Of a stretch of DNA of 64,000 nt, positions 1 through 64,000 are shown in pieces. This DNA comes from Pseudomonadota bacterium. Its GTDB lineage: Bacteria > Desulfobacterota > Desulfovibrionia > Desulfovibrionales > Desulfovibrionaceae. Every line of letters begins with the position of its first letter. Positions within the stretch are counted from its first letter, which is position 1. The notes under the pieces are model-generated. The model was not told where the DNA came from, did not search any database, and saw only the letters and a list, made by a program, of their open reading frames with translations. A program made the position numbers and the translations under genes. The DNA is taken from positions 1-64,000 of the forward strand of contig JAHIUW010000023.1 of NCBI GenBank assembly GCA_018816865.1, given 5' to 3'.

Positions 1-203
1 CTTCTTCCTCGTGGTCATGACGTTCTCCTGGCTTGAGGTTTCGGTGAAGTTTCGCAACTCCAGCCGTACCCCAACCAAGGGCGGCATGACCACGTTCACT
101 TTTGTGGCCAACTGTCAGGTGATAACCATCTCACTACAGTTGGTCTGCCCCATCGTAAGCCCGCCACCCCTGTTCCCAAGGATTGATCCATCGGCCACGC
201 CCC

Positions 204-1571
204 TCACCCCACCATGCGTTCCAGTTCCGGGCGCACCCGCTCGAACAGGCCCGCCAGCTCCACGCGCTCCAGCCCGGGCTGGTCTCCCTGGGCCTCGGGC
301 CAGATCAGCTGGGCCCGGCCCAGGCCGTCCACACGCAGCCGCAGCTTGAGGACCATGGCCCTGTCCAGCAGTTGGCCGTATTCGTCCGAGCCCAGGGTGG
401 GCAGTTCATCAAAGCCCAACTTCCGCACCTGGCAGGCCTGCCTGCGCAGTACATGCCCGGGCAGCCCGGCCAGGGCCCAATCCCGGATCGCCAATTGCCC
501 CACTAGGTCCCCCTGATCTTTGCCCAGGCGGCGGGGCACAGGCCAGCGCACGGCCTGGGGGTAGACCCTGTTCCAGGCAAATCTCCAGGCCCCGCGCGGA
601 GCAAAGTTCCAGGCCATGCGTGCCCCGGCCTGGTCGTTGTCCACCCCCACCAGGATCAGCTCGGCCCGGGTCAGGATCTCATGGGCCTCCTCATCCGGCG
701 CGTGCGAGGTGGAGCGCGTGGCCATCACCCCCAGGCCCAGGGCCCGCAGCTCCTGGAAGACCAGCATGGCGTCGCGCTCGGTCTCCAGCACCACCCAGTG
801 TCGCACCCGCGCCGGGTCGCCCAGCACCATGTAGCGGGTCTCGCTGCCCGGGATCTCGCGGTACTTGGAGCCCCCCTCATGTTCGGGCTCGTCCTGGCGG
901 ATCTTCAGCTGCACCACCTCCCCGTCAACGAACCAGGGCAGCACCAGCCCCGGCGGCAGGTAGATGCAGCGCTCGCGCCCCTGGTGGTTCTCGGCATAGG
1001 GCAGGCCCCAGCTGGTATAGGGCCGAAAGACCTTGTCCGGGTTCAGGCCCATGCGCAGCTCCCCGGCCGTGGTGCGCAGGATTCCCCAGCGCGTGCGCAG
1101 TTTCTCCAGGGCCTCGGCGTCCTGCTGCAACCGGGCCGCGCAATCCAGGGCAAAGGCCGTGGCCTTGGTCCGCCAGATCCGGGGCGCGAACTCCCTGCGC
1201 CGCGGGGCCCAGGCCTGGGGCGCCGCCCCCTCGATGCCCCGGCGCTGTCCGGGGCTCAGCTTGTGGCCCTGGCCAAAGGCCTTCACGAACAGCCTGAAGC
1301 CCTCGGGGTCGTCCTGGTCCCGGCCCTGGGTCACGTTCCACAGCCCGATCAGGTCCGCGCCCTGGCCGCAGGAATAGCAGTGGCCCCAGTCCCGCTCATA
1401 GTCGTAGCGAAAGGCCCCGCCCGGGGACCGCTCGCTGTGCAGCGGGCAATAGGCCCCCAGGGCCGTGGCCGTGCCGTGGCGTTGGCAGATCGCTTCCCCC
1501 ACGCCGCTCAGGATGTCCTGGGCGATGGCCTTGCGCTCCATGGCCGACAACAGCTCTAGTGCCGCCCCCAT
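204..1571 (-). CDS. Phage/plasmid DNA primase with CHC2 zinc-finger and TOPRIM domains (P4 alpha-like N-terminal module). Track ORF extends to 1598; the ATG at 1571 has a GGAGG RBS.
   Basis: CHC2 zinc-finger motif CPLHSERSPGGAFRY...GHCYSCG; acidic TOPRIM-like stretch LILVGVDNDQAG; a GGAGG lies 6 nt upstream of the internal ATG. Confidence 0.75.
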   Translation of the reverse strand: MGAALELLSAMERKAIAQDILSGVGEAICQRHGTATALGAYCPLHSERSPGGAFRYDYERDWGHCYSCGQGADLIGLWNVTQGRDQDDPEGFRLFVKAFGQGHKLSPGQRRGIEGAAPQAWAPRRREFAPRIWRTKATAFALDCAARLQQDAEALEKLRTRWGILRTTAGELRMGLNPDKVFRPYTSWGLPYAENHQGRERCIYLPPGLVLPWFVDGEVVQLKIRQDEPEHEGGSKYREIPGSETRYMVLGDPARVRHWVVLETERDAMLVFQELRALGLGVMATRSTSHAPDEEAHEILTRAELILVGVDNDQAGARMAWNFAPRGAWRFAWNRVYPQAVRWPVPRRLGKDQGDLVGQLAIRDWALAGLPGHVLRRQACQVRKLGFDELPTLGSDEYGQLLDRAMVLKLRLRVDGLGRAQLIWPEAQGDQPGLERVELAGLFERVRPELERMVG

Positions 1572-1598
1572 CCCCCTACCTCCGGTGTTCTCGGTCAA

Positions 1599-1917
1599 GG
1601 TCGATGAGCGCGGGCGCGCCCGGGCCCCAGACCATGGCCCCAGACCTTTGTGCCCTGTTTCCGTAGACCTTTGTCATGGTGTTTTCCTCGCTATTTCGCA
1701 GGCTTGTTTCCAGGCCCAGACCTTGGAGACCTTTGGCCCGACCCTTCTTCCCTTTTTTCATTTCCCTCTTCTTCTCTCTTTCCTTTCTCATTTCTTTTCA
1801 GAATAAGGTCTAAAAGGTCTAAAAAGAGCAAAGAGGGGAGTTCAACACGCCGGAATCCTGTTCCTTTTTCAGCCAGACCTTGACGCTGCCAAGGTCGATC
1901 CCATCCTCTGCCAGGGT
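1599..1917. promoter_or_regulatory. Iteron-like repeat region between the primase and helicase genes; candidate replication origin or regulatory region of the integrative element.
   Basis: At least seven copies of AGACCTT(T)G or its reverse complement AGGTCT, e.g. agacctttgt twice, agaccttgg, agacctttgg, and aggtctaaaaggtctaaaa; plus a roughly 100-nt CT-rich tract. Confidence 0.5.
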
Positions 1918-3942
1918 CTAGTCCCGGGCCTCGTCGTCCTGGCGCTCGCCCAGGGTCCTGCGCCAGTCCTCCTTCAGGCGCAGGCCGTGATATTCCACGA
2001 TATTCGTGCGCCGCGAGCGGAAGCGGGTCTTCATGTCCGTGCCCCACTTGCGTTGGGACTGGACCATCTTCACGGGGATGGATTTCTCGGTCACGCACCA
2101 GAATTTGAAGCTCTCGTACAGGGCCTTGGACTGCTCGAAATTGTCCGCCGGGTGGTTCACGCAGTTCTCGATCCACTCGCCCACCAGGTCCTGTTCCGCG
2201 GTGTATTCCTCGGTCTCGGCCATGACCCCGGCCGGGGCCGCCAGGTCCTCCTCGCGCAGATAGCGGTGGGCGCAGCGCACCAGATAGGCCAGGATCCCCG
2301 GCCCCTCGGCCCGGTACTTGCGCTCCACGTCCTTCATGTTTCCGGCCTGGTAGATGTGCTTGGCCGGGTCCAGCAGCGAGCGGTCGCGCGTGAACTTGGC
2401 CCGAAACGGGATCAGCCGCAGCCTGCGGTAAAAGGCCGGGTCGTTGCCCTTGCACTCGGGCATGTAGTTGGTGTGCAGCAGGATCTTGGCCGTGTTGTGG
2501 AAGTCCACCAGGTCCGCGAACAGCCCGCGCGCGGACATGGTGTCCCCGCCGGTCAGGCTCTTGATGGTCGAGACGTTGAACTTGGAGCCTTGCTCGGCCT
2601 CGGAGAAGATGGCCAGCCGCAGGCCCATCAGCTTCATCAGCTCCGGGTCCGGGCCCCCGCCCTTGCGCATCTCGGTCAACAGCGACACGGGCACGGTCTC
2701 GGCCATGTCGCCCATGACCCAGGCAATGGTCTCGCACCACGAGCTCTTGCCGTTGTCGTGGGTCGGGCCATAGGCCGCCCAGAGCTGCTTGTGGCTCAAA
2801 AGCCCCGTGACCATGTAGCCCAGCACCCGGTCCAGGTAGTCCACTAGGTCCGGGTCGTAGCACATCATGCGCCACAGGCTCTCCTCAAAAAACGGGGCCT
2901 CCAGGTGCGGGCCCAGGTACTCAATGGGCGAGGCTTGGCGGATGTACTGCTCGGGTCGGCCCGGGTGCAGACGCATGGTCTCCAGGTCGATCACCCCGTT
3001 GGCGCAGGCCAGCAGGGTGGGGTGGCGGTCCCAGATCTCGCTGGTCACCCCCAGGGTCCCGCGCCCGGCCACGGCGGTCTGCAGGATCTTGCGCACCACG
3101 GGCAGGCGGCGCAGGTCGTCGGCTCGCGAGCTGTAGGGTTTCACCGCGGCCACAAGGTCCTTGTGCTCGGGGCTGCCGGGCTTGAGCCCGTCCCTGATCC
3201 GCTCCTGGATGCCCTTGCGCCGGCGGATGGCCTCGCGCTCAAAGGGCAGGGCCAGATCCATGACTTGGCGCTGGGCGTCGCGGTACTCGTCGGGTCGCCA
3301 GCGGATCCCGTCAAAGATCATCCAGTGGTCGCTCTTCTGGCCGTCGGCCTTCTTGGTCACGTCCAGCTCGCAGCAGATCCGGTCCCGGACCTTGGCCATG
3401 TACAGTTCGGCCAGGCCCAGGTCGCTGCGGTTGATGGCCGCCTGCAGCTCCTTGGCCGAGGGCGCCCAGTTCTCTTTGCCTGGGGCATCCTGCTGCTTGT
3501 TCTTCTTTTTGTCCTTATACCCCTGACCTGTGTCCGCGCCCCGGCCTGTGCCCGTGGGAGTGCCCTCACGCCCCTGACCTGTGTCCGTGCCCCGGCCTGT
3601 GCCCGTGGGAGTGTCCTCACGCCCCTGACCTGTGTCCGCGCCCCGGCCTGTGCCCGTGGGAGTGTCCAGACCGTCTTGGTCCTTGCCCGGAACACGGCCC
3701 CCTTGCTTGCCCTTCTTTCTGTCTCCGCGCTCCTTGTCTTGGCCAGTGTCCAGGGCCAGCATGGCCCGGCGCTCGTTCTCCACCTCGCCCAGGATCTCGG
3801 CCCGCAGCTCCTCGTCGCGCCACGCGCAAAGGTCAAACTCCCCCTTGCCCGAAACACAGCCCCGAGCGTCAAAGGCGTTTGGTCCCCTGGGCGCGTTGGT
3901 TACGTTGGACGCGTTGGTATGATCCTTTGAGGATTCAGGCAT
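1918..3942 (-). CDS. Phage/plasmid primase C-terminal D5_N/P4-family NTPase (helicase-like) protein. Probable start is the ATG at 3942, with an AGGGA RBS.
   Basis: Walker A GPTHDNGKSS. Conserved D5/P4 primase C-terminal region (VDYLDRVLGYMVTG...FNVSTIKSLTGGDTMSARGLF). N-terminal low-complexity repeat region. Confidence 0.8.
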   Translation of the reverse strand: MPESSKDHTNASNVTNAPRGPNAFDARGCVSGKGEFDLCAWRDEELRAEILGEVENERRAMLALDTGQDKERGDRKKGKQGGRVPGKDQDGLDTPTGTGRGADTGQGREDTPTGTGRGTDTGQGREGTPTGTGRGADTGQGYKDKKKNKQQDAPGKENWAPSAKELQAAINRSDLGLAELYMAKVRDRICCELDVTKKADGQKSDHWMIFDGIRWRPDEYRDAQRQVMDLALPFEREAIRRRKGIQERIRDGLKPGSPEHKDLVAAVKPYSSRADDLRRLPVVRKILQTAVAGRGTLGVTSEIWDRHPTLLACANGVIDLETMRLHPGRPEQYIRQASPIEYLGPHLEAPFFEESLWRMMCYDPDLVDYLDRVLGYMVTGLLSHKQLWAAYGPTHDNGKSSWCETIAWVMGDMAETVPVSLLTEMRKGGGPDPELMKLMGLRLAIFSEAEQGSKFNVSTIKSLTGGDTMSARGLFADLVDFHNTAKILLHTNYMPECKGNDPAFYRRLRLIPFRAKFTRDRSLLDPAKHIYQAGNMKDVERKYRAEGPGILAYLVRCAHRYLREEDLAAPAGVMAETEEYTAEQDLVGEWIENCVNHPADNFEQSKALYESFKFWCVTEKSIPVKMVQSQRKWGTDMKTRFRSRRTNIVEYHGLRLKEDWRRTLGERQDDEARD
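3520..3668. repeat. Near-perfect 3x51-bp in-frame tandem repeat inside the helicase gene, encoding (TGTGRGADTGQGREDTP)x3.
   Basis: Direct read: the unit cccctgacctgtgtccgcgccccggcctgtgcccgtgggagtg(c/t)cctcacg is repeated at 3520, 3571 and 3622. Confidence 0.9.
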
Positions 3943-4470
3943 CCCAGGCTCCCTTGCCGTTGAGGGTGACGCCGTCATAATTTGCTTGGCCGTCTGCCAT
4001 GCCATGAAAAATAGAGGTGATGGAGGTAACACGATCAGGCAGAAGAGTAGTCAGATTGGCCCGCCAGCTCGCGCGGTTCCATCTTTCCATTCCAAAATTG
4101 AAATTGATCCCGCACGCACTTCGTGCTGCTACCGACCCCTGTGGTTTAAGACCATGGGAAGTACCTACGATGTGTGGCCCTGTTGATTTTCGCGGGACTA
4201 GACCTTTCTTTTGTTCTTGTACTGAGGGGGGTGTGGGGTGTGGATGATTTTCACCCGCGTTGAAGCAGTGGTTGCGATCGCTGACGCTCTCGCATCCTTG
4301 AGATTTCGGTAGAGAATATGGGAGTGGCCAATCCGGTGTTGAGGGGACCGGTTTGGGGTCAAAAGTGGGGACAAAACGAGTAGGATATGGGAGCGGTTTA
4401 TGCTTCAGTTGAAGCCGGGAATCCCTTAAGTAAAGGGGCATCGAGGTCTCCCAGCCCGTGTCCTTGCTGC

Positions 4471-4563
4471 CTCTCACGTCGGCAGCAGGGGTTCAAACCC
4501 CCTTGGGGACGCCAACAAAAGCCATGAAAAGTCAGGTAGTTACGCTACCTGGCTTTTCTTCTT
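4471..4563. repeat. Repeat family 1, copy A: a tRNA 3'-half-like segment (T-arm, acceptor 3' strand, discriminator and CCA; 4485-4514) followed by a terminator hairpin (4527-4556). Candidate attR of the upstream element.
   Basis: aggggTTCAAACcccct T-arm, then tggggac-g-cca. No matching acceptor 5' strand or D-arm upstream, so not a full tRNA. Stem gtcaggtag/ctacctggc followed by TTTT. Confidence 0.6.
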
Positions 4564-4629
4564 TTGTGGAAGGGAGAGGTGGGGGCGCGGTGTGCACTCG
4601 TTATGCCGGGAACGGCGCGGTGCCGCGGT

Positions 4630-5667
4630 TCAGGGTGATTCCGGCGTCCACTGGCTGGCGAGTCGTTCGGCTTGGGCTATTTGGTCGGGAGTCATGGACT
4701 GCTCGATATCCTGCGCGATTTGTGCCGCGGCCTCGTTACCTCGCTGGGCTGCCAGCGTGAGCCACATCAAGGCTCGTACGGGGTGGGGGGCGACGCCATT
4801 TCCCTTGGCGTAGGCCAGCCCCAGGTGGAGCTGGCCGGTGGCGTCTCCCTGTTGAGCTGCCCTGTGATACCATAGGGCGGCCATCTCCTTGTCCTGCTCG
4901 ATGCCCTCGCCCAGGTCGTAGGAAACCCCCAGGTTGAATTGGGCCTCGGGACATCCTTGCTGTGCCGCCTCGCGATACCAATGCACGGCCATCTCCTTGT
5001 CCTGCTCCACCCCGTCGCCCAGGTCGTAGGAAACCCCCAGGTTGAGTTGGGCGTCGGTGTCTCCCCCCAGTGCGGCCTTGCGATACCAATGCACGGCTTG
5101 TTCTTTGTCTTGTTCCACGCCTGTGCCGGTGTCGTACATGACCCCCAGGTTGAGTTGGGCGTCGGTGTCTCCCCCCAGTGCGGCCTTGCGATACCAATGC
5201 ACGGCTTGCACCTTGTCCTGCTCTACGCCTTCGCCCAGGGCGTAGGAGACTCCCAGGTTGAATTGGGCGTTAGCATCTCCCTGAACAGCGGCTTCGCGAT
5301 ACCACTGCACAGCCTGGGCCTTGTCCTGCTCCACGCCTTCGCCCAGGTCGTAGGAAACTCCCAAGTTGAATTGGGCGTCGGCGTCTCCTCCCAGTGCGGC
5401 CTTGCGATACCACTGCACGGCTTGTTCTTTGTCTTGTTCCACCCCTGTGCCGGTGTCGTACATGACCCCCAGGTTGAATTGGGCGGTGGCGTTCCCTTGC
5501 TCGGCCGCCTGGCGATAATGTTTTACGGCGAGGGCGTATTCCCCTTGGCTGTAGGCCTTTTTCCCCTCTTGGTAAGGGTTTTGCGTGGTCGCGCAGGACG
5601 TCAGGGCCAGGGCGACAAGGATCAGGGCGCAAGGTGTCAGCAAGGCGGGGATAGTCCTGTTGCGCAT
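4630..5667 (-). CDS. Sel1-repeat (SLR/HcpA-like) lipoprotein with signal peptide and lipobox.
   Basis: About eight tandem AQ(F/L)NLGV(M/S)YxxGxGVEQDxxxAVxWYRKAA units. N-terminal MRNRTIPALLTPCALILVALALTSC; the 36-aa units are also nearly identical at DNA level. Confidence 0.85.
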   Translation of the reverse strand: MRNRTIPALLTPCALILVALALTSCATTQNPYQEGKKAYSQGEYALAVKHYRQAAEQGNATAQFNLGVMYDTGTGVEQDKEQAVQWYRKAALGGDADAQFNLGVSYDLGEGVEQDKAQAVQWYREAAVQGDANAQFNLGVSYALGEGVEQDKVQAVHWYRKAALGGDTDAQLNLGVMYDTGTGVEQDKEQAVHWYRKAALGGDTDAQLNLGVSYDLGDGVEQDKEMAVHWYREAAQQGCPEAQFNLGVSYDLGEGIEQDKEMAALWYHRAAQQGDATGQLHLGLAYAKGNGVAPHPVRALMWLTLAAQRGNEAAAQIAQDIEQSMTPDQIAQAERLASQWTPESP

Positions 5668-6004
5668 GGGGGGGCTCCGTTGGGGCAAACAGTGTTTCGA
5701 GAATGAGGAACTAATAGCAAAGATTTCAGAATGTTTCGAGGAGGATTGGCCTGCCCCGTGCAATGTGTGCTCCGGGGAGGGGCAATGTGCGGGTGTGGCA
5801 GGGTGGGGGTTCCAACGCTGTCAGCGTATAAGTCTTCCACGTTTGGGCAGCTCAACATGCTGCGATATTTGAGGATCTTTTGTTGGTCCGCAGGGGGGCT
5901 GATTTTGCCTTGCCATTTTTCCTCGTGCGTATATAGCCTCCGGGGGTATGATCTGGGGCTGCGTTCTGCCAAGCCCCTTCTCGTACGGGAAATACTGCAT
6001 AAGG

Positions 6005-7552
6005 ATGGTGCCGACAATGAGTGAAGAGACTGAACACAAGCTGCAAACACGCCATCTCTGCATGGACGATTACGAAGCCCTGCGCGGTATCTACAGGCGG
6101 GTCTACAAGGGGGTCGACACCCCGTGGACGCGGGAGCAGATCGCCCTGCTGATCAGCATCTTCCCCGAAGGCCAGGTGTGCATCGAGGACAATGGAGAGC
6201 CGGTGGCCATCGCCTTGTCCATGGTCATCGACTTTAGCCTGTTCGGCGACCAGCACACCTATAACCAGATCATTGGCAACGGCACCTTCAAGTCCCATGA
6301 CCCGGAAGGGGATTACCTCTATGGGATTGAGGTCTTCGTGGACCCGGAATACCGGGGCATGCGCCTGGGGCGTCGGATGTATGATGCCCGCAAGGAGATC
6401 GCCGAAAATCTCAATCTCAAGGGCATCCTGCTGGGCGGACGCATCCCCGGCTACCACAAGGTCTCAAGCGAGATGACGCCCCAGGAGTATATCCTCAAGG
6501 TCAAAAGTCGCGAGATCTACGACTCGGTGCTCACCTTCCAGCTTTCCAACGATTTCCATGTCCGCAACCTGCTCGATGATTACTGGCCGGGCGACCACCT
6601 CTCCCGCGGCAATGCCGTGCTCCTTGAATGGATCAACATCTACTACCAGAAGAAGACTCGACTGGTGGGGCGGACCAAGTCCATCGCTCGCCTCGGCGTG
6701 GTCCAATGGGAGATGCGCCGCTTCGACTCCTTTGACGACTTCATGCAGCAGGTGGAGTTCTTTGTGGACACGGTCAGTGCCTACAAGGCGGACATCATCC
6801 TCTTTCCGGAACTGCTCAACGCTCCGCTGATCCGCATGTACGAGGGCATGAGCCCGTCCGATGCCATGCGCCATTTGGCGGAGCACACCGCTGATATGCG
6901 CCAGGCCATGACGGACATGGCCCTGAGCTACAACATCAACATCGTGACCGGGAGCGTGCCGCAAGTTCAGGAAGACGGCACCCTACACAACGTCAGTTTC
7001 CTGTGCCGCCGCGACGGGACCTGGGACAGCCAGACCAAGCTGCACATCACTCCGGAAGAAGAATCTCACTGGGGTTTCACGGGTGGCCATGATCTGAAGG
7101 TCTTTGACACGGATGTCGGCAAGGTGGGCATCCTCATCTGCTACGATGTGGAGTTCCCGGAACTGGCGCGTTTGCAGACCATGAAGGGCATGAAGATGTT
7201 GTTGGTCCCCTTTTGGACCGACACCAAGACAGGCTACCTGCGGGTTCGGCGTTGCGCCCAGGCCCGGGCCATCGAAAACGAGTGCTTTGTGGCCATCTCC
7301 GGCAGCGTTGGCAACATCCCCAAGGTGGAGACCATGGGAATCCAGTATTCCCAATCCGCCATCTTCACGCCCTCGGACTTCCCCTTCCCCCATGACGCCA
7401 TCGCATCGGAGGTGACACCGGGCATTGAGACAACGCTGATTACCGATGTTGACCTCGACCTGCTCAAGGAGTTGCGCTCCCAGGGCAGCGTGCGCAACGT
7501 CACCAGCCGCAGGACCGACCTCTACGAACTGCGCTGGATCGGGGGCAAATAG
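6005..7552 (+). CDS. GNAT N-acetyltransferase fused to a carbon-nitrogen hydrolase (nitrilase superfamily). Start is 6005 or 6017.
   Basis: N-terminal acetyl-CoA-binding-like region (VFVDPEYRGMRLGRRMY). C-terminal region carries Glu (ILFPEL), Lys and Cys (ILICYDVEFPE) candidates for the nitrilase-superfamily triad. Confidence 0.8.
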   Translation: MVPTMSEETEHKLQTRHLCMDDYEALRGIYRRVYKGVDTPWTREQIALLISIFPEGQVCIEDNGEPVAIALSMVIDFSLFGDQHTYNQIIGNGTFKSHDPEGDYLYGIEVFVDPEYRGMRLGRRMYDARKEIAENLNLKGILLGGRIPGYHKVSSEMTPQEYILKVKSREIYDSVLTFQLSNDFHVRNLLDDYWPGDHLSRGNAVLLEWINIYYQKKTRLVGRTKSIARLGVVQWEMRRFDSFDDFMQQVEFFVDTVSAYKADIILFPELLNAPLIRMYEGMSPSDAMRHLAEHTADMRQAMTDMALSYNINIVTGSVPQVQEDGTLHNVSFLCRRDGTWDSQTKLHITPEEESHWGFTGGHDLKVFDTDVGKVGILICYDVEFPELARLQTMKGMKMLLVPFWTDTKTGYLRVRRCAQARAIENECFVAISGSVGNIPKVETMGIQYSQSAIFTPSDFPFPHDAIASEVTPGIETTLITDVDLDLLKELRSQGSVRNVTSRRTDLYELRWIGGK

Positions 7553-7580
7553 TCGCCAAGGGCCCTCCAGAGGGGCAGCC

Positions 7581-7670
7581 CTCCACGTCCGGCAGGGATT
7601 CAAACCCCCTTTAGGACGCCAGATACAATCACTGAAAAGCCAGAGAGTTACGCTCTCTGGCTTTTCTTAT
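7581..7670. repeat. Repeat family 1, copy B: tRNA 3'-half-like segment plus terminator hairpin.
   Basis: cagggattcaaaccccctttaggacgcca, then aaaagccagagagttacgctctctggcttttctt. About 85% identical to copy A. Confidence 0.6.
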
Positions 7671-7885
7671 TTCAAATTTTTCAGAAACGAAGGACCAGTC
7701 CGCGATCGTGGGGCACCAGACTTTCCATTCACTCCCCATTCGCATAGAGAGGTCCATGCCCATGGACAAGCCGCGACGCCCCCAGGTGGGTTTGGCCCTC
7801 GGTCCTGGCCCTGGTTCCTGGCCGAGCATCCTGCGAGAGTCTCAAATCAATGCAATCCCCGGTTCGAATCTGGAGAGTCACCAAG

Positions 7886-9804
7886 TGAAGATCGTGAACG
7901 TTTTTGGAATGTCCTTAGCGTTGCTCCTCGTGTGCGGGGTGTTTTCTCCGCGGTCTGCTGCCTGGGCGCGGGATACCAGCCAGCCCAAGCCTGAACTCTA
8001 TCAGGCCATTGATCTGGGCGATCTTGCCCGGGCGCGGGTCGCCATCCAGAGCGCCGACGTGAATGCCATCTATGACCGGGATACAATGCTCTGCTGGGCG
8101 CTGCGAAACGAGAACCCGGAGATCACGAAGCTGCTGCTTCAGTCGCCCAGGGTGGACGTCAACAAGCGGGGCATTGGCTATGACGCCTACGGTGATTGGG
8201 AACGCACACCCTTGATCCTTGCCGCACACATGGGCCAGGCCGAGATGGTGGGCCTTTTGCTGCAGCGGGGCGCCAAAGTGAACGCCAGGGACCGCACGGA
8301 CAGCACACCGGAGGCGCGGGGGAACACCGCGCTGCTCAAGGCCGCGCAGAGAGATCACACGGAGGTGATCCGGGTGCTGCTCACCCAGGGGGCGGGCATT
8401 ACAGTCGATGCGCAGACCAAGGATGGCATGACGCCGCTGTGGTTCGTTGCGGAATATGAAAACCTTGAGGCGGTGCAGCTCCTGCTCGCCCACGGCGCAA
8501 AAATCAATCATCCCAACGTCGTGGGCCAGTCCCTGCTTGTGGGAACGTTTCTGCACAAAAAGTACGACGTCTTGGAGTTCCTTGTCGCCCAGGGCGCAGA
8601 CATCAATATGGTGGCAAATAGCGGGCTCACGCCGCTGATGGAGGCCGTCACCGAGCTCGGCGGTAAGAATGCAAAAACGGTCCTCAGGTACATTGAAAAA
8701 TTCATCACCTTCAAGCCCAAGCTGGACCTGGAGCAGATCAAGTCGAACGGTGGCGGCTTTAGTGCCCTGCATCTGGCCGCGCGCTTCGGGTTTGTGGATG
8801 CAGGCAAACTGCTGCTGGACAATGGCGCCAGCATCGACATCAAAGATCTGGCCACGGGCGGCACGCCCTTGCATTCCGCCGCAAGCGCCAACCAGGTCGA
8901 CTTCGCCAGGTTCCTGATCCAGCGCAAGGCCAACCTCGAGATTTTCGACAAAAGCGGCTCGACCCCGCTGATGGTGGCCGTCTATCAGGCTGACGCGGAC
9001 ATGGTGGAGGTCCTGGCGCAGGCCGGAGCGGCAATCAACACCAAATCACCCGTCAATATCCTTGTGACGCCCCTGGTGTATGCCGCCTCGAATCCCGATC
9101 CCTCCAAGCACAAGGACAACCTCTCCATCATCAAAATCCTCGTGGACAACAAGGGCGACATCAACTTCCAGTCCGCCAATGGCAGAACGGCGCTCATGGC
9201 CGCTGCCGCGTGCTCTGACCAAGCGAATGGATACGAGAAAGGGGCCTTGCTGCTCAACCACGGTGCGGACCCCGATGTCGTGAACGACAAGGGAGAGACG
9301 GCCCTGATGCTTGCTGCGGGCGCAGGGAATGAAAAACTCGTTAAGCTCCTCGTGGATAAGGGCGCCGACGTTACAAAAAAGAACGGCGCCGATGAAACGG
9401 TGATGAGCTATGCCAACCGATCCGGCAACAAGGGCAGTACGAGGTTGCTGGAATCCAAAGGCGTCGTGCCTGAAGCCCCCATTGTCAGAAAGAGCGTCAT
9501 TGTCGACGCACTGATCGGAACCTGGAAGGGCTTTCAGGATGGGCTTCCCCAGGCCTTGTACACCGTGGTCCTGAACAAGGACGGCAGCTTTGACTTCACT
9601 TCAAGGTTCACGCCCGAGGCCCTGAAGCAGTTCCCCAAGGGCGCAGTGAATCCGATCATTGCCGCCCAGAAGGGGACGTATACGTTCAACAATGATATCA
9701 TGATCTGGAATCTTGTCGGTGCCCCTCCCACGTCCATGAAGTGGAAGCTGGAGAACGGCGTGCTGGTCATCGACAACAAAATCAGACTGAAAAAGACCAA
9801 GTAA
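7886..9804 (+). CDS. Secreted ankyrin-repeat protein with a C-terminal beta-rich, lipocalin-like tail. Probable GTG start at 7886; the track ORF begins at 7708.
   Basis: Signal peptide VKIVNVFGMSLALLLVCGVFSPRSAAWA. At least eight ankyrin units (TPLxxAAxxGxxExVxLLLxxGAxVN). GGAGAG RBS 8 nt upstream of the GTG. Confidence 0.8.
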
Positions 9805-10029
9805 CCCCAGCAGGGGGCGCGCCAATCGTCCAGAGGCAGGAGAGACCGCACCCCCGCGGGAGCGAACGCCGCGGCCCTTTCAGCAGATGAAAGGCCCCGG
9901 CGAGGGGGCTGGGTGAGCGACCCTTGCCTCTTCCCGAGATGCGTGGCAGTGGGCGGACAGACAGCGTTGATTTCCCGCTCTCTCCAGGGACTGGAGGAGA
10001 TGCGCTTGTGAACAATTCGTAGGACCCAG

Positions 10030-11082
10030 GTGACAATGCCCAAGACCAAAGACTTTTTTTTCAATGAGCACACCAGGCACGGCCTCAAGGTCGGGCTGGC
10101 GAGTGTCTTGGCGTACGTCGCGTCCGGTCTGCTTGGGTTGCCCTATGCGTATTGGGCCGTCATCACCACGGTCATCGTCATGCAGATGCATGTGGCGGAC
10201 TCCATCCAGATGTGTCTGTATCGGTTCACCGGGACGGCCATCGGTGCGGCCATGGGCATCGCCATGATCCTGATCTTTCCGCCCACACCCCTGTTCACAC
10301 TGCTCGGGATCTTTGTCGGGACAAGTGTTTGCGCCTATCTGACGCGGTACAACACGCGCTTCCGCATGGCGGCCATTACCGTGGCCATCGTCTATCTGAC
10401 CAGCCTTGGCGACGCGCATCGCATTCAGTTCACGCTGTTTCGGGTGGCGGAAATAGGCATGGGCGTGCTGTGCGCTTTCTTTGTTTCGGTGGTCGTGTGG
10501 CCCCAAAGGGTCGCCGGAGCCTTGCGGGAAAGGCTGCGAGGTCAGTTTGTCGAACTCGCGGAATTGGCCGCACTGCTCATGGACAACTTTCTCTCTCTGC
10601 AAAAAAAGACCGACCCTAAGCTTTTCGACGATCTCGCGAGGGAGAACGAGAAGAACAGGGAAATGTTCCATAAGGTCTTCGTCACGGAGAGGCGGTTGTT
10701 CCGGGACGACGTGGGGCTGCTCTCCCTGCAGGTGAGCGCGTTCAGTTCCGTGCTGGAGAGGCTGCGGGCCATGCTCATCCTGCTGAATGAAGCGGAGGGC
10801 GAGGGCTTCGAGATCATTATGGCCCCGGAGCTGGGAGAGCTGACGCAGGCGACCGCCGCGGCACTGCGGGACCTGGGGGCGGGACTCACGCATGACTGTA
10901 GCCGCCTGGAGCGCGCCATCAGCGCCATTGAGCCCCGGTTCGTCGAGCTGCGCCGGCAAGGGGTGACGCAGCGCTTTGATGCCCAGCGCCTCTTCCAGGT
11001 GCTTGGGATCATCAATTCGGCGCAACACCTGGGGGACTATGTCCTCGAAAAGCTCAGGCGCGAGGACGCTCCCCATAGCTGA
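10030..11082 (+). CDS. FUSC/ArAE-family (fusaric acid resistance-like, aromatic acid exporter) membrane protein.
   Basis: N-terminal multi-TM region (YAYWAVITTVIVMQ...) followed by a cytoplasmic coiled region; architecture typical of YccS/AaeB-like proteins. Confidence 0.65.
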   Translation: MTMPKTKDFFFNEHTRHGLKVGLASVLAYVASGLLGLPYAYWAVITTVIVMQMHVADSIQMCLYRFTGTAIGAAMGIAMILIFPPTPLFTLLGIFVGTSVCAYLTRYNTRFRMAAITVAIVYLTSLGDAHRIQFTLFRVAEIGMGVLCAFFVSVVVWPQRVAGALRERLRGQFVELAELAALLMDNFLSLQKKTDPKLFDDLARENEKNREMFHKVFVTERRLFRDDVGLLSLQVSAFSSVLERLRAMLILLNEAEGEGFEIIMAPELGELTQATAAALRDLGAGLTHDCSRLERAISAIEPRFVELRRQGVTQRFDAQRLFQVLGIINSAQHLGDYVLEKLRREDAPHS

Positions 11083-11213
11083 GCCTGCCCGGCATCCGAC
11101 TCCCGAAATGGAATCTTCTTTGAAGCTCGTCCTGGAAACGGTTTGGACAGGTAGAAAAGGACGGGCTTGGTAAAGCCGGAGGGCTTCGACCTGGTTCAGG
11201 GAATAAACAACTT

Positions 11214-11304
11214 TCTCATGTCGCCAGTGGGGGTTAAACCACTCTGGGGCGCCAAATAAAATCATCGGAAAGCCAGGGAGTGACGCTCTCTGGCTTTATT
11301 TTGC
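11214..11304. repeat. Repeat family 1, copy C: the most diverged tRNA 3'-half-like segment plus terminator hairpin.
   Basis: gtgggggttaaaccactctggggcgcca, then ggaaagccagggagtgacgctctctggctttatttt. Confidence 0.55.
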
Positions 11305-11422
11305 GTTTCCGGAAACGTAGGTCGAGATCGGGAGGCTTGCTTGGAGAGAATCCCCAGGTCGGGGCGTTTTCCAGGGAGAATGCAGGGACCTTCTCTCCGA
11401 CTGCCTGTCGTAGTGCAAAGGA

Positions 11423-11446
11423 GAGGCCCCGCTGGGGCAGGGCCTC
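11423..11446. terminator. Repeat family 2 GC-rich hairpin (GAGGCCCCGC-TGGG-GCAGGGCCTC) with a conserved TGCAAAGGA 5' flank. Likely terminator of the minus-strand operon ending at 11645.
   Basis: 10-bp inverted repeat. A second copy with 90%-identical flanks sits at 16575-16598. Confidence 0.6.
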
Positions 11447-11644
11447 GGTGGAATCAGGAGTAAAAAGGAGGGGCACTACATCAGGGCCGCACGGCTCCTG
11501 TCTTCCAGGGCCTCTCCTTTGCAACACACCGCCGTCTGCCACGACCTGTCGCAATTCCTGTCGTTATTCGACGGTCCTGGATCGTCCCGCCATCCGAAGT
11601 CAGAAACTCAGACTATAGCCCGGACAGTCACGTCCACCGGGGCC

Positions 11645-12070
11645 TCAGCACTCTTTGGAAGCAGAGCGGCAGGCATTGGTAAGCCTGTTCTCAATATACT
11701 GATAAAACTCGTCATCGAACTCGTAGAGATCGAAACACTTGGCGTCTTCGCCCAACAGGCCTTCGGGGACCTCGTCTCCACGCTGGTCCGGGTCGTCCAC
11801 GAGTTCGTTATAAAAACAGACCGAGAGCCATCGGTCAGCAGGGTCGTCATCGATAATGTCCACCATGGCGAACAGGCTCCGCTTTTGCTGGTTGGCATGA
11901 GAGGCGCGCAACGAATAGGTGATGCCCGGGCGGGCGATAAAAGTGAGGTTTACGTCACTGAGTCCCTCAAGGTGCTCCATGAAGCGAAGGAAGCATCGCT
12001 TGGTCCGATTCGGGTCTTTCGACCAGGATTCAAGGAATAATGTCAGTTCCTCGGTGCAGGTGGCATCCAT
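11645..12070 (-). CDS. Acidic hypothetical protein, last gene of the Cys-rich operon.
   Basis: Intact 141-aa ORF in a lower-GC stretch. The opposite-strand ORF 11519-12040 is less plausible. No recognisable motif. Confidence 0.4.
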   Translation of the reverse strand: MDATCTEELTLFLESWSKDPNRTKRCFLRFMEHLEGLSDVNLTFIARPGITYSLRASHANQQKRSLFAMVDIIDDDPADRWLSVCFYNELVDDPDQRGDEVPEGLLGEDAKCFDLYEFDDEFYQYIENRLTNACRSASKEC

Positions 12071-12124
12071 TGTTTCGGTTCTCCTCGCTTGTTGATTTGC
12101 CTATGTAGTCCACGACTCCAGCCA

Positions 12125-12622
12125 TCAGATATGGGGGATGTTACGGACAAAATCCTCCAGGAATATTTTCAGGTCATCCACCTTTTGGCTGCTGATGGTC
12201 GGGACGTCGGTGGCCAGGGCTTGCACCTTGTCCAGGGGAACGTTGATCGCCTTGTGCACCGTATAGGATTCCACGTCCTCGCCTTCCGGGACTCGGCCGC
12301 AGCCGCCGATGATGCCGATGAATTCATCATTCGCAAAGATGGGGGTACAGATTTTGAGCATTCCCGCGTCGCACTGCTCGAGGATCGTTTTCCCTGTGGA
12401 CCGGGCCTGTTTGGCCATGTGCTGATGCGCTACGGAACAGATCGCCTGGATTCCCTCAGGGTGAGATTTGATCTCGGCGCACAAGGGGTTGATGAAGTTC
12501 TTGAAGCCCGTAAAGGTCATCCCCTTGGCGTCATAGGCGCATGCGTTGACTCCCCAGTTGTTGTGCAGGTTCTTTTCCAGGTCGGCCCATTGATTCTTGG
12601 AAAGCAGGTCAGTCATTTCCAT
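12125..12622 (-). CDS. Cys/His-containing hypothetical protein, possibly ligand-binding (PocR-like?). Family not recognised with confidence.
   Basis: 165-aa ORF 45 nt downstream of the CGGC-like gene. Conserved-looking C...C/H pattern (CAEIKSHPEGIQAICSVAHQH, IGIIGGCG). Confidence 0.45.
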   Translation of the reverse strand: MEMTDLLSKNQWADLEKNLHNNWGVNACAYDAKGMTFTGFKNFINPLCAEIKSHPEGIQAICSVAHQHMAKQARSTGKTILEQCDAGMLKICTPIFANDEFIGIIGGCGRVPEGEDVESYTVHKAINVPLDKVQALATDVPTISSQKVDDLKIFLEDFVRNIPHI

Positions 12623-12664
12623 GGTGATCTCCTTGTTCTCAGATGTTCTGGTGTGGATGAGGCG

Positions 12665-13039
12665 TTAGATTTCAGGGGAGTATCCTTCGGGCAGATGAGC
12701 CGTGCCCTTGATGCAGGGAATGCCGGTGGCTTCGCGCATCTGGGAAAGCAATTGTTCGTGCTTTTCGCAAAAACCATCGCCTTCCAAAACCCACTTTCCA
12801 TCGACCTTGTTTGCAAAAAGACAAGTGGCGACGTGAATAACCTCAGCGCCTTTGGCCTTGAGGATCTTGGCCAGATTGACCACATTGTCCCCAGGGCAGC
12901 GGCAGGTGAAAATGCCTGCAAGCGTTGCCGCATCATAGGACTTGAAGCCCTGCGTTCTTTGCTCCAGGCAGGTGATACAGCCCGTTAACGGGCAGGTAGT
13001 TTCGTTTTTTTCGCAGCGGATGATTCCAATTTTTGTCAT
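12665..13039 (-). CDS. CGGC-domain-like Cys-rich putative metal-binding protein. Start at MTKIGIIRCE.
   Basis: The start MTKIGIIRCEKNETTCPLTGCITC resembles the CGGC-domain family; several Cys pairs (CRCPGD, CLFANK, CEKHE). Confidence 0.45.
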   Translation of the reverse strand: MTKIGIIRCEKNETTCPLTGCITCLEQRTQGFKSYDAATLAGIFTCRCPGDNVVNLAKILKAKGAEVIHVATCLFANKVDGKWVLEGDGFCEKHEQLLSQMREATGIPCIKGTAHLPEGYSPEI

Positions 13040-13070
13040 GCTGTCTACCTGTGTTGAATAGAATGTGTTG

Positions 13071-13517
13071 TTATTTTTCCTTTTCCATACGCAAGGTGCG
13101 TTTGTAGTAATCCCCCACGGCCTCTTGGAGGGCATTTGCCGCTAACGAGGCGCAATGCGCGTCATCGTCGGGAAGGCCTCCCAGGCGATGGAGGATGACC
13201 TTTCCGGTGATGGCGGAGAGGGCGTCGCTGTGTTTGTTCAGGGCGAGTTCCGCAGCCATGGAGCCACAGATCAGACTGGAGCCGCAGCCGGTTGTTTGGA
13301 ACCCGGACTGACAGACCATGTCGTCTTCGATATTCAAGAAAATGGTTATGTTGTCGCCACACTCTCCGGTCATGGAGCCCCGACAGTTGGTCTGTGGCGG
13401 TTCCCCCATGTTGGGAGGATTGCGCCAGCGGTCATAGGCCTTCTGGCCGTAGAGCGCGCTGGTTTCTTTGTCCATGCGATCTTGCAGGTCGTTGACGAAA
13501 TCATTGATGTCAGCCAT
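13071..13517 (-). CDS. NifU/IscU-like Fe-S cluster scaffold protein.
   Basis: The three scaffold Cys motifs GECGD, GCGSSLI and HCASLA at canonical spacing. Confidence 0.8.
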   Translation of the reverse strand: MADINDFVNDLQDRMDKETSALYGQKAYDRWRNPPNMGEPPQTNCRGSMTGECGDNITIFLNIEDDMVCQSGFQTTGCGSSLICGSMAAELALNKHSDALSAITGKVILHRLGGLPDDDAHCASLAANALQEAVGDYYKRTLRMEKEK

Positions 13518-13609
13518 GGCCCGTTCGTCTCCTTTTGATGGAATATATAGCGATCACCAAGCGTGGGCCCGGTGATCGCCGTAGGGTGGGCAGTACTGAC
13601 CGGGAACAC

Positions 13610-13954
13610 CTATTCGGCGTCCCTTTGATCCAGTTCGGCCATGCGCCGTTGGATGGCCTTTAGTTCTGATTCAAGAATCCTTGCTTGGTTTTGTAGGGCC
13701 TGTTGCTCGTCTTGCGGGCTGGGCGTGAATGCGGCCCCGGCAAGGGGAAGGCCCTGCCAGCCTCCGCAGCGGCCACCACGACCTCCCCGGAAGCCAAAGC
13801 CATAACGCAGGCGCATGCCGTTTGGCCCGTAGCCTGCCCCGTAGCCTGCGCCATACCCCCATGGGGTCGGGGCGTTGACGCCGGTGCACCCACCTAGGCC
13901 CCGGCCCGAGGCCGGGCCGATTCCCATAGGACCCGTTCCGTCTCTGCGTGGCAT
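13610..13954 (-). CDS. DUF5320-family protein. Start at MPRRDGTGPMGIGP.
   Basis: The N-terminus MPRRDGTGPMGIGPASGRGLGGCTG matches the DUF5320 signature; Gly/Tyr-rich middle; C-terminal coiled coil. Confidence 0.6.
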   Translation of the reverse strand: MPRRDGTGPMGIGPASGRGLGGCTGVNAPTPWGYGAGYGAGYGPNGMRLRYGFGFRGGRGGRCGGWQGLPLAGAAFTPSPQDEQQALQNQARILESELKAIQRRMAELDQRDAE

Positions 13955-13974
13955 GATTGCCTCCTTTGCTAATG

Positions 13975-14667
13975 TTACGCCCGCACCAGTGGCGCGTGGC
14001 AGTTCGAACATCTTCGTTGCGAGCAGGGGATGCCAGGCACAGCCTCAACCCTTTGTCCGCAGTGTGGGCATCGGCATGAGACCTGTTTCCGGTTCAAGGA
14101 CGATGCCTCCGGCGGTGTGGCGGGTTCCTCGCGCACATTGCCCTCGCCTGGTTCCATGAGTTGACCGCGTCTGTGCGCATGCCTGCCCTGACCCGACCAG
14201 GACTGCCCCCCTCGTCCGAATCTTCCGGCCCAGAGGAGGTTGCCAGCGGTTGGTTGAGAGCCGCGGGTCATGGAAAGCCTCCCGGCGTATCCTGGAACCA
14301 TGAATTGCTGATTGTCGAGTTGGTCGGCCCGCCATGCTGTGATGAGTTCTTCCAGGTCACCCATGAGGAAAGAGTGAACCGTGATGCCTTGCGCGGCAAT
14401 GACGCCGGACAGCTGCCGCGAGATGGCTCCGCACACCAGGACATCCACTCGCCATCTCTGCAACGCGGCGGTGGTGGCGTATGGTGCTTCGGTCGGCATG
14501 CGCACCACGCGGAGTGGTGTTTTGCAACAAGGGTCCTTCGCCACAAGGACGGCCTGCGACGCGACATCAAAGACCGGCGCTATCCGCTCTTCCCAGACGC
14601 TGAAAGCTGCGTTCATGGTGGGGCCTGCTCCTTCTTGCATTGAAAGAGCAGTATCCATGCCAAGCAA
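13975..14667 (-). CDS. NifX/NafY/NifB-type dinitrogenase FeMo-cofactor-binding domain protein (MTH1175-like) with a C-terminal zinc-ribbon extension. Start uncertain.
   Basis: RIAPVFDVASQAVLV...VDVLVCGAISRQLSGVIAAQGITVH matches the Nif_FeMo_cofactor fold. C-terminal CRCPHCG...CSNCH. Confidence 0.65.
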   Translation of the reverse strand: MLGMDTALSMQEGAGPTMNAAFSVWEERIAPVFDVASQAVLVAKDPCCKTPLRVVRMPTEAPYATTAALQRWRVDVLVCGAISRQLSGVIAAQGITVHSFLMGDLEELITAWRADQLDNQQFMVPGYAGRLSMTRGSQPTAGNLLWAGRFGRGGQSWSGQGRHAHRRGQLMEPGEGNVREEPATPPEASSLNRKQVSCRCPHCGQRVEAVPGIPCSQRRCSNCHAPLVRA

Positions 14668-14744
14668 CAGCCCTGCGCCGTTTGTTTCTATTTGGCTGTC
14701 TTTATTGAACTAAAATTGATTTGCAGGAGGGGAATGTCGTTGAT

Positions 14745-14786
14745 GGGTCGCAATGCTGCGACCTTTCGGAGTGAAAGGGTCGCAGT
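14745..14786. promoter_or_regulatory. Array of three alternating GGTCGCA/TGCGACC half-sites between the sigma-54 activator gene and the NifX-like operon. Candidate UAS/operator, with a weak sigma-54 -24/-12-like element overlapping on the minus strand.
   Basis: GGTCGCAatgcTGCGACCtttcggagtgaaagGGTCGCA. On the minus strand aGGtcgcagcaTTGCg has correct GG-N10-GC spacing about 65 nt upstream of the ORF start. Confidence 0.4.
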
Positions 14787-14790
14787 TCTG

Positions 14791-16182
14791 CTACTCGTTC
14801 TCGGGGTTGGGCAAGGCCGAGTTGTTGCCCCGTGGGGGTGATTCGATGCCCAGTTCTTTGATCTTCCGGAACAGGGTGCTTTTGTGAATGCGAAGATCCT
14901 TCGCTGTCTCCAGTCGGTTGCCGCCGGCGCGCTGAAGCGCGTTCAGGATTAGTTGCGCTTCCATGCTCCTCAGCGTCGCGGCCAGACCGAGCGGGGACGG
15001 ACCCAAGGTGGAGGAATCCGGCGTTAAGAATTCTTCGGGCAGGTGACAGGGCTCGATCATCCCCCGATCACAGACGATGAAGGCCCGTTCGATGACATTG
15101 CGCAGTTCTCGAACATTGCCGGGCCAGAAGTGGTAGGTCAGTAAAGCCAGGGTCTCAGGAGCAAGGGCCTCGACTTGCTTGCCCTGGAGTGCGTTGAAAT
15201 GTTGGATGAAATGCATGCATAGCAGGGGAATGTCCTCCTTGCGGCAGCGCAGGGGTGGCAATTCCACTCGGGCTACATCAATCCGGTAGTACAGGTCTTC
15301 GCGGAAACTCCCTTCCTGGACCAGTTCCTCAAGGCGACGGTTCGTGGCGGCGATTATTCGCACATCCGAGGTCACCGATGCGACGCCGCCCAGGGGTTCG
15401 TAGACATGTTCCTGCAGGACCCGCAACAGCCGGACCTGCATGGCCGGACTGATATTGCCCAGTTCATCAAGAAAGAGAGTTCCGCCCGAAGCCAAGGCGA
15501 AACGACCCGGCTTGTCCCTGTGCGCCCCAGTAAAAGCTCCGGCCTTGTAGCCGAAAAGTTCGGACTCAAGCAGAGACTCCGGCAGGGCTCCGCAGTTCAG
15601 CGCCACAAAGGGGGCACCCTTGCGAGGGCTGAGGGCGTGGATGGTGCGAGCGATCAGTTCCTTGCCCGTGCCTGTCTCCCCCTGGATAAGCACGGTGCTG
15701 GAACTGGCGGCGATGGGTTCAAGGGAGGCGAAGATGCGCTGCATCAGCGGACTGCGGCTGACAAGATCGCCAACACGGAATCGTCCCTCGAGTTCGTGGC
15801 GCAGGGCCTCCACTTCGCTCAGATCACGGAAGGTCTCGGCACCTCCGATGACTTCTCCTGCAGCATTGCGCAGGACGGCCGTGGACAAGCTGATGGGAAT
15901 CTGGTTTCCCGAGGCGTCGATGATGTAGCCCGTGCGACCGATCAGGGGCTTGCCGGTGCGCTGGGTTTCGCGCAGACAGCAATGGTCGCCGCACATGGAG
16001 GATCTGAATACTTCCGAACAACGCTTGCCGAGTGCTTCATGGCGGGGGATGCCGGTGATCTCCTCGGCGGCCCGATTGAACGAGAGGATTCGCCAGTCGG
16101 GGTCCACCGTGAACACACCGTCCGAGATGCTTTCCAGGATTGCCTCATACTGGTCGGGTGATGGTATGGGTTTGATGGTCAT
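14791..16182 (-). CDS. Sigma-54-dependent Fis-family transcriptional activator with an N-terminal PAS domain.
   Basis: PAS (SISDGVFTVD). AAA+ sigma-54 interaction domain with GETGTGKE, the GAFTGA motif and ESELFGY. C-terminal HTH. Confidence 0.9.
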   Translation of the reverse strand: MTIKPIPSPDQYEAILESISDGVFTVDPDWRILSFNRAAEEITGIPRHEALGKRCSEVFRSSMCGDHCCLRETQRTGKPLIGRTGYIIDASGNQIPISLSTAVLRNAAGEVIGGAETFRDLSEVEALRHELEGRFRVGDLVSRSPLMQRIFASLEPIAASSSTVLIQGETGTGKELIARTIHALSPRKGAPFVALNCGALPESLLESELFGYKAGAFTGAHRDKPGRFALASGGTLFLDELGNISPAMQVRLLRVLQEHVYEPLGGVASVTSDVRIIAATNRRLEELVQEGSFREDLYYRIDVARVELPPLRCRKEDIPLLCMHFIQHFNALQGKQVEALAPETLALLTYHFWPGNVRELRNVIERAFIVCDRGMIEPCHLPEEFLTPDSSTLGPSPLGLAATLRSMEAQLILNALQRAGGNRLETAKDLRIHKSTLFRKIKELGIESPPRGNNSALPNPENE

Positions 16183-16574
16183 AGCCGAAATCCTTCACTC
16201 CTGTTTCATCTGGCTCTGGCTCAGGCAAGGCTTACGCGGTTTCATCACCTTCTAGGGTCTTCAGGGTGCTCTCAAGCGTTTCACCGGCAGGATTGAAAAT
16301 ATACTTCTCCTGAAAGATTGATGCGTCAAATAGGTGTGTTGATGCAGAGTTGACAATCAACCACCGAAATCCGCCCGAGTCAATTTATCGAAAAAAGATT
16401 CGAAGGTAATCCTTAAGTTGATTGGCTGGATTGGAAGAGCGGTTGGCGAGTGTCCCTTGTCTGATTCGCAGTTCTGGTGCCGTGCGGTTCCGGCACCAGG
16501 GTGGGGGACTTTTGCTGAAAGGACATCTTCCCCTCATTCTTGACTGGTCGAGCGTTGCAAAGAAGAGGCCCCGC

Positions 16575-16598
16575 TGGGGCGGGGCCTCGACGGAGAAC
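16575..16598. terminator. Repeat family 2 hairpin (GAGGCCCCGC-TGGG-GCGGGGCCTC) downstream of modC, with the conserved TGCAAAGAAGA flank.
   Basis: Perfect 10-bp inverted repeat; the minus-strand reading is followed by TTCTTTGCA. Confidence 0.6.
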
Positions 16599-16625
16599 CA
16601 GAAGTGAAGAGGATGGAAAGGGTCG

Positions 16626-17315
16626 TCAGGGTCGCTGGGCGGCCGTCTGCATCCCTGCGAAATCCCCCTGCACGACACGCTGCAACCAGTTCTCCGAAAG
16701 GCAGCCCCGCTCCAGGGCCAGGGTCTGGTCGGCCAGGTAGGCGGCTTCTTCCAGGTCGTGGGTCACGTGCAGGATGGGGATGGGCAGGACTTGCTTCAGA
16801 TCCCGCAGTTCCCGGCGCAGGGAGCGGCGGGTGTCCACGTCCAGGGCCGAGAAGGGCTCGTCCAGCAGCAGCAACACGGGCTCGCGGGCCAGGGCCTGGC
16901 AGAAGGCCGCGCGCTGGCGCTCACCCCCGGAGATGGCCGCCGGGCGCTTGTCCGCCAGATGGCTGATGCCGAAGGTCGTGAGCAACTCCGCCACGCGGTC
17001 CCTGTCCTTGGTGGCGAAGCCCACGTTGTCGCGCACGCTTAAGTGCGGGAACAGCGGATAGTCCTGAAAGACCAGCCCCAGGCCGCGTCGCTGCGGCGGC
17101 AGGAAAGTCTTGGCCGCAGTATCCACGAACACCGTGTCTCCCAGGGTGACCCGCCCCTCATCCGGCTTCTCCAGTCCGGCCAGGATGCGCATCAAAGTGG
17201 ACTTGCCCGCGCCAGACGGGCCGACGATGGCCGTCAGCTGTCCGGGGGGGCAGCTCAGGCAGACCGCAAGGTCGAAGTGGGGCAGGCGTTTGCTGATCTG
17301 AACGTGCAGGGTCAT
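16626..17315 (-). CDS. modC: Molybdate/tungstate ABC transporter ATP-binding protein (ModC/TupC-like, short form without TOBE domain).
   Basis: Walker A GPSGAGKST, signature ISGGERQR, Walker B LLLDEP. ATGA overlap with the upstream permease gene. Confidence 0.8.
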   Translation of the reverse strand: MTLHVQISKRLPHFDLAVCLSCPPGQLTAIVGPSGAGKSTLMRILAGLEKPDEGRVTLGDTVFVDTAAKTFLPPQRRGLGLVFQDYPLFPHLSVRDNVGFATKDRDRVAELLTTFGISHLADKRPAAISGGERQRAAFCQALAREPVLLLLDEPFSALDVDTRRSLRRELRDLKQVLPIPILHVTHDLEEAAYLADQTLALERGCLSENWLQRVVQGDFAGMQTAAQRP

Positions 17316-17971
17316 GAGCGGCTCCCGTTGCCCAGGCGGTTGATGGTCATCAAGGCCGCAAAGCTGATGGGGATCAGCGCCAGGGACAGATACAGGGCGT
17401 CGTCGTAGCGCAGGGCCTCCACGGCCTCGAAGATGGCGATGGAGGCCACCTTGGTGGACCCGGGCATGCTGCCGCCCACCATCAGGATCACCCCGAATTC
17501 CCCCAGGGAATGGGCGAAGACCAGCACCGACGCCGCGCACAGCCCCGGCAGGCTGTTGGGCAGCACCACCCGGAAGAAGGCCGCCGTGGGCGATAGTCCG
17601 AGGACTGCGGCGGCCTCCAGCAGGCGATGGTCGAGCTTCTGAAAGGCGGCGCGCATGGGTTGCACCGCAAAGGGCAAGTTGTAGACCAGGGACGCGATGA
17701 GGATACCCGCGAAGCTGAACACCAGGCGTTGACCGAACAGGGACTCCCAGGCCGCACCCAGAGGCGCCCCCGGACTCATGCAGACCAGCAGGGCGAAGCC
17801 CAGCACCGTCGGCGGCAGCACCATGGGCAAGGATACCAGGGCGTCGGCCACGCTCTTGCCCCTGAAGCGGAAGAAGGCCAGGGCATAGGCGATGGGCGCG
17901 GCCACCAGCGGCAGCAGCAGGGTGGTCAGCAGCGCCAGCTTGGCGGAGATCACCAGAGGTGTCAGATCCAT
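17312..17971 (-). CDS. modB: Molybdate/tungstate ABC transporter permease.
   Basis: Six-TM MetI-type permease with the EAA loop (EAAAVLG...); translationally coupled to modC. Confidence 0.8.
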   Translation of the reverse strand: MDLTPLVISAKLALLTTLLLPLVAAPIAYALAFFRFRGKSVADALVSLPMVLPPTVLGFALLVCMSPGAPLGAAWESLFGQRLVFSFAGILIASLVYNLPFAVQPMRAAFQKLDHRLLEAAAVLGLSPTAAFFRVVLPNSLPGLCAASVLVFAHSLGEFGVILMVGGSMPGSTKVASIAIFEAVEALRYDDALYLSLALIPISFAALMTINRLGNGSRS

Positions 17972-17999
17972 CGATTTACCCTCATCTCTTCATCCTCAT

Positions 18000-18752
18000 T
18001 TATTCGTATCCGAACTTGGCCTTGATGCTCTTGACCTCGGGGCTGGTCAAGAACTCGATGAATTTGCGCGCGGCCTCGGGATGGGGGGCGCTCTTCAGCA
18101 GACAGGCGGACTGGACCACGGGCGGGGCCTCGACCATGGGCGTGAAGCAGCCCTTGCGACCGAGTTCCGTGAACACCGAGGAATAGGCGACAAAGCCCGC
18201 ATCCGCCGCCCCGGTCTGGGCGAACTGGAAGGCCTGGGCGATGCTCTGGCCGAAGACCAGCTTGGGCTGCATGGAGTCCCAGATGTCGGTCTTCTGCATG
18301 GCCAGCATGGCGGCGGTGCCGTAGGGGGCGGTTTCGGTGTTGGCGACGGCGACCTTGATCGCGCTGGCATCCATGGCGGCCTCATGCCAGGGGCGGTTGC
18401 ACAGCTCCTGCTTCAGGGACCAGAACACGACCTTGCCCAGGGCGTAGACAAAGGGTTTCTCCGCCAGACCGTCGGCAAACAGCTTGTTTGGGCGTTTCTC
18501 GTCGGCGGCCAGGAACAGGTCGTGGGGCGAGCCGTTGCTGATCTGGGCGTAGAGCTTGCCGGTGGAGGCGTAGGTGGCCTCGGCCTTGATGCCGCTGGCC
18601 GCCTCGAAGGCCGGGATGATTTCCGCCATGGCGGGCATGAAATTAGCGGCCTGGGCGATGAGCAGATCAGCGGCGCGGGCCGGGGCCGACATCGTCAGCA
18701 TCAGCCCCAGGGCGAGCAGCAGGGCAGCTGTTTTCAGAAAGTTGCGTTTCAT
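18000..18752 (-). CDS. modA: Molybdate/tungstate-binding periplasmic protein. Start MKRNFLK at 18752.
   Basis: Signal peptide MKRNFLKTAALLLALGLMLTMSAPARA; cluster-D SBP fold; operon with modBC. Confidence 0.8.
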   Translation of the reverse strand: MKRNFLKTAALLLALGLMLTMSAPARAADLLIAQAANFMPAMAEIIPAFEAASGIKAEATYASTGKLYAQISNGSPHDLFLAADEKRPNKLFADGLAEKPFVYALGKVVFWSLKQELCNRPWHEAAMDASAIKVAVANTETAPYGTAAMLAMQKTDIWDSMQPKLVFGQSIAQAFQFAQTGAADAGFVAYSSVFTELGRKGCFTPMVEAPPVVQSACLLKSAPHPEAARKFIEFLTSPEVKSIKAKFGYE

Positions 18753-18922
18753 AGTATTTTGCTCCGGTTCTTGCGCTTGTTGAAGGTTTTCTGGATGCTC
18801 CGAATGGTTCGAGCATGTAGCCATAGGGCGCGCAGGCAAAATGGGCAACGCGGTTACGTTTTCATCGGAAAACGTGACCGAACAGCAGCGCAGGGGCGAC
18901 ATGTGCAACCAGGAGCAAGGCA

Positions 18923-20050
18923 ATGAGCGGCGATCAGGACCCAAACAGACCACGGGATACGGTCCCAAAGACAACCCCGGACACGGCACGGGACACGGCG
19001 GAAGCGGCCAGACCGGCGCGGTTGGCGCCGCACAAGTTTTTTACCGTGCCCGATGGGCTGCGCCATCTCGATGCGGGGCAGTTGGCGCAGTTCGAGGCGT
19101 CGTTCCGTACCTGGGTCGAGGGGGCGCGCCGGGCCGATGCGCGCCGCGCGCGGGAACGCACGCGCCTGCTTTTTCTGCTGTTGCGCTACACCGGGGCGCG
19201 GCTGGGCGAGGTCGTGGGCCCGAACGACCTGGGCTATCTGGACCTTGCGGGCAGCAGGGCCGTGTTCGACGCGAACGGCGGCCAACGCCTGGTGCCGCTG
19301 TCGCGCATGCTCTGCCGCGAGCTGAGTCTGTTCCTGGACGGGCCCATGGGCGCGGGTCTCAGCGGCAATGTCTTTGCGGCGGACCCGGGCTATGTGCGCC
19401 GGGTGTTCTATGCCCGGGCCGAGGCCTGCGGCCTGCCCCGCGAGTTGGGCACGCCCCGGGTGCTGCGCACCTCGCGGGCGGTGGAACTGTTGCGCAGCGG
19501 GGTGCCGCTGGCCGTGGTGCGCGACGTGCTCGGCCAGTCCTCGACGTCTCTGTCCACCGTCTACCAGGCCTACAGCAGCGAGGATTCCCAGCACATCGTG
19601 CGTCGCCTGGCCCCGGATGACCTGCCCCTGCGCAGCAGCGCCCGCAACAGCTTCCCCTGCCGTGTGGAACAGGTCCGTTGCGACGGCGTGTTGGCCGAGG
19701 TCCAACTGCGGACCTACGCGGGAGCGCCCCTGTCTGCGGTGATCACGATGGAGAGTTCGCAGAATCTCGGGCTGGAGCCGGGGGTGCCGGTGGTCGCCAC
19801 GATCAAGGCCCCGCTGGTGGACGTGGGTCAGGCGGACGGGGGCAGGGGCTGCATGTGCAACGCCTTGGCCGCCGTGATCACGGAGGTGCGCAGCAACGAG
19901 GTCGTGGCCGAGGTCATGGGCGAAGCCGCAGACGGAGCGAAACTCTGCGCCCTGGTCAGCGCCGGGGCCCTGCACGACAGCGGCGTGGGTGAAGGCGATT
20001 TGGTCCAGTTCCGGTTCAAGGCCCTGGCCGTGGTTCTGGGCGCCTTGTAG
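18923..20050 (+). CDS. ModE-like Mo-responsive regulator: a tyrosine-recombinase-fold N-terminal domain fused to two TOBE (Mop) molybdate-binding domains.
   Basis: Integrase-like box I (YTGARLGE) and C-terminal LRTSRAVELLRSGVPLAVVRDVLGQSS...TVYQAY. Two Mop repeats (SARNSFPCRVEQV...ATIKAPLV and CMCNALAAVITEV...FRFKAL). Confidence 0.8.
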   Translation: MSGDQDPNRPRDTVPKTTPDTARDTAEAARPARLAPHKFFTVPDGLRHLDAGQLAQFEASFRTWVEGARRADARRARERTRLLFLLLRYTGARLGEVVGPNDLGYLDLAGSRAVFDANGGQRLVPLSRMLCRELSLFLDGPMGAGLSGNVFAADPGYVRRVFYARAEACGLPRELGTPRVLRTSRAVELLRSGVPLAVVRDVLGQSSTSLSTVYQAYSSEDSQHIVRRLAPDDLPLRSSARNSFPCRVEQVRCDGVLAEVQLRTYAGAPLSAVITMESSQNLGLEPGVPVVATIKAPLVDVGQADGGRGCMCNALAAVITEVRSNEVVAEVMGEAADGAKLCALVSAGALHDSGVGEGDLVQFRFKALAVVLGAL

Positions 20051-20123
20051 CGCGCTGGTCAGCCAGCGGCAAAGAGAGATTCCGTAACGAATCAGTTCCT
20101 GAGTAAAACAGGTCCGCAACGAA

Positions 20124-22013
20124 TCAATGCCGTCGCGAATCGGCCACCTCTGGCCTTGCCGCTCCATTCCCCCGTCGTCTCACAAATCCGGTCACGGCCA
20201 TCAGGGCCACGGCCAGGATGATCAGCCCGGCGGCCACGGCCGCGATGACCGGGTCCATCTGGTCGCGGATGCCGTCCCACATCTGTTTGGGCAGGGTGGT
20301 CGAGCGCGCCCCGCTGATGAACAGGGCAACGATCAACTCGTCGAAGCTGGCGATGAAGGCGAAGATGGCGGCGGTGAGCAGCCCCGGGCGGATCAGGGGC
20401 AGGGTGACGTGCGCAAAGGTCCGCAGCCGTCCGGCCCCCAGGCTGTGGCTGGCCTGTTCCAGCCCGTGGTCCAGGCCGTGGAGGGTGGTGGTCATGACGA
20501 TGATCACAAAGGGCACGGCCAGCACGGTGTGGGCCAGGACTAGTCCGGTGATGGTGCCGATGAGTTTCAGTTTGGCCATGAAGAAGTACATGGCCACGGC
20601 GTTGATGATGGCCGGCAGGACCAGGGGGCTGATGAACAGGCCATAGGCGGTCTGGCGGGCCGCCCCTTTGAGGCGGGCGATGCCCATGGCCGCCAGGGTG
20701 CCCAGGACCGTGGCCAGGAGCATCACCGGGGCGGCTACGCGCAGGCTGTTCATGGTGGCCCGCATCCAGGGGCCGGAGCTGAAGAACGATTTGAAGAGCC
20801 CCAGGCCCACGGTCTGGGGCGGGAAGCGCAGGATGGTGTCGTTGGAAAAGGCGATGGGCAGGATCACGCCCAGGGGCAGGATCAGATAAGCCGCTCCCAG
20901 GGCGCAGATCGTCCGCAGCCCCCACAGCCCCCAGGGCACCCTGCGCAGCCCCTGGGGCAGGCGGCAGGCCAGGGCTTCAAAGAGCTGTGTGGTCCGGCGG
21001 GTCCATTGCAGGTGGATTGTCTCGCAACTGTCCAGCCAGCGCTCGGCCCCCCAGTGCATGAGCCTGGTCATGAGGGTCGCCCTCAGGCCGCGTCGTGAGG
21101 CGCGCGGGCCGCTGTGGCCCCCGGGCTTGGAGCCGAACAGGGATTCCAGGCCCATGAAGCGCAGGCACAGGGCAAAGAGCAGCATCACCGTCAGCAGCAG
21201 AACCACGCTCAGCACCCCGGCAAAGGCCCAGTCGTTGACGATCTCCAGCTGGGAATTGATGCTCATGGCGATGACGGTCTCCCTGGGGCCGCCCGTGAGG
21301 GTGGGCGTGACAAAGGTGCCCGCGCCGACGATGAAGGTCAGCAAAAAGGCCGCGGCCACGCCGGGCAGGCTCAGCGGCAAAAAGACCCGGCACAGGCGCT
21401 GCAGGGGCGAGGACCCCAAGCTGTCGGCGGCCCGCAGCAGGTTGCGGTCGATGCCCAGCATGACGCTGTGCATGGGCAGCACGGCATAGGGCAGCAGCAC
21501 GTAGGTCAGGCTGAGGTAGACCCCGCAGCGGTTGTACATCAGCTCCAGGGGGGCCTGGGTCAGCCCCGTCCATTGCAGCAGGCTGTTGACCACCCCGAAA
21601 CGGCCCAGGATGATCATCCATGAATAGGTGCGCACCAGCACCGAGATCCAGAAGGGCAGGGTCACGGCGGCCATGAGCAGCGTGCGCCAGGCAGGGCCGA
21701 AAAAGGTCATGCCGTAGGCCAGGGGGTAGCCCAGCAGCACGGCGGCTGTGGTGGCCCAGAAGCTGATCTCCAGCGTGTTCAGCAGAACCTTTAGATAGAC
21801 GGGGTGTCGCCACAGGTTCGCGTAGTGTTCCAGGGTGAAGTCCGGGGAAAACAGGCTTTGCTGCAGCACCCCTGCCAGGGGCAGCAGATAGAAGACCAGT
21901 AGATAGAGGGCCAGGGGCCCGAGCAGCAGAGCCACGGCCCAGTGGGGCCGCAGCGCGTGCAGCAGGGCGGGCCAGAGGCCCGCCCTGCGTGTTGTGGTGA
22001 GGTGGTGTTCCAT
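20124..22013 (-). CDS. ABC importer permease with two fused MetI-type permease domains (FbpB/ThiP/PotBC-like).
   Basis: 629 aa, about 12 TM, internal duplication; operon with the SBP and ATPase below. Confidence 0.8.
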   Translation of the reverse strand: MEHHLTTTRRAGLWPALLHALRPHWAVALLLGPLALYLLVFYLLPLAGVLQQSLFSPDFTLEHYANLWRHPVYLKVLLNTLEISFWATTAAVLLGYPLAYGMTFFGPAWRTLLMAAVTLPFWISVLVRTYSWMIILGRFGVVNSLLQWTGLTQAPLELMYNRCGVYLSLTYVLLPYAVLPMHSVMLGIDRNLLRAADSLGSSPLQRLCRVFLPLSLPGVAAAFLLTFIVGAGTFVTPTLTGGPRETVIAMSINSQLEIVNDWAFAGVLSVVLLLTVMLLFALCLRFMGLESLFGSKPGGHSGPRASRRGLRATLMTRLMHWGAERWLDSCETIHLQWTRRTTQLFEALACRLPQGLRRVPWGLWGLRTICALGAAYLILPLGVILPIAFSNDTILRFPPQTVGLGLFKSFFSSGPWMRATMNSLRVAAPVMLLATVLGTLAAMGIARLKGAARQTAYGLFISPLVLPAIINAVAMYFFMAKLKLIGTITGLVLAHTVLAVPFVIIVMTTTLHGLDHGLEQASHSLGAGRLRTFAHVTLPLIRPGLLTAAIFAFIASFDELIVALFISGARSTTLPKQMWDGIRDQMDPVIAAVAAGLIILAVALMAVTGFVRRRGNGAARPEVADSRRH

Positions 22014-22032
22014 GCCGGGTCCTGGCGTCCCC

Positions 22033-23052
22033 TTACTGCATCTTCCAGGCTTCCCACCTGGCGGTGACTTCCTTGCCGTGCTCGCGGTACCATTCGCCGT
22101 CGATGACCACGGCGTTCTTCATGTTGTCCGGGTGACTGGGCATCTGACGGGCCAGCTCATCGGGGATGTAGTCGTAGGCCTTGAGGTTGGAGGGGCCGTA
22201 ATAGCTGGCCATGGCCAACGCGGCCTGGCGCTTGGGGTCGGTGGAGTACTTGATGAACTTCATGGCCGCTTCCTTGCGGGGGCAGCCCTTGAGGATGACC
22301 AGATAGTCCAGGTCCACGATGGAGCCGTTCCATTCCACGGCCACGGGCACGCCGTCCTTGGCGATGTCCAGCATCCGGCCCGCGGCAAAGCTGCCCGTGT
22401 CGGCCTCGTGGGCGCGCATGACCTGTTGGGCCTGGGCGCCGTTCTTCCAGTAGACCTTGATCTGCGGCTTGAGTTCGTCGAGCTTCTTGAAGGCCCGGTC
22501 CACGTCAATGGGGTAGATCTGGCTGGGCGGCACGCCATCGGCCAACAGGGCGGCTTCGAGGTTGGAATAGGCCGTGTACTTCACGGCCCTGGGGCCGGGG
22601 AACTTTTCGGTGTCCCAGACGTCGGCCCAGGTCTTGGGGCCCTGGCCCGCAGGCCAGACATCGGTGCGGTAAGCGACGTTGTGCGAATAATAGACCGTGG
22701 ACACGCCAAAGGGCTGGATGCCGCCCTTCACGAAGTCCTCCACCGGGATGCCCGTGAGATCCAGGGGCTCGAACAGGCCGTCATGGGCGCCCAGCACGTA
22801 GCCGTTGATGGACGGTTCCACCACATCCCATTCGATGTTGCCGCTCTGTACCTGGGCCTTCATCTTGGCGTAGTTGGGGAAGGAGACGAAGACGACCTCG
22901 ATCCCGGTTTCCTTGGTGAAAGGTTGGGCGATGGCTTCGTCCAGGGCCTTGTTGTAGGTGCCGCCGTAGCTGCACACGGTGATGGTCTCGGCTTGGGCGA
23001 TCCCGGTGGCTGCGAACAGACACAGGGCCACGACGAGTAAGGCGCGTTTCAT
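22033..23052 (-). CDS. Periplasmic substrate-binding protein, cluster D (PotD/FbpA/ThiB-like).
   Basis: Signal peptide MKRALLVVALCLFAATGIAQA; 339 aa; family-1 extracellular solute-binding fold. Confidence 0.75.
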   Translation of the reverse strand: MKRALLVVALCLFAATGIAQAETITVCSYGGTYNKALDEAIAQPFTKETGIEVVFVSFPNYAKMKAQVQSGNIEWDVVEPSINGYVLGAHDGLFEPLDLTGIPVEDFVKGGIQPFGVSTVYYSHNVAYRTDVWPAGQGPKTWADVWDTEKFPGPRAVKYTAYSNLEAALLADGVPPSQIYPIDVDRAFKKLDELKPQIKVYWKNGAQAQQVMRAHEADTGSFAAGRMLDIAKDGVPVAVEWNGSIVDLDYLVILKGCPRKEAAMKFIKYSTDPKRQAALAMASYYGPSNLKAYDYIPDELARQMPSHPDNMKNAVVIDGEWYREHGKEVTARWEAWKMQ

Positions 23053-23101
23053 ATTGAGGACTCCAAAGTGTAAAAGGGTTGCTGCAAATCGATCCCGGCC
23101 A

Positions 23102-24199
23102 TCAGATCACGAAGGTGGCGTCATCGGGCCGCCAGCCAAAGTCGATCCTGTCTCCGGGGAGGAACTTGGGGGTCTCCCCCCGATTGTGCATCTTCATGAC
23201 CACCAATCCACCTGTGCCTTCGCTGTCAAAGCCCTTGGGACGGATGAAATACTTGATGGTATCGCCTTGGTGGATGAGGTTCTCCAATTGCCCCTTCATG
23301 GCGCAGAGGCTGCCCGCATTGCCGTTGACGAAGCTCAGCTTCTCGGGCCGGATGGACAGGAAGCCTTGCTGTCCGGAGTGCAGCAGACAGCAGGTCCGAG
23401 CCGCGGTGCAGTCCCCGTTGGGCATGCGCACCGCCAAGTTCGACTCGCTGGCGTCCAGGGTCGTTGCCCGGAAGAGATTGGTCTCGCCGATGAACTCGGC
23501 CACGAAGCGGTTGGCGGGCGAATCGTAGATCTGGGCCGCCGGACCGAGTTGCTCCACCCGGCCCTCGTTGATGACCGCGATGCGGTCGGACATGGTCAGG
23601 GCCTCCTGCTGGTCGTGGGTCACGTAGAGCACGGTGATGCCCAGACGTCGTTGCAGGTCCTTGAGCTCCAACTGCATGTGCTCGCGCAGGTTCTTGTCCA
23701 GGGCGCTCAGGGGTTCGTCCATGAGCAGTACGGGCGGATTGAAAACCATGGCCCTGGCCAGGGCCACCCGCTGCTTCTGGCCGCCCGAGAGCTGGGAGGG
23801 CATGCGCTCCTCCAGGCCTTCCAGACGCACGGAGGCGATGGTTTCGGCGACCTGTCTGGCGCGTTCGGCCCTGGGGATACGGCGCATGCGCAGGGGATAT
23901 TCGATGTTCTGGCAGACGTTCATGTGCGGGAACAGGGCGTAGTTCTGGAAGACCACGCCCAGGTTGCGCCGGAACGGGGCCAGGCGGGTCACGTCGCGTT
24001 CGCCGATGGCCACGAACCCGGCCTCGGGGGTGGCGAAACCGGCCACCACCATCAGCAGGGTCGTCTTGCCCGAGCCCGAGGGCCCCAACAGGGTCACGAA
24101 CTCTTTTTCCTTCACATCCAGACGGACCTTGTCCAGGGCCGTTACGGGCCCGTAGAACTTGGAGACGTCGTGGATGCGGATTCCCTTAGCAGTGCTCAT
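23102..24199 (-). CDS. ABC transporter ATP-binding protein with C-terminal TOBE-like domain (PotA/FbpC-like).
   Basis: [28 protein letters not shown]. Its start ATG overlaps the stop of the oxidoreductase gene (ATGA). Confidence 0.85.
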
Positions 24200-26292
24200 G
24201 ACTGTTCTCCAGCAAGACCCTCGACGCGGCAGGCCATGCCCCGCAAGGTCGGCGAGCCCAGTTCTCGGCCGCACGGGCCGTCGGCGTCCGTGAGCAGATT
24301 CAGGTTTGCCTGTTGCCAGCCAAAGCCATTGTCCGCTCCCTGTTCCGGAAACCACCAGCCGTGTTCGGCCATCACCACCCGCGGGTCCAGGCGGCTGTCC
24401 AGACGCACCCGTTGGACGATGGTGCCCCGGGCAGTGGCCAGGCGGGCCATGTCGCCGTCGCCCAGACCCAGGGGCCGGGCCGTGTCCGGGTGCAGGCTCA
24501 GGGTCGGTTCGGGGTTCGCCTTGCGCAGGGAGGCCAGTTGGCGACCGCAAGAGTGGTAGAAGGTGGCGGATTTGCGGCTGGCCAGCACCAGGGGGAAGGC
24601 GGTCCCCAGGGGCGCGGGCTCAAGATAGGTCGGCAGGGGGGCGACCCCCCAGCCCTCAAGGGTGCTGGAATACAGCTCCACCAGCCCCGAAGGGGTGGGA
24701 AAGCCATGGGTTTCGTGGGCCCGGGGTTGCCCGGGGCCGTATATCACTCCCTTGGCCCGGAATTCGTCGAAGCTCAGGCCCGAGGGCTGAAGATAGAAGT
24801 CCAGGAACTGGCGCGTGTCCGCAAAGGCCTGTTCGCCGCTGCCCATGCGCCGGGCCAGGTCGTTGCAGATCTGGCCCTCGCTGCGGGTCTGGCCCGGGTC
24901 GGCGGCGCGCTGCTGCACCGTGGCCGCGGGCCAATGCCAGGGCTGTTCCACGCTGTCGTGCTCCAGGTACATGGAGGCCGGGAACACGATGTCCGCCAGG
25001 GCGGTGGTGGGAGTCATGAAATGGTCCGTGGTGGCAAAGAATTCGAGTTTTTCCAGGGCCCGGGCCATGAGCTGCGAGTCGGCGCTGGTGCACAGCAGGT
25101 TGCCGCCCTGGAGATAGACCCCCCGGACGGGGTAGGGCTCGTCGTCCAGGATGGCCTTGGCCACCAACTGGTGGGGCACATAGGGGAAATCGGGTAGCAT
25201 TCCAGCACCGGCACCCAGGCGTTGGGCGGTCATGCCTTGGGGCAGCAGGTCCGGGCGCGTGAACAGGGGGGAGCGGCGTAGCAATTCGCCCTCGTCGGAC
25301 CACAGGATGTCCGAGCCCGGGGCCCCAAGATTGCCCGTCAGGGCCCGCAGGATGCAGATGGCGCGGCAGGTCTGGTAGTTGTTGGGGCCGGATTCCAGGG
25401 CGTTGCCCCAGAGGATGCATCCGGGGCGGATCGTGGCGTAGAGGCGGGCGGCCTTGCGGATGTCCTCGGCCGCGACCCAGGTCATGGCCTCGACCCGTTC
25501 GGGGGTATAGGGTTCCAGATGGGCGCAGAGGCGTTTGAAACCCACGGTCCAGCGCTCGATGAACTCCTGGTCCTGAAGGCCCTCGGTGATGATGACCCGG
25601 GCCATGCCCAGGGCCAGCGCCCCGTCAGAGCCCGGACGCGGCCTCAGCTGGAGTTCGGCTCGCTCGGCCTTGGCGCAGGGGTCGATGACCAGCAGCTTGG
25701 CTCCGGCGGACATGGCCCGAACCACTTCCTGGTGCAGGGCGGGGTGGGTGGCCCGGGGGTTCATGCCCCAGAGGACCATGCACCGGGGTGGGTGCTCCAT
25801 GTCCGGGTAGGCCCAGAAGCCGTAGGTATGCTTGGAGGCCAGGGCGCAGGGTGCGTAGCAGATGGACGAGGTGGTGGAGACGTTGGGCGAGCCGAAGATG
25901 TTTGCCAGGCGGGTCAGATGGTCGTCGCTGGTGCCTTTGGAACCGCCGCGCATGAAGGCCACGGCCTGCGGCCCCAGGCGGTCGCTGACCTGGGTCAATC
26001 CCTGGATCGTGGCGTCCAGGGCCTCGTCCCAGGAAATGGGCTCCCACTGCCCGCCGCCGCGCGGTCCGCTCCGTTTGAGGGGTCGGCGAAGCCGCTGTGG
26101 GTGGTCCAGCATCTCCAGGGCCGCCCGTCCGCGGGGGCAGAGCCTGCCCCGGCTCAAGGGGTGATCCGGGTCGCCCGTGACGTGCACCGGCCGTGCGTCG
26201 CGCACATGAACCAGCACACCGCATCCGTTGTAGCAGAGGCGACAGGTGCTTCTGATGGTCGCGGAGCCCTGTGTCGCGGGCTTGTCCGACAT
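24196..26292 (-). CDS. Cytoplasmic molybdopterin oxidoreductase (MopB/DMSO-reductase superfamily) with an N-terminal [4Fe-4S] motif. Substrate unknown.
   Basis: CRLCYNGCG...C FeS motif. MopB core (ICYAPCALAS..., WGMNPRATHP). No Tat signal. No partner electron-transfer subunit genes adjacent. Confidence 0.8.
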   Translation of the reverse strand: MSDKPATQGSATIRSTCRLCYNGCGVLVHVRDARPVHVTGDPDHPLSRGRLCPRGRAALEMLDHPQRLRRPLKRSGPRGGGQWEPISWDEALDATIQGLTQVSDRLGPQAVAFMRGGSKGTSDDHLTRLANIFGSPNVSTTSSICYAPCALASKHTYGFWAYPDMEHPPRCMVLWGMNPRATHPALHQEVVRAMSAGAKLLVIDPCAKAERAELQLRPRPGSDGALALGMARVIITEGLQDQEFIERWTVGFKRLCAHLEPYTPERVEAMTWVAAEDIRKAARLYATIRPGCILWGNALESGPNNYQTCRAICILRALTGNLGAPGSDILWSDEGELLRRSPLFTRPDLLPQGMTAQRLGAGAGMLPDFPYVPHQLVAKAILDDEPYPVRGVYLQGGNLLCTSADSQLMARALEKLEFFATTDHFMTPTTALADIVFPASMYLEHDSVEQPWHWPAATVQQRAADPGQTRSEGQICNDLARRMGSGEQAFADTRQFLDFYLQPSGLSFDEFRAKGVIYGPGQPRAHETHGFPTPSGLVELYSSTLEGWGVAPLPTYLEPAPLGTAFPLVLASRKSATFYHSCGRQLASLRKANPEPTLSLHPDTARPLGLGDGDMARLATARGTIVQRVRLDSRLDPRVVMAEHGWWFPEQGADNGFGWQQANLNLLTDADGPCGRELGSPTLRGMACRVEGLAGEQS

Positions 26293-26894
26293 GGCTCTGG
26301 CTTGCCACATGCTGTTTCCCCCTCGCCTGTGTCGAAGATGATTGCGTAGAAAAAATAAGTATCAGTAATAACTATCTAAGGTATCATACTGGTCAATAGT
26401 TTGAATTGCAAAAGGTTTGGGCCTTGCTCAAACTCATGCACCTGAATCAAGGGGCTGCATTCTTGAATTCTCAGCAGTGACAAGCTTGTTGATGATGAGC
26501 TGGGCCAAACTTGGTGGTGGGAAGAATTGCCGGGAGAAGACAGGGGGGCAGGCCAAAAACAATGCCGGGGAGCGGACTCTCTGGCTTTTTCCATGACATC
26601 GGAGGAGATCACAGGATTTGTCGGCGCTGCTGATGGGCAGGTGGTCCTCGGCCCGGTTCTGCTGCAGTTCGTCGCGAGAGGTCCTTGCCCGAACGGGCAG
26701 GTCAGAACAGGAAAAACTCTATTTTTGATTTTAAGAGAGCGTGGATTGTCAGTCTTGAGAACTGAGTGTTTGTATCTTTCACAGCGACTTACGGATTGCA
26801 AAGCATATGAAAAGTGGCTAAATATCAAACCACCTATCATGGACGGGGCTGACTGGATCGCGGGTCATCGTGAACAGTACGAGGGGGGGGCAGC

Positions 26895-27485
26895 TTGGGG
26901 TATCTCATCATTTTCATCACCAGTTTTCTGGTGTTTTTGGCCATGAATTTTCTGTCGTTCGACGGAGGGGATGGCGATGTGTCGGACCCCGGGGACGATC
27001 CAGGGGCTGATGTCGCCGACCTGGCCGACGGCGGCGATGATCTGGACGTCACCGAACCGAGCTCCTCGTCCGGGGGGCTTTTCCAATACCTCACCTTTCG
27101 CAACTGCATCAATTTCTTGATCGGCTTCGGTGCAGCGGGATATCTGGCGCAACGCGCGGAGTTGCATCCGGCGTTGGCCGCAAATTGCGGCCTTCTGGGC
27201 GGCACCGTGTCCGCCGTTTTGATGTACAAGCTGATGGCTGCCTTTCACCAGTTGTCCGAAGAACAGCTGGCCGACGGGCGTGAGGCCCTGGGGCAGTTGG
27301 GCCGCGTCTACATCGAGATCGGGGCCAACCGCTCCTGTCGCGGCAAGGTCCTGGTCACCGTGATGAGCGCCCAACGCGAATACCCGGCTGTCACAGACAG
27401 TCCCAGTCCCCTCAAGCTCAACTCCATGGTGCGTATCCTGGACTATGAGGGCGGTTGTTTTGTGGTGGCCCCCGCAGAGGAATGA
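26895..27485 (+). CDS. NfeD-like membrane protein (short form) with a C-terminal OB-fold.
   Basis: Two N-terminal TM helices, an acidic linker, and a C-terminal beta/OB region (GRVYIEIGANRSCRGKVLVTV...VRILDYEGGCFVV). Confidence 0.7.
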   Translation: MGYLIIFITSFLVFLAMNFLSFDGGDGDVSDPGDDPGADVADLADGGDDLDVTEPSSSSGGLFQYLTFRNCINFLIGFGAAGYLAQRAELHPALAANCGLLGGTVSAVLMYKLMAAFHQLSEEQLADGREALGQLGRVYIEIGANRSCRGKVLVTVMSAQREYPAVTDSPSPLKLNSMVRILDYEGGCFVVAPAEE

Positions 27486-27653
27486 TTCGAATCCGCGAAC
27501 CCTTCAATCAATGGCATTGATGGTCCCGTAGCAAGGGCATGGCTGCATTCCTGGGGTGGAACCGGATGGCTCCCCGCCAGCTGGAATGATCCGTACGAAA
27601 GCCCTTCTGAAACCAGCGCCGGGTAACGAAACATACTACCACAGGAGTTCCCA

Positions 27654-29237
27654 ATGTATATCGGATCACTCTTCACCAACATCTCTCTGTTTATTGCGCT
27701 GATCATCATCATTGGCTTTGCGACGTTCATGTCGCTGATAAAATTCTATAAACGCTGCCCCCCTGACAAGATCCTGGTTGTTTTCGGCCGCATGGGCCGG
27801 ACGGCCGATGGGCAAAGCAAGAGCGCCAAGTGCGTCCATGGCGGGGCGACTTTCGTCATTCCCGTCCTGCAGGATTATCGCTTTCTGGACCTGACCCCGC
27901 TGACCATCGACATCGATTTGAGAAGCGCCCTTTCCAGAGAGAATATCCGGGTCAACGCGCCATCCACCTTCACGGTGGGCATCTCCTCCTCTCCCACCGT
28001 GATGAACAATGCCGCAGAGCGACTGCTCGACCTCAGCATGGAGGAGATCGAGAAAACGGCCTCGGACATCATCTTCGGGCAGTTCAGGGCGACCATCGCC
28101 ACCATGAAAATCGAAGAGATCAACGCCGACCGCGAGATGTTCCAGAAGACCGTCATGGAGAACGTCGAAGACGAGCTGGCCAAGATCGGTTTGAGACTCA
28201 TCAACGTGAACATCAAGGACGTCACGGACGAAAGCGGCTACCTGGAGGCCCTGGGCAAACGGGCGGCGGCCGAGGCCATCAACAAGGCCAAGGTCGAGGT
28301 GGCTGAACAGGAGCGCAACGGTTCGGTGGGTGAGGCCATGGCCGTGAAAGAGCGCGACATCAGCGTTGCCGAAGCCTCGCGTGATACTCGCAAGGCCAGG
28401 GCCATGGCCGATGCCGAGGCCGTGAAGGGCGAGCGCGAGGCAAAGGCCATCGAGGCGGATGCCCAAGGTGCCTTGCGTGTGCGCGAGGCCGCTGCGGCTG
28501 CCCACGCCGTCAAGGGTGAAAAGGAATCCATGCAGATCGAAGCCGCCGCCGAAAGCGCCTTGCGCATCAAGCGCGCCGAGGTGGATTCCGATGCGGCCAA
28601 GGCCGAGCGCATCCGCATGGCCCAGGCGACCACCGAGGCCCTGCAGGCAGAAAAAATTACCGAAGAAGCACGCAAGGATCGCGAGGTTGCCGCCCAGTTG
28701 GCGAGCACAATCCCGACTGCCGAGGCCGCCAAGCAGGAGCTGGTCATCCAGTCCGAAGCGCAAAAAATGCAGCGGGTGATCGGTGCCGAGGCAGAGAAGG
28801 AAGCGGCCCAGCGGCGCGGCGAAGGCGCAGGCCTGGAGATTCGGGCGCGCATGGAGAACGAGGCCAAGGGTCTTGAAGCCCTGCTGAGTGCACAGGCCGA
28901 TGGTCTGGGCAAGATCGTCTCCGCCGCTGGCGGTGATGCGGGCAAGGCCTTCATGCTGATGATGGCCGACAAGATGCCCGAGCTTTTCAAGCTGCAAAGC
29001 GATGCCCTGCAGAACCTGCGCATCGACAAGGTCCTGGTCATGGATGGCGGCTCCGGCGCAGGTGTCTCCAAATTCGTGCAGGGCTTTGCCCAGGCCTTGC
29101 CCTTTGCGCACGAGATCGCGAAATTGGGCGGCGTGAAATTGCCGGGTCTGTTCATGGGTGACGACCCTTGCGAGGAGGAGTGCGTTGTCGACAAGGACGC
29201 GCAGGAAGCGACGGGCGAGGCCGAGGGCGGCAAGTAA
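27654..29237 (+). CDS. Flotillin-like SPFH/band-7 protein (FloT/YuaG/YqiK-type).
   Basis: N-terminal membrane anchor, SPFH domain, long Ala/Glu-rich coiled coil; paired with the upstream NfeD gene. Confidence 0.85.
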   Translation: MYIGSLFTNISLFIALIIIIGFATFMSLIKFYKRCPPDKILVVFGRMGRTADGQSKSAKCVHGGATFVIPVLQDYRFLDLTPLTIDIDLRSALSRENIRVNAPSTFTVGISSSPTVMNNAAERLLDLSMEEIEKTASDIIFGQFRATIATMKIEEINADREMFQKTVMENVEDELAKIGLRLINVNIKDVTDESGYLEALGKRAAAEAINKAKVEVAEQERNGSVGEAMAVKERDISVAEASRDTRKARAMADAEAVKGEREAKAIEADAQGALRVREAAAAAHAVKGEKESMQIEAAAESALRIKRAEVDSDAAKAERIRMAQATTEALQAEKITEEARKDREVAAQLASTIPTAEAAKQELVIQSEAQKMQRVIGAEAEKEAAQRRGEGAGLEIRARMENEAKGLEALLSAQADGLGKIVSAAGGDAGKAFMLMMADKMPELFKLQSDALQNLRIDKVLVMDGGSGAGVSKFVQGFAQALPFAHEIAKLGGVKLPGLFMGDDPCEEECVVDKDAQEATGEAEGGK

Positions 29238-29351
29238 CGCACCCCGGCCCTCACGCTGTTCGGCCCTCTGGGCGACACATTGGGCGACAGCCCGACGGGC
29301 ACACAGGCCGACACCCTGGTCGGCAATGATGCCTTCAGGACGCAGAATAAG

Positions 29352-29383
29352 AAACGGGTTGCAGCAGACGCTGCAACCCGTTT
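29352..29383. terminator. Bidirectional intrinsic terminator between the convergent flotillin and radical-SAM genes.
   Basis: AAACGGGTTGCAGC-agac-GCTGCAACCCGTTT: perfect 11-bp stem with A/T tracts on both sides. Confidence 0.8.
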
Positions 29384-29482
29384 CATCTCGTTCCCTGTTC
29401 AGGAAAATTTCTGAATCTCCATGCCACCCAATCCAATGTCCCTTGTCCGGTTTTTCAGCTGTGGCAGGCGGTTGAGGCTGTC

Positions 29483-30499
29483 CTATTCTCCATAGGTCTG
29501 GGGCGGGGCAAGCTGCTCCGGGAAAGATGCGCGCAAGGCCTTGCGGGTCAGGTAGCAGAGGTGGCAGGCGTCCACATAGCCCTGGGCAAAGCCGTGCTCG
29601 CGGTCCAGGCCGTGCTCGCGGTCCAGGCCGTGCTCCTGGGCCAAAGCCGCCGGGCCTCCGCGCAGCAGGGGACCGCAGATCGGGTGCTCCTCCGGGACAT
29701 AGGCGGCCATGATCTCGGTCAGAGGGCGTTCCCAGACATTGCCGATGCAGATGCCCTGGCAGAGGTGCACGAAGCCCAGGGCGTCGATGTGCACGCGCCC
29801 TGGCGCGGCAAAGTCCTCATCCGGGCACTGGCCGAAGCTCTGCCAGTCGGTCAGGGGCAGTCCGCCCGTGAGCTTGTCCACGGCCCGCCCCCGGAAGCGG
29901 ACGTCGCCCCCGACAATGGGCGCGCCCTTCTCCCTGCCCTGGGCAGACGCTTCGGTCACGCAGGGTGGGTCGATGCGAAAGGCATGATTCTGCATCTGCA
30001 GTTCTTGGGCAGCTTGCAGTGCGGCCTTGGCCGGGGAAGGGGTCGCGTCACCGTGATGGAACTCGTCGTCACTGACGTTCAGGATGGTCAACCCGGCCTG
30101 GACCAGCGGTTCCAGCCAGACCTTGGCGTCCTCGCTGTCCTGCGCCCAGTAGCCGTTGCTGATCACCTCGACCTCGAAGCCGAGCTTGTGGGCATATTCG
30201 ATGCCGCGCAGCATGGTGGGGTAGAACAGAAAAGGCTCCCCGCCCTCGATGGAGATGCGACGTACGGTCGTCAGCTCCGCGGCCTGGTCCAGCAGGCGCG
30301 TGAGCTGCGCGAGGGTAAAGGTGCCCTGCGAGCCGGGCGAACAGTGCAGAAAGCAGTGGTCGCACTGATAAAGGCATGTGTAGCTTAAGAGTATGTGTAC
30401 ACCGGTTAGCATGGATATGCCATAACCGATGGTCGGAGCGGATGCAAGGGGGGAGGGGGAAGAGTGAGACGCAGTGTTCTTGCCCAGCGCGGAGTTCAC
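29483..30499 (-). CDS. Radical SAM domain protein. Alternative start at 30412.
   Basis: CLYQCDHC (CxxxCxxC); Gly-rich SAM-binding stretch ISIEGGEPFL. Confidence 0.7.
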   Translation of the reverse strand: MNSALGKNTASHSSPSPLASAPTIGYGISMLTGVHILLSYTCLYQCDHCFLHCSPGSQGTFTLAQLTRLLDQAAELTTVRRISIEGGEPFLFYPTMLRGIEYAHKLGFEVEVISNGYWAQDSEDAKVWLEPLVQAGLTILNVSDDEFHHGDATPSPAKAALQAAQELQMQNHAFRIDPPCVTEASAQGREKGAPIVGGDVRFRGRAVDKLTGGLPLTDWQSFGQCPDEDFAAPGRVHIDALGFVHLCQGICIGNVWERPLTEIMAAYVPEEHPICGPLLRGGPAALAQEHGLDREHGLDREHGFAQGYVDACHLCYLTRKALRASFPEQLAPPQTYGE

Positions 30500-30589
30500 T
30501 GAAGGTGGTCGGAAAAAGGGCGTGGGTGTCGCTTATGAAGCAACCCACACCCTGTTGTGACATATCCATCTGGAATTCTGTCGGAAACT

Positions 30590-32104
30590 CTACTCCACCC
30601 AGTCAAAGGTCCGTTGCACGGCCTTTTGCCAGCCGTGGCAGGCCGCGGCACGGGCCTCGGCCTCCATGGCCGGTTGCCAGGTGCGATCCTCGGCCCAGTT
30701 CTGCCTGAGTTCGTCCAGCCCGCCCCAATAGCCCACGGCCAGCCCGGCGGCATAGGCCGCGCCCAGGCAGGTGGTCTCCGAGACCTTGGGCCGGATCACC
30801 GGCACGTCCAGAATGTCGGCCTGGAACTGCATCAGCAGGTTGTTGGCCACCATGCCGCCGTCCACCTTGAGGCTGGTCAGGTCTGTGCCCGAGTCGCGGT
30901 TCATGGCCTCAACGATGTCCCGGGTCTGGTAGGCGTTGGCCTCCAGCACGGCGCGGGCGATGTGGTTCTTGGTGGCGTAGCGGGTCAGGCCGCACATCAC
31001 CCCGCGGGCGTCGGGCCGCCAGTAGGGCGCGAACAGGCCCTGGAACGCGGGCACGATGTACACCCCGCCGTTGTCGCCCACCTTGGCGGCCAGCTCCTCC
31101 ACCTCCGCCGAACTCTGGATCAGGCCCAGATTGTCGCGCAACCACTGCACCAGGGCCCCGGCAATGGCGATGGAGCCCTCCAGGCAATAGCAGGGCTTCT
31201 GGCCGCTCATCTGGTAGGCCACGGTGGTGATCAGGCCCTGGGTGGAGGGCACGGGCGTGTTGCCGGTGTTCATCAGCAGGAAGCAGCCGGTGCCGTAAGT
31301 GTTCTTGGCCTGGCCCACGTCGAAGCAGGCCTGACCCACCAGGGCCGCCTGCTGGTCGCCGAGCGCCCCGCACACGGGCACCCGCGCCCCCAGCGGTCCG
31401 TCCTCCATGGTCGGGCCCCAGGATTCGCCGTCGGACGATGGCACGATGCGCGGCAAACAGTCGCGCGGGATGCCAAGCTCGCCCAGGATGGCGTTGTCCC
31501 AGGTCAGGGTCGCCAGGTCCATGAGCATGGTCCGGCTGGCGTTGGTCACGTCGGTCACGTGCGCGCCGCCCTTGGGCCCGCCGGTCAGCCACCAGATGAT
31601 CCAGGTCTCCATGGTGCCGACAATGGCCGTGCCGTCGGCCACGGCGTGGGCCGCCTCGGGCACGTTGTCCAGAATCCATTTGATTTTTGGGCCGCTGAAA
31701 TAAGTGGCCACGGGCAGGCCCGTGGTGGCGCGGAAGCGGTCCTGCCCGCCGTTGGCGATGAGCTGTTTGCAGATCTCGTGGGTGCGAGTGCACTGCCAGA
31801 CGATGGCGTTGTAGAAGGGCTTGCCCGTGCGGCGGTCCCAGATCACGGTGGTCTCGCGCTGGTTGGTGATGCCGATGGCCGCCAGGTCCGAGCCTTTGAG
31901 GCCCGCCTTGCGCAATGCACCCTGGATGACCTCGCCGGTGTTCTTCCAGATCTCCATGGGGTCGTGCTCGACCCAGCCGGGCTTGGGGAAGATCTGCTTG
32001 TGTTCCTTCTGGTCCACGGCCTTGATGCGGCCCTTCTTGTCGAAGATGATGAAGCGGCTGCTGGTGGTGCCCTGGTCCACCGCGCCGATGTACTGCTGTG
32101 CCAT
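30590..32104 (-). CDS. glpK: Glycerol kinase.
   Basis: Full-length FGGY kinase with hallmark motifs ([32 protein letters not shown]). Confidence 0.95.
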
Positions 32105-32212
32105 GTCTTTTCTCCTCATCAATCTGGGGATTGCTCTGTCACTTCGTGGGGTTAGGGGTGCGTTGCCCACCGCTTCTGATTTGTGGCGCCCTGCCCGGGC
32201 CTGGGATTTGGT

Positions 32213-33229
32213 TCATCCTTCATGCCCCAAGGACGAGGGATGGACAAGGGGGGCGGGCAGTTCGGTCAACCCCAACTCCTCGGGCGAGAGTCCGATGCCC
32301 AGGCCGATGAGCTGCGCCGCCAGCATCGCCGGGGGCATGGCTCCTTGTGGCTGGTCTTCGGCCAGTTGCGTGGCTGCAGAAGGCCAGGGTCGTGCGCCGG
32401 GTTGGTCATCGTTGGCGTCAACAGTGGGGCTGCCCTGAGCCTGTGTATCGCGTGCTTCAGGAGCCGTGACCTGTTGTGCGATCGCCGTGTCGAGGGGCGG
32501 GCTGGTCTGGTTCTCATCCTGTTGCGCGAACTGCATCTGGCAATAGGTGCAGGCCGTGACCAGCAAGTGCGCCCCGGCGTCGCGGGCATCAATCAGCTTG
32601 CGGGCCTTCAGGGCCAGGGAGAGCTTGTCGCGCTTGCCGCGCAGCGGGTGCCCGCAGCATTCCAGGCGCAGGGCCCAGGGCACGGGCATGGCCCCCACCC
32701 GGCGCAGCAGGCGCTCGAAGACGCTGGGGTTCAGGGGGTCGTCGAAATTCGTGACATTGCCCGGGCGCAGAGCATGGCAGCCGTAATGTGCGGCCACGCG
32801 CAATCCGCAGAGCCGTTCCCCGGCGCGGGCCGCCAGTTCGTCGGGCTGCAGGTCCCGGTCCAGGACCGTGAGCAGGTGCAGGACCTGCGGCTCCTCGGGC
32901 AGGACCAGACCTTCCTCGGCCAGGGTCGAGGCCACCAGGGAGCGCAACTCGCGGTTTTCGCGCAGCCAGTAGGCCGCGTGCTTCAAGGACCCGAAACAGC
33001 ACTTGCAGGGGGTCATGATGGCCAGTCCGGCTTGCTGGGCCAGGGCCAGATTGCGCCCGGCGGACTGGGCCCAGGCCTCGAAACTGCGGTGGCGCAGTGG
33101 CTCGCCGCAGCAGTTGAACTCCAGGGGTGTCAGCCCGATGTCCAGGGCCGCGCACAGGGCGGTCACGGCCTGACCGTAGGCGGGCAGATGGTGGGGGATC
33201 TTGCAGCCCGGAAAATAGGCGTAGCTCAT
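32213..33229 (-). CDS. CCG-domain (HdrB/GlpC C-terminal-like) cysteine-rich protein. Start at MSYAYFPGC.
   Basis: Two CCG domains: YFPGC...NCCGEP and HYGCH...ECCGHP. Confidence 0.8.
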   Translation of the reverse strand: MSYAYFPGCKIPHHLPAYGQAVTALCAALDIGLTPLEFNCCGEPLRHRSFEAWAQSAGRNLALAQQAGLAIMTPCKCCFGSLKHAAYWLRENRELRSLVASTLAEEGLVLPEEPQVLHLLTVLDRDLQPDELAARAGERLCGLRVAAHYGCHALRPGNVTNFDDPLNPSVFERLLRRVGAMPVPWALRLECCGHPLRGKRDKLSLALKARKLIDARDAGAHLLVTACTYCQMQFAQQDENQTSPPLDTAIAQQVTAPEARDTQAQGSPTVDANDDQPGARPWPSAATQLAEDQPQGAMPPAMLAAQLIGLGIGLSPEELGLTELPAPLVHPSSLGHEG

Positions 33230-35118
33230 GCCTCGTCCCCCTTGGTTTCGGGCTCGGGTTGGGTCCCGGCAAGGGTGCTGGGCATCGGCTGGATCGTCGG
33301 CGCATCTGCGGTTCGGGACATGGCTCTGGCTGCGTGGTCCCCTCTGGCAGCGGACCACGCATCGCGCCCGGTTTCAACGCTGCGCTCACCCCCGGTTGCA
33401 TGTCCGGTCCCGGCTGTCGCTCCGGTCTCGGCCCAGGCCTCGGGGTGTTCGCGCAGCCGCGCCCAGGCCAGGGTGCGCAGCTCGTAGAGCACGTCGGCCA
33501 CACGCACGCCCTGGGGGCAATTTTCCTGGCACTTGTAGCAGGTCACGCAGCTCCAGACCATTTCCGCGCCCAGGGCCTCTTCCTTCAGGCCCATGCGCAG
33601 CATGTTCATGATCTGTTGCGGGGTCAGGTCCAGCTCGCGGGCCGGGGCCTGGCTGGCGGCCACCACCGGGCAGACGCTGGTGCAGGTGGTGCACTGGATG
33701 CAGCCCCAGAACGAGGCGCGGTTGTCGCAGAGCTTCACGCTGCGCGCGGCCTCGACCCTGGCCGGGGGCAGGCTGCGGAAGGTCGCGGCCCAGTCGCGCA
33801 GGGGACGCTGGGCGAGAACCAGGTGGGGCTCGCCCGGGCCGGTCTCGCGCAGCCGGGTCCTGGACTGCATCCATAGGTCCTGAAGATCGATGCCCGAGGG
33901 GCAGAGGGTGGTGCAGCGTAGGCATTCGGTGCAGATCTGGCTGCCCTCGGCAAAGGCCCGTAGGGCCGGGCCACGCAGCCGGGCGGCGGCGTGACGCTTG
34001 AGGGAAGAAAGCTTTTCCGAGGGCAGGATGTCCGGCGTGCCCAGGGCCAGGAAGGCCGGGGCCACGGAACAGTGTTCGCTGCAGGCCCCGCAGTGGGTGC
34101 AGGCGTCCAGGCCCAGGGGCCGCAGCACCGCGGCCAGGGCCGGGGGCTTCGTGCCTGTGTCGCTGCTGGTCCTGCCCTGGCGCAGGGTCAGGTTGAGCGG
34201 GGCGGACAAGGGGTGCATGAACTTGCCCCAGGGCAGCAGCGCCAGCCCCAGAAAGCACAGGCCCACGTGCAGATAGTAGAAAAGCAGGTCCGCGCGCAGA
34301 TTGTTCAGGGCGTCGCCCAGCGGGGCCATGGTCTTGGCCAGGGGGTAGGACACAAAGGCCGAGGTGGGCCGCGAATGGCAGTAGACGCAGCTGCCCTCGT
34401 GGGCCTCGCGTCCTTGGGCCAAGGCCTCGTCCGAGTGCGGCGGCGGCATGAGGAAGATCACCCCGTATTCTTCGGACCACAGCAGGCGCAGGTCGTTGAT
34501 TTCGGCCTCGTCGTCCGTGCCCAGGTACTGCTCGACCATGGAGTCGAAGACCTGGGGCGAGATGATCTTCGCGGCCTCCAGGCCCAATCCCGAGATCATG
34601 ATCCCGCCCAGCAGCGCGATCAGCGCCCAGTCCTGGGCGCCCGTGGTGCGCCTGACCCGGGGCAGCATCCTGCGTCGCCACACGGCCACAGCCAGCCCTC
34701 CCAGGGTCAGGACGCCGAACAGGTTGCGTAACCACTGGTAGGGATCAAGGGCCGGGGCGTAGCCCGCGAACCAGCGCTCGCTGGTCAGTTCGTCCAGGCC
34801 GTGCATGATCAGCAGGCCCATGAACCCGGCGAAGATGGCCAGATGCATCAGCCAGCGCTCCACGCCGTTACCCGCGATACGCCGTTGCAGCAGTCCGTCC
34901 ATGACCAGGGCGCGGCCCCAGCGAGCGGCGCGGTGCGGCGCAAGATTGCGCACCAGGCTTCGGGCCAGGGCGCTGAGTCGAGCGGCCATGCCTGGAGGCG
35001 GTCCCGGGGCGATGGTCAGCCGCAGCCAGGACAGGGCTTTGGCACCCAGACCCAGGCCCAGAGCCGTCAGGGACAGCGCAAGCCCCGTGTCGAAGAAGTC
35101 CATGCCGCCCCAGATCAT
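33226..35118 (-). CDS. Membrane-anchored Fe-S oxidoreductase: an HdrE/NarI-like polytopic N-terminus fused to a 2x[4Fe-4S] ferredoxin domain (HdrC/GlpC N-terminal-like).
   Basis: Five or six TM helices, then CTHCGACSEHC, CTECLRCTTLCP, CIQCTTCTSVCP and CVTCYKCQENCP; start overlaps the CCG-protein gene. Confidence 0.8.
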   Translation of the reverse strand: MIWGGMDFFDTGLALSLTALGLGLGAKALSWLRLTIAPGPPPGMAARLSALARSLVRNLAPHRAARWGRALVMDGLLQRRIAGNGVERWLMHLAIFAGFMGLLIMHGLDELTSERWFAGYAPALDPYQWLRNLFGVLTLGGLAVAVWRRRMLPRVRRTTGAQDWALIALLGGIMISGLGLEAAKIISPQVFDSMVEQYLGTDDEAEINDLRLLWSEEYGVIFLMPPPHSDEALAQGREAHEGSCVYCHSRPTSAFVSYPLAKTMAPLGDALNNLRADLLFYYLHVGLCFLGLALLPWGKFMHPLSAPLNLTLRQGRTSSDTGTKPPALAAVLRPLGLDACTHCGACSEHCSVAPAFLALGTPDILPSEKLSSLKRHAAARLRGPALRAFAEGSQICTECLRCTTLCPSGIDLQDLWMQSRTRLRETGPGEPHLVLAQRPLRDWAATFRSLPPARVEAARSVKLCDNRASFWGCIQCTTCTSVCPVVAASQAPARELDLTPQQIMNMLRMGLKEEALGAEMVWSCVTCYKCQENCPQGVRVADVLYELRTLAWARLREHPEAWAETGATAGTGHATGGERSVETGRDAWSAARGDHAARAMSRTADAPTIQPMPSTLAGTQPEPETKGDEA

Positions 35119-36554
35119 TTGCCGCTCCTGTTGGTACGGGCACTGATTATCTGGCTCTGAATCAAAAAACTATGGCTGTTCAGGCTCTGGCTCGATTCAC
35201 TGCCGTGCGGTGCAGTGCCGTCAGTTGGAATCTCTTCAGGGGTCGCCCGGCTTGGGGGCGCTGGTTTCACGGCGGTGGGCTTCAGGGCCTCCCGGGCCGA
35301 GGCCACGGCCTGGAAGGCCGTGGTGATGGCCAGCCCGGCCCCGCATTTCTGGCGCATCCAGTCCTGGTGGGCCAGGATGGACCCGGCCGCAAACAGTCGG
35401 GGATGCACGGCTTTGCCGTGGTCATTCAGCGGACGCAGGGCGTTGTCCGTCTCCACGCCCGTGTTGTTCAGTTCGTGTCCCCGGGGGTCGTAGAATTCCG
35501 GGCTATGCCAGGAGTCGCGCTTGCCGGGCTGGTACAGCGGAAGGTCGAAGACCGCCTCGCGCACCCGGCCCCGGTCGGCCACAAGCCCCTTGCCGAAGAA
35601 ACGGCCCGTGGCCAGGATCACCGCTTTGGCCTGGATCGTGGTCTCGATGCGCTCCTTGCCCAAACCGAGGCGAAAGCCGCCGTCGGGCAGGGGCTGTTGG
35701 GAGAGGACCATGCGCTGGGAATAGAGATGCACCCCGCGCCCGGGCAGGCCCCGGTCAAAGGCCGCGCGCAGCCGCGAACCGGCCAGGGACGGTGGCAGGG
35801 TGGGGATCTCGAAGACCCGCGCGCCCAGGAGGGTCTCCAGATCCGCGCGCACGACCTCGGCCTGTTCGCGGCCCAGCAGTGCCGGGAAACCGACGAATCG
35901 GGCCTCGGCCAGATGCGGGCGCACGGTATCGGCCAGGGCGCGGCGCAAGGCGGGTTCGTGCAGGGCCGTTGCCATGTGCTCGGGATACAGCTCCTCCTTC
36001 CAGCCGGGGAAGGGCACCCGCAGGGTTCGCAGCCCGGGCCAATCGGCCCCGGCCACCTCGCGGATCTGCACGGCGGAAAAGCCTTTCAGGCCCTGGAAGT
36101 CCACCAGCAGGCAGGGAGCCTTGCCGCTCAGGGCCTCGGCCCCGGCCCACATGGAGCGCGGGGCGCGGAAGGTGTGCTTGGCCGTGCCCATGGCCGTCAG
36201 GATGCGGGTGTTCTTCCTGGCGTGGCCCTCCATGGGCATGCCCATGTCGCCCAGAAAGGCGCAGAATTCGTCCATGGCCCGAGCCATGGTTCCGGAATCA
36301 AGGCGGGCATAGGGGTGCTGCGGGCTGTGCTCGCGCAGGGCCTCGATGCAGGCCCAGGGGTCGTCCCAGACGCGGCCTTCTTCCAGGGGATGCACGGCCA
36401 GGAGGTCGATCAACCCGGTGCTGAAGTCGATGCCGCCCACGGACCCGGCCAGGGCCACGGACAGCCCCCGGTTTGATGCGAAGAGAGCGGCGGCCATGCC
36501 CGCCATGCCCGCGCCCATGACCATCAGGTCGAAGGTGGTTTTGTCGCGGCTCAT
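35115..36554 (-). CDS. glpB: Anaerobic glycerol-3-phosphate dehydrogenase subunit B.
   Basis: FDLMVMGAGMAGMAAAL FAD motif plus GlpB-like overall sequence; coupled to glpA. Confidence 0.85.
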   Translation of the reverse strand: MSRDKTTFDLMVMGAGMAGMAAALFASNRGLSVALAGSVGGIDFSTGLIDLLAVHPLEEGRVWDDPWACIEALREHSPQHPYARLDSGTMARAMDEFCAFLGDMGMPMEGHARKNTRILTAMGTAKHTFRAPRSMWAGAEALSGKAPCLLVDFQGLKGFSAVQIREVAGADWPGLRTLRVPFPGWKEELYPEHMATALHEPALRRALADTVRPHLAEARFVGFPALLGREQAEVVRADLETLLGARVFEIPTLPPSLAGSRLRAAFDRGLPGRGVHLYSQRMVLSQQPLPDGGFRLGLGKERIETTIQAKAVILATGRFFGKGLVADRGRVREAVFDLPLYQPGKRDSWHSPEFYDPRGHELNNTGVETDNALRPLNDHGKAVHPRLFAAGSILAHQDWMRQKCGAGLAITTAFQAVASAREALKPTAVKPAPPSRATPEEIPTDGTAPHGSESSQSLNSHSFLIQSQIISARTNRSGK

Positions 36555-38293
36555 GGTGTGTCCTCTTCGGATAGTGGCCCGCCCGGAACGATGCTGTCCC
36601 CCGCGGACCCGTGCGAGCCGGTCTTATCCGGGAGATGCTCTGCTGCGGTGCCTGTCAACGGGGGTGTCTGTGTCCCGTCTTCCTTCAACGAGGGGTCTTC
36701 AGAGGCTGGGTCATGCGCTGCTTGGGCTGTGGGCTCGGGTCCGGGGGGGGCGAGTTCCAGCTCGAAGACCCCGCAGTGCAGGGCCTCCTGTAATTCGGCC
36801 TGCATCAGGTCCGTGCCCCAGAGCACCGGGGCCTTGCCGCGCCAGCGGCGCTGGATGAAGCGCTTGAGTTCGTGGATGCCCTGGTCCCCGTCGAGTTGCC
36901 CGATGTCGTAGAGGTGCGAGGTCACGCGCGGGCCGCAGAATCCGCCCTGACACGGGCCCTTGCCCATCCGGCTGCGCAGGCCGATGGCCGTGAGGGCCGA
37001 ACGCCCGCGCATCTCGCCCAGTTCATCGACAATGGCCGTCACGGTGTCGCGCGAGACCATCTCGCATTCGCAGAGGATCACGTCGTTGCGCCGCAGGCGG
37101 TCCACCCAGGCCCGGGCCGATTCCCCCGCTCGGGTCCAGCGGCCGTTGGCCGACGGGGGCAGCGGTTCCGTGCGCGTCAGGCAGGGGGCGCTCACGTTCA
37201 GCTTGCGGCAGACCAGGTCCGTGGCCCGCTCGGCCATCAGGCGGTAGGTGGTCAGCTTGCCGCCGGTGATGGTCAGGCAGTTGTCCACCCCGAAGCGGGC
37301 ATGGTCGATCAAGTCGAAGCCCCGGCTCACGGCGCGATCGTCTCCGGCCTCGCCGTGGGAGACCAGGGGCCGGACCCCCGCATAGGCGCGCATGTAGCGG
37401 GTGCTGTCCAGCACCGGGATCATGGCCCGGGCGTCGTCGATCATGCGGTCCACCTCGGCCACGCTGGGCCGGCAGAGATCCGGGGAGTCGATGCGCACCG
37501 AGGTGGTGCCCAGGATGGAGACCGTGCCCCCGGGCACCAGGATGTCGGCGTCCGTGGGCGGGCGCAGGCGGTTGATGGCGCGCCGGGTGATGCGATCCTG
37601 GGTGATGGCCAGGGTGCCTTGGGAACAGTGGACATTGATTTCGGCCCCGGCCATGCGAGCCAGGGGGCCGGACCAGGCCCCGGCGGCGATGATCACCTGC
37701 TCGGTCTGGATGGAAAAGGGCTGGCCCGTGGTCTCGTCCATGAGCTGCACGCGGGTGATGCACGCCCCGTTACGCTCAAAGGACAGCACGCGGGCGTTGC
37801 GCCGGACCCGCGCCCCTAGGCTCAGGGCCTGGGCCAGATTGTCCAAGGAGAGCATGAACGGGTCCACGCTGGCGTCGTCCACCTCGAAGGCGGCGAACAC
37901 CCGCTCGCACAGGGCCGGCTCCAACTCCCTGGCCCGGGCCGGGTCGATTTCGCGGCAGGGCACATGGTTTTGTTCGCAGAGGACCGGAAATTGATGCGCA
38001 AAGGTCTCGTCGTCACCGTCCACGGCTACGAACAGCCCGCCGCAGTCGTCGATGCAGTGCGGGGCCAGGCGCTTCAGGAGCGCGCCCTCGTCGCGGCATT
38101 CGATTGCGGCCTCGGGATCCGAGAGTACGTAGCGTGCGCCGCTGTGCAGCAGACCGTGGTTGCCGCCCGAGGCCCCGGCATTGACGTCGCGTTGTTCGAC
38201 CACCAGGCAGGACACGCCGCGCAGGGCGAGATCCCTGGCGATGCCGGTGCCCGTGGCCCCTGCGCCGATGATCAGTACGCTGGTTTGCATCAT
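36551..38293 (-). CDS. glpA: Anaerobic glycerol-3-phosphate dehydrogenase subunit A (FAD, BFD-like [2Fe-2S]).
   Basis: VLIIGAGATGTGIARDLALRG dinucleotide fold; BFD-like CECEMV...CQGGFC; GlpA-like length and order. Confidence 0.9.
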   Translation of the reverse strand: MMQTSVLIIGAGATGTGIARDLALRGVSCLVVEQRDVNAGASGGNHGLLHSGARYVLSDPEAAIECRDEGALLKRLAPHCIDDCGGLFVAVDGDDETFAHQFPVLCEQNHVPCREIDPARARELEPALCERVFAAFEVDDASVDPFMLSLDNLAQALSLGARVRRNARVLSFERNGACITRVQLMDETTGQPFSIQTEQVIIAAGAWSGPLARMAGAEINVHCSQGTLAITQDRITRRAINRLRPPTDADILVPGGTVSILGTTSVRIDSPDLCRPSVAEVDRMIDDARAMIPVLDSTRYMRAYAGVRPLVSHGEAGDDRAVSRGFDLIDHARFGVDNCLTITGGKLTTYRLMAERATDLVCRKLNVSAPCLTRTEPLPPSANGRWTRAGESARAWVDRLRRNDVILCECEMVSRDTVTAIVDELGEMRGRSALTAIGLRSRMGKGPCQGGFCGPRVTSHLYDIGQLDGDQGIHELKRFIQRRWRGKAPVLWGTDLMQAELQEALHCGVFELELAPPGPEPTAQAAHDPASEDPSLKEDGTQTPPLTGTAAEHLPDKTGSHGSAGDSIVPGGPLSEEDTP

Positions 38294-38560
38294 CGATCTC
38301 CGGTCCTGGTCAGGCAGGACTGTTCACGCGGCTTGACGTGATGCCGGTTGCTTGATCGCGCAAACAATATTGCTTCCTCATGAACCAATATTTCTTTTCG
38401 CTTGTGACGAAAGTGTGAACGTGCTACGATTTATCCGCATTTCCGAATCTATTTTTATCTCAAATTTGGCCTTATAGTAGCGTAAAACGAACATTGCGTC
38501 ATCTGCTTTCGAGTTTGAACATAATATGACCTGTTTTCTTTCGAAAGCGAAACGAATGAC
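38294..38560. promoter_or_regulatory. AT-rich divergent glpR/glpA promoter region with repeated TTTCG...CGAAA palindromes (candidate GlpR operators).
   Basis: CTTTCGAAAG perfect palindrome; ttttcgcttgtgacgaaagtg; acgaacattgcgtcatc; cgaaagcgaaacgaa. Confidence 0.45.
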
Positions 38561-39409
38561 GTGCAGGAGTGGTGGTTGTCGAGTCATGTAGATGCGGACA
38601 GGTCCTTTGCTGGAGGCGGCAGGGCCGTTTCCCAAGGCAAGCATGCGGCGGTCAGGCGGCGGCACGAAAAGATCCTGGAACTGATCCAGGTGGGCGGGTT
38701 CGTGGCCGTGGGCGATCTGGCCGGGCGATTTTCCGTGACGCCCCAGACCATGCGTCGGGACATCAACATCCTGGCCGAACAGGGGTTGTTGCAGCGTTTT
38801 CATGGCGGGGTGGGGCCCGCGCTGTCCACGGAGAACGTGGCCTACACCGATCGCAAGATCCTCTGCCGCGACGAGAAGCGGCGCATCGCCCGGGACATGG
38901 CCCAGTTCATCCCCCCCAAATCCTCGTTGTTCATCAACATCGGCACCACCACCGAGGAAGTGGCTCAGGCCTTGATGAACCACGAGCGTCTGCGGGTGAT
39001 CACCAACAACCTGAACGTGGCCAAGATCCTGACCGGGCACTCCAATATCGAGCTCATCGTGGCCGGGGGCGTGGTTCGGCACCGCGACGGCGGGATCGTG
39101 GGCGAGGCCGCGGCGGACTTCATCCGCCAGTTCAAGGTGGATTTCGGGATCATCGGCATCAGCGGCATCGACATGGACGGCACCCTGCTGGACTACGACT
39201 ACCGCGAGGTCCGCGCGGCCAGGGCCATCATCGAGAATTCGAGAAAGGTCTTTTTGGCCACGGACCATACCAAGTTCGGGCGCAACGCCATGGTTCGCCT
39301 GGGCCATCTTTCCGAGATCGACGCATTGTTCACCAACAGGATGCCCCCGGCGGCGCTGGAGGCCGTCCTGAAGGAAGCGGAGGTCGCCCTGCATGTGGCG
39401 GGCGGGTAG
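38561..39409 (+). CDS. glpR: DeoR-family transcriptional regulator (GlpR-like). Start uncertain.
   Basis: HTH ILELIQVGGFVAVGDLAGRFSVTPQTMRRDINILAEQGLLQRFHGG, then a DeoR C-terminal sugar-phosphate-binding domain. Confidence 0.85.
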   Translation: MQEWWLSSHVDADRSFAGGGRAVSQGKHAAVRRRHEKILELIQVGGFVAVGDLAGRFSVTPQTMRRDINILAEQGLLQRFHGGVGPALSTENVAYTDRKILCRDEKRRIARDMAQFIPPKSSLFINIGTTTEEVAQALMNHERLRVITNNLNVAKILTGHSNIELIVAGGVVRHRDGGIVGEAAADFIRQFKVDFGIIGISGIDMDGTLLDYDYREVRAARAIIENSRKVFLATDHTKFGRNAMVRLGHLSEIDALFTNRMPPAALEAVLKEAEVALHVAGG

Positions 39410-39510
39410 GGACTCCCGCCCCGGCGCGCGGAACGACCGGCATATTCACGGCAATCAGGCCTCAATCCGTGCCCCTTCGGCGCGGCGGGCCACAGACTGG
39501 GAGATGACAG

Positions 39511-40593
39511 GTGGGGCTGAGACTCACGGATATCAGTAGAACCGTCGGCCAGGAGATGCATCTTGCGGATGTGAATCTTGAGCTCAAGACGGGCTCGCGG
39601 TATATCATTCTGGGGCGGACCCTGGCCGGCAAGACCTCGCTGTTGCGGATCATGGCCGGGTTGGATCGCCCGGGCACGGGGAAGGTGCTGGCGGACGACA
39701 AGGACGTGACCGGGGTCTCCGTGCGCAAGCGCGATGTGGCCATGGTCTACCAGCAGTTCATCAACTATCCCTCGCTGACCATCTATAAAAACATCGCCTC
39801 TCCCCTGAAGATCGCCGGAGTGTCCAGGGCCGAGGTCGACCGCCGTGTGCGCGAGGTCGCCAGGACCCTGCAGCTTGATCCCTTGCTGGATCGGCTGCCG
39901 GCCGAGCTGTCGGGCGGGCAGCAGCAGCGCACGGCCATTGCCCGGGCGCTGGTCAAGGAATCGCATCTGCTGCTCCTGGACGAACCCCTGGTCAACCTGG
40001 ACTACAAGCTGCGCGAGGAACTGCGCGAGGAATTGCAGCACATCTTCATGGAGCGCGAATCCATCGTGGTCTACACCACCACCGAGCCCACCGAAGCCCT
40101 GATGATGGGCGGCAACGTCGTGGTCATGGACCAGGGGCGCATCCTGCAGATCGGCAAGACCACCGAGGTCTTCAACCACCCGCGGAACATGAAGGTGGCC
40201 GAGGTCTTCAGCGATCCGCCCATGAATTTCATCCCGGCTCGGATCGTGGACGGCCAGGCCCGCCTGAGCGCCTGCATGCAGGCACCTCTGGTGGGCGGTT
40301 TGCAGGGGCTGACCCCCGGTGAATACACCTTTGGCGTACGAGCCAGCCGGGTGTTCCTGAACCAGCGGCACGAGTCGGACATCAGCCTGTGCGGAGAGGT
40401 TGCGCTGAGCGAGATCAACGGCTCGGAGACCTTCATCCACGTGGGCTGCGGCAGGATCAAGCTGGTGGCTCAGGAGGACGGAATCCACGGGATCAAGGGC
40501 GGCAGCAACCTGCCCCTGTTCATCAACCCTGAGGACTTTTACGTCTTTGACGCGAACGGCGATCTGCTGATTGCCCCGACCGCGATGGACTAA
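39511..40593 (+). CDS. ABC ATPase paralogue with a degenerate Walker A (GlpS-like); first of two ATPases in a glycerol-type ABC importer.
   Basis: GRTLAGKTS in place of GxxGxGKST. LSGGQQQR and LLLDEP retained. MalK-like C-terminal domain. Confidence 0.8.
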   Translation: MGLRLTDISRTVGQEMHLADVNLELKTGSRYIILGRTLAGKTSLLRIMAGLDRPGTGKVLADDKDVTGVSVRKRDVAMVYQQFINYPSLTIYKNIASPLKIAGVSRAEVDRRVREVARTLQLDPLLDRLPAELSGGQQQRTAIARALVKESHLLLLDEPLVNLDYKLREELREELQHIFMERESIVVYTTTEPTEALMMGGNVVVMDQGRILQIGKTTEVFNHPRNMKVAEVFSDPPMNFIPARIVDGQARLSACMQAPLVGGLQGLTPGEYTFGVRASRVFLNQRHESDISLCGEVALSEINGSETFIHVGCGRIKLVAQEDGIHGIKGGSNLPLFINPEDFYVFDANGDLLIAPTAMD

Positions 40594-40606
40594 GCGGAGG
40601 CCGACA

Positions 40607-41692
40607 GTGGCGCGAATCGACCTGGTAGAGGTGGCGCACAGCTACCACCCCCGGCCCAAGGGCCCTGAAGATTTCGTCTTCAAGCGCATCCACACCACCT
40701 GGGAGGACGGCGGGGCCTATGCCCTGCTCGGCCCTTCCGGATGCGGCAAGACCACCATGCTCAACCTGATCTCGGGCCTGCTGGCCCCGTCGCACGGCAA
40801 GATCCTCTACGACGAGCGCGATGTGACCCGCCTGCCGCCCGAGCAGCGCAACATCGCCCAGGTCTTCCAGTTCCCGGTGCTCTACGACACGATGAGCGTC
40901 TACAACAATCTGGCCTTCCCCCTGCGCAACCGCGGAATGAGCGAGACCGAGGTCAGGGAGCGCGTGGGCATCGTGGCCGAGATCCTGGGCCTGTCCGCCG
41001 ACCTGGACAAGCGTGCGGCCGGGCTGGCCGCCGATGCCAAGCAGAAGATATCGCTCGGTCGGGGGTTGGTGCGCAGCGACGTGGCGGCCATTCTGTTCGA
41101 CGAGCCCTTGACCGTCATCGATCCGCACCTGAAGTGGCAACTTCGCAGGAGTCTGAAGGAGATCCACAAGGAATTCGGGCTGACCATGATCTATGTGACC
41201 CACGACCAGGTGGAGGCCATGACCTTCGCCGACAAGGTCGTGATCATGTACGACGGTGAACTGGTCCAGACCGGGGCCCCCGACGAGCTGTTCGAGACAC
41301 CGGAACACACCTTTGTGGGCTATTTCATCGGCAGTCCGGGCATGAATTTCATGGACTGCACCCTGGAGGGTGGCGTGGCCCACGCCAATGGTTCAGCGAT
41401 CCCCGTGGACGCCGAGTACGCGGCCCGGGCACAGGCCACGGGCAGTTCCCTGAAGATGGGCATCCGCCCCATGTACCTGGAGGTGCGCGAGTCCGAGGTC
41501 ACGGGCAGCGTCCCGGGCCGGGTGACCCATGTCGAGGATCAGGGGCACTGCAAGATCGTCACGATCAAGCTGGGCGAATTGACCCTCAAGGCGCGCATCA
41601 TGGACGGCCGGGCCATTCCCGCCGGGAGCTGCCACCTGGTGTTTCCGCCTGAAAAGATCAAATTCTTCGCTGATGACCGGCTGGTGAAATAA
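40607..41692 (+). CDS. Canonical ABC ATPase (GlpT/UgpC/MalK-like). GTG start with GGAGG RBS; the track ORF starts at 40571.
   Basis: GPSGCGKTT, LGRGLV, FDEPL; C-terminal TOBE/MalK regulatory domain. Confidence 0.85.
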   Translation: MARIDLVEVAHSYHPRPKGPEDFVFKRIHTTWEDGGAYALLGPSGCGKTTMLNLISGLLAPSHGKILYDERDVTRLPPEQRNIAQVFQFPVLYDTMSVYNNLAFPLRNRGMSETEVRERVGIVAEILGLSADLDKRAAGLAADAKQKISLGRGLVRSDVAAILFDEPLTVIDPHLKWQLRRSLKEIHKEFGLTMIYVTHDQVEAMTFADKVVIMYDGELVQTGAPDELFETPEHTFVGYFIGSPGMNFMDCTLEGGVAHANGSAIPVDAEYAARAQATGSSLKMGIRPMYLEVRESEVTGSVPGRVTHVEDQGHCKIVTIKLGELTLKARIMDGRAIPAGSCHLVFPPEKIKFFADDRLVK

Positions 41693-41703
41693 CGGAGACC
41701 GAT

Positions 41704-42573
41704 ATGGAAAAATGGGAAAGCAACAAGGCCTGGTTCCTGATCCTGCCCGTCATCGTCATCGTGGCCTTTTCAGCCATCATCCCCCTGATGACGGTGGTCA
41801 ACTACTCGGTCCAGGACATCTTCGGACCCGGGCAGCGGATGTTCATCGGCACCGAATGGTTCAAGGATGTCCTCTCGGACACGCGCCTGCACGACGCCTT
41901 GGGGCGTCAGCTGATGTTCTCGGGTCTGGTGCTGCTGATCGAGATGCCGCTGGGGGTGCTCATCGCCCTGGGCATGCCCAAGAAGGGCTGGGGCTCGTCC
42001 CTGTGTCTGGTGCTGCTGGCCCTGCCGCTGCTCATCCCCTGGAACGTCATTGGCACCATCTGGATCATCTTCACCCGGCCCGACATCGGGCTGTTCGGCG
42101 CGACCATCAATTACCTGGGACTGAGTTTCGACCATACGGCCCATGCCCTGGATGCCTGGGTCACGGTGATGCTGATGGAGGTCTGGCACTGGACGCCGCT
42201 GGTGGCTTTGTTGGCCTACGCGGGCCTGCGGGCCATCCCCGACGCCTTCTATCAGGCCGCCAAGATCGACGGTGCGTCCCGCCTGGCCGTGTTTTGCTAC
42301 ATCGAACTGCCCAAGATGCGCGGGGTGCTGACCATCGCGCTGCTCTTGCGGTTCATGGACAGTTTCCTGATCTATGCCGAGCCCTTTGTGCTCACTGGCG
42401 GCGGCCCCGGCAACGCCACCACCTTCTTGTCCATCTATCTGGTCAAGGTCGCGGTGGGGCAGTTCGACCTGGGCCCGGCGGCGGCCTTCTCGCTGATCTA
42501 CTTCCTGATCGTGCTGCTGTTCTGTTTCCTGTTCTATCAAGCCCTGCAGTCCGTCGGGAAGGGGGAGCGCTGA
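41704..42573 (+). CDS. ABC importer permease (GlpP/UgpA-like).
   Basis: Six-TM MetI family permease. Confidence 0.85.
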   Translation: MEKWESNKAWFLILPVIVIVAFSAIIPLMTVVNYSVQDIFGPGQRMFIGTEWFKDVLSDTRLHDALGRQLMFSGLVLLIEMPLGVLIALGMPKKGWGSSLCLVLLALPLLIPWNVIGTIWIIFTRPDIGLFGATINYLGLSFDHTAHALDAWVTVMLMEVWHWTPLVALLAYAGLRAIPDAFYQAAKIDGASRLAVFCYIELPKMRGVLTIALLLRFMDSFLIYAEPFVLTGGGPGNATTFLSIYLVKVAVGQFDLGPAAAFSLIYFLIVLLFCFLFYQALQSVGKGER

Positions 42574-42574
42574 G

Positions 42575-43378
42575 ATGAAAATCAAGAAGAAATACTTCGT
42601 CCTGGGCTTCTATCTGCTGTTGTTGATGCTGCCCATCTACTGGATGCTGAACATGAGTCTGCGGACCAATGCGGATATCCTGGGCCATTTCGCCCTGTAC
42701 CCCAGCGAGCCCACCCTGGCCAACTATATGAAGATCTTCGGGGACCCGTCGTGGTATTCGGGCTATATCAATTCCATCATCTACGTCAGCATCAACACCG
42801 CGATCTCGTTGTTCACGGCGCTGCCCGCGGCCTACGCCTTTTCGCGCTACCGTTTCATCGGCGACAAGCACGTCTTCTTCTGGCTGTTGACCAACCGCAT
42901 GGCCCCGCCGGCGGTCTTTCTGCTGCCGTTCTTCCAGCTCTATTCCACCTTCGGGCTCATCGACACCCACATCGCCGTGGCCCTGGCCCACTGTCTGTTC
43001 AACGTGCCCCTGGCGGTCTGGATCCTGGAAGGCTTCATGTCCGGGGTGCCCAAGGAGATCGACGAGACCGCCTTCATCGACGGTTACAGCTTCCCGCGCT
43101 TCTTCCTGACGGTTTTCATCCCGCTGATCCGGGCCGGCATCGGCGTGACCGCATTCTTCTGCTTCATGTTCAGCTGGGTGGAGCTGCTCCTGGCGCGGAC
43201 CCTGACCACCACCAACGCCAAGCCCATCGCCGCCATCATGACCCGCACCGTGAGCGCCTCGGGTTTGGACTGGGGCCTGTTGGCCGCGGCGGGGATCCTG
43301 ACAATCGTGCCCGGGGCATTGGTGATCTGGTTCGTGCGCAATCATCTGGCCAAGGGCTTTGCCCTGGGCCGGGTCTAA
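42575..43378 (+). CDS. ABC importer permease (GlpQ/UgpE-like).
   Basis: Six-TM MetI family permease; translationally coupled. Confidence 0.85.
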   Translation: MKIKKKYFVLGFYLLLLMLPIYWMLNMSLRTNADILGHFALYPSEPTLANYMKIFGDPSWYSGYINSIIYVSINTAISLFTALPAAYAFSRYRFIGDKHVFFWLLTNRMAPPAVFLLPFFQLYSTFGLIDTHIAVALAHCLFNVPLAVWILEGFMSGVPKEIDETAFIDGYSFPRFFLTVFIPLIRAGIGVTAFFCFMFSWVELLLARTLTTTNAKPIAAIMTRTVSASGLDWGLLAAAGILTIVPGALVIWFVRNHLAKGFALGRV

Positions 43379-43396
43379 CCCCCAAGGAGCACCATC

Positions 43397-43675
43397 ATGC
43401 AACTCGAATGGATGGCCTGGACTCCGGTGACCGCGGGGTTCTTCATCGTGATCGTGGTCATGCTCATCGGCATGACAACCTGGGAGGTCGTTTCCCCCAA
43501 TATCGAACGCAAGGGCTTCTTGCCCATCGCCACCACCCGTGGGGATCGCCTGTTCATCGGGCTGCTTGGCAGCGCCTATATCCATCTGGCCTGGATCGGC
43601 CTGACGGATCTGAGTCTTTGGATCGCCACTGTCATCTCGGTTGGGTTCATGGTCGGTCTGATGCGTTGGGGCTAG
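43397..43675 (+). CDS. DUF2160-family small membrane protein (GlpU-like).
   Basis: 92 aa, two TM helices; WEVVSPNIERKGFLPIATTRGDRLFIGLL is typical of DUF2160 proteins found in glycerol ABC loci. Confidence 0.65.
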   Translation: MQLEWMAWTPVTAGFFIVIVVMLIGMTTWEVVSPNIERKGFLPIATTRGDRLFIGLLGSAYIHLAWIGLTDLSLWIATVISVGFMVGLMRWG

Positions 43676-43766
43676 GCCCCGACGCCATGCAGAGCCGACG
43701 AAGAGGGACAGGGGGTCCTGTTGTTAACGGGAGTCTGTACGAAACGTGCAAACGAGGAGGATGATC

Positions 43767-45506
<1,740 letters not shown>

Positions 45507-45528
45507 GAACGATCAACTGAACCAAGCA

Positions 45529-45559
45529 AGGGCGCTCCCGCGAGGGGGCGCCCTTTTTG
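45529..45559 (+). terminator. Intrinsic terminator after the SBP gene.
   Basis: GGGCGCtcccgcgagggGGCGCCC followed by TTTTT. Confidence 0.8.
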
Positions 45560-45824
45560 CTGGCGTCGCATCTGCAACGCGGCCTTCGGATCGTCGCCGG
45601 GGGCTTGAAGAACATGGTTTCCGGGTATAGAATTGAAGCGATGCGTTGTGTCCCGGGCCAGGGACCGCAGCGCGCGGCCTTGTTCTGCTCCACCCTTCCG
45701 CCGGGCCTGTCCGGCGACCTCCTTCTCCGTCTGCCCACTGCGCCCGCCCGCTGATCGCTGTGTGCCAGATCTTTAAGTCTCTTTGGCCGGAGCATGGATT
45801 GCGGTTCTAAGAAGGAGGTGCGCC

Positions 45825-46844
45825 ATGAGTACCGTCCCCGATGCGGCCCAGGAACTGCCGAGTGTCGACGCCCTGCGCCAGGCCCTCAAACCGTATGCCA
45901 AACCTGCCTTGGCACCCGCCCTGTGGCAGTTGTCCAGCACCTTGGGGGCCTATCTGGCCCTGTGGGTGCTGATGGCCGTGTTCGTGCGCTACGATCTGCC
46001 CTTCTGGGCGTTCATCGTGCCCGTGGCTTTGGCCGCGGGGCTGCTGGTGCGGCTGTTCATCTTCTTCCACGACTGCACCCACAGTTCGTTTCTGCCCTCA
46101 CGCCGGGCCAACCGCTTGGTGGGCTATCTGACCGGAGTGTTGACCTTCACGCCCTTCGAATCCTGGGGGCGGGCGCATCTGGTGCACCACGGCACCTACG
46201 CAGACCTGGACCGGCGGGGTCAGGGCGACATCTGGACCCTGACGGTGGAGGAATACAGGGCGGCACCCTGGTACAAGCGTCTGGGCTACCGCTTGTTCCG
46301 CAACCCGTTGGTCTTTCTGGGGGTCGGCCCGGCCTATCAGTTCCTGATCGTCAACCGGCTGTACGTCAAGGGCCAGGGGGCCAAGGAGCGGCGCAGTGTG
46401 AACATCACCAATGCGCTGATCCTGGCCATGATCGCCCTTGGGGGCTGGACCGTGGGCTGGGGGGCCTATTTCGCCCTGCAACTGGCCGTGATGCTCATGG
46501 CCGGGGTCCTGGGCGTCTGGCTGTTCTATGTGCAGCATCAGTTCGAGGGCGGCTATTGGGCGCGCCACGAGCAGTGGGACCCGGTGGCCGCGGCCCTGAA
46601 GGGCTGCTCGTACTATAAGCTGCCCCGGGTCTTGCAATGGATTTCCGGCAATATCGGGTTGCACCATGTGCACCACCTGCTGCCGCGCATCCCCAACTAT
46701 CGGCTGCAAGAGTGTTATGACGAGGTGCCCGTGCTGCAACAGGTCGCGCCCCTGACCCTGCGCGCAAGCCTCAAGTCCCTGTGGCTCAACCTCTGGGATG
46801 AGCAACGTGAGCGGCTGGTCAGTTTCCGTTCGTTGAAGGCCTAG
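45825..46844 (+). CDS. Membrane fatty-acid desaturase (di-iron, three His boxes).
   Basis: HDCTHSS, HLVHHGTYADLD and HHVHHL; GAAGGAGG RBS. Confidence 0.85.
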   Translation: MSTVPDAAQELPSVDALRQALKPYAKPALAPALWQLSSTLGAYLALWVLMAVFVRYDLPFWAFIVPVALAAGLLVRLFIFFHDCTHSSFLPSRRANRLVGYLTGVLTFTPFESWGRAHLVHHGTYADLDRRGQGDIWTLTVEEYRAAPWYKRLGYRLFRNPLVFLGVGPAYQFLIVNRLYVKGQGAKERRSVNITNALILAMIALGGWTVGWGAYFALQLAVMLMAGVLGVWLFYVQHQFEGGYWARHEQWDPVAAALKGCSYYKLPRVLQWISGNIGLHHVHHLLPRIPNYRLQECYDEVPVLQQVAPLTLRASLKSLWLNLWDEQRERLVSFRSLKA

Positions 46845-46897
46845 GCCGTACCGCGGCGACGGAAGAGGGCCTCGCCGCTTGTTGCCTGGAGTGGAGT

Positions 46898-47444
46898 CTA
46901 ATCCTGTCGTGCAGAGGGATCTGGGAGCGGTTCATCCTGTGGCAAGGCGGTGTCCTTGTCTCCCTCGGGCGCATGGACCGGCGTGGCGTTCTGTGCGGTT
47001 GCCGGGGCGCCCTTGGCAGCGGAACGCTTGTACATGATTCGGCCCACGATTCCGGCGATGACAGTGGTGCCGATGACGATGCCCATTTTAGTCGCTCCAA
47101 TAGTTGCGGTTACTGCCCAAGGTCGGCGGGGCTTCACCATGCTCATGGCGGGCCTTCACGTAGCGCTTCCAGCCCGGACAGAACGAGGTGTGCCAGACCC
47201 AGAGCTTGCCCAGGAATGAAAACGGTGATTTGTCTGCCAGGCGTCTGAAGGGGCAGGCATCGCACGACATCTTGGGGCAGGGGCTCGATTGTGGCGTGTC
47301 GGTCATGGCCTGTCTCCCTGGGGTCGAGGTGTTTCGCGCTGATCGCCGTGGCGGCGCCCAATGACCCTTGGGCTTGTTGCGAATTGGTTGGAAATCTCTT
47401 TGGTCACGGGGAATGGCGGACCATGAAGGGGGCGACGTCTGCAC
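46898..47444 (-). CDS. One or two small ORFs (Cys-containing MSCDACPF...; membrane-anchored MSMVKP...). Possibly a frameshifted single small protein.
   Basis: Only ORF evidence; the overlapping frames 47088-47444 and 46898-47146 are both minus strand. Confidence 0.25.
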
Positions 47445-47481
47445 CGTGCGGCATCACCCGCGCCGGGTTGGCATCGGGCCC

Positions 47482-48102
47482 TTAGCGGTCGGCCAGGGCC
47501 AGCCGGATCCCGAAGTAGAGCATCATCCCGCCCAGGGCCTTGGTCAGCAGCCCCTGCACCCGGGACAGGCCCGCCTTGACGCGCGGGTTGGTGACCACGG
47601 TGCCCAGGAACAGAAACCAGCCCGTGACCACGACGACGCTTTCGGCCCCGTAGAGCAGGCGGATGCCGCGGGGTGTGTCCGGTGTCAGAATCACGCTGAA
47701 CAGGGCGATGTAGAACAGCGGGGCCTTGGGGTTGAGCAGGTTGCACAGGAACCCTTGGCGGAAGGCTTCGCGTGCGGGCAAATCCCTGGGCTCGCGCGGC
47801 ACGTCACAGGGCTGCGGGCCGCCGCCCTTGGCCAGCAGGCTGCGGATGCCCAGCCAGCAGAGGTAGGCCGCGCCCAGGTACTTGATGATGGTGAAGGCCA
47901 GGATGGACTTGGAGATGATCACGGCCAGGCCAAGCAGGCTGTAGGTGGTGTGGACAATGAGGCTCGCACCGATGCCCAGGGCCGTCAGCCAGGCGCTCTT
48001 GCGGCTGTAGAGCATGGAATTCTTGATCATCACGGCAAAGTCGGCGCCGGGTGCCATGGCCCCCAGCAGGAAGAACAGGGTCACGCCGAGAAATTCCATC
48101 AT
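47482..48102 (-). CDS. LysE/RhtB-family amino-acid exporter.
   Basis: 206 aa, six TM; GAMAPGADFA N-terminal motif of the RhtB/LeuE family. Confidence 0.8.
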   Translation of the reverse strand: MMEFLGVTLFFLLGAMAPGADFAVMIKNSMLYSRKSAWLTALGIGASLIVHTTYSLLGLAVIISKSILAFTIIKYLGAAYLCWLGIRSLLAKGGGPQPCDVPREPRDLPAREAFRQGFLCNLLNPKAPLFYIALFSVILTPDTPRGIRLLYGAESVVVVTGWFLFLGTVVTNPRVKAGLSRVQGLLTKALGGMMLYFGIRLALADR

Positions 48103-48138
48103 GTCGCTGTACCTCGAAAAGCGGGATTGTGGAGCACC

Positions 48139-49035
48139 TCAGGCGGATAGCATGGACGGCCCACCTCTGACCAGGGCCTGGGCCAGGGCAGAAAGCAGCG
48201 GGGAGTCCAGGTTCCAGCAGTGCCAGGACAGGGTCACGGGCAGGGGATGGTCCGGGGCCAGATCCACCAGCGCCCCGCTCGCAAGTAGTTCGCGGCTTTG
48301 TTGTTCGGGCAGGGTGCCATAGCCCCAGCCGGCTGCGATGACGTTTACGAACTGCTCGGACGAGGGCACGTAATGCGTGGGATAGGGTGTGGGGACTTGG
48401 CCGAAGACGCGTCTCAGGATGACGTTGATGGACTCGTCCACCCGGTTGAAGGTCACGGCCGGGGCCCGGCGCACGGCCTCCATGGTCAGGCCCTGGGGGA
48501 ACCAGCGGTGCGCGAAGCCAGGTGCGGCCAGCAGCCGGTATTCCATGCGGCCCAGGGTCGCCACGCGGCAGCCCTGCATGGGCTCGGCCCGGGCGCTGAC
48601 GCAGCCTACCACATCCCCGTCGCGCAATAGCTTGTGCGTCTCGTCCTGGTCATCCACGCGCAGGTCCAACAGCACTTGGTGCTGATGCACAAAAGGTTGC
48701 ACCGCGGGCAGGAACCAGGTGGCCAGGCTGTCGGCGTTGACGGCCAGGGCCAGGGTCCGGCCATACTCTGCGCCGTTTTTGTCTGCACCGATTTCCGGGT
48801 CCAGATCGCCTTCCAGGAGTCTGACCTGACGGTAGTGCTTGAGCAGTCGGACACCCGCCGCAGTGGGGGTGGGCGGCGCACTGCGGGCCACCAGAATCTG
48901 GCCGGTCTGTTCCTCCAGCAGGCGCACCCGCTGGGACACGGCGGATTGCGTCAGATTGAGGACCCGGGCGGCCCGTTCGAAACCGCCCTCGGTGACCACG
49001 GTCCCCAGGGCTTCGAGCAGTTTGTAGTCGAGCAT
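48139..49035 (-). CDS. argP: LysR-family regulator (ArgP/IciA-like), divergent from argO.
   Basis: HTH FERAARVLNLTQSAVSQRVRLLE; ArgP-like C-terminal domain; synteny with ArgO. Confidence 0.75.
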   Translation of the reverse strand: MLDYKLLEALGTVVTEGGFERAARVLNLTQSAVSQRVRLLEEQTGQILVARSAPPTPTAAGVRLLKHYRQVRLLEGDLDPEIGADKNGAEYGRTLALAVNADSLATWFLPAVQPFVHQHQVLLDLRVDDQDETHKLLRDGDVVGCVSARAEPMQGCRVATLGRMEYRLLAAPGFAHRWFPQGLTMEAVRRAPAVTFNRVDESINVILRRVFGQVPTPYPTHYVPSSEQFVNVIAAGWGYGTLPEQQSRELLASGALVDLAPDHPLPVTLSWHCWNLDSPLLSALAQALVRGGPSMLSA

Positions 49036-49135
49036 GGTTGATTATTAGCAATTCTAATGCAAGATGAAAACTATTCATTTTGCTGTTGTCTGCCTCCGCC
49101 CTAGGATGTCCTCAAACACATCAGGGAGTAGCACA

Positions 49136-49750
49136 ATGGTTTCACCGTATCTTCAGGGCATGGCCGTGGGCGGCGGACTGATCGTGGCCATCGGGGCCCA
49201 GAACGCCTTTGTGCTGACCCAGGCCGTGCGGCGCAAGCATACCCTGGCCATCACCCTGGTCTGTTGCCTGTGCGACGTGTTCTTCATCGGTCTGGGCGTG
49301 ACCGGAGTGGGGGCCGCCGTGGCCGCCAACCCCGCCCTGGCCCAGGCTGCGGCCTGGGGCGGGGCCGTTTTCCTGGCCTGGTACGGCTGGGGGGCGTTTC
49401 GTTCGGCCTTGCGGGGCGGGACCCTGGAGGCCAAGGGCGAGGGTGCCGGTTCCCTTGGCGCGACCCTGGTGGCCTTGCTGGCCGTGACCCTGCTCAACCC
49501 GCATTTCTATCTGGACACCGTGGTCCTCATGGGCAGCATCAGCGGCCAGTTCGCCCCGGATGCCCGGACCCTGTTCGGGGCAGGGGCCATCACCGCTTCG
49601 TGCCTCTGGTTTAGCGCACTGAGCCTGGGTGGGCGCATCCTGGCCCCGGTCTTCGCCCGGCCCCTGGCCTGGCGCGTGCTGGACGGGCTGGTCTGCCTGG
49701 TCATGTGGTCCCTGGCCGTGTCCCTGGTCCGCCCGCAACTGGGGGGTTGA
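49136..49750 (+). CDS. argO: Arginine exporter ArgO (LysE family).
   Basis: MVSPYLQGMAVGGGLIVAIGAQNAFVL typical ArgO N-terminus; AGGGAG RBS. Confidence 0.8.
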   Translation: MVSPYLQGMAVGGGLIVAIGAQNAFVLTQAVRRKHTLAITLVCCLCDVFFIGLGVTGVGAAVAANPALAQAAAWGGAVFLAWYGWGAFRSALRGGTLEAKGEGAGSLGATLVALLAVTLLNPHFYLDTVVLMGSISGQFAPDARTLFGAGAITASCLWFSALSLGGRILAPVFARPLAWRVLDGLVCLVMWSLAVSLVRPQLGG

Positions 49751-49819
49751 GCCAGGGCAATAACTTGCAAGAGGGACTTGCCCAAGGGTAGTATGGTTCA
49801 GCATTGAGAGGAAGAGTCC

Positions 49820-50641
49820 ATGAAACCCCTGCTGAACGTCCATTTTCGGCGCGACGGGGACCTGCCCGGCCTGGAGGTCGCCGAGGTCCGCGAGAGCGCC
49901 CACATCTTCCCCAACCATTCCCATGACCATTACGCCATCGGGATCATGGACAAGGGGGCCAGCTATTGCGTGGGCAAGGGACGCGACGGCACCTGTGTGG
50001 CCAGCGGGCAGGTGGCGCTGATCAACCCCGGACAGGTGCATGCGGGCATGCCCGCCTACGACGGCCGCATCTCCTACCGCATGCTTTACGTCGATCCGGG
50101 CTGGATGCGTCGCTTGGCTCGGGAACTGTGCGATCGTGACGGAGCCGCCCCGGAGTTTCCGCGCTGGGTGGCCCCGGACCCGGTTCTGCATGCCATGCTG
50201 CATCGTCTCTGCCTGCTGGTGGACAAAGGGACCGAGTGCCTGGAAAAGGACTCCGCCATGGTCGGGGCCTTTTCGCGCATGCTGACCGACTGGGGCAACG
50301 TGCGTGACACCCTGCCGGTCAAGGGCCGGGAGCACCGGGCCGTGAGCCTGGTCAAGGAGGTCCTGCGGGCGCGCCTGGGCGAGAAGGTGTCCCTGGACGA
50401 GCTGGCGACCCACGCCGGGCTGTCGCGGTTCTATCTGCTACGGGTGTTCAAGGCCGAGACCGGTCTGGGCCCCCATGCCTTTCACACCCAGCTGCGCATC
50501 GACTGCGCCAAGGGGCTGTTGCTCTCGGGCGCGTCCATCGCGGATGCCGCCTTGGAGTCGGGTTTCTCGGACCAGAGCCACTTCACCAACACTTTCCGCC
50601 GTCTGGTGGGGGCGACCCCGGGCCAGTACCTGTCCCTGTAG
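49820..50641 (+). CDS. AraC-family transcriptional regulator with N-terminal cupin.
   Basis: Cupin HSHDHYAIGI; C-terminal double HTH (LSRFYLLRVFKAETGLGPHAF...HFTNTFRR). Confidence 0.85.
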   Translation: MKPLLNVHFRRDGDLPGLEVAEVRESAHIFPNHSHDHYAIGIMDKGASYCVGKGRDGTCVASGQVALINPGQVHAGMPAYDGRISYRMLYVDPGWMRRLARELCDRDGAAPEFPRWVAPDPVLHAMLHRLCLLVDKGTECLEKDSAMVGAFSRMLTDWGNVRDTLPVKGREHRAVSLVKEVLRARLGEKVSLDELATHAGLSRFYLLRVFKAETGLGPHAFHTQLRIDCAKGLLLSGASIADAALESGFSDQSHFTNTFRRLVGATPGQYLSL

Positions 50642-50934
50642 CGAGGGCGAGTTGTCCGTTCTCCAGCATCTTCCTGTCCCGATTCCCTGAGCCTTGGATC
50701 TTGGCCGAATCTGTTCCCTGGTTATGAGGCCCGGGTGCGGGTGATGGCCCAGTTTTTTGGCCCTGTGCTGCCTGGACGATGTCTTTTGGGGTTGCACTCC
50801 TGGGGATAGACAAGGGGCACTCCAAGGGGCTTCCGGGTCGCTGGAGCAGGGGCACTGGTCTGTGGCTTGGACTGCAATATCCTCCAATACCGGGCCAGGG
50901 GAAAGGTCTAGATAAGACTCAGTGGAGGATATTC

Positions 50935-51867
50935 ATGAGAGAGTTCGCACGTACCCTGTCCCTGGGGCGGCCCGCCGTCCCGAGTCAAACCCTGACCCAA
51001 TGGCTGCCCGTGGCGGCCATCCTGGCCGCCGTGCTGCTGTGGGGCGGGTCGTTTTCGGCCATGAAGCTCGCCGGGCGCGAGTTGGATCCCTGGTCCATGA
51101 TGTGGGCCAGGATGATGGTCGCCCTGATCTGTCTGGCACCCTTTCTGGGCAGGCTCGTGCCCCGGAATTATTCGCCAGGGGACTGGAAGCTGCTGGCACC
51201 GCTGGTGTTGTTCATGCCCTGCCTGTATTTTTATCTGGAGTCCCATGCCCTGACCCACACGACCTCCACCCAGGCCGGGGTGGTCTCGGCCTCGGTGCCG
51301 CTGCTGGTGGCCGCCGGGGCGCGTCTGTTCCTGGGCGAGGCCGTGTCGCGTGGGACCTGGCTGGGACTGGCGCTGTCGGTCTGTGGGGTGGTCTGGCTGA
51401 CCCTGGCGGGCAGTCCGGCCCAGGACGCGCCCAATCCGCTGCTGGGCAACCTGCTGGAGTTGGGGGCCATGGCCAGCGCCGCGGCGTACATGCTGCTGAT
51501 GCAACAGTTGGGCTCGCGCTATAGCCCCTGGACCATCACGGCCATGCAGACTGTGGCCGGGGCGCTTTTCTTCCTGCCCGGGGCCCCGGGTCTGCTGGCC
51601 GCTGCCGGGAGCCTGACCTGGCCTACGGTCCTGGCCGTGCTGTTCATGGGCGCGGGTGCGTCCCTGGTGGCCTTCGGTCTCTACAACTGGGCCATCAGCC
51701 GACTGCGGGCCAGCCAGGCCTCGGCCTACATCAATCTTGTGCCCGTGGTGGCCGTGAGCCTTGGCTGGATCACCCTGGGTGAGGCCTTGAACCCCATGCA
51801 GCTGGCCGGGGCCGGGTGCGTGTTCCTGGGGGTCTGGCTGAGTCAGCGCGGGAGCGTGGGCAGCTAG
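50935..51867 (+). CDS. DMT-superfamily (EamA) transporter.
   Basis: Ten TM helices and two EamA repeats; GGAGG RBS before MREFART. Confidence 0.8.
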   Translation: MREFARTLSLGRPAVPSQTLTQWLPVAAILAAVLLWGGSFSAMKLAGRELDPWSMMWARMMVALICLAPFLGRLVPRNYSPGDWKLLAPLVLFMPCLYFYLESHALTHTTSTQAGVVSASVPLLVAAGARLFLGEAVSRGTWLGLALSVCGVVWLTLAGSPAQDAPNPLLGNLLELGAMASAAAYMLLMQQLGSRYSPWTITAMQTVAGALFFLPGAPGLLAAAGSLTWPTVLAVLFMGAGASLVAFGLYNWAISRLRASQASAYINLVPVVAVSLGWITLGEALNPMQLAGAGCVFLGVWLSQRGSVGS

Positions 51868-52015
51868 GCGTTGGATTGTTGCGAAAGACAAAGCCCTTTG
51901 GTCAAGGCAAAAAAAACAGCAATACCCAAAGACTGCGGCTGCCGGGCGCAAAAGCCGGGTCCGGCCAGTAGGCCAGACCCGGCGGTTCAGGTCTGGGCAA
52001 GGTCCCCTGCAGGGG

Positions 52016-52969
52016 TCAGTCTGCCGTCTCCTTGGCCGGTTCCTCGCTGGTCACGGCCCCGGACTGGTCGTAGAACATGCCGCAACGCAGGTCGAAGTGG
52101 CGGTTGATGCTCATGGTGGGGCAGCTGGCGTTGAGGGCCACTTGGGCCACGGTGGAGCCGAGATAGGCCTCCTCGGGATCCTTTACCTTGCTGTGGTGGG
52201 CCATCAGGATCAGGTCGGCCTTCTTCATCCGGGCGTACTTCAGGATCTCCATGCTGGGCACTCCTTCCCAACATTCGTAGCTGACCTCGTGGATGCCTTC
52301 CAGGCGCGGGCCGAACTCCTGCTCCATGCGGGCCTTGGCCGTGGCGATGCCTTCCTCGATCTCCTCCTGCGAGGGCGTGTCGTGCCCCTGCGGGATATCC
52401 AGGACCGAGAAGACATGCAGGGCCGCCTTGTACTGGCGGGCCAGTTGCCCGCCGTAGCCCACAGCGCATTCGGCCTGGAACGAGAAGTCCGTGGCCACCA
52501 CGATGTTGCTGAACTGCATCCGTTCCTCGGGCACTTCGCGGGCCACGATCATCACCGGGCAGCGGGCCTTCTGGCTGACGCGCTCGATGTTCGAACCGGC
52601 CACGCCCCACATCTTGGCGCGGCGGTGCAGGTCGTCCTTGGTGCAGCAGCCCATGACGATGAGATCCGCATTTCTCTTGCGCGCCAGGCGTAGGACTTCG
52701 GCATGCGGGATGCCCGGAACGACAGTCACCTTGCAGTCCTCGCAATCGGCGAGGTGCTTGGCGTAGTGCTTTTCGATGGCCCCCTTGATCTGGTCCACCT
52801 CACCGGAGGGCATCATGTGTTCGATGGCGCCCCAGCCGTGGGACGGCAGGCCGCAGACATGGATCATTGCCAGGTTGGATTCGTGCTTCTTGGCGAACGC
52901 GAAGGCCGCGTCGGCCGCGCACTGACACACATCGGACGGGGTTACTGCCAAAATGATGTCCTTAAACAT
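52016..52969 (-). CDS. Tandem universal stress protein (two UspA domains).
   Basis: Two Usp folds, each with an ATP-binding G-x2-G-x9-G(S/T)-like motif (VMGCCTKDD..., LMAHHSKVKD...GSTV). Confidence 0.8.
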   Translation of the reverse strand: MFKDIILAVTPSDVCQCAADAAFAFAKKHESNLAMIHVCGLPSHGWGAIEHMMPSGEVDQIKGAIEKHYAKHLADCEDCKVTVVPGIPHAEVLRLARKRNADLIVMGCCTKDDLHRRAKMWGVAGSNIERVSQKARCPVMIVAREVPEERMQFSNIVVATDFSFQAECAVGYGGQLARQYKAALHVFSVLDIPQGHDTPSQEEIEEGIATAKARMEQEFGPRLEGIHEVSYECWEGVPSMEILKYARMKKADLILMAHHSKVKDPEEAYLGSTVAQVALNASCPTMSINRHFDLRCGMFYDQSGAVTSEEPAKETAD

Positions 52970-53091
52970 GTCGATACCCCCTTTGCTCAGGGTTTGCCTC
53001 GGCCGCTGCCCGGACATACCGGGCGATGATGACCCGCCGGTTGGGTGCGCATCCCTTCCGGCAGGCCGCCCCGCAGGGCAGGGATTCGCGG

Positions 53092-54063
53092 TCAGTCGGC
53101 CTCGCCGATCGCGACTCCTTCCTCTTCGGGCACGGGCGGCGGTGGCGGCCCGGCCGTGAACTTGTCCATGAACCCGCGGGTCAGCGCCAGGTTCTTGTCG
53201 AGCATCAATTCATGTCGCGACAGGCCCATGGCCAGCCCCAGCAACTGGGGCAGATAGAGGATGGTCATGGGCTCGCGGATCCCGGCCTGCTTCTGGAAGC
53301 TCTCCAGGTTCATCTGGCACATGGGGCAGACCGTAACGATGGCATCGGCCCCTGTGGCCGCGTCCAGAACCTCTTGGATGCGCGGCAGGGCGGCGGCGCG
53401 GTGCGTGGTGGCCAAGGAGGCCCCGCAGCAGCGTGCCCCCTTGTCCCAGGTGTGGATGTGTGCGCCCGTGGCCGTGAGGATGGCCTCCATGCTCACGGGA
53501 CGTTCCGGATCGTCGAACTGGGCGTAGGGCCGCAGCGTCTGGCAGCCGTAATAGGGCGCGAGGGAAAAGCCCTCCAGGGAGTGGCTGATCTGCCCGGCGA
53601 TGGCGTCTGGCCCCACGTCGAAGGCCAGCACGTCCAGCAGGTGGCGGACCTCGGTGAAGTTCTCCCAGGTCAGACCCTCGGCCAGGAGGACCTCCTCCAC
53701 CCGGGCGGAGAGTGCGCGGTCGGCGCGGGCCTCCTCGCGGGCGGCCAACAGGTTCAGATAGCAGGCGCTGCACGGGGCCAGGACGTCGCGTCCGGCCAGA
53801 TCGCGCTCGGCCAGGGCCAGGTTGCGGGCGGGCAGGGCAAAGGCCAACAACTCGCTCACGGCCTGACCGGCGCTGGCTCCGCAGCAGGTCCAGTCCGGGA
53901 TATCGACCAAGTCCGCACCCAGGCGCGCAAGCAGCGCGCGGGTGCTGGCGTCGAATTCCACGGCCGTGCCGGTCAAGGAACAGCCGGGGTAATAGGCGTA
54001 CTTGATCTGCTTCTTCATGCCCCTGCTCGTTTCGCTCTGATCGTGCTTTTGCTTTGTCATCAT
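53092..54063 (-). CDS. hdrB: Heterodisulfide reductase subunit B (two CCG domains).
   Basis: YYPGCSL...WTCCGAS and YYGCQTL...CCGASL; ATGATGA overlap with hdrC. Confidence 0.85.
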   Translation of the reverse strand: MMTKQKHDQSETSRGMKKQIKYAYYPGCSLTGTAVEFDASTRALLARLGADLVDIPDWTCCGASAGQAVSELLAFALPARNLALAERDLAGRDVLAPCSACYLNLLAAREEARADRALSARVEEVLLAEGLTWENFTEVRHLLDVLAFDVGPDAIAGQISHSLEGFSLAPYYGCQTLRPYAQFDDPERPVSMEAILTATGAHIHTWDKGARCCGASLATTHRAAALPRIQEVLDAATGADAIVTVCPMCQMNLESFQKQAGIREPMTILYLPQLLGLAMGLSRHELMLDKNLALTRGFMDKFTAGPPPPPVPEEEGVAIGEAD

Positions 54064-54623
54064 GGTTGGCCCTCCATCTCGGCGGCCTTGTGGAACAACG
54101 GCTCCAGGCTGGTCACCTCGGGTGCGTGCGGGGCGGTCAGGTGCACCTTGCCCTTGGCCATCAGCTTCAGGCCCAGGGGTGCGAATTGCATGGCCAGGGC
54201 GGGGCTCTTCATGGCCAGGAACCAGCGCTGCATCAGTTCGGTCTCCTGCACGCGGCCGTGGCGGCGTACGTTGTCCATGAAGGTCCGGTAGAAGGCCCCC
54301 TTGCGGGCCAGGGCCTTGTCGCCGCCCTGGGCCGCGATGCGTTTTAAGGCATTCATGGCCCGGGTCAGAGGCAGGCCGCGCGGGCAGCGCAGGCTGCAAG
54401 AATAGCAGTTGGAGCACAGCCAGAAGGCCGTACTGGCGAAGACCTGCTCCTGTTGGCCCAACAGGGTCAGGCGCCACATGCGCCGGGGGCTCATGTCCAT
54501 GGCCTCGGCATTGGGGCACGAGGCGCTGCACGTCCCGCATTGCATGCAGGCCGAGATCATCTCGCGCACCGGTTCCAGCGCGCTGTGGGGTTCTTGGGTG
54601 ACGAGGATCGCTGTCCTGGTCAT
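54060..54623 (-). CDS. hdrC: Heterodisulfide reductase subunit C (2x[4Fe-4S]).
   Basis: CMQCGTCSASCP and CSNCYSCSLRCP. Confidence 0.85.
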   Translation of the reverse strand: MTRTAILVTQEPHSALEPVREMISACMQCGTCSASCPNAEAMDMSPRRMWRLTLLGQQEQVFASTAFWLCSNCYSCSLRCPRGLPLTRAMNALKRIAAQGGDKALARKGAFYRTFMDNVRRHGRVQETELMQRWFLAMKSPALAMQFAPLGLKLMAKGKVHLTAPHAPEVTSLEPLFHKAAEMEGQP

Positions 54624-54640
54624 GGTTCGCCTCCTGGGTC

Positions 54641-57600
54641 TCAGTTCAGGTCGGACAGGGCCGCGTCGATCTCGCGCATGACCTGGCCGTCCTTGAATCC
54701 GGTGAGCACGCTGGCGCTGTTGGGGCAGACCGCCGCGCATGAGCCGCAGCCCTGGCAGAGTAGTTCGTCCACCACGGCCACCCCCGCCTCCAGGTCCAGG
54801 GACCTCGCCCCGTATGGGCAGGCGGGCACGCAGCGCCCGCAGGTGGAGCACAGGCTGGCGCGGACCTCGGCCTTGATGCGCCCGCCGATGACGGTCTCCT
54901 GGGAGAGGATGCGCATGGACCGCGAGGCCGCGGCCTTGGCCGAGGCGATGGTCTCGGACATGTTGCGCGGGCTGGAACAGACCCCGCACAGGAACACGCC
55001 CTGGCGCAGGAAATCCACGGGCCGCCACTTGGACTCGGCCTCCTGGAAGAATCCGTCGCCATTGAGCGGCACCTGGAAGACCTCGGCCATTTCGTCTGCG
55101 CCTGCGGGCTCCATGCCCACGGACAGCACCAACAGGTCCGTGCTCACGGCGATCTCGCGGCCCAGGATGGGGTCCGTGGCCGTGACCGTGGGCCGATGCT
55201 CGGTATCGAAGGTCACCCGCGGCTTGTCCGTGGGCTCGTAGCGGATGAAGATCACCCCCTTCTTGCGGGCCTGGGTGAAGAAGCGCTCGGCAAAGCCGTA
55301 GCTCATGATGTCGCGGTAGAAGACGTACACGGGCAGGTCCGGGTTGCGTTCCTTCAGGGTCAGGGCGTTCTTCAGGGCCGAGGCGCAGCAGACCCGCGAG
55401 CAGTAGTTGCGGGGTTCCTCGCGGGATTCCACGCACTGGATCATGGACACGCCCGAAAGCGCGCCCGTGTCCAGGGAGCCGTCGTTCAATCCGGCCTCCA
55501 GCTCGCTCTGGCGCAGCACGCTCTTATGCACCCGGTAGCCGTAGGAATCGGGCACGACTTCGCTGGCGCCCGTGGCCAGGATGGTCACCCCGTGTTCCAG
55601 GGTCATGGCTGTGCCCTCGTCCATGGCCACGGCGCTCATGAAGCGTCCGGCCCGACCCAGGGAGAGCATGATCCGCGAGTTGAGGAAGGTCTTGATGTTC
55701 GGGTGGCGCTGGACCTGGTCCACCAGGTCCTCCAGGAAGCCGCGTGCGTCGCCTCCGCCCAGGGTGGTTTGTACGTTCAGGGCCAGCCCGCCCAGTTGGT
55801 CGGACTGTTCCACCAGACAGACCTCGTAGTCCTGGTCGGCCAGGGCCATGGAGGCGGTCATGCCCGCTAGGCCACCGCCCACCACCAGGGCGCGCGGGGT
55901 CACGGGGGACTTGCCCAACAGCGGCGAGGGGTCGGCGTCGGCCAGGCGCACGGCGGCCATGGTCAGGGAAATGTAGACCTCCCGCGCCAGGGCGTCGTCG
56001 GAGCTCATGGCCCCCGGGAAGGTCGGGGTGTAGACGTCCACCACGTCCATGAAGGCTGGGTCCAGGGCGATGCGGGCGCCCAGTTCCCGCAGCCTGGGTA
56101 CGTAAGCGTAGGGCATGCAGGCCCCGATCAGGATGCGGTTGGGCAGATGCTTCTCGGCCAGGGCTTGGATCTCGCCCCAGCCGCCACCGCCGCAGGCATT
56201 GCTGATGGAGGCCACGTGGATCACTGTGGACAGGTCCGCCAGTTGGGTAGCCAGGGCGTCCATATCCACGCGGGCCGTCAGGGTCGGGCAGTCCGTGCAT
56301 AGAGCCACCAGCATTCGGGGCTCCTCGCGGGTCACGTCGCGGTATTCGGGCGCAGGCTCGGGTTCGGCCTCGCGCGGCGGCGAATAGATCTTGTAGGTCC
56401 TGGCCGCGCCTAAGGCTGCGGCCCCGGACTGGATAACCGAGTCGGCGATGTCCCGGGGCTGGCCCATGGCCCCTGCGGCGAACACGCCCAGGCGCGAGGT
56501 GCGTGCAGGCTGGAATTCGCCGGTCAGGGCGAAGCCCGTGTCCAGGGTCTCGATGCCAGCGGCCTCGGCCAGTTCGGCCATCTTTGCCGGGGGCCTGACC
56601 CCGGTGGAGAGCACGAACAGGTCGAAGACCTCGGTCTCGAGCTCGCCCTTGTCGTTCACGTAGCGTACGGGCACGCCCTGGGCGTCTGGGCCAGCCTCGA
56701 TGGAGTGCAGGCGGGTGCGCACGAAGCGCACGCCCTGTTCATGCTCGGCGCGGTCGCGGTAACGCTGGAAGTCCTTACCAAAGGTGCGCATGTCCATGTA
56801 AAAGATGGTGGTTTCGGCCTGGCCAGCGGTGAGACGCTTGGCCAAGAGGGCCTCCTTGATGGCGAACATGCAGCAGATGGACGAGCAGAAATCGGCGTTG
56901 CGGTTCACATCGCGGCTGCCCACGCATTGCAGCCAGCCGATCTTGCGGGCGGGTTGGCCGTCCGGGCGCAGCAGCTGGCCGCCCGAGGGGCCGGTGCCCG
57001 AGCACATGCGCTCGAATTCCACGGCGGTCATCACGCCGGGGATGGTCCCGTAGCCCCAGAGCTGGCCGCCTTTGGCGGGGTTGAAGCATTCGAACCCCGC
57101 GGCCAGGACAACGGCCCCGACTTCCAGTTCGTGGCGGATGTCGGACATCATGCGGATGTAGGTCTTGTCCAGCCAGCGCCCCACCTGCTTGCTCAACGGC
57201 GTGACCAGATAGTCCCTGGCTCCTTCCTCGATCAGGCGTTCGGCCAGGTCCTGCTGCTCCGGGTCGATGATCAGCACGACTCGCAGGTCGGGGTATAGCT
57301 CCAGGCCGCGGCGCATGACCTTCTCGAAATCGATGTCCTGTGCAGTCAGATCCAGGAACAGCAGTTGCGTGGGCGTTGCCTCCAGCAGATCGCGGGCCTG
57401 GTCCGTGGTCAGGGCCGCGTGCGCGGGCAGTTTGATCTTGCCGCACCAGCCGGTCAGTTGTTCCCCTAGCTCCTGGCCCGCTGCGATCAGGATGTGGAAG
57501 TCCGGCCGGGCCTCGTCCTTGAAGTCCACGGCTCCGGTGGGGCAGGCCTCGAAGCAGGCCCGGCAGCGGGTGCAGCGTTCCAGGTCCACTACGTAGCGAT

Positions 57601-58066
57601 TGGGGATGGCGTGGGGCACGGGCAGATGAATGGCCGTGCGCGTAGAGAGTCCCGCATTGAATTCGCTGGGCACGCTCACCGGGCAGACCTTGGCGCATTC
57701 CCCGCAGCTGATGCAGCGCTCGGGGTTGACGAAGCTGGACCGCTGCCGCAGCGTCGCCCGGAACTTGCCCGGGTCGCCGGTCAGCGTTGCCAGTTCAGTG
57801 CCGGTCAGGATGTCGATGTTCTTGTGGAACAGACCTTTGCGCATGCAGAACTGGCTGGAGGCGTCCCGGCTGGTCAGCGGCAGCATCTTGCACATGCCGC
57901 AATGGTCGCTGGGGAATTGGTGGTCGAGTTGGGTCAGGATGCCGCCGATGCCGGGGCGCTTGTCGATCAGCGCCACCTTGTGTCCGGACTCGGCCAGGTC
58001 CAGGGCGGAGCGGATGCCCGCGATGCCGGCTCCGACCACCAATGCTGCATAGTGCTTCCTGTTCAT
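54641..58066 (-). CDS. Giant HdrA-like flavoprotein (HdrL-type): two tandem HdrA FAD/Fe-S modules, an internal MvhD-like domain and a receiver-like insert.
   Basis: Two dinucleotide motifs (VVGAGIAGIRSA, LVVGGGLAGMTAS). Two HdrA Cys clusters (LQCVGSRD...CSSICC, IQCVESRE...CSRVCC). Four ferredoxin CxxCxxCxxxCP motifs. MvhD-like CTDC...ACGGGGW...ACMPYAY. Confidence 0.8.
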   Translation of the reverse strand: MNRKHYAALVVGAGIAGIRSALDLAESGHKVALIDKRPGIGGILTQLDHQFPSDHCGMCKMLPLTSRDASSQFCMRKGLFHKNIDILTGTELATLTGDPGKFRATLRQRSSFVNPERCISCGECAKVCPVSVPSEFNAGLSTRTAIHLPVPHAIPNRYVVDLERCTRCRACFEACPTGAVDFKDEARPDFHILIAAGQELGEQLTGWCGKIKLPAHAALTTDQARDLLEATPTQLLFLDLTAQDIDFEKVMRRGLELYPDLRVVLIIDPEQQDLAERLIEEGARDYLVTPLSKQVGRWLDKTYIRMMSDIRHELEVGAVVLAAGFECFNPAKGGQLWGYGTIPGVMTAVEFERMCSGTGPSGGQLLRPDGQPARKIGWLQCVGSRDVNRNADFCSSICCMFAIKEALLAKRLTAGQAETTIFYMDMRTFGKDFQRYRDRAEHEQGVRFVRTRLHSIEAGPDAQGVPVRYVNDKGELETEVFDLFVLSTGVRPPAKMAELAEAAGIETLDTGFALTGEFQPARTSRLGVFAAGAMGQPRDIADSVIQSGAAALGAARTYKIYSPPREAEPEPAPEYRDVTREEPRMLVALCTDCPTLTARVDMDALATQLADLSTVIHVASISNACGGGGWGEIQALAEKHLPNRILIGACMPYAYVPRLRELGARIALDPAFMDVVDVYTPTFPGAMSSDDALAREVYISLTMAAVRLADADPSPLLGKSPVTPRALVVGGGLAGMTASMALADQDYEVCLVEQSDQLGGLALNVQTTLGGGDARGFLEDLVDQVQRHPNIKTFLNSRIMLSLGRAGRFMSAVAMDEGTAMTLEHGVTILATGASEVVPDSYGYRVHKSVLRQSELEAGLNDGSLDTGALSGVSMIQCVESREEPRNYCSRVCCASALKNALTLKERNPDLPVYVFYRDIMSYGFAERFFTQARKKGVIFIRYEPTDKPRVTFDTEHRPTVTATDPILGREIAVSTDLLVLSVGMEPAGADEMAEVFQVPLNGDGFFQEAESKWRPVDFLRQGVFLCGVCSSPRNMSETIASAKAAASRSMRILSQETVIGGRIKAEVRASLCSTCGRCVPACPYGARSLDLEAGVAVVDELLCQGCGSCAAVCPNSASVLTGFKDGQVMREIDAALSDLN

Positions 58067-58084
58067 GATGCCCCCCGGGGTGCG

Positions 58085-59230
58085 TTAGTGCGAGCCACCT
58101 GTGACCTCCGCGAATTCGTCCTCGCGGAAGATGGTCATGGGCGGCGCTTCGTCAGGGTTCATGCCCGGCGTGTAGCCGAAGGCTGCCTGCGTCTTGTGGG
58201 ATACGGTACGGAACAGCTCCATCACGGGCACGTTGTTGGGGCAGGCGTTGGAGCACTGGCCGCAGCCCACGCAGGAGGTGCTCATGTGCGCCAGCCGAGT
58301 CAGGTGGAAGAACACCGTGTCCGTGGGCATCTTCAGGGATCCGTGCTTCTTGGCCCAGCCCAGGTACTGATCGGGCTTGTAGTCGAAGACGTCGGTCAGA
58401 AAGACGCATTCCTTGCAGTAACAGACCGGGCAGGCCGCGCGGCAGTTGTAGCAGTTGATGCAGCTTGAGAGGTGCTCGGCCAGTCCGGCCAAGGTGCTCG
58501 TGGCTGCGTGGGTTGTCTCGAACATGGCGTCGCGGAAGTTTTCGCGCTTGGCCACCACCTCGGCCACGACCGCCTCGCGCGCTCCATTGGCAGGGGCATC
58601 GGAATAGCCCAGCCGGGTCAGCACGCCTTCGCCGCGGGCGGTGTTGGCGATGAGCTGGATCTCCTTGGTCGGGTCGCTGCCGAACAACCCCAGGATCAGG
58701 TCCGCGCCTTCGGGCACGGGATGTTCGCAGGCCTGGCAGGCCTTGGCGATGGGCAGCCCGTCTATCTCGGTCTGGCCTCCCAGGGCCTGGAGCATGAACT
58801 TTTCACTCAGGGCCATGGGCTCGCCCTGGGCCGCGTAGTGCTGGTTGTCCGCGTTGGTCAGTGCGCCCAGGCAATCGCTGCCGATGAGCAGCACATGGTC
58901 CATGCTGCCCTGGTTGAGCTTGACCAGTTCGATGAAGGCCCGGATCTCGCAGGGCCGGAGCACCGCCGCCACGGGCCTGCCCCCTGCGCCCTTGGTCAGG
59001 CGCGAGATCATCTTGGCCGCGTTGAGGGGAAAGGCCGGAGACAGGGGATCGGCCTGCGCCATGTCTGCGGGGTCACTGACCAGGGTGGGCATCACCGCGC
59101 CCTTGATGGGCATGTGGCGGGGCGTGAGAATCGCCGTCGCCTCGCCCCGTTCCAGAAGCTGGACGAGCAGGCCCTGGATTGCGCGCACAGGCCCCTCGGG
59201 TCCGACTTCGATACGTGCTGTGGTCGCCAT
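58085..59230 (-). CDS. FrhB/FdhB-like FAD and Fe-S subunit (coenzyme F420 hydrogenase beta-subunit family-like).
   Basis: C-terminal CINCYNCRAACP and CVGCGQCSNACP. Start MATTARIE with a GGAGGGAGAA RBS. Family call is tentative. Confidence 0.6.
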   Translation of the reverse strand: MATTARIEVGPEGPVRAIQGLLVQLLERGEATAILTPRHMPIKGAVMPTLVSDPADMAQADPLSPAFPLNAAKMISRLTKGAGGRPVAAVLRPCEIRAFIELVKLNQGSMDHVLLIGSDCLGALTNADNQHYAAQGEPMALSEKFMLQALGGQTEIDGLPIAKACQACEHPVPEGADLILGLFGSDPTKEIQLIANTARGEGVLTRLGYSDAPANGAREAVVAEVVAKRENFRDAMFETTHAATSTLAGLAEHLSSCINCYNCRAACPVCYCKECVFLTDVFDYKPDQYLGWAKKHGSLKMPTDTVFFHLTRLAHMSTSCVGCGQCSNACPNNVPVMELFRTVSHKTQAAFGYTPGMNPDEAPPMTIFREDEFAEVTGGSH

Positions 59231-59247
59231 GATTTTCTCCCTCCAGG

Positions 59248-59670
59248 TCAGAGAATGGCCGCTTGTCTGGCTTCGCCGGGACCCATCTCCCGGATCTCGG
59301 CCACCAGATCGTTGACGGTTGCGGCGAATTCGTTGCCCTCGCTGGCCCCGATCCAGGTCAGCTTGACCCGGCGTTCGTCGATGCCGAACTGGGTCAGCAA
59401 CTCTTTGAGAAGCTTCACCCGCCGCCGGGCCTTGTAGTTGCCGTTGATGTAGTGGCAGTCGCCCGGGTGGCAGCCGCTGATGAGCACGGCGTCTGCCCCG
59501 GCGAGCAGTGCCTTGATCACGTACTTGGGGTCCACCATGCCGGTGCACATCATGCGGATCAGTTTCAGGTTGGGCGGCTGGACCATTCGCGAGGTGCCCG
59601 CCAGATCCGCCGCAGTGTAGGTGCACCAGTTGCAGACAAAGGCCACGATGGTCGGTTCAAAATGTCCCAT
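59248..59670 (-). CDS. mvhD: MvhD/FlxD-like [2Fe-2S] electron-transfer protein.
   Basis: FVCNWCTY...MCTGMVDP...GADAVLISGCHPGDCHY matches the MvhD family. Confidence 0.85.
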   Translation of the reverse strand: MGHFEPTIVAFVCNWCTYTAADLAGTSRMVQPPNLKLIRMMCTGMVDPKYVIKALLAGADAVLISGCHPGDCHYINGNYKARRRVKLLKELLTQFGIDERRVKLTWIGASEGNEFAATVNDLVAEIREMGPGEARQAAIL

Positions 59671-59694
59671 GGGTCTCTCCTTGGTCGTCTCCGG

Positions 59695-61698
59695 TTAGGC
59701 CTGCGACTGTGCGCTGGGCACGGTGGTCGGTTCCGGCATGGTGGGGACCTCGTCCAGCAGGCCCTCCAGTTCCGAGAAGACCTGACGCTCGGTGAAGTGC
59801 TTGATCTGGGCCGCTCCGCTGGGGCAGTGCCCGGCGCAGCTGCCGCAGCCCTTGCACATGGCCTCGTTGACCACGGAGACCCCGCGGCGGCTGTCGAACT
59901 CGATGGCCGAGTAAGCGCACAGCCCGATGCAGGCCTTGCAGCCGATGCAGATGTCCGGGTCGATGTAGGACGTGGTGGGCGAGACCTCCACGGTGCCGCG
60001 GGCGGCCATGGCCAGGGATTGGGCCGCCGCGCCCGAGGCATGGGCCACGGCATCGGGGATGTCCTTGGGGCCCTGGCAGCTGCCGCCCAGGAAAATACCG
60101 TCCGTGGCCGTGGACACCGGCCCGAGCTTGGGGTGCTCTTCCAGGAAGAAGCCGTCCCGGCCCTGGGCCACGCCGAAGATGCGGGCCACCTCGGAAGTGT
60201 CGTGGCGACATTCCATGGCTGTGCAGAGGATGGCCATGTCCACGGGCACCTCCAGCAGCTGGGCGGAGAGGGTGTCCTCGGCGATGATCAGCAGCTTGCC
60301 GTCCTGGCGCTGACGGATTTCGGAGGGCCGGCCGCGGACGAAGGTCACGCCTTCCTTCTGCACGCGGACCAGGAATTCTTCGTAGCCCTTTCCGAAACAT
60401 CTCAGGTCGATGTAGAAATTGTAGATGGGCGTGTTGTGTCCTACCTTGTCCTTGATCAGGTGGTCGTACTTCAGGGCGTACATGCAGCAGACCCTGGAGC
60501 AGTATTCGTGGTGATTCACGTCGCGACTGCCCACGCAGTGCAGCACGGCCACGCTGCCCGGAGGCTGACCGTTCTTCATCAGGATTTTGCCGCCCGTGGG
60601 GCCCACGGCGTTGTTCAGGCGCTCGAACTGCAGGGCGGTGTAGACCTCTGGAAAGCGCCCGAAGCCGTATTGGGTGATGGGGGTGGGGTCCATGGCGTCG
60701 TAGCCCGTGGCCAGGATGATGCTGCCCACCTCCAGCTCGATGAGCTGCTCGGTCTGTTGGAAATCAATGGCCCCGGACGGGCAGAACTTCTCGCAGGCGC
60801 CGCACTTCTTGCCGTTCAGGACGCGGCAGTGCTCGGCGTCGATGACCGGGGTCGCGGGCACGCTCTGGGGCGAGTTGCGGTAGATGGCACGGCGCTGGGC
60901 CATGCCCTCCTCAAAGATCGAGTCCACGCGTGTGGGGCATTTTTCCAAGCACAGGCCACAGCCGGTGCACTTGGTGGCGTCCACATAGCGGGGCTTCATC
61001 TTGACCGTGGCCTTGTAGTTGCCCACAAAGCCCTCGACGTGGGTCACCTCGGACCAGGTCAAAAGATGGATGTTGGGGTCCTGGGCCACGGCCACCATCT
61101 TCGGTGTCGAGATGCAGGCCGCGCAGTCCAGGGTGGGGAAGGTCTTGTCGAATTGGGCCATGTGTCCGCCGATGGACGGGGCACGCTCGACGAGATGCAC
61201 CCGGTGGCCCGAACGGGCCACATCCAGGGCCGCCTGGATGCCCGCGATGCCGCCGCCCACGACCATCACGTCGGGGCTGACGGGTACCTCGCGTGAATGC
61301 AGCTCCTGATGCCAGCCCACGCGGGCCACGGCTGCCGCTACCAGGTGCTTGGCCTTGAGGGTGGCCTCGGCGGGGTCTGCGGTGACCCACGAACAGTGCT
61401 CGCGAATGCAGGTCATCTGGAAGAAATAGGGGTTCAGCCCGGCGCGGGCGCAGGCCTTCTGGAAGGTCTTTTCGTGCAGCCGGGGCGAGCATGAGGCCAC
61501 CACCACCCGGTTCACCCCGAGGTGCCGGATGTCGTCAATGATCATGTCCTGACCCGGGTCCGAGCACATGAATTTGTAGTCGCGGCTGACCACGACCCCG
61601 GGCAGGCTTTTGGCAAAATAGGCCACGCCTTCGCTGTCCACCTTGCCCGCGATGTTGGTTCCGCAGTGACAGACATAGACGCCGATTCGCTTGGCCAT
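59695..61698 (-). CDS. hdrA: Heterodisulfide reductase subunit A (canonical, about 660 aa).
   Basis: N-terminal VYVCHCGTNI; FAD motif MVVGGGIAGIQAALD; LHCVGSRD...CSRVCC; four [4Fe-4S] motifs. Confidence 0.9.
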   Translation of the reverse strand: MAKRIGVYVCHCGTNIAGKVDSEGVAYFAKSLPGVVVSRDYKFMCSDPGQDMIIDDIRHLGVNRVVVASCSPRLHEKTFQKACARAGLNPYFFQMTCIREHCSWVTADPAEATLKAKHLVAAAVARVGWHQELHSREVPVSPDVMVVGGGIAGIQAALDVARSGHRVHLVERAPSIGGHMAQFDKTFPTLDCAACISTPKMVAVAQDPNIHLLTWSEVTHVEGFVGNYKATVKMKPRYVDATKCTGCGLCLEKCPTRVDSIFEEGMAQRRAIYRNSPQSVPATPVIDAEHCRVLNGKKCGACEKFCPSGAIDFQQTEQLIELEVGSIILATGYDAMDPTPITQYGFGRFPEVYTALQFERLNNAVGPTGGKILMKNGQPPGSVAVLHCVGSRDVNHHEYCSRVCCMYALKYDHLIKDKVGHNTPIYNFYIDLRCFGKGYEEFLVRVQKEGVTFVRGRPSEIRQRQDGKLLIIAEDTLSAQLLEVPVDMAILCTAMECRHDTSEVARIFGVAQGRDGFFLEEHPKLGPVSTATDGIFLGGSCQGPKDIPDAVAHASGAAAQSLAMAARGTVEVSPTTSYIDPDICIGCKACIGLCAYSAIEFDSRRGVSVVNEAMCKGCGSCAGHCPSGAAQIKHFTERQVFSELEGLLDEVPTMPEPTTVPSAQSQA

Positions 61699-61710
61699 GA
61701 TCTTCCTCCT

Positions 61711-62157
61711 TTACCTCTGTGGCTCCCGGTCCGGATAATCTTTCAGGGCCAGGGTCAGCTCTGCGACGAGTTGCTTGAGTCTTGCGTTCTCGCTCCGGAG
61801 TTCGGCTTCGGCGCGGGTCTTGCGGCCATCCTCGAACAGTCGGGGCAGATTGCTCGTCAGTCTCTCCTGCCACTTGTAGTATTGGCTGGGGCAGATGCCG
61901 TAGTGCTCACACAGTAGGGAGACCGGGGTGCCCTTGATCCCCTGAAGCACGATTTCGGCCTTGGTGTTGGGGTCCCAGCGCCTGCGTCTCACCTTCGCCT
62001 CCGCATCCGCCTGCGCCCCGCCCGTTACGGGCGTGACAACCTCCCAAGAACAAGAAGCGTACCCGTACCGGAATTTGTTTGCCTTTTCAGGGGTTTTTCG
62101 CTGTGGGGTTCCTTGATTGCAGCGGGGACACAAGGGAAAAACTGTCTTGCTGTGCAA
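61711..62157 (-). mobile_element. IS3-family transposase OrfA remnant (no OrfB), abutting the hdrA start.
   Basis: RRRWDPNTKAEIVLQGIKGTPVSLLCEHYGICPSQYYKWQERL HTH and a leucine-zipper tail (LRSENARLKQLVAELTLALK); no transposase catalytic ORF follows. Confidence 0.65.
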
Positions 62158-62419
62158 GATTTATCTTGTCTGGCAAGACTCGAAGCCTTGGGCTGAGGCA
62201 CCGGAAACGCTGAGGATTATCCGAGGGCTGGATATCTTCAGTGCCGGGGGCAGCGGGGTTTGCGCTGGCAGGGTGCAGGTCCTGGCTCCAACTGTCTTGC
62301 CCGACAAGATCATCCCAGTGTTTTCCTGGGAATTCGAGGAAGTTGACATCATGCGCTTTTTCTTCCCATAGTGGACACTCAAAGGACCCCTGGCGCAGCG
62401 GGGAGCGGAGGGAAAGGCC

Positions 62420-64000
62420 ATGGCGAGCTCCAAGCCATCGGGATTAAAGACAGCAGAGACTGTCCGCAGCGAGGACTGGGCCGATCTGACAACCGGCACC
62501 AGTTTCGCACTGCTCATCGCCCCTGACGGGACCATCCTGGCGGCCAATGAGGCCGTGGCTCAGAGGCTGGAGATCCCCCTGTCCAGATTCGTGGGCAGTT
62601 GCATCTACGATCATTTCCCTGTGGAAACCGCCGCGCGCAGGCGGGCCATGGCGGCCATGGCCCTGGAGACGGGTGTCGCCCAGTCCTATGAGGATGTCTC
62701 CAGTTCCGGCAATGTGCTGGACACGGTGATCCATCCCGTGCTGGGGGCGGATGGCAAGGCGGTGACCCTGGCGGTGTTCGCCACCGATGTCACCGGGCAG
62801 CGGCGGATCATGCATGAACGCCTGCGCATGGCCACGGCCATTGAACAGGCCGTGGAGGCCGTGGTCATCTACGACACGGATTTCAGTATCCGCTACGTGA
62901 ATCAGGCCTTTGAGGAGATGACCGGCTATTCCCAGAGCGAGGTCCGGGGCCGGTCCGGAGAGTTGCTCTATCAGGGCCGTCATCAGCAGAAGTCCCTGGG
63001 GCTCATCAGGACAGCCATGGCCGAGGGCGAGGCCTGGACCGGGCGGACCTTCAACACCCGCAAGGACGGGCGGGTGATCCAGGTGGAGAAGACTGTCTCG
63101 CCCATCCGGGGGCGGTTCGGGGTGCCCTTGGGTTGGGTCAGCGTCTGGCGCGACGTGACGCACGTGGCCGTCTTGGAAAAGCAGCTCAGGCAGGCCCAGA
63201 GCATGGAGGCCATCGGCACTCTGGCTGGGGGCATTGCCCACGATTTCAACAATATCCTGGGACCCATTATTCTGCACTCGGAATTGGGTCAGACAATGGT
63301 CCCCGAGGGGAGCCCGGCACACCTGAGCTTTTCAGAGATCCTGGAGGCCGCCAACCGGGCCCGGGCCCTGGTGGACCAGATCCTGTCCCTGTCGCGCAAG
63401 CATGAGGCCGACGAGCCAGTACTCTTCCGTTTGTCCAGTATCTGCAAGGAATGCATCAAGTTCCTGCGGCCTTCTCTGCCCGCCACCATCGCCATCGTCG
63501 AGGACCAGCGCGCCGAGGATGATACGATTCTGGCCGACCCCACGCAGATTCATCAGGTGGTCATGAACCTGGCCACCAACGCGGCCTACGCCATGCGCGA
63601 GCAGGGCGGCACACTGACCCTGGCGGTCCAGGCCGTGGATCTGGACCTGTCCATGCGTTCGCTGTTCCCGGATGCGGGGGTCGGGAGCTATGTGATGCTG
63701 ACCGTCAAGGACACGGGCCAGGGCATGCCCAAAGAGCATCTGGAACGGGTCTTCGACCCCTTCTTCACCACCAAGAAGAGCCTGGGCACGGGCCTGGGCC
63801 TGACCGTGGTCCACAACATCGTGACCCGCCATGGCGGGGCCGTGCGTCTGGAGAGCTCGCCAGGCGTCGGCACGGCCTTTCACGTGCTCCTGCCGCGCAG
63901 CGAATCGCCCGGACTGGTCCCGGCCGAGACCCTGATCGCCAGTCCGATCCTGGGCAGCGGTCAGGTACTGTTTGTGGACGACGAGGCCGCGCTGCGCACG
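62420..64000 (+). CDS. PAS/PAC hybrid sensor histidine kinase, 3'-partial (the receiver domain begins at the window end). Not in the ORF track because there is no stop codon in the window.
   Basis: Own translation from atggcgagctcc. Two PAS domains. H-box GIAHDFNNIL. HATPase G-boxes (DTGQGM, GTGLGLTVV). VLFVDDEAAL is a receiver start. Confidence 0.75.
   Translation, partial: MASSKPSGLKTAETVRSEDWADLTTGTSFALLIAPDGTILAANEAVAQRLEIPLSRFVGSCIYDHFPVETAARRRAMAAMALETGVAQSYEDVSSSGNVLDTVIHPVLGADGKAVTLAVFATDVTGQRRIMHERLRMATAIEQAVEAVVIYDTDFSIRYVNQAFEEMTGYSQSEVRGRSGELLYQGRHQQKSLGLIRTAMAEGEAWTGRTFNTRKDGRVIQVEKTVSPIRGRFGVPLGWVSVWRDVTHVAVLEKQLRQAQSMEAIGTLAGGIAHDFNNILGPIILHSELGQTMVPEGSPAHLSFSEILEAANRARALVDQILSLSRKHEADEPVLFRLSSICKECIKFLRPSLPATIAIVEDQRAEDDTILADPTQIHQVVMNLATNAAYAMREQGGTLTLAVQAVDLDLSMRSLFPDAGVGSYVMLTVKDTGQGMPKEHLERVFDPFFTTKKSLGTGLGLTVVHNIVTRHGGAVRLESSPGVGTAFHVLLPRSESPGLVPAETLIASPILGSGQVLFVDDEAALRT

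Follow-up and report, generated by a model that had tools for sequence, protein, structure and literature searches.

A Six-Gene Operon Next to an OrpR-Type Activator Gene Is Probably a Rare Variant of ORP-Type Clusters

Organization of the locus

The locus lies on the minus strand in the genome of a sulfate reducer that resembles Pseudodesulfovibrio, and was analysed computationally within a window of 64 kb, which is the whole stretch of DNA considered here. Six open reading frames on the same strand, called genes 1 to 6, constitute an operon (Table 1). The gaps between them are 20, 92, 31, 42 and 54 bp, in this order, and a Shine-Dalgarno sequence precedes the start of all six genes, which bears out the six-gene operon at 11645-14667 put forward in the initial annotation of this DNA. 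Three starts, those of gene 1, the DUF5320 gene and the CGGC gene, had to be revised. The start of gene 1 was moved from the TTG at 14667 to the ATG at 14616, because the sigma-54 promoter falls within the longer reading frame. The resulting protein has 213 residues, and the same start is given by an independent gene call on an identical contig. The corrected starts of the DUF5320 and CGGC genes, at 13954 and 13039, yield proteins of 114 and 124 residues, respectively.

The likely terminator of the operon is a hairpin that has a twin at 16565-16588, between modC and the activator gene. No sigma-70 promoters or terminators above chance were found within the operon, and the RNA fold directly past gene 6 is not better than that of shuffled sequences (z = 0.10). 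The neighbours named previously, that is, the activator, modABC, the regulator, the Mo/W enzyme and the Hdr genes, were all found in their places.

Table 1. Coordinates of the operon, its control elements and its neighbours in the 64 kb window.
Feature	Position	Strand	Description	Basis or remark
Likely terminator	11423..11446	-	GC-rich hairpin within ~90-nt repeat
Gene 6	11645..12070	-	acidic alpha-beta protein, pI 4.4, invariant C85 and C112
Gene 5	12125..12622	-	stand-alone PocR domain, PF10114	Pfam E 1e-17
Gene 4	12665..13039	-	CGGC-domain protein, 9 Cys	Pfam E 6e-24
Gene 3	13071..13517	-	IscU/NifU_N-type Fe-S scaffold	Pfam, NCBIfam
Hairpin	13550..13580	-	GGCGATCACC-N12-GGTGATCGC, in 92-bp spacer of genes 2 and 3	read from sequence
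Gene 2	13610..13954	-	DUF5320, N-terminus MPRRDGTGP	Pfam E 3e-21
Gene 1	13975..14616	-	NifX/ORP-fold domain 1-110, linker 111-178, Cys6 ribbon 179-213
Sigma-54 promoter	14647..14663	-	TTGGCATGGATACTGCT, GG-N10-GC
Upstream activator site 2 (predicted)	14747..14762	-	GTCGCAGCATTGCGAC	32 bp from site 1
Upstream activator site 1 (predicted)	14779..14794	-	GTAGCAGAACTGCGAC	overlaps activator gene stop codon
Activator gene	14791..16182	-	PAS, sigma-54 AAA+ (GAFTGA), Fis-type HTH	Pfam, sequence
modCBA	16626-18770
TOBE regulator	18923-20050		TunR-like
Molybdopterin oxidoreductase	24196-26310
HdrA-like genes	54641-61698

Activator and promoter

The PAS domain of the activator contains the motif C55-x-E57-x6-C64-x3-C68. 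In OrpR, the residues C52, E54, C61 and C65 are required for redox sensing via a [4Fe-4S] cluster (PMC8359166), and when the motif is matched to these published positions in the OrpR of Desulfovibrio vulgaris Hildenborough (DvH), the three cysteines and the acidic residue (E or D at OrpR position 54) are all present. The motif is kept in 44 of the 45 distinct activators located upstream of gene 1 homologs, and the protein is 63-65% identical to the activators at the head of ORP-type clusters. Judged by its sequence, it is thus an activator of the OrpR type.

A sigma-54 promoter lies ahead of the operon, and equivalent promoters are found 5' of gene 1 homologs at loci L004, L089, L090 and L091 and at about 45 metagenome loci. 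Upstream of the promoter there are two palindromic sites, which are the sole two perfect matches to GT[ACT]GC-N6-GC[GTA]AC in the window. If up to one mismatch is allowed, at least one such site occurs at the equivalent position in 47 of 50 distinct spacers between activator and gene 1, and sites paired at a distance of 32-34 bp are found in 32 of the 50, the background rate of the motif being 0.024 per 160 bp. The half-site here is GTAGC, and it differs from the GGGCG of the DvH OrpR site GGGCGYRTTTTGCGCCC, so that we may be dealing with a paralog of OrpR that responds to a different signal. A possible IHF site in the stretch separating the activator sites from the promoter was also considered. 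However, the AATCAA tract seen there does not fit WATCAR-N4-TTR.

By analogy with OrpR, the PAS domain would hold a [4Fe-4S] cluster and activation would take place only at low redox potential. The activator would bind the two palindromes, which are 32 bp apart and have their centres some 95 and 125 bp upstream of the -24 element, and drive the one sigma-54 promoter, from which all six genes would be transcribed. The regulation of the operon is well supported. The computational analysis shows the operon structure, the promoter, the activator sites, the domains and folds, the conserved head and the variable tail, whereas the biochemistry is inferred, as are the Fe-S cluster of the PAS domain, the gating by redox potential, the ligands and the direction in which anything would be transferred.

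Encoded proteins

The six proteins contain 38 cysteines in 905 residues in total, of which the DUF5320 protein accounts for only 2. Gene 1 had been called NifX-like. Its score against Nitro_FeMo-Co (PF02579) is 18.1 bits and remains below the Pfam gathering threshold of 26.3, but the assignment holds through its homologs, the majority of which carry PF02579 or a NifB/NifX name, and through its fold. The gene 1 profile matches TM1290 (1rdu) with E 2e-4, and the AF2 model of residues 1-110, with a pLDDT of about 90, is matched by Foldseek to PH0822, TM1816, MJ0327, NifX, MTH1175 and the D. gigas orange protein (2wfb), the target-normalised TM-score being 0.75 for both PH0822 and TM1816. The Cys-rich ribbon at the C-terminus is modelled with a pLDDT of 96, and residues 116-175 are disordered (pLDDT < 50). 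The linker is Gly/Arg-rich and cationic, with 12 glycines, 12 basic residues and a pI of 11.7, and only 3 of its 68 residues are aromatic. In 20 gene 1 homologs the linker pI ranges from 8.5 to 12, and exceeds 10 in 19 of them.

The domains previously proposed for genes 2, 3 and 4 (DUF5320, NifU_N and CGGC) were all recovered in Pfam searches, that of gene 3 with E 8e-23 and 81 bits. The gene 2 protein has a Gly/aromatic/Arg-rich region (pI 10.8), with 9 aromatic residues among residues 1-80, followed by a C-terminal acidic helix. Its gene lies directly downstream of gene 1 homologs at 47 of 65 loci, and in P0277 the domain is fused with Nitro_FeMo-Co. The orp5 protein of DvH begins with MPYGD, which resembles the DUF5320 start, and from this likeness DUF5320 is probably the family of Orp5. 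A homolog of Orp5 binds [2Fe-2S].

Gene 3 retains every ligand of the scaffold, in the motifs CGD, GCG and HC (three cysteines, an aspartate and a histidine), and its nearest solved relative is the A. fulgidus IscU (4eb5, E 1e-22), to which these motifs align. Its NCBIfam scores are far below the equivalog cut-offs (NifU_clost 89.7 vs 187.9, IscU 52.5 vs 192.4). There is no cysteine desulfurase in the operon or nearby, which counts against the reading that we favour below.

The products of genes 5 and 6 had been described as belonging to no recognised family. For gene 5 this turned out to be incorrect, as it scores 64.4 bits against PocR, with a cut-off of 23.9, and has no output domain. The residues C48, C62, H66, C84, D85, C92 and C108 are invariant in the alignment. 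A word-limited search gave 66 homologs, the named ones mostly from Desulfovibrionaceae. For gene 6, on the other hand, neither Pfam nor NCBIfam gives a match, and 18 members of its family searched against Pfam at E up to 10 gave none either; the family is absent from Pfam. A Foldseek search of the gene 6 model against the PDB gave no significant match, and PDB sequence searches with the PocR, CGGC and gene 6 proteins gave no match. We have also considered gene 6 as a frataxin/CyaY, YdhG (DUF1801) or YjbR protein, for which the searches of the Pfam families and of the PDB sequences gave no match at the level of sequence.

Conservation and function

As the operon occurs at only 3 of 80 gene 6 species loci, the comparison between genomes was re-anchored on gene 1. 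The activator is found upstream of gene 1 homologs at 45 of 49 loci. ORP-type clusters have a conserved head, which consists of the activator, the NifX-like/ribbon gene and DUF5320. The tail is variable. Among 28 long loci it contains Mrp in 23, CbiA-Fer4 in 21, NifX in 21, Zn_ribbon_8 in 15, NifU in 11, CGGC in 2, PocR in 1 and gene 6 in 1. The usual tail thus consists of Mrp, the CbiA-ferredoxin ATPases and NifX, while the combination of NifU, CGGC, PocR and gene 6 is seen at one locus of the 28. The expectation that the six genes are conserved as a set is correct for L004, which has all of them, but NifU is gone from L092, L172 and L173, and the syntenic operon in L173 is also without PocR. 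NifU and PocR are therefore dispensable in close relatives, which counts against the reading that we favour below, as does the frequent occurrence of gene 6 by itself. CGGC recurs in ORP-type clusters, and in L038 (Desulfobulbaceae), the operon comprises the activator, gene 1, NifU, CbiA-Fer4, two NifX, two DUF5320, gene 6 and CGGC.

This variability raises the possibility of loose co-transcription, in which only the activator, gene 1 and DUF5320 would make up the conserved unit, the genes of the tail being passengers brought in by gene shuffling. Gene 6 and PocR are indeed solitary in other genomes, gene 6 frequently so, and the repeat flanking the block suggests past movement. However, gene 6 and CGGC recur as pairs, in varied orders and in separate lineages (L037, L066, L075, L038 and L173), and CGGC and PocR are paired in L087. 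In addition, NifU is present in 11 of the 28 ORP-type tails, and every tail protein is Cys-rich or metal-related. We consider it very unlikely that the tail is made up of passengers.

Another option is a regulatory accessory module, with the PocR protein, and perhaps the gene 6 or CGGC protein, acting as co-sensors or modulators of the activator rather than carrying clusters. PocR is a family of sensory domains, the gene 5 protein is a stand-alone version of it with five invariant cysteines and one histidine, and outside ORP contexts it is also seen, either by itself or together with CGGC. Yet the L173 operon, which lacks PocR, keeps the activator and its sites, and gene 1, DUF5320 and NifU would be left unexplained, so that this option too is highly doubtful.

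We now consider the relation to molybdenum and tungsten. The operon could be a Mo/W-specific module that, with modABC and the TOBE regulator, carries molybdate, tungstate, thiomolybdate or Moco intermediates for Mo/W enzymes. It is adjoined by modCBA, the TunR-like regulator and the molybdopterin oxidoreductase, and a ModA-like gene precedes the activator gene at four metagenome loci (L111, L113, L114 and L132). At 33 of 74 genome loci, gene 6 lies directly 3' of moaB, with mobA-moaE-moaC divergent, and the orange protein binds a Mo-Cu-S cluster (PMC6345978). The link to modABC drawn in the initial annotation proved weak, however. The L004, L092, L172 and L173 operons are not beside modABC, and here the hairpin repeat cuts modC off from the activator gene. 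A search of the whole window against Rfam gave no Moco or other riboswitch at gathering scores. Furthermore, the linkage to moaB is restricted to one clade (Desulfobacteraceae) and has pyrR in the same operon, and may thus be a single event, and the activator motif indicates sensing of redox rather than of Mo. A Mo/W-specific role is in our judgement unlikely.

The operon is instead probably a rare, undescribed variant of ORP-type clusters. With moderate confidence, we regard it as a lineage-specific variant of the ORP-type clusters of anaerobic Desulfobacterota that serves in redox-gated metal-sulfide handling. The function would most likely be the handling of anionic metal-sulfide species, which may be Fe-S material, thioferrate-like material or Mo/W-S clusters. 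In such a scheme, gene 1 would combine a cluster-binding NifX/ORP fold with an IssA-like cationic Gly/Arg tail and the Cys6 ribbon, DUF5320 would add a second tail, rich in Gly, aromatic residues and Arg, and gene 3 would act as an IscU-type scaffold. The CGGC protein, the PocR-domain protein (Cys5His) and the acidic product of gene 6 could be accessory binders of metals or clusters. Together with NifU they take the place that Mrp and the CbiA-ferredoxin ATPases have in typical ORP clusters. The earlier view, in which the operon is a module for metallocluster assembly or trafficking and its target enzyme is encoded elsewhere, fits this evidence, but it is too generic and missed the ORP cluster as the nearest system.

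A broader idea is that the head represents a widespread OrpR-type regulon of Desulfobacterota for storing or carrying anionic metal-sulfide polymers in an IssA-like manner, and that gene 6 is the first member of a novel family of acidic metal donors in anaerobes, working with CGGC and, in Desulfobacteraceae, with Moco synthesis; we find this quite improbable. The locus offers four testable leads. The regulatory head is conserved, and its operator has a defined motif and spacing. DUF5320 is likely to be the Orp5 family, and both gene 1 and DUF5320 resemble the IssA tail. Gene 6, finally, represents a compact new protein family linked to CGGC proteins and moaB.

Comparison with known systems

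Gene 1 residues 1-110 have the fold of the NifX/NafY/NifB C-terminal domain (PF02579). Unlike in those systems, no nif genes are nearby, and gene 1 has the additional linker and ribbon. Compared to IscU/NifU with frataxin-type partners (CyaY; Fra/YdhG), gene 3 scores far below the equivalog cut-offs, a desulfurase is missing from the surroundings, and gene 6 is unrelated in sequence to frataxin, DUF1801 and YjbR.

A further likeness is found to IssA ("IssX") of Pyrococcus furiosus (PF2025), which functions in thioferrate storage (PMC5524996). Both IssA and gene 1 have an IPR003731/NifX-like N-terminal domain and a disordered, Gly-rich, cationic tail with a pI of about 11-12, the value for the IssA tail itself being 10.7 (PMC5524996), and residues 1-80 of DUF5320 share the Gly/aromatic/Arg/Pro make-up of the IssA tail. 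In contrast to IssA, gene 1 ends in the Cys6 ribbon rather than in the tail, its linker is aromatic-poor, and it belongs to a mesophilic bacterium and is controlled by sigma-54.

The nearest known system is the ORP cluster with OrpR in DvH (DVU2103-DVU2109). Strict anaerobes commonly have ORP-type clusters, and the roles proposed for these include cell division, Mo-Cu handling and Fe-S delivery. The present operon is single, whereas the DvH cluster consists of two divergent operons, and the activator has GAFTGA where OrpR has GAFTDA. The operon is without the single-domain orange protein, the CbiA-ferredoxin ATPases (Orp3/4) and MrpORP (Orp9), and has NifU, CGGC, PocR and gene 6 as its tail. 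A tblastn search of the window with the CbiA-Fer4, ParA/Mrp and NifX proteins of L090 and L091 did not reveal these core genes elsewhere, the only matches being gene 1 and ferredoxin motifs in the Hdr-like genes. Their absence from operon and window counts against the assignment to an ORP variant. On the other hand, such an ATPase-less variant may help to separate the function of the head proteins from that of the ATPase complex. Shared with the DvH cluster are the sigma-54 promoter, an adjacent PAS/AAA+/HTH activator with the same motif of three cysteines and an acidic residue, two sites that in the mapped case of OrpR at orp1 are likewise 32 bp apart, a NifX/ORP-fold protein and a DUF5320 protein, probably of the Orp5 family, and in most related loci homologous heads of activator, gene 1 and DUF5320 precede Mrp, CbiA-Fer4 and NifX.

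Operon structure and regulation

According to comparisons of the gene 6 protein, which has an identical copy in a MAG and its closest named relatives in Pseudodesulfovibrio, the window originates from a Pseudodesulfovibrio-like genome. The six same-strand ORFs of the initial annotation are present in head-to-tail order, with gaps of 20, 92, 31, 42 and 54 bp from gene 1 to gene 6 and a Shine-Dalgarno sequence ahead of every start, while the starts of gene 1, the DUF5320 gene and the CGGC gene had been set too far upstream. Since the sigma-54 promoter falls within the first ORF as originally drawn, gene 1 is taken to begin at the ATG listed in the table. When called independently, the genes of an identical 11-kb contig yield the same three protein lengths. 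The 92-bp spacer ahead of the NifU gene contains a hairpin of 9-10 bp.

Positions of the operon, its control elements and other features of the window
Feature	Position	Strand	Remarks
Six ORFs	11645-14616	minus	
Gene 1	start ATG 14616	minus	213 aa
DUF5320 gene (gene 2)	start 13954	minus	
CGGC gene (gene 4)	start 13039	minus	
Hairpin ahead of NifU	13550-13580	minus	
Sigma-54 promoter	14647-14663	minus	TTGGCATGGATACTGCT
Activator site 1, predicted	14779-14794	minus	16-bp palindrome GTAGCAGAACTGCGAC
Activator site 2, predicted	14747-14762	minus	16-bp palindrome GTCGCAGCATTGCGAC
Activator gene	14791-16182		
Direct repeat with GC hairpin, ~90 nt	11410-11495 and 16552-16640		only two copies in window
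Primase-like protein	1918-4032	minus	D5_N/DUF5906
Ankyrin-repeat protein	7708-9804	plus	
TOBE regulator	18923-20050	plus	
Second ABC transporter	20124-24550	minus	

The product of the gene upstream of gene 1 consists of PAS, sigma-54 AAA+ (GAFTGA) and HTH domains (Pfam), and its PAS domain carries the motif C55-S-E57-x6-C64-x3-C68. This Cys/acidic pattern is identical to that of OrpR, the activator of the orange-protein (orp) operons of Desulfovibrio vulgaris, which senses redox potential via a [4Fe-4S] cluster dependent on C52, C61 and C65, residue 54 being acidic throughout (PMC8359166). The Cys motif is kept in 44 of 45 activators of related loci.

Both predicted activator sites lie between the activator stop codon and the promoter, and nowhere else in the 64-kb window is GT[ACT]GC-N6-GC[GTA]AC matched perfectly. 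In 50 distinct activator-gene 1 spacers drawn from other genomes and metagenomes, at least one site with up to one mismatch is found at the same place in 47, against a background rate of 0.024 sites per 160 bp, and in 32/50 two sites are 32-34 bp apart. The two mapped OrpR sites of orp1 in D. vulgaris Hildenborough (DvH) have the same 32-bp spacing as those of the window, although their half-sites (GGGCG...) are different. A regulatory design that combines an OrpR-type activator with two operators and a sigma-54 promoter is well supported.

At two other loci, L004 (4152-7427) and L089 (2549-5560), PAS-Cys sigma-54 activators occur in tandem pairs. A divergent NifX-Mrp pair lies opposite the first activator of L089, suggesting that tandem activators are paralogous regulators of separate ORP sub-operons.

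Conserved head and variable tail

The 80 metagenome loci anchored on gene 1 were considered decisive for the question of conservation. The activator is directly upstream of gene 1 in 45/49 loci, and DUF5320 directly downstream in 47/65. In the 28 long loci, the tails contain Mrp (23), CbiA-ferredoxin ATPases (21), NifX (21), Zn_ribbon_8 (15), metallo-beta-lactamase fold (12), NifU (11), TrmO-like (11) and radical SAM (9) genes, while CGGC (2), PocR (1) and gene 6 (1) are scarce. The common tail content is that of the ORP complex, composed of Orp3/4, Orp8 and Orp9 (PMC6345978), and the scarcity of the last three genes makes the tail of the window a rare variant, which is itself modular. The proposal that the six genes are conserved as a set holds for locus L004, where all are present, while NifU is missing from L092 and L172, and both NifU and PocR from L173. 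Because these three syntenic operons do not contain it, NifU looks like a lineage-specific insertion.

With gene 6 as the anchor (80 species loci), the operon was recovered in three close relatives only, and gene 6 stands alone at some other loci. It is adjacent to the CGGC gene in L037 (9412-10393), L066 (2524-3640), L075 (2603-3540) and L038 (9992-10980), the last being a Desulfobulbaceae ORP-type operon with gene 6 inside. This adjacency, found in several lineages and in both orders, suggests that the two proteins act together.

The encoded proteins

The Pfam search bears out the DUF5320, NifU_N and CGGC calls (E values of 3e-21, 8e-23 and 6e-24). For gene 1, the NifX-like call stands on homologs, profile and fold, but its score against Nitro_FeMo-Co is only 18 bits (cut-off 26.3). 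Among its 98 homologs, the majority bear PF02579 or a NifB/NifX name, and a profile built from 20 of them matches TM1290. AF2 models residues 1-110 with a pLDDT of ~90 and residues 178-213 with one of 96, and leaves 116-175 disordered; structural matches are PH0822, TM1816, MJ0327, NifX, MTH1175 and the D. gigas orange protein. The C-terminal ribbon, C-x-C-x2-C ... C ... C-x2-C, is invariant or nearly so. Gene 3 keeps the complete set of IscU ligands and aligns best with A. fulgidus IscU, and it scores far below the NCBIfam equivalog cut-offs.

Gene 5, previously listed as unknown, is a stand-alone PocR domain (Pfam, E 1e-17) with five Cys and one His invariant in the alignment. Gene 6 had been assigned to no recognised family, and indeed neither Pfam nor NCBIfam gave a match, even with 18 relatives at E values up to 10. 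The family is compact, with 186 clusters at 50% identity among 1.84 billion representatives, and populous, occurring in at least 530 species genomes. The protein is acidic (pI 4.4), with C85 and C112 invariant and conserved Asp/Glu patches, and its AF2 model (pLDDT 94) has the order helix-helix, six strands, helix. As Foldseek gave no significant match with this model, a frataxin-like reading is kept as a lead only.

Relation to modABC and Mo/W

A GC-rich hairpin, part of the direct repeat, lies between modC and the activator gene, and the second repeat copy is located ~200 nt past gene 6, such that the two bracket the activator and the six-gene block. Since the repeat separates modC from the activator gene, the operon is a unit distinct from modABC. 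The link to modABC proposed initially is weak, the adjacency being absent in L004, L092, L172 and L173. As repeat copies flank the block and related operons have other genomic contexts, the activator and the six genes may have been relocated.

For the biochemical role, which is inferred, we propose that the operon handles anionic metal-sulfide species: its proteins, made under redox gating, would bind these species, assemble them or hand them over. A role specific to Mo/W is a less favoured possibility. The conserved hints of Mo are confined to three: the Mo-Cu-S cluster carried by the orange protein itself, a ModA-like gene ahead of the activator at four loci, and a clade-limited linkage of gene 6 to moaB. 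The linkage, pyrR-moaB-gene 6 in the same orientation and 4-200 bp apart (e.g. L006, L012, L018, L023, some 10 kb into each locus) with mobA-moaE-moaC divergent, is seen in 33/74 genome loci, all Desulfobacteraceae-like. At the four loci (L111, L113, L114, L132), genes for a ModA-like periplasmic binding protein and a metallo-beta-lactamase fold are directly ahead of the activator of ORP-type clusters.

Elsewhere in the window, the regulator described as 'ModE-like' combines two TOBE stretches with an N-terminal half that weakly resembles a phage integrase; a ModE-type HTH is missing. We take this layout to be the TunR architecture of sulfate reducers. Between this regulator and a molybdopterin oxidoreductase is a second ABC transporter, made up of a 629-aa double permease, a TOBE_2-bearing ATPase and a binding protein of the SBP_bac_8 family. 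Downstream of the operon, at a distance of a few kb, is a large ankyrin-repeat protein whose N-terminal segment is hydrophobic (an ORF of 698 aa, called as 680 aa on the identical contig L001). At the window start, the primase-like protein points to an element that is mobile or derived from a phage.

Comparison with known systems

As it lacks the core genes that define ORP operons, the operon is filed not as one of these but as a variant of the ORP kind. The DUF5320 N-terminus, MP[RG]GD[GR]TGP, resembles that of DvH Orp5 (DVU2105), which is encoded by the first gene of orp2 and begins MPYGD (PMC3897727, Figure S1). In DvH, orp5 precedes orp4 and orp3, and in L091 a DUF5320 gene is likewise directly ahead of the CbiA-Fer4 ATPase genes. 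A homolog of Orp5 binds [2Fe-2S] (PMC6345978). From the five-residue match and the gene order, DUF5320 is probably the Orp5 family, to which the small [2Fe-2S] protein encoded in the ORP operon belongs. Its residues 1-80 comprise 26 Gly, 9 aromatic, 8 basic and 9 Pro (pI 10.8), and one homolog is a DUF5320-Nitro_FeMo-Co fusion.

Gene 1, with a linker of pI 11.7 (8.5-12 across 20 homologs), has the same arrangement of NifX-like domain and cationic tail as IssA of P. furiosus, whose disordered Gly-rich tail (pI 10.7) has been proposed to wrap anionic thioferrate; an uncharacterised mesophilic clade, 'IssX', is named in the same paper (PMC5524996).

Follow-up and report, generated by a model that had tools for sequence, protein, structure and literature searches.

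The enzymes most closely related to the one considered here belong to three described types. Gordonibacter-type catechol dehydroxylases, such as Cldh and Dodh, are bis-MGD enzymes that have no Tat signal and are predicted to be soluble; their partner is a small 4Fe-4S protein and their transporter is of the MFS type (Maini Rekdal et al., 2020; PMC7028382). Acetylene hydratase (AH) of Syntrophotalea (Pelobacter) acetylenica (PDB 2e7z) is a monomeric cytoplasmic protein with one [4Fe-4S] cluster. The N-terminal module of metallopterin-dependent ergothioneine synthase (MES) resembles AH, contains bis-MGD and uses a betaine, trimethylhistidine, as substrate; it is fused to a cysteine desulfurase, and sulfur exchange between ergothioneine and trimethylhistidine persists when the desulfurase domain is removed (PMC9516567). 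On the transport side, the PotABCD, PotFGHI and Atu4243 importers combine a TOBE-domain ATPase, PotB- and PotC-like permease halves and a cluster-D substrate-binding protein (SBP). In Atu4243, an Arg is reported to bind the GABA carboxylate, with GABA stacked between aromatic residues.

Here we describe a 64,000-nt stretch of DNA (contig JAHIUW010000023.1; hereafter the window) from a sulfate-reducer-like bacterium, in which a conserved four-gene unit links an uncharacterised Mo/W enzyme to the predicted uptake of a small organic acid that contains nitrogen.

Organization of the operon and its importer

An earlier, sequence-only reading of the window proposed four minus-strand genes, coding for a molybdopterin oxidoreductase (MopB), an ATPase, an SBP and a fused permease. 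All four open reading frames are present with the functions given to them (Table 1), and the self-contained enzyme and importer operon is real. The claimed ATGA overlap can be read directly (...CAG TCA TGA / ATG AGC ACT). The proposed start of the MopB gene at 26292 is the second Met; the ATG at 26310 is the better choice, having GAGGGGG 8 nt upstream and agreeing with the 704-aa database protein P0001/MBU1002583.1. In D. ferrophilus, TTTACA-18-TATAAT is found at the position aligned to the candidate promoter of the window, and no sigma-54 site was found upstream of the MopB gene. No gene for an Fe-S, cytochrome or flavin subunit was found inside or adjoining the operon, and no MttB, Grd or other catabolic gene neighbours it in the window.

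Table 1. Features of the enzyme-importer operon and the neighbouring regulator gene in the window.
Feature	Position	Strand	Basis and remarks
MopB enzyme	24196-26310	-	Molybdop_Fe4S4, Molybdopterin and Molydop_binding (Pfam); 704 aa
ATPase, PotA/CysA/MalK type	23102-24199	-	ABC_tran and C-terminal TOBE_2; 365 aa
Periplasmic SBP	22033-23052	-	SBP_bac_8, Sec leader; 339 aa
Fused PotB+PotC double permease	20124-22013	-	Two BPD_transp_1 stretches; 629 aa
ATGA overlap, MopB stop/ATPase start	24196-24199	-	Direct sequence reading; translational coupling
Sigma-70-like promoter, TTGCAA-17-TATGAT	26383-26411	-	Consensus match only; ~73 nt upstream of MopB start
Regulator	18923-20050	+	TOBE/Mop domains

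The operon lies beside modABC (modA and modB score above the NCBIfam cutoffs) and a regulator gene, as had been reported, but a functional link does not follow, as neither the D. ferrophilus locus nor the other loci show this adjacency. The label 'ModE-like' suits the TOBE/Mop domains of the regulator and needs correction for its N-terminal domain, which is integrase-like.

The ATPase passes the subfamily cutoff of the potA model TIGR01187 (365.7 bits versus 355.6). The PotB-like half of the permease (residues 27-280; 195 bits) and its PotC-like half (residues 375-613; 147 bits) are each under the equivalog cutoff, and the SBP, which has a Sec-type leader (MKRALLVVALCLFAATGIAQA, then ET), scores 54 bits against PotD (cutoff 582) and 34 bits against PotF (cutoff 636). 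The best PDB matches of the SBP are 4i1d (1e-64) and Atu4243 (1e-58), followed by Pf622 and the agropine and mannopine binders; the ligands of its solved relatives are GABA, mannopine and agropine. Sequence comparison places the SBP in the GABA/opine branch within the PotD/F family, which runs counter to the comparison with Fbp and Thi importers originally offered; the likeness to PotABCD holds for architecture and goes no further. Residues R226 and D249 of the SBP align to Arg203 and Asp226 of Atu4243 and are invariant across the SBP clade. This Arg and Asp are reported to be the key GABA contacts of Atu4243 (Planamente et al., 2012).

An uncharacterised enzyme clade and its recurrent pairing with the importer

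MopB carries the [4Fe-4S] motif C23-x2-C26-x3-C30...C58, and its first Cys lies as early as residue 23, with no RR motif ahead of it, which leaves no room for a Tat leader. The description of a cytoplasmic enzyme with one cluster and no partner subunit was borne out. With MopB, all NCBIfam equivalog models stay far under their cutoffs (NasC, 191 bits versus 1100; NasA, 125 versus 1000; NapA, 96 versus 904). Its best BLAST scores among characterised enzymes are with Cldh (33% identity, 335 bits) and Dodh (29%, 303 bits), followed by AH (29-31.6%, 290 bits; E 1e-85 in the PDB sequence search) and the MES module, whose reference sequence was taken from an OCR'd supplement (30% over the full length, 218 bits). 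The AF2 model of MopB (pLDDT 93) has AH as its top Foldseek match (2e7z; TM 0.90, rmsd 2.6 Å). MopB thus falls within none of the characterised clades, and of the two comparisons made from the sequence alone, that with a standalone hydratase is the better fit and that with NarB/NasA the poorer. The HGWWFPE motif and the Cys ligand, common to the relatives, are kept. MopB is assigned to an uncharacterised 'CYN / EQPW' clade and would be a monomer in the cytoplasm, with bis-MGD (Mo or W) and a [4Fe-4S] cluster.

The order MopB-ATPase-SBP is found in nine independent loci, namely the window, D. ferrophilus (L001), L005, L087, L088, L090, L091, L170 and L173, among which the MopBs are 47-74% and the SBPs 54-90% identical. 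The fused permease comes next in every one of these loci whose contig extends that far (the L173 contig stops earlier), and the permease is likewise fused in L002, L005, L087, L088, L090 and L170. The 4-nt MopB/ATPase overlap is also seen in L001, L002 and L087; the more distant loci have a gap of 2-35 nt instead. Such recurrence, in nine independent loci and at MopB identities as low as 47%, puts the arrangement far outside what chance would produce. In L004, a MopB of the same clade is accompanied by a Liv-type ABC importer instead.

In a neighbour-joining tree, which is crude (BLOSUM distances, no bootstrap, few reference sequences), the MopBs of the nine importer loci and L004 cluster together, and the wider family that contains them appears as the sister group of the Gordonibacter-type dehydroxylases, with AH next. 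Members of the clade share the motifs CR[LI]C[YF]N-x-CG, RG[GA][ST]KGxxD[DV] and EQPW[HD] and are devoid of the Arg of C[YF]xPR. Homologues with 49-50% identity from two phenolic-acid contexts, L171 (AthL-like neighbours) and L172 (TRAP, Amidohydro_2 and MarR), have none of the three. The clade is a distinct, uncharacterised orphan clade of enzymes; its gain of Asp-Asp and Glu and its loss of Arg would fit a cationic group on the substrate.

Relatives of the SBP adjoin genes for MttB-type methyltransferases, corrinoid proteins and glycine/sarcosine/betaine-type (Grd) reductases. Among 82 metagenome loci with SBP relatives, MttB-family genes were found in eight and corrinoid proteins in six, the MttB and Grd neighbours being mainly those of SBP relatives with 37-56% identity, which may bind a different ligand. 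L089 and L107 encode Grd selenoprotein B, component C and thioredoxin, and the genes in L173 form a string of HTH-cupin regulator, MtgB-like MttB, corrinoid protein, clade MopB, ATPase, SBP and GrdG/F-like genes. Members of the wider enzyme family are found near genes of organic-acid catabolism (SDR, crotonase, acyl-CoA dehydrogenase, TRAP, URO-D and small Fe-S partner genes) and in phenolic catabolic contexts. XDH-family hydroxylases adjoin clade members in L004 and L088.

Substrate class and reaction

The substrate is most likely an organic amine or a betaine-type zwitterion, and probably not an inorganic oxyanion, because the SBP falls in the GABA/opine subgroup, keeps both aligned contact residues and has relatives beside MttB, corrinoid and Grd genes. 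The small anion or oxyanion-like substrate proposed earlier is supported neither by the ligands of the solved SBP relatives and the invariant Arg and Asp nor by the genomic contexts of the SBP relatives and of the wider enzyme family.

The reading that we tentatively prefer, at somewhat less than an even chance, is that of a single unit made up of an importer of a small organic zwitterion or cation and a Mo/W enzyme that converts the same compound, likely reductively. The ABC importer would bring in a compound whose carboxylate is combined with an amino or a quaternary-ammonium group, e.g. of the omega-amino-acid or betaine type, possibly with a further hydroxyl, oxo or thione group or a (hetero)aromatic ring. 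In the cytoplasm, the soluble enzyme would then remove an oxygen (or sulfur) substituent by two-electron reduction, a dehydroxylation or deoxygenation. A low-potential ferredoxin or flavodoxin of general function would supply electrons to the single [4Fe-4S] cluster, the metal would be bound by Cys151, and Tyr27 would stand where AH has its acid/base residue Asp13 and the dehydroxylases have His. The product may be an ordinary amine or betaine, which in other genomes would enter MttB/corrinoid demethylation or Grd-type reductive cleavage. The reaction type suggested here is an extrapolation, because identity to every characterised enzyme is only ~30%, and the suggested electron donor is equally tentative.

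The lack of an electron-transfer partner gene, seen throughout the transporter-coupled loci, is as compatible with a non-redox enzyme of the AH kind as with a ferredoxin-dependent reductase. An AH-like enzyme, with the same module and the same organic substrate class, would add water or shift a hydroxyl, e.g. by hydrating an unsaturated bond, and its cluster would tune the metal site and relay no electrons. AH is the best solved structural match, is likewise monomeric and cytoplasmic, and shares with MopB the Cys ligand, Trp293 and Trp472; yet its catalytic Asp13 is replaced by Tyr, four of the six acetylene-pocket residues are altered or missing (Ile14 to Asn, Ile113 to Ser, Ile142 to Tyr, Trp179 deleted), and BLAST scores and the tree place the family marginally nearer the redox-active dehydroxylases. 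We consider this alternative unlikely. Less likely still is an oxidative enzyme comparable to resorcinol hydroxylase or ethylbenzene dehydrogenase, a water-dependent hydroxylase or dehydrogenase delivering electrons from the imported compound to ferredoxin or another acceptor: hydroxylations are known among bis-MGD enzymes and the XDH-family neighbours of two clade members would accord with it, but the acceptor subunit is absent, known MopB hydroxylases are heteromeric, and the nearest relatives are reductive or non-redox.

The original suggestion of a ferredoxin-dependent, NarB/NasA-like reductase of an imported inorganic or small oxyanion (nitrate, chlorate, selenate, tetrathionate or similar) appears highly improbable. 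MopB does resemble NarB/NasA in being cytoplasmic and monomeric, with one [4Fe-4S] cluster, a Cys ligand and possible ferredoxin dependence, and modABC adjoins the operon; however, the NarB/NasA family models reach only ~1/6 to 1/8 of their cutoffs, there is neither an Nrt/Nas-type nitrate transporter nor a nitrite reductase gene, and the SBP type, the organic-nitrogen and phenolic contexts of the relatives and the unconserved modABC adjacency all stand against it. Sulfur transfer or desulfurisation of a betaine in the manner of MES, e.g. reductive removal of the thione sulfur of imported ergothioneine or of a comparable thione to give the plain betaine and sulfide, is very unlikely. It would agree with the betaine substrate of the AH-like MES module, with the sulfur exchange that survives loss of the desulfurase domain, with the full-length alignment and with the ties of the importer family to quaternary-amine enzymes, but MES is the most distant characterised relative and the MopB gene has no cysteine desulfurase, rhodanese or EgtD-type methyltransferase neighbour. 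No ergothioneine transporter (EgtUV, an OpuC-type system) is known to resemble the importer of the operon. Finally, the pairing might be meaningless, an ordinary polyamine or GABA importer sharing a transcript with an unrelated enzyme, as the potA assignment of the ATPase and the lack of other pathway genes nearby in the window would allow. We give this little credence: the gene order persists over a wide range of enzyme identity, the clade motifs track transporter coupling, the reading frames overlap, and the PotD and PotF scores are an order of magnitude under the cutoffs.

Comparison with known systems

Like MopB, the Gordonibacter-type dehydroxylases have a transporter gene adjoining the enzyme gene, the HGWWFPE motif and a Cys-Tyr pair (SCYQP in Dodh, ICYAP in MopB). 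They differ in having a partner protein and an MFS transporter where the window has no partner and an ABC importer, in the residue after the second cluster Cys (His versus Tyr) and in the Arg of CYxPR, which is missing in MopB; in this pair, the DD and EQPW motifs are found only in the MopB clade. Identity of MopB to the dehydroxylases (29-33%) is under the 34-48% range within that group. AH shares the overall organization of MopB and differs in its pocket; acetylene, being a gas, needs no binding-protein importer. MES, in turn, has the fused cysteine desulfurase that MopB lacks. The window importer has the same components as PotABCD, PotFGHI and the Atu4243 system, its SBP being closest to 4i1d and Atu4243, but it differs in failing the PotD and PotF equivalog models, in its fused permeases and in its predicted co-transcription with a Mo/W enzyme.

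Organization, expression signals and recurrence of the operon

The four-gene minus-strand operon proposed in the sequence-only reading was borne out by its open reading frames, by domain assignments with Pfam and NCBIfam profiles and by the overlap of the ATPase start with the MopB stop (ATGA). We place the MopB start at the ATG at 26310, which is favoured by a GAGGGGG ribosome-binding site, rather than at 26292 as initially read; the open reading frame itself stands. The cluster motif of this protein is C23-x2-C26-x3-C30...C58, and a Tat leader is excluded because only 22 residues, lacking a twin arginine, lie before C23. No Fe-S, cytochrome or flavin subunit genes adjoin the operon among the window ORFs, so the earlier description of an enzyme with neither Tat signal nor partner subunit genes holds.

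Features of the window and of compared loci (L numbers)
Feature	Coordinates	Strand	Remarks
D5_N primase-like gene	1918-4050		just upstream of the low-GC stretch, normal GC
GNAT + CN_hydrolase fusion	5903-7552		low-GC stretch
Ankyrin-repeat protein	7636-9804		722 aa; low-GC stretch
FUSC-family exporter	10012-11082		low-GC stretch
PocR-domain protein	12125-12664		low-GC stretch
Sigma-54 promoter	14647-14662	-	near-consensus, TGGCATGGATACTGCT; after the sigma-54 activator gene
PAS-containing sigma-54 activator	14791-16182	-	best NCBIfam match proline-reductase regulator PrdR, below cutoff
modA, modB, short modC	16626-18989	-	genuine
Regulator	18923-20050	+	divergent from modABC; integrase-like N-terminal domain + TOBE/Mop domains
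Permease	20124-22013	-	629 aa; two BPD_transp_1 halves, PotB-like + PotC-like
Binding protein (SBP)	22033-23052	-	339 aa; SBP_bac_8; Sec-type leader
ABC ATPase	23102-24199	-	365 aa; ABC_tran + TOBE_2
MopB	24196-26310	-	704 aa; Molybdop_Fe4S4 + Molybdopterin + Molydop_binding (Pfam); MBU1002583.1
Sigma-70-like promoter	26411-26383	-	TTGCAA-17-TATGAT; consensus match
Region with GATA-rich stretch	26311-26420	-	TATGATACCTTAGATAGTTATTACTGATAC
Region with GATA-rich stretch	L001:9900-10000; L090:380-443
Split permease	L001:14288-16149		D. ferrophilus, GenBank chromosome
Fused permease	L002:6569-8431		D. ferrophilus, Logan assembly
Second MopB	L088:1381-4589; L090:7223-9063; L094:12100-15286
203-aa ORF	L099:11231-11842
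Tandem MopB paralogues	L172:4793-9097
Transporter and Grd-type genes	L089:6848-16553; L107:118-9125
MttB, MopB and Grd-type genes	L173:3971-13775		one direction

The GC content around the operon is ∼ 0.63–0.68. A sigma-54 promoter was sought upstream of the operon and none was found, and an Rfam scan of the whole window returned no element, Moco riboswitch included. When the upstream regions of seven loci were aligned, no leader or operator proved conserved apart from the promoter-like element and a GATA-rich stretch within the region that runs from this element into the 5' leader. The stretch is common to the window, Desulfovibrio ferrophilus (the closest cultured relative at the operon locus) and L090 but is not kept in more distant loci; it could be a candidate operator for some regulator.

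The gene order MopB-ATPase-SBP was found in nine independent loci, the window included, and the fused permease comes next in every such locus whose contig extends that far. Identities to the window MopB and the window SBP, respectively, are 69% and 90% in D. ferrophilus (L001 and L002), 73% and 77% in L087, 53% and 70% in L005, 51% and 68% in L170, 50% and 56% in L088, 47% and 57% in L090, 48% and 57% in L091, and 48% and 54% in L173. A GTDB scan with the MopB alignment added no members to the coupled clade but supplied a contrast set: among the matches listed, the importer was absent beside the MopB gene in all 80 genome loci with MopB relatives of 37–47% identity (Syntrophaceae, Dehalococcoidia, Desulfobacterales, Bathyarchaeia and Archaeoglobus). 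The homologues in L171 and L172 are 49–50% identical to the window MopB, yet their contexts are quite different, comprising two AthL-like MopBs and a pyrogallol-transhydroxylase-like beta subunit in L171 and a TRAP transporter, Amidohydro_2, MarR and AOR fragments in L172.

In a neighbour-joining tree made from a MAFFT alignment with BLOSUM62 distances (a crude tree, without bootstrap), the transporter-coupled MopBs cluster together as two subclades, along with the MopB of L004, whose gene precedes a URO-D gene and a Liv-type ABC importer. Members of this clade, here called CYN/EQPW, are alone in carrying the motifs C-R-[LI]-C-[YF]-N-x-C-G (at the cluster), R-G-[GA]-[ST]-K-G-x-x-D-[DV] and EQPW[HD]. 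They also differ at C-[YF]-x-P-R, the motif after the metal-ligand Cys: its Arg, kept by the Gordonibacter-type catechol dehydroxylases Cldh and Dodh and by every family member outside the clade, is Cys or Gly in them. The MopBs of L171, L172, L003 and L016 (47–50% identity) lack every clade feature. The gain of two acidic motifs and the loss of a basic residue near the metal ligand would be expected if the substrate carried a cationic group.

Several observations concern the compared loci themselves. The D. ferrophilus permease is split into two genes (347 and 267 aa) in the GenBank chromosome and is one fused 620-aa gene in the Logan assembly with an identical MopB; the discrepancy stems from a frameshift or sequencing difference, or else the strains truly vary. 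The two tandem paralogues of L172 are ∼ 49% identical to the window enzyme and lack its motifs; the Amidohydro_2 gene there belongs to the phenolic-acid decarboxylase family, the AOR fragments are of tungsten-AOR, and this is likely a hydroxybenzoate-type (de)hydroxylation locus. L088, L090 and L094 encode, beside the same transporter family, a second cytoplasmic MopB of ∼ 810 aa (70–77% identical among the copies) that is DmsA/YnfE-like, has a YTTC-x-C-N-CGSTSQC N-terminus and lacks a Tat leader. A 251-aa DmsB-like subunit follows in L088 and L094, and the L090 contig ends inside the gene; L094 lacks the acetylene hydratase-like enzyme but has MttB and a corrinoid protein. This second MopB looks like an importer-fed cytoplasmic S- or N-oxide-type reductase. 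In L099, an MttB/corrinoid/URO-D locus, the permease genes are followed by a 203-aa ORF with Molybdop_Fe4S4 and the start of a Molybdopterin domain, representing either a truncated pseudogene or readthrough of a recoded stop codon.

The binding protein and the substrate class

The ATPase passes the potA subfamily model TIGR01187 (365.7 vs 355.6). The SBP is not of the polyamine-binding type, as it scores 54 vs 582 with PotD and 34 vs 636 with PotF, and classical polyamine binders rank much lower among its solved relatives. The nearest of these is 4i1d, an unannotated Bradyrhizobium SBP (1e-64), followed by the selective GABA binder Atu4243 (4eq7/4euo, 1e-58); others are the Pf622 scaffold of iGABASnFR and the agropine/mannopine binders AgtB, AttC and MotA. 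R226 and D249 of the SBP, invariant in 25 clade members, align with Arg203 and Asp226 of Atu4243, which we take to be the residue numbers of its GABA contacts. According to the Atu4243 authors, the GABA carboxylate is bound by Arg and the ligand is stacked between aromatic residues. The genomic partners of the SBP (MopB, MttB and Grd) differ, which argues for a ligand other or bulkier than GABA.

In a survey of 82 metagenome loci with SBP relatives of 36–59% identity, the commonest specific enzyme neighbours were MttB-family methyltransferases (8/82) and their corrinoid proteins (6/82), and crotonase, Amidohydro_2, DAO and NMT1 genes were also present. Non-pyrrolysine MttB homologues are quaternary-amine methyltransferases, namely MtgB, MtpB, MtcB and MtyB. 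L094 combines RpiR, PrpD-like, MttB, corrinoid protein, hydantoinase-like, SBP and fused permease genes with a 2-hydroxyacid dehydrogenase and a cytoplasmic DmsAB-like pair, whereas L089 and L107 join the transporter to Grd-type selenoprotein B and alpha subunits, component C beta, thioredoxin and URO-D. In some genomes the CYN/EQPW clade is genetically linked to MttB/corrinoid and to glycine/sarcosine/betaine-type reductase genes. The most telling context is that of L173, where three enzyme systems are tied to one importer: a PuuR-like HTH-cupin regulator, an MttB homologue (best solved match, the glycine betaine methyltransferase MtgB), a corrinoid protein, MopB, ATPase, SBP and GrdG/GrdF-like genes, the GrdF-like product being selenoprotein B, after which the contig stops before the permease. 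The MopB of L173 carries every clade motif at 48% identity to the window enzyme.

In L089 and L107, two SBP copies and the fused permease are interleaved with the glycine/sarcosine/betaine-type reductase genes and an NMT1-like protein gene. The URO-D gene there is of the URO-D-family methyltransferase type, and the GRDB ORFs end at about residue 363 of a ∼ 435-position model, which fits an in-frame selenocysteine UGA.

Taken together, the relatives of the SBP and its contexts suggest an organic nitrogen compound with a carboxylate (omega-amino-acid, N-methyl amino-acid or betaine type), and we consider it fairly probable that the substrate belongs to this class and is not an inorganic oxyanion. 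Neighbours of the wider enzyme family, which include SDR, enoyl-CoA hydratase, acyl-CoA dehydrogenase, FAD-oxidase, TRAP, URO-D and dehalogenase-like genes, agree with an organic substrate. The small anion or oxyanion-like substrate put forward from the sequence alone is therefore disfavoured by the proximity of the SBP to GABA and opine binders, the MttB/Grd contexts and the organic-catabolic contexts of the family. Carnitine, hydroxyproline betaine, ergothioneine, DMSOP, L-DOPA and 3-nitropropionate were considered as substrates, and the evidence singles out none of them.

Molybdate genes and other regions of the window

The modABC genes next to the operon are real, as had been claimed, although the short modC lacks a TOBE domain, but their regulator is not a canonical ModE-like protein. 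Instead of a ModE-type HTH before tandem Mop/TOBE domains, its N-terminal half matches tyrosine recombinases (Phage_integrase, 24.5 bits; XerA/XerD models); the TOBE/Mop part matches TIGR00638 (78.6 bits) and the ModE score is 50.7 vs 369. The combination of integrase and TOBE/Mop domains is presumably the TunR architecture, reported for tungstate-responsive modABC regulation in Desulfovibrio (Kazakov et al., 2013). Synteny with D. ferrophilus is kept on the side upstream of MopB (radical SAM, FGGY kinase and Glp-like genes) but does not extend to the mod/regulator side: in D. ferrophilus, L087, L005 and L170 other genes follow the permease. Adjacency of the operon to the mod genes is thematically apt but, since the mod side is not conserved, provides no evidence of a functional link.

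The GC content falls to 0.56–0.60 at 4–16 kb, compared with ∼ 0.66 elsewhere, and the four genes listed for this low-GC stretch, together with the D5_N primase-like gene, may be an integrated element (positions 1–16000). The sigma-54 promoter in this region does not serve the MopB operon.

Proposed chemistry and relation to known MopB enzymes

Every NCBIfam equivalog scores far below its cutoff with the window MopB: Fdh-alpha TIGR01591, 281.5 bits (cutoff 666); PhsA, 275 (694); NasC, 190.7 (1100); DmsA/YnfE, 183 (778); bisC, 150 (about 1018); and NasA_Halo, 125.1 (1000). Acetylene hydratase (AH, EC 4.2.1.112, PDB 2e7z) is the best solved structure by PDB sequence search (E 1e-85), with PsrA/PhsA and FdhF behind. 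An AlphaFold model built from 66 homologues (mean pLDDT 93) likewise has 2e7z as its best Foldseek match (TM 0.90, rmsd 2.6 Å, 29% identity), the runners-up FDH, Psr, Nap and Arr reaching TM 0.78–0.87. We took Cldh and Dodh from the alignment file of Maini Rekdal et al. (2020), the module of metallopterin-dependent ergothioneine synthase (MES; PMC9516567) from its supplement and AH from the PDB-search alignment. In BLASTP against the window MopB, an unnamed homologue in the former file (33%, 365 bits) ranks ahead of Cldh (33%, 335 bits), Dodh (29%, 303 bits), AH (31.6%, 290 bits) and the MES reference CaMES (30%, 218 bits). The neighbour-joining tree places the family as a whole as the sister group of the Gordonibacter-type dehydroxylases, with AH the next relative and MES beyond it. 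With this sister position and the low equivalog scores, the tight clustering in a characterised clade that the sequence-only reading had named as its possible refutation was not found.

Three further candidates were rejected: FdhF, which has Sec/Cys-His where the window enzyme has a Cys151-Tyr152 dyad; PhsA/PsrA, whose known members are Tat-exported with partner subunits; and BisC-type reductases, which lack the Fe-S domain. All three groups also fail on the scores listed.

We tentatively suggest a reductive reaction, a possibility that falls somewhat short of probable. The importer would deliver a zwitterionic or cationic organic substrate to the cytoplasm, where the Mo/W enzyme would remove an oxygen (or sulfur) substituent, with electrons passing from a general ferredoxin or flavodoxin to its single cluster. 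This model draws on analogies with the reductive chemistry of the closest relatives, with the NarB-like architecture that has no dedicated partner, and with the DmsAB-like reductases, likewise cytoplasmic, that accompany this transporter in L088, L090 and L094. The main rival, AH-like chemistry without redox change (hydration or the shift of a hydroxyl), appears unlikely, even though the absence of partner genes backs it as much as the reductive model. Oxidative hydroxylation is distinctly improbable. Sulfur chemistry of the MES type, to which the similarity to CaMES might point, seems slightly less probable again; MES has a fused C-terminal PLP cysteine desulfurase, whereas the window protein ends at residue 704 with Molydop_binding. 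Reduction of an oxyanion, for which the sequence-only reading had invoked NarB/NasA, hardly merits consideration: the enzyme scores far below the cutoffs of those models and so fails the family test, and neither the ∼ 10 kb flanking the operon on each side in the window nor L001, L087 and L170 contain nitrate transporter or nitrite reductase genes.

Going beyond the reductive model, and with more doubt, one may speculate that the CYN/EQPW clade represents a new Mo/W activity in anaerobic metabolism of quaternary amines or N-methylated amino acids, possibly reductive O/S removal from a modified betaine. Such a substrate might be hydroxylated, oxidised or thione-bearing, possibly (hetero)aromatic, and its reductive dehydroxylation, deoxygenation or desulfurisation might give a plain betaine or amine that could then undergo MttB/corrinoid demethylation or cleavage by a Grd-type selenoenzyme. 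We know of no Mo/W-dependent step in the MttB/Grd (quaternary-amine) pathway, and our literature search found none; if the clade acts on betaines, quaternary-amine metabolism would thereby have its first pterin-dependent step. The pathway serves anaerobic turnover of osmolytes and methylated amines and bears on trimethylamine and methane precursors in sediments and guts. Bis-MGD enzymes are a recurrent source of unexpected reactions, such as the hydration of acetylene, the dehydroxylation of catechols and the step of ergothioneine synthesis that forms a C-S bond, and the present result cautions against taking every cytoplasmic MopB for an oxyanion reductase. For an orphan clade with its own importer, the SBP ligand would point to the enzyme substrate; the dedicated importer and the links to MttB/Grd genes make the function directly testable, and the presence of the clade in the cultured D. 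ferrophilus makes genetics and physiology feasible. Should the substrate be one already known, such as catechol, the significance would drop to ordinary.

The window MopB shares with AH the bis-MGD fold, the N-terminal Cys4 [4Fe-4S] domain and a monomeric, cytoplasmic form. The metal ligand Cys141 of AH corresponds to Cys151, which is invariant across the 66 homologues, so that the conservation of the Mo ligand, a check proposed from the sequence alone, is confirmed. In contrast, Asp13 of AH (CDINC), reportedly essential (Seiffert 2007; tenBrink 2011), is replaced by Tyr27 (CYNGC), with Tyr or Phe there throughout the clade. Of the hydrophobic acetylene pocket, which we take to consist of Ile14, Ile113, Ile142, Trp179, Trp293 and Trp472, only Trp293 and Trp472 are kept; Ile14, Ile113 and Ile142 have become Asn28, Ser124 and Tyr152, Trp179 is deleted, and Lys48 is changed to Arg60.

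The Gordonibacter dehydroxylases, for which AH was named as the closest characterised relative, are Tat-less, smaller and soluble, and are accompanied by a small 4Fe-4S partner and, next to them, an MFS transporter (Maini Rekdal et al., 2020; PMC7028382). Cldh, Dodh, Hcdh and Vadh are 34–48% identical to each other, whereas the window MopB is only 29–33% identical to Cldh and Dodh, and its family is sister to the dehydroxylases and not nested among them. Their small 4Fe-4S subunit gene is absent in the window and other transporter-coupled loci. A subfamily of 37–39% identity has a small Fe-S gene downstream in at least 15 loci and a dehydroxylase-like CHGGC motif, whereas the window clade has neither; if the proposed chemistry is correct, the clade would parallel the gut catechol dehydroxylases as a cytoplasmic enzyme fed by an importer. 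No description of the MopB-importer module was found in the literature searched. Thus, the residue mapping and the scores indicate that the enzyme resembles AH and the dehydroxylases in fold and cofactor set while belonging to neither family, and the module is a well-delimited variant, an orphan clade within a known superfamily.

Follow-up and report, generated by a model that had tools for sequence, protein, structure and literature searches.

The 64,000-nt window analyzed here, from a contig of a member of the Desulfovibrionaceae, contains six co-directional genes on the minus strand (53092-61698) in the order hdrA, mvhD, a gene for an FdhB/ElpB-like protein, a gene for a tandem HdrA, hdrC, and hdrB. 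These genes form a real operon that is widely conserved in sulfate-reducing bacteria and encodes a heterodisulfide reductase (Hdr)-type redox complex; the cluster is already in the literature and is not new. Judging from sequence comparisons, the operon likely encodes (probability of roughly 0.6) a soluble, cytoplasmic, multi-flavin Hdr-type complex that couples three redox partners by flavin-based bifurcation or confurcation. The genes either overlap or are separated by gaps of 12-25 nt, with good ribosome-binding sites, and 53 loci out of 80, spread over three orders, share their order in strict synteny. The gene calls, spacing, and subunit matches bear out the six-gene Hdr-like electron transfer cluster described in the first-pass annotation. 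Its gene set, two HdrA cores in the large protein, and FrhB-like input also stand, whereas the completeness of the two modules, the MvhD-like domain between them, and the name HdrL do not, and a receiver domain had been missed.

The first gene, hdrA (59695-61698, minus strand), encodes a canonical single-core HdrA of 667 aa, as originally annotated, which aligns end to end with the HdrA of PDB 5ODC_A (residues 3-649 against 4-651, E = 1e-213). According to the alignment and the cysteine map, it consists of an N-terminal Fe-S domain, an FAD core with the DCxxC motif, an inserted ferredoxin domain, and a C-terminal ferredoxin domain. The protein scores 790 bits against the NCBIfam HdrA2 model, which is below the cut-off of 1100. 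It has no GltD insert, whereas the first HdrA carries one in 24 Syntrophobacterales/Desulfobacterales loci.

The following two genes appear to encode an electron input arm. The [2Fe-2S] connector subunit encoded by mvhD (59248-59670, minus strand) matches PF02662 (4e-53) and the structures 7BKB_F (9e-46), 5ODC_D (4e-45), and ElpC (8RVU_F, 5e-45). The adjacent flavo-Fe-S subunit (58085-59230, minus strand; 381 aa) has an FrhB-fold domain and a C-terminal multi-cluster domain, and its profile matches Hdr-associated FdhB/ElpB chains over their full length (9T1S_M, 2.6e-46; 7BKB_E, 6e-41; 8RVU_E, 7e-40). Its AF2 model has pLDDT above 80 for residues 1-240 with 8rvu_E and 7bkb_E as the best Foldseek matches, and 15 cysteines are invariant among 30 homologues. 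These matches confirm the MvhD and FrhB/FdhB-like genes of the first-pass annotation, and the role of input module suggested there for the latter subunit is the best supported, given its kinship to ElpB/FdhB-MvhD arms. In terms of sequence, the input arm is built like that of the methanogen Elp-Hdr and Fdh-Hdr complexes. The operon contains no gene for an FdhA/ElpA partner, and a search for co-localized donor genes found no catalytic subunit of formate dehydrogenase, hydrogenase, or NADH module adjacent to the cluster, in agreement with the unknown donor noted earlier.

The giant protein of the cluster (54641-58066, minus strand, exactly as first delimited) is a tandem, "type II"-like HdrA of 1141 aa with two HdrA-type FAD/[4Fe-4S] cores in one chain. 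The FAD motif and the CxGxRD...CSxxCC cluster are retained in each module, as is the Glu/Lys pair, a proposed mark of bifurcating HdrA (PMC12054007); identity between the two modules is just 28%. Module 1 (residues 1-580; 56327-58066) aligns to residues 145-313 and 318-471 of 5ODC and comprises an FAD core with C56/C59 (Cys194/197 of 5ODC in the alignment), an inserted 2x[4Fe-4S] ferredoxin domain, the C381/394/398/399 cluster, and E352/K404. Every cysteine of this module is invariant in the 80 loci, and E352 and K404 are present in all of them (80/80); the 5ODC alignment and cysteine map reveal neither an N-terminal domain nor a C-terminal ferredoxin domain in it. Module 2 (residues 581-1141) begins with an HdrA N-terminal Fe-S domain (residues 581-720; 55907-56326) that aligns to residues 2-156 of 5ODC (E = 3.6e-6) and to the N-terminal domain of the cluster's own HdrA (E = 3e-5), and in which C590, C625, and C650 are invariant and C593 occurs in 46 of the 80 loci. 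It was this domain that had been read as MvhD-like, an assignment rejected here, as the alignment with MvhD gave E = 0.75 and PF02662 gave no match. The remainder of module 2 (residues 721-1141; 54644-55906) contains the FAD motif, the C878/889/893/894 cluster, E857/K899, and the eight cysteines of a C-terminal 2x[4Fe-4S] domain, while in the same alignment and cysteine map this module lacks both the DCxxC (Cys197) motif and an inserted ferredoxin domain. The earlier description of two complete HdrA modules therefore holds for the two FAD/[4Fe-4S] cores but not for their completeness, as each module lacks different domains. By sequence, the modules are complementary half-HdrA units fused into a chain predicted to reproduce the HdrA dimer asymmetrically, with Cys59 and the inserted ferredoxin provided by module 1 and the N-terminal domain and C-terminal ferredoxin by module 2.

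A receiver (CheY-fold) domain of ~125 residues (residues ~186-312; 57131-57511) is embedded in module 1, between the equivalents of residues 313 and 318 of 5ODC and after the inserted ferredoxin domain. It scores 19.8 bits against PF00072, below the cut-off of 30.2, and has a (beta-alpha)5 pattern with pLDDT of 85-92; orthologous receiver inserts score 50-116 bits. In the residue table, Asp239 alone remains of the catalytic set, and the domain is thus degenerate, whereas the receiver is fully canonical in the giants of Syntrophobacterales/Desulfobacterales. Most relatives of the giant have no receiver insert. The name HdrL is by definition reserved for a fusion of HdrA with a glutamate synthase-type (NADH-binding) domain (PMC2702500), and Pfam and NCBIfam detected no GltD/NADH-binding domain in the giant. 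Some relatives of ~1500 aa have the same tandem backbone with a GltD insert near the receiver position, and the giant, which shares this backbone without GltD, is accordingly a sibling of those proteins and not an HdrL. In the matching Syntrophobacter fumaroxidans cluster, the HdrL name belongs to the first hdrA gene instead (PMC5947623). HdrL, or type III HdrA, resembles the giant in having a foreign domain at the inserted-ferredoxin domain, but the giant lacks an NAD(P)H site, and its insert is a receiver that follows the second cluster motif instead of separating the two.

Downstream of the giant, hdrC (54060-54623, minus strand; start from gene calls) encodes a 187-aa 2x[4Fe-4S] subunit with Fer4_8/Fer4_17 Pfam domains, which scores 79.8 bits against TIGR03290, below the cut-off. 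The start of hdrB (53092-54063, minus strand) overlaps the hdrC stop (ATGA), and its 323-aa product is an HdrB-like catalytic subunit with two CCG domains (PF02754, two stretches) that matches 8RVU_b over its full length (7e-38) with both CCG/CxxC motifs aligned. The cluster thus has one HdrC followed by one HdrB with intact CCG sites, as annotated at first. The proteins of the cluster score below the equivalog cut-offs that NCBIfam sets for CoB-CoM Hdr subunits, which indicates a substrate other than the methanogen heterodisulfide.

The same gene set and order (hdrA/hdrL, mvhD, an FdhB-like Fe-S protein, a large HdrA, hdrC, and hdrB) is described for the biochemically uncharacterized "HdrABC/HdrL" cluster of S. 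fumaroxidans (Sfum_0819-0824; PMC5947623), a match made by description and synteny. A Syntrophobacter MAG locus has the same synteny with a plain first hdrA. Locus VIII of Desulfobacterium autotrophicum HRM2 is possibly the same cluster, likened here by its legend, which lists hdrL/hdrA, fdhB, and hdrA4-hdrCB (PMC2702500). Compared to the 24 Syntrophobacterales/Desulfobacterales loci with GltD in the first HdrA and a canonical receiver, the window has a plain 667-aa HdrA and a degenerate receiver. The tandem nature of the large HdrA and its receiver domain are not mentioned in the cluster literature as far as surveyed.

The nearest characterized relatives are the methanogen Hdr complexes with an FdhB/ElpB-MvhD arm, in partial agreement with the earlier comparison to HdrL/HdrA2-type complexes, of which the HdrL part does not hold. 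Full-length matches link the FdhB/ElpB-like, MvhD/ElpC, HdrA, HdrC, and HdrB subunits to Elp-Hdr (ElpABC-HdrABC, 8RVU/8RVY) and Fdh-Hdr-Fmd (7BKB). However, the operon lacks ElpA/FdhA and encodes a further HdrA, the receiver-containing tandem protein, F420 is unexpected in these bacteria, and the HdrB substrate cannot be CoM-S-S-CoB. The giant also resembles the type II fused HdrA of ANME/methanogens (HdrA3/4) and of Moorella MetFV-HdrABC-MvhD, which has two thioredoxin-reductase-fold cores in one chain, complementary loss of the N-terminal domain and Cys197, and the Glu/Lys pair in both cores, and is clustered with FdhB and MvhD and sometimes with an extra type I HdrA (PMC9012536, PMC12054007). 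In the giant, however, the core with the Cys197 equivalent precedes the one with the N-terminal domain, the reverse of the archaeal and Moorella descriptions, a receiver is inserted, and the cluster has no inactive molybdopterin subunit. Sulfate reducers also have, in FlxABCD-HdrABC of Desulfovibrio vulgaris, a soluble Hdr-like complex whose proposed acceptor is DsrC, but its input module and HdrA architecture differ. As first noted, the arrangement is not that of flxABCD-hdrABC: no flx genes are in or adjoining the cluster, and the minus-strand ORFs examined leave no room for additional genes.

In the proposed mechanism, a two-electron donor would be oxidized at the predicted flavin of the FdhB-like subunit. 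To our knowledge, Desulfovibrionales lack F420, and on this assumption NAD(P)H or another partner would be a likelier donor than F420. From there, electrons may reach a bifurcating FAD by way of MvhD and the N-domain cluster. One branch would leave by the C-terminal ferredoxin domain and arrive at HdrB via HdrC. HdrB may reduce a disulfide or trisulfide, in a protein or in a low-molecular-weight compound, with DsrC the most likely candidate. The other branch would lead via the inserted ferredoxin domain to ferredoxin; the reverse direction would be equally possible for the complex. In Elp-Hdr, the path runs from the ElpB FAD through clusters to the HdrA N-domain clusters, ElpC/MvhD, and the bifurcating FAD (PMC12350162), and for archaeal type II HdrA clusters the FdhB flavin has been proposed as the entry (PMC12054007). 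Complementary domain loss with the same ligation logic has been proposed for fused HdrA (PMC9012536), and the complementary loss, three invariant N-domain cysteines, and predicted Cys59 ligation argue for a dimer-like giant. The bifurcating complex with FrhB-like donor entry, a candidate in the first-pass annotation, is the best reading.

Alternatively, the operon may encode two enzymes linked via ferredoxin alone: a homodimeric HdrA-MvhD-FdhB-like oxidoreductase and a tandem HdrA-HdrC-HdrB ferredoxin:disulfide reductase. No domain required for homodimerization of the methanogen HdrA type is missing from the 667-aa HdrA, the giant already supplies both halves of a dimer, there are three HdrA cores for a single HdrBC set, and in four of the 80 loci hdrA-mvhD-fdhB-giant is kept without hdrCB in the sequence downstream. 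Nevertheless, this arrangement is rather unlikely, as the gene order and tight spacing are conserved in three orders and HdrC is the usual docking partner of a canonical HdrA that has a C-terminal ferredoxin domain; moreover, MvhD needs an N-domain partner, which both HdrA proteins offer. It is less likely still that the complex is a non-bifurcating electron wire in which electrons from reduced ferredoxin or from the FdhB-like donor are simply passed on to the HdrB substrate. Methanosarcina HdrA2B2C2 does have ferredoxin:CoMS-SCoB oxidoreductase activity besides bifurcation (PMC5296606), and hdrA and mvhD score best against the HdrA2 model, but the Glu/Lys pair and the complete set of clusters associated with bifurcation are present in both modules of the giant, and three flavin cores and a ferredoxin-exit domain would be hard to explain in a simple wire.

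Several neighboring genes recur with the bifurcating complex candidate. A PAS/HisKA/HATPase sensor kinase gene (62372-64000, plus strand; Pfam) is divergent from the operon and runs past the window end; on the source contig its product is a hybrid kinase of 635 aa that includes a receiver domain, and an NtrC-type sigma54 activator follows. In 19 Desulfovibrionales-type loci, an orthologue with 42-60% identity over the full length is likewise divergent from the operon at this position. A gene for a small HTH protein of the IS3 OrfA/HTH_Tnp_1 type (61711-61992, minus strand; 93 aa, GTG start; PF01527, 38.5 bits) stops 12 nt short of hdrA on its upstream side. In 17 loci from several genera it immediately precedes hdrA in the same orientation, and it is therefore no IS remnant. 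A tandem universal stress protein (Usp; 52016-52969, minus strand; PF00582, two stretches) lies 74-120 nt downstream of the operon and follows hdrB in nearly all Desulfovibrionales-type loci reaching far enough, and Syntrophobacterales-type loci have a single-domain Usp near the cluster. Sensor kinases, Usp proteins, and the small HTH protein are conserved around the cluster, where single-domain receivers also lie. Together with the receiver insert, these genes could suggest that the flavo-Fe-S proteins mainly report redox or thiol state to a two-component system via the embedded receiver, but such a role is improbable given the high protein abundance in S. fumaroxidans under sulfate respiration, the complete HdrB catalytic site, and the absence of the insert from most relatives. 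Finally, an assembly or frameshift artefact joining two hdrA genes is already refuted, with no point found in its favor, by the identical protein on two independent assemblies, 120 homologues among the matches listed (1132-1203 aa, 54-100% identity, some from complete genomes), full-length relatives in at least 586 species genomes, the low identity between the modules, and a GC3 of 0.89 along the whole ORF.

For the family of bifurcating complexes proposed here, the GltD NAD(P)H-type domain in the first HdrA of the sister variant points to a donor at the pyridine-nucleotide level, and the loss of this domain and of the receiver catalytic residues leaves the donor and regulation least certain for the window locus. 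In Syntrophobacterales/Desulfobacterales, the receiver directly after the ferredoxin-exit domain would be a bona fide phospho-acceptor and probably gates the ferredoxin branch under the neighboring kinases, whereas that of the window may have decayed to a pseudo-receiver, probably a structural or docking element. In S. fumaroxidans, whose cluster has the same genes in the same order, the encoded proteins reach high abundance only in the presence of sulfate, and the reduction of DsrC as the acceptor has been proposed (PMC5947623).

The Hdr-type electron-transfer operon occupies 53092–61698 on the minus strand and consists of six head-to-tail genes: hdrA (59695–61698, 667 aa), mvhD (59248–59670, 140 aa), an fdhB/frhB-like gene (58085–59230, 381 aa), a giant tandem hdrA (54641–58066, 1141 aa), hdrC (54060–54623, 187 aa), and hdrB (53092–54063, 323 aa), whose ATG overlaps the stop codon of hdrC. 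Gene calling on the source contig and ribosome-binding sites support all six genes and were used to set their starts, and the coordinates and gene list of the first-pass annotation are therefore right. G+C content in this region of the window is 63–68%, and the true genes are marked by GC3 values of 0.76–0.91. The full gene order is kept in 53 of 80 fetched loci, from Desulfovibrionales, Syntrophobacterales, and Desulfobacterales, and most of the other 27 appear to be cut by contig ends. Four loci (L042, L049, L068, and L075) carry hdrA, mvhD, the fdhB-like gene, and the giant without hdrC or hdrB, with several kb of downstream sequence present. In L068 and L075, a HAMP-PAS kinase gene lies directly after the giant.

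The small subunits are readily assigned. The hdrA product aligns end-to-end with HdrA of the reference structure 5ODC (5ODC_A; residues 3–649 on 4–651, E = 1e-213), combines a thioredoxin-reductase fold with an FAD motif and the CxGxRD...CSxxCC [4Fe-4S] cluster, and has all cysteine groups of canonical HdrA. The mvhD product matches PF02662 at 4e-53 and, in solved complexes, the MvhD/ElpC chains (about 1e-45). HdrB contains two PF02754 stretches (CCG domains with 10 Cys for two non-cubane clusters), the motifs of which align with methanogen HdrB over its full length (8RVU_b, 7e-38), and HdrC contains two ferredoxin-type motifs for 2x[4Fe-4S], with matches to Fer4_8 and, in part, to TIGR03290. 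The NCBIfam equivalog scores fall far under their cut-offs for HdrA (605/1400), HdrB (143/345), and HdrC (80/160), so that CoM-S-S-CoB is not indicated as the substrate at the equivalog level in this relative of sulfate reducers; such scores are expected if the substrate of the operon's enzyme differs.

The 381-aa protein barely clears the PF04432 profile (26.9 bits). A profile built from 30 of its homologues, on the other hand, matches FdhB and ElpB subunits over nearly the full length (9T1S_M, 2.6e-46; 7BKB_E, 6e-41; 8RVU_E, 7e-40), and these subunits are physically bound to Hdr in three solved complexes. The AlphaFold model (pLDDT > 80 for residues 1–240) has 8rvu_E and 7bkb_E as its top structural matches. 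The protein shares the motifs CxxCxxCxxxCPxCxCxxC and CxxCxxCxxxCP with ElpB/FdhB, and 15 Cys are invariant amongst the 30 homologues. The input arm of the operon is predicted from these matches to be of the Elp/Fdh type. An ElpA/FdhA subunit gene is absent from the operon, as is any molybdopterin (FdhA-like) gene, the nearest lying 28 kb off at 24196–26310. The search for co-localized donor genes proposed in the first-pass annotation covered about 10 kb to each side and came up empty; the operon is not adjoined by a hydrogenase, an NADH module, or the catalytic subunit of a formate dehydrogenase, and flxABCD does not adjoin hdrABC. The neighbors are instead genes for a helix-turn-helix (HTH) protein, a kinase, and Usp, EamA, and AraC proteins.

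Other redox genes are encoded elsewhere in the window. The molybdopterin oxidoreductase at 24196–26310 (minus strand; 704 aa; Fe4S4, Molybdopterin, and Molydop_binding domains) adjoins molybdate-type ABC/TOBE genes (18923–23052) and is the sole FdhA-like candidate in the window. The region 30590–38293 (minus strand) encodes a glycerol kinase, a CCG-domain protein, a NarI-like membrane protein with 2x[4Fe-4S], and GlpB- and GlpA-like flavoproteins in a glpAB-hdrF-type arrangement, as described for Desulfobacterium autotrophicum, and is adjoined by a DeoR regulator and an ABC transporter (38561–45506). A D5_N/DUF5906 primase-helicase-like gene (1918–4032, minus strand) and a lower-GC stretch (4000–16000, 56–60%) with a 698-aa ankyrin-repeat protein (7708–9804) are probably an integrated mobile element.

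The possibility that the 1141-aa reading frame is an assembly artefact, namely a frameshift joining two hdrA genes, was ruled out: the identical sequence occurs on two independent assemblies, the two halves are just 28% identical to each other (and 24–37% identical to the operon's own HdrA), and relatives are widespread. Among the matches listed, at least 120 homologues have 1132–1203 aa and 54–100% identity, the nearest named one being from Desulfovibrio ferrophilus (89%), and at least 586 species have a relative according to a genome scan. The published proteomics of D. ferrophilus offered no tie to the specific cluster in the window.

Alignment of the giant protein to HdrA of 5ODC resolves its tandem architecture. 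Residues 7–185 (5ODC 145–313) comprise the FAD-binding part with D-H-C56-G-M-C59, equivalent to Cys194/Cys197, followed by an inserted 2x[4Fe-4S] ferredoxin domain; residues 313–467 (5ODC 318–471) are the remainder of this core; residues 581–736 (5ODC 2–156) are the HdrA N-terminal Fe-S domain; and residues 961–1138 (5ODC 471–651) are the end of the second core and the C-terminal ferredoxin domain. Module 1 (residues 1–580) has neither an N-domain nor a C-terminal ferredoxin domain, and module 2 (residues 581–1141) has neither the DCxxC motif nor the inserted ferredoxin domain. Because of these losses, the modules are complementary; the earlier description of two complete HdrA modules in tandem holds for the two cores but not for their completeness. 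The domain between them, previously taken as MvhD-like, is an HdrA N-domain (aligned with that of the operon's own HdrA at E = 3e-5), and an MvhD identity was rejected, as there is no PF02662 match and the alignment to MvhD gives only E = 0.75.

The cluster cysteines of the giant are invariant across the 80 loci, including C590, C625, and C650 of the N-domain, where C593 is found in 46 of 80. In HdrA dimers, Cys197 of the partner protomer completes the N-domain cluster (PMC9012536), and three N-domain cysteines plus Cys59 of module 1 are thus exactly what an intramolecular pseudo-dimer needs. We read the giant as an asymmetric HdrA dimer on a single chain, with a single entry, a single exit to ferredoxin, and a single exit to HdrBC. 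Neither module has lost the FAD motif or the Glu/Lys pair (E352/K404 and E857/K899; 78–80 of 80 loci), the latter used as a marker of bifurcating HdrA (PMC12054007). The AlphaFold model (pLDDT 75.7, pTM 0.77) has the HdrA chains of 8RVY, 5ODC, and 7BKB as its first matches. Following Cys59, residues 60–80 (window ~57827–57889, minus strand) hold an invariant, family-specific segment, RDxSSQFC(74)xRKG, which includes an additional invariant Cys not shared by canonical HdrA; this segment has the lowest confidence of the model (pLDDT 37–40).

Two thioredoxin-reductase cores on one polypeptide with a complementary N-domain and Cys197 characterize the giant as a tandem HdrA of the class named type II (PMC12054007), known from ANME archaea and Moorella (PMC9012536). 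Of the partners typical of a type II gene cluster, namely MvhD, FdhB, and an inactive molybdopterin (FdhA-like) subunit, the operon encodes MvhD and an FdhB-like protein. Archaeal type II clusters carry FdhB and MvhD as well, in some cases together with an additional type I HdrA (PMC9012536; PMC12054007). However, the core bearing the N-domain is the first in published type II proteins (PMC9012536) and the second in the giant. An exhaustive search of 1.84 billion cluster representatives revealed a large family with the same backbone, a core with Cys197, an N-domain, and a second core. Classed by length, the best 150 representatives include about 90 of 940–1080 aa without an insert, six to eight of 1134–1176 aa with a receiver domain, and 17 of 1472–1532 aa. 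One member of the longest class (P0259) carries Fer4_20 and Pyr_redox_2, a GltD/NfnB-like NAD(P)H module that separates the inserted ferredoxin domain's two cluster motifs from each other. The first-pass annotation had labeled the giant HdrL, which is defined as a ‘heterodisulfide reductase/glutamate synthase fusion’ (PMC2702500), a description that fits the insert of P0259. This label was withdrawn, as neither the giant nor the 667-aa HdrA has a GltD-like NAD(P)H-binding domain (Fer4_20 and Pyr_redox_2); the giant is a sibling of the GltD-carrying proteins with a receiver in GltD's place, and is thus not an HdrL.

The receiver insert (residues ~186–312) lies between the positions equivalent to 313 and 318 of 5ODC, directly after the inserted ferredoxin domain. 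AF2 predicts a (beta-alpha)5 fold with the highest confidence of the giant model (pLDDT 85–92; E191-195/H198-210/E215-218/H221-230/E233-239/H247-257/E262-267/H269-280/E285-288/H294-308). Database names include ‘response regulator receiver modulated heterodisulfide reductase subunit A’, and no paper discussing a receiver domain in HdrA was found in the literature searched. The PF00072 (Response_reg) score of the window's copy is 19.8 bits, under the cut-off of 30.2, and orthologous inserts score 50–59 bits in other Desulfovibrionales and 113–116 bits in Syntrophobacterales-type loci. The acidic pair, phospho-acceptor Asp, Thr, and Lys are present in 40 of 40 Syntrophobacterales/Desulfobacterales-type loci (RILVVDDEL / LMLLDIKMPGMD / VVMMTAY / YLMKPFD), and the catalytic residues are variably lost in Desulfovibrionales. 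In the window, the set of acidic pair, Asp, Thr/Ser, and Lys reads AAGQ / D239 / I267 / T289, with Asp239 alone kept, which is the most degenerate among the copies scored in a locus that is otherwise an ordinary member of the family. To judge from these residues, the receiver is a pseudo-receiver in the window, and the canonical receiver of the other orders is plausibly a phospho-switch.

Two variants of the operon coincide with these differences. In 24 Syntrophobacterales/Desulfobacterales loci, the first hdrA contains a GltD-like insert and the receiver of the giant is canonical, whereas the Desulfovibrionales, including the window, have a plain first hdrA, a degenerate receiver, and a tandem Usp gene after hdrB. 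In L053 (2364–5834), an HdrL-type first hdrA with the GltD insert is broken up into three ORFs that overlap, which look like assembly frameshift errors and not real gene fission.

Signaling genes accompany the operon in both groups. A divergent upstream PAS kinase is present in 19 Desulfovibrionales-type loci (42–60% identity). In the window, it begins at 62372 and extends beyond 64000 (plus strand); on the source contig, its full product is a hybrid kinase of 635 aa, and the gene after it encodes an NtrC-type sigma54 activator. The two genes span 2295–5647 of the source-contig locus (L081), with CheX, HDOD, and CheR genes further on. A scan of 61993–62371, prompted by the adjoining activator, found no sigma54 -24/-12 site with ≤2 mismatches, and the window-wide count was below chance expectation. 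Downstream of hdrB in a Syntrophobacter MAG lie genes for a HAMP-PAS kinase, a REC-HATPase protein, Usp, and a single receiver, and about 18 other loci have orthologues of these genes close to the cluster. Kinase presence compared with retention of the receiver Asp gives counts of 14/4 versus 6/12, a link that is no more than suggestive because it is confounded by phylogeny. Directly upstream of hdrA, a 93-aa IS3-OrfA-like HTH_Tnp_1 protein (61711–61992, minus strand) is conserved in 17 loci from several genera (L002, L006, L013, L014, L016, L017, L021–L028, L030, L032, and L033, at about 3900–4340), for which reason the ORF at 61711–62157 was rejected as a transposase remnant. The protein looks like a domesticated transposase DNA-binding domain and may be the operon's regulator.

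The cluster corresponds to a system that is already in print, though uncharacterized, and so does not count as a discovery on its own. The ‘HdrABC/HdrL’ set of Syntrophobacter fumaroxidans (Sfum_0819–0824) has the same gene set and order, as matched by its description and by the synteny of the Syntrophobacter MAG locus (L076) rather than by comparison of the Sfum sequences. Its proteins are abundant only in the presence of sulfate, and DsrC was proposed as the acceptor with the donor left open (PMC5947623). As far as its description goes, locus VIII of D. autotrophicum (hdrL/hdrA, fdhB, hdrA4-hdrCB) is also alike (PMC2702500). The closest characterized machine is Elp-Hdr of Methanothermobacter marburgensis, in which F420H2 is oxidized by ElpB, a homologue of FdhB that holds FAD and four [4Fe-4S] clusters; from ElpB, electrons reach the bifurcating FAD by way of the N-domain clusters of HdrA and then ElpC/MvhD (PMC12350162). 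The operon's architecture differs from that of every characterized Hdr complex. The first-pass observation was essentially correct with three corrections, and its interpretation is supported in part.

Subunit homologies, the complementary architecture, cofactor motifs, and synteny are the observed basis for a scheme in which a donor would deliver electrons at the FdhB-like flavin, from where they would pass via MvhD and the N-domain cluster to the bifurcating FAD. On one branch, electrons would reach HdrC by way of the C-terminal ferredoxin domain and then HdrB, which would reduce a disulfide or trisulfide, probably that of DsrC; on the other, they would leave for ferredoxin via the one inserted ferredoxin domain. 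The entire scheme may instead run in reverse. The separate canonical HdrA may join this machinery in one super-complex or belong to a second enzyme. The donor is least certain for the window's variant, since the GltD domain of the sister variant is missing. We give a probability of roughly one in four to the reading that the receiver-bearing tandem HdrA is a phospho-switchable bifurcating enzyme in a kinase-controlled, DsrC-reducing complex, with the switch decayed in Desulfovibrionales. The sensor kinase encoded beside the operon would phosphorylate the receiver wedged next to the ferredoxin-exit domain, and phosphorylation would open or close the low-potential branch, or flip the complex between bifurcation and confurcation; in Desulfovibrionales, the window included, the switch would have decayed to a pseudo-receiver.

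The electron route to DsrC and the balance of ferredoxin, NAD(P)H, and thiol/disulfide are an open bioenergetics question in sulfate reducers, and the operon studied here is found conserved across hundreds of species of the Desulfobacterota. The built-in dimer, the Elp/Fdh-type arm, and the receiver at the ferredoxin exit make an ‘Hdr-like cluster’ a testable model. The receiver insert, canonical in two orders, and the kinases conserved alongside are a new, testable angle; if the proposed switch is true, a two-component system would directly control an energy-coupling redox enzyme.
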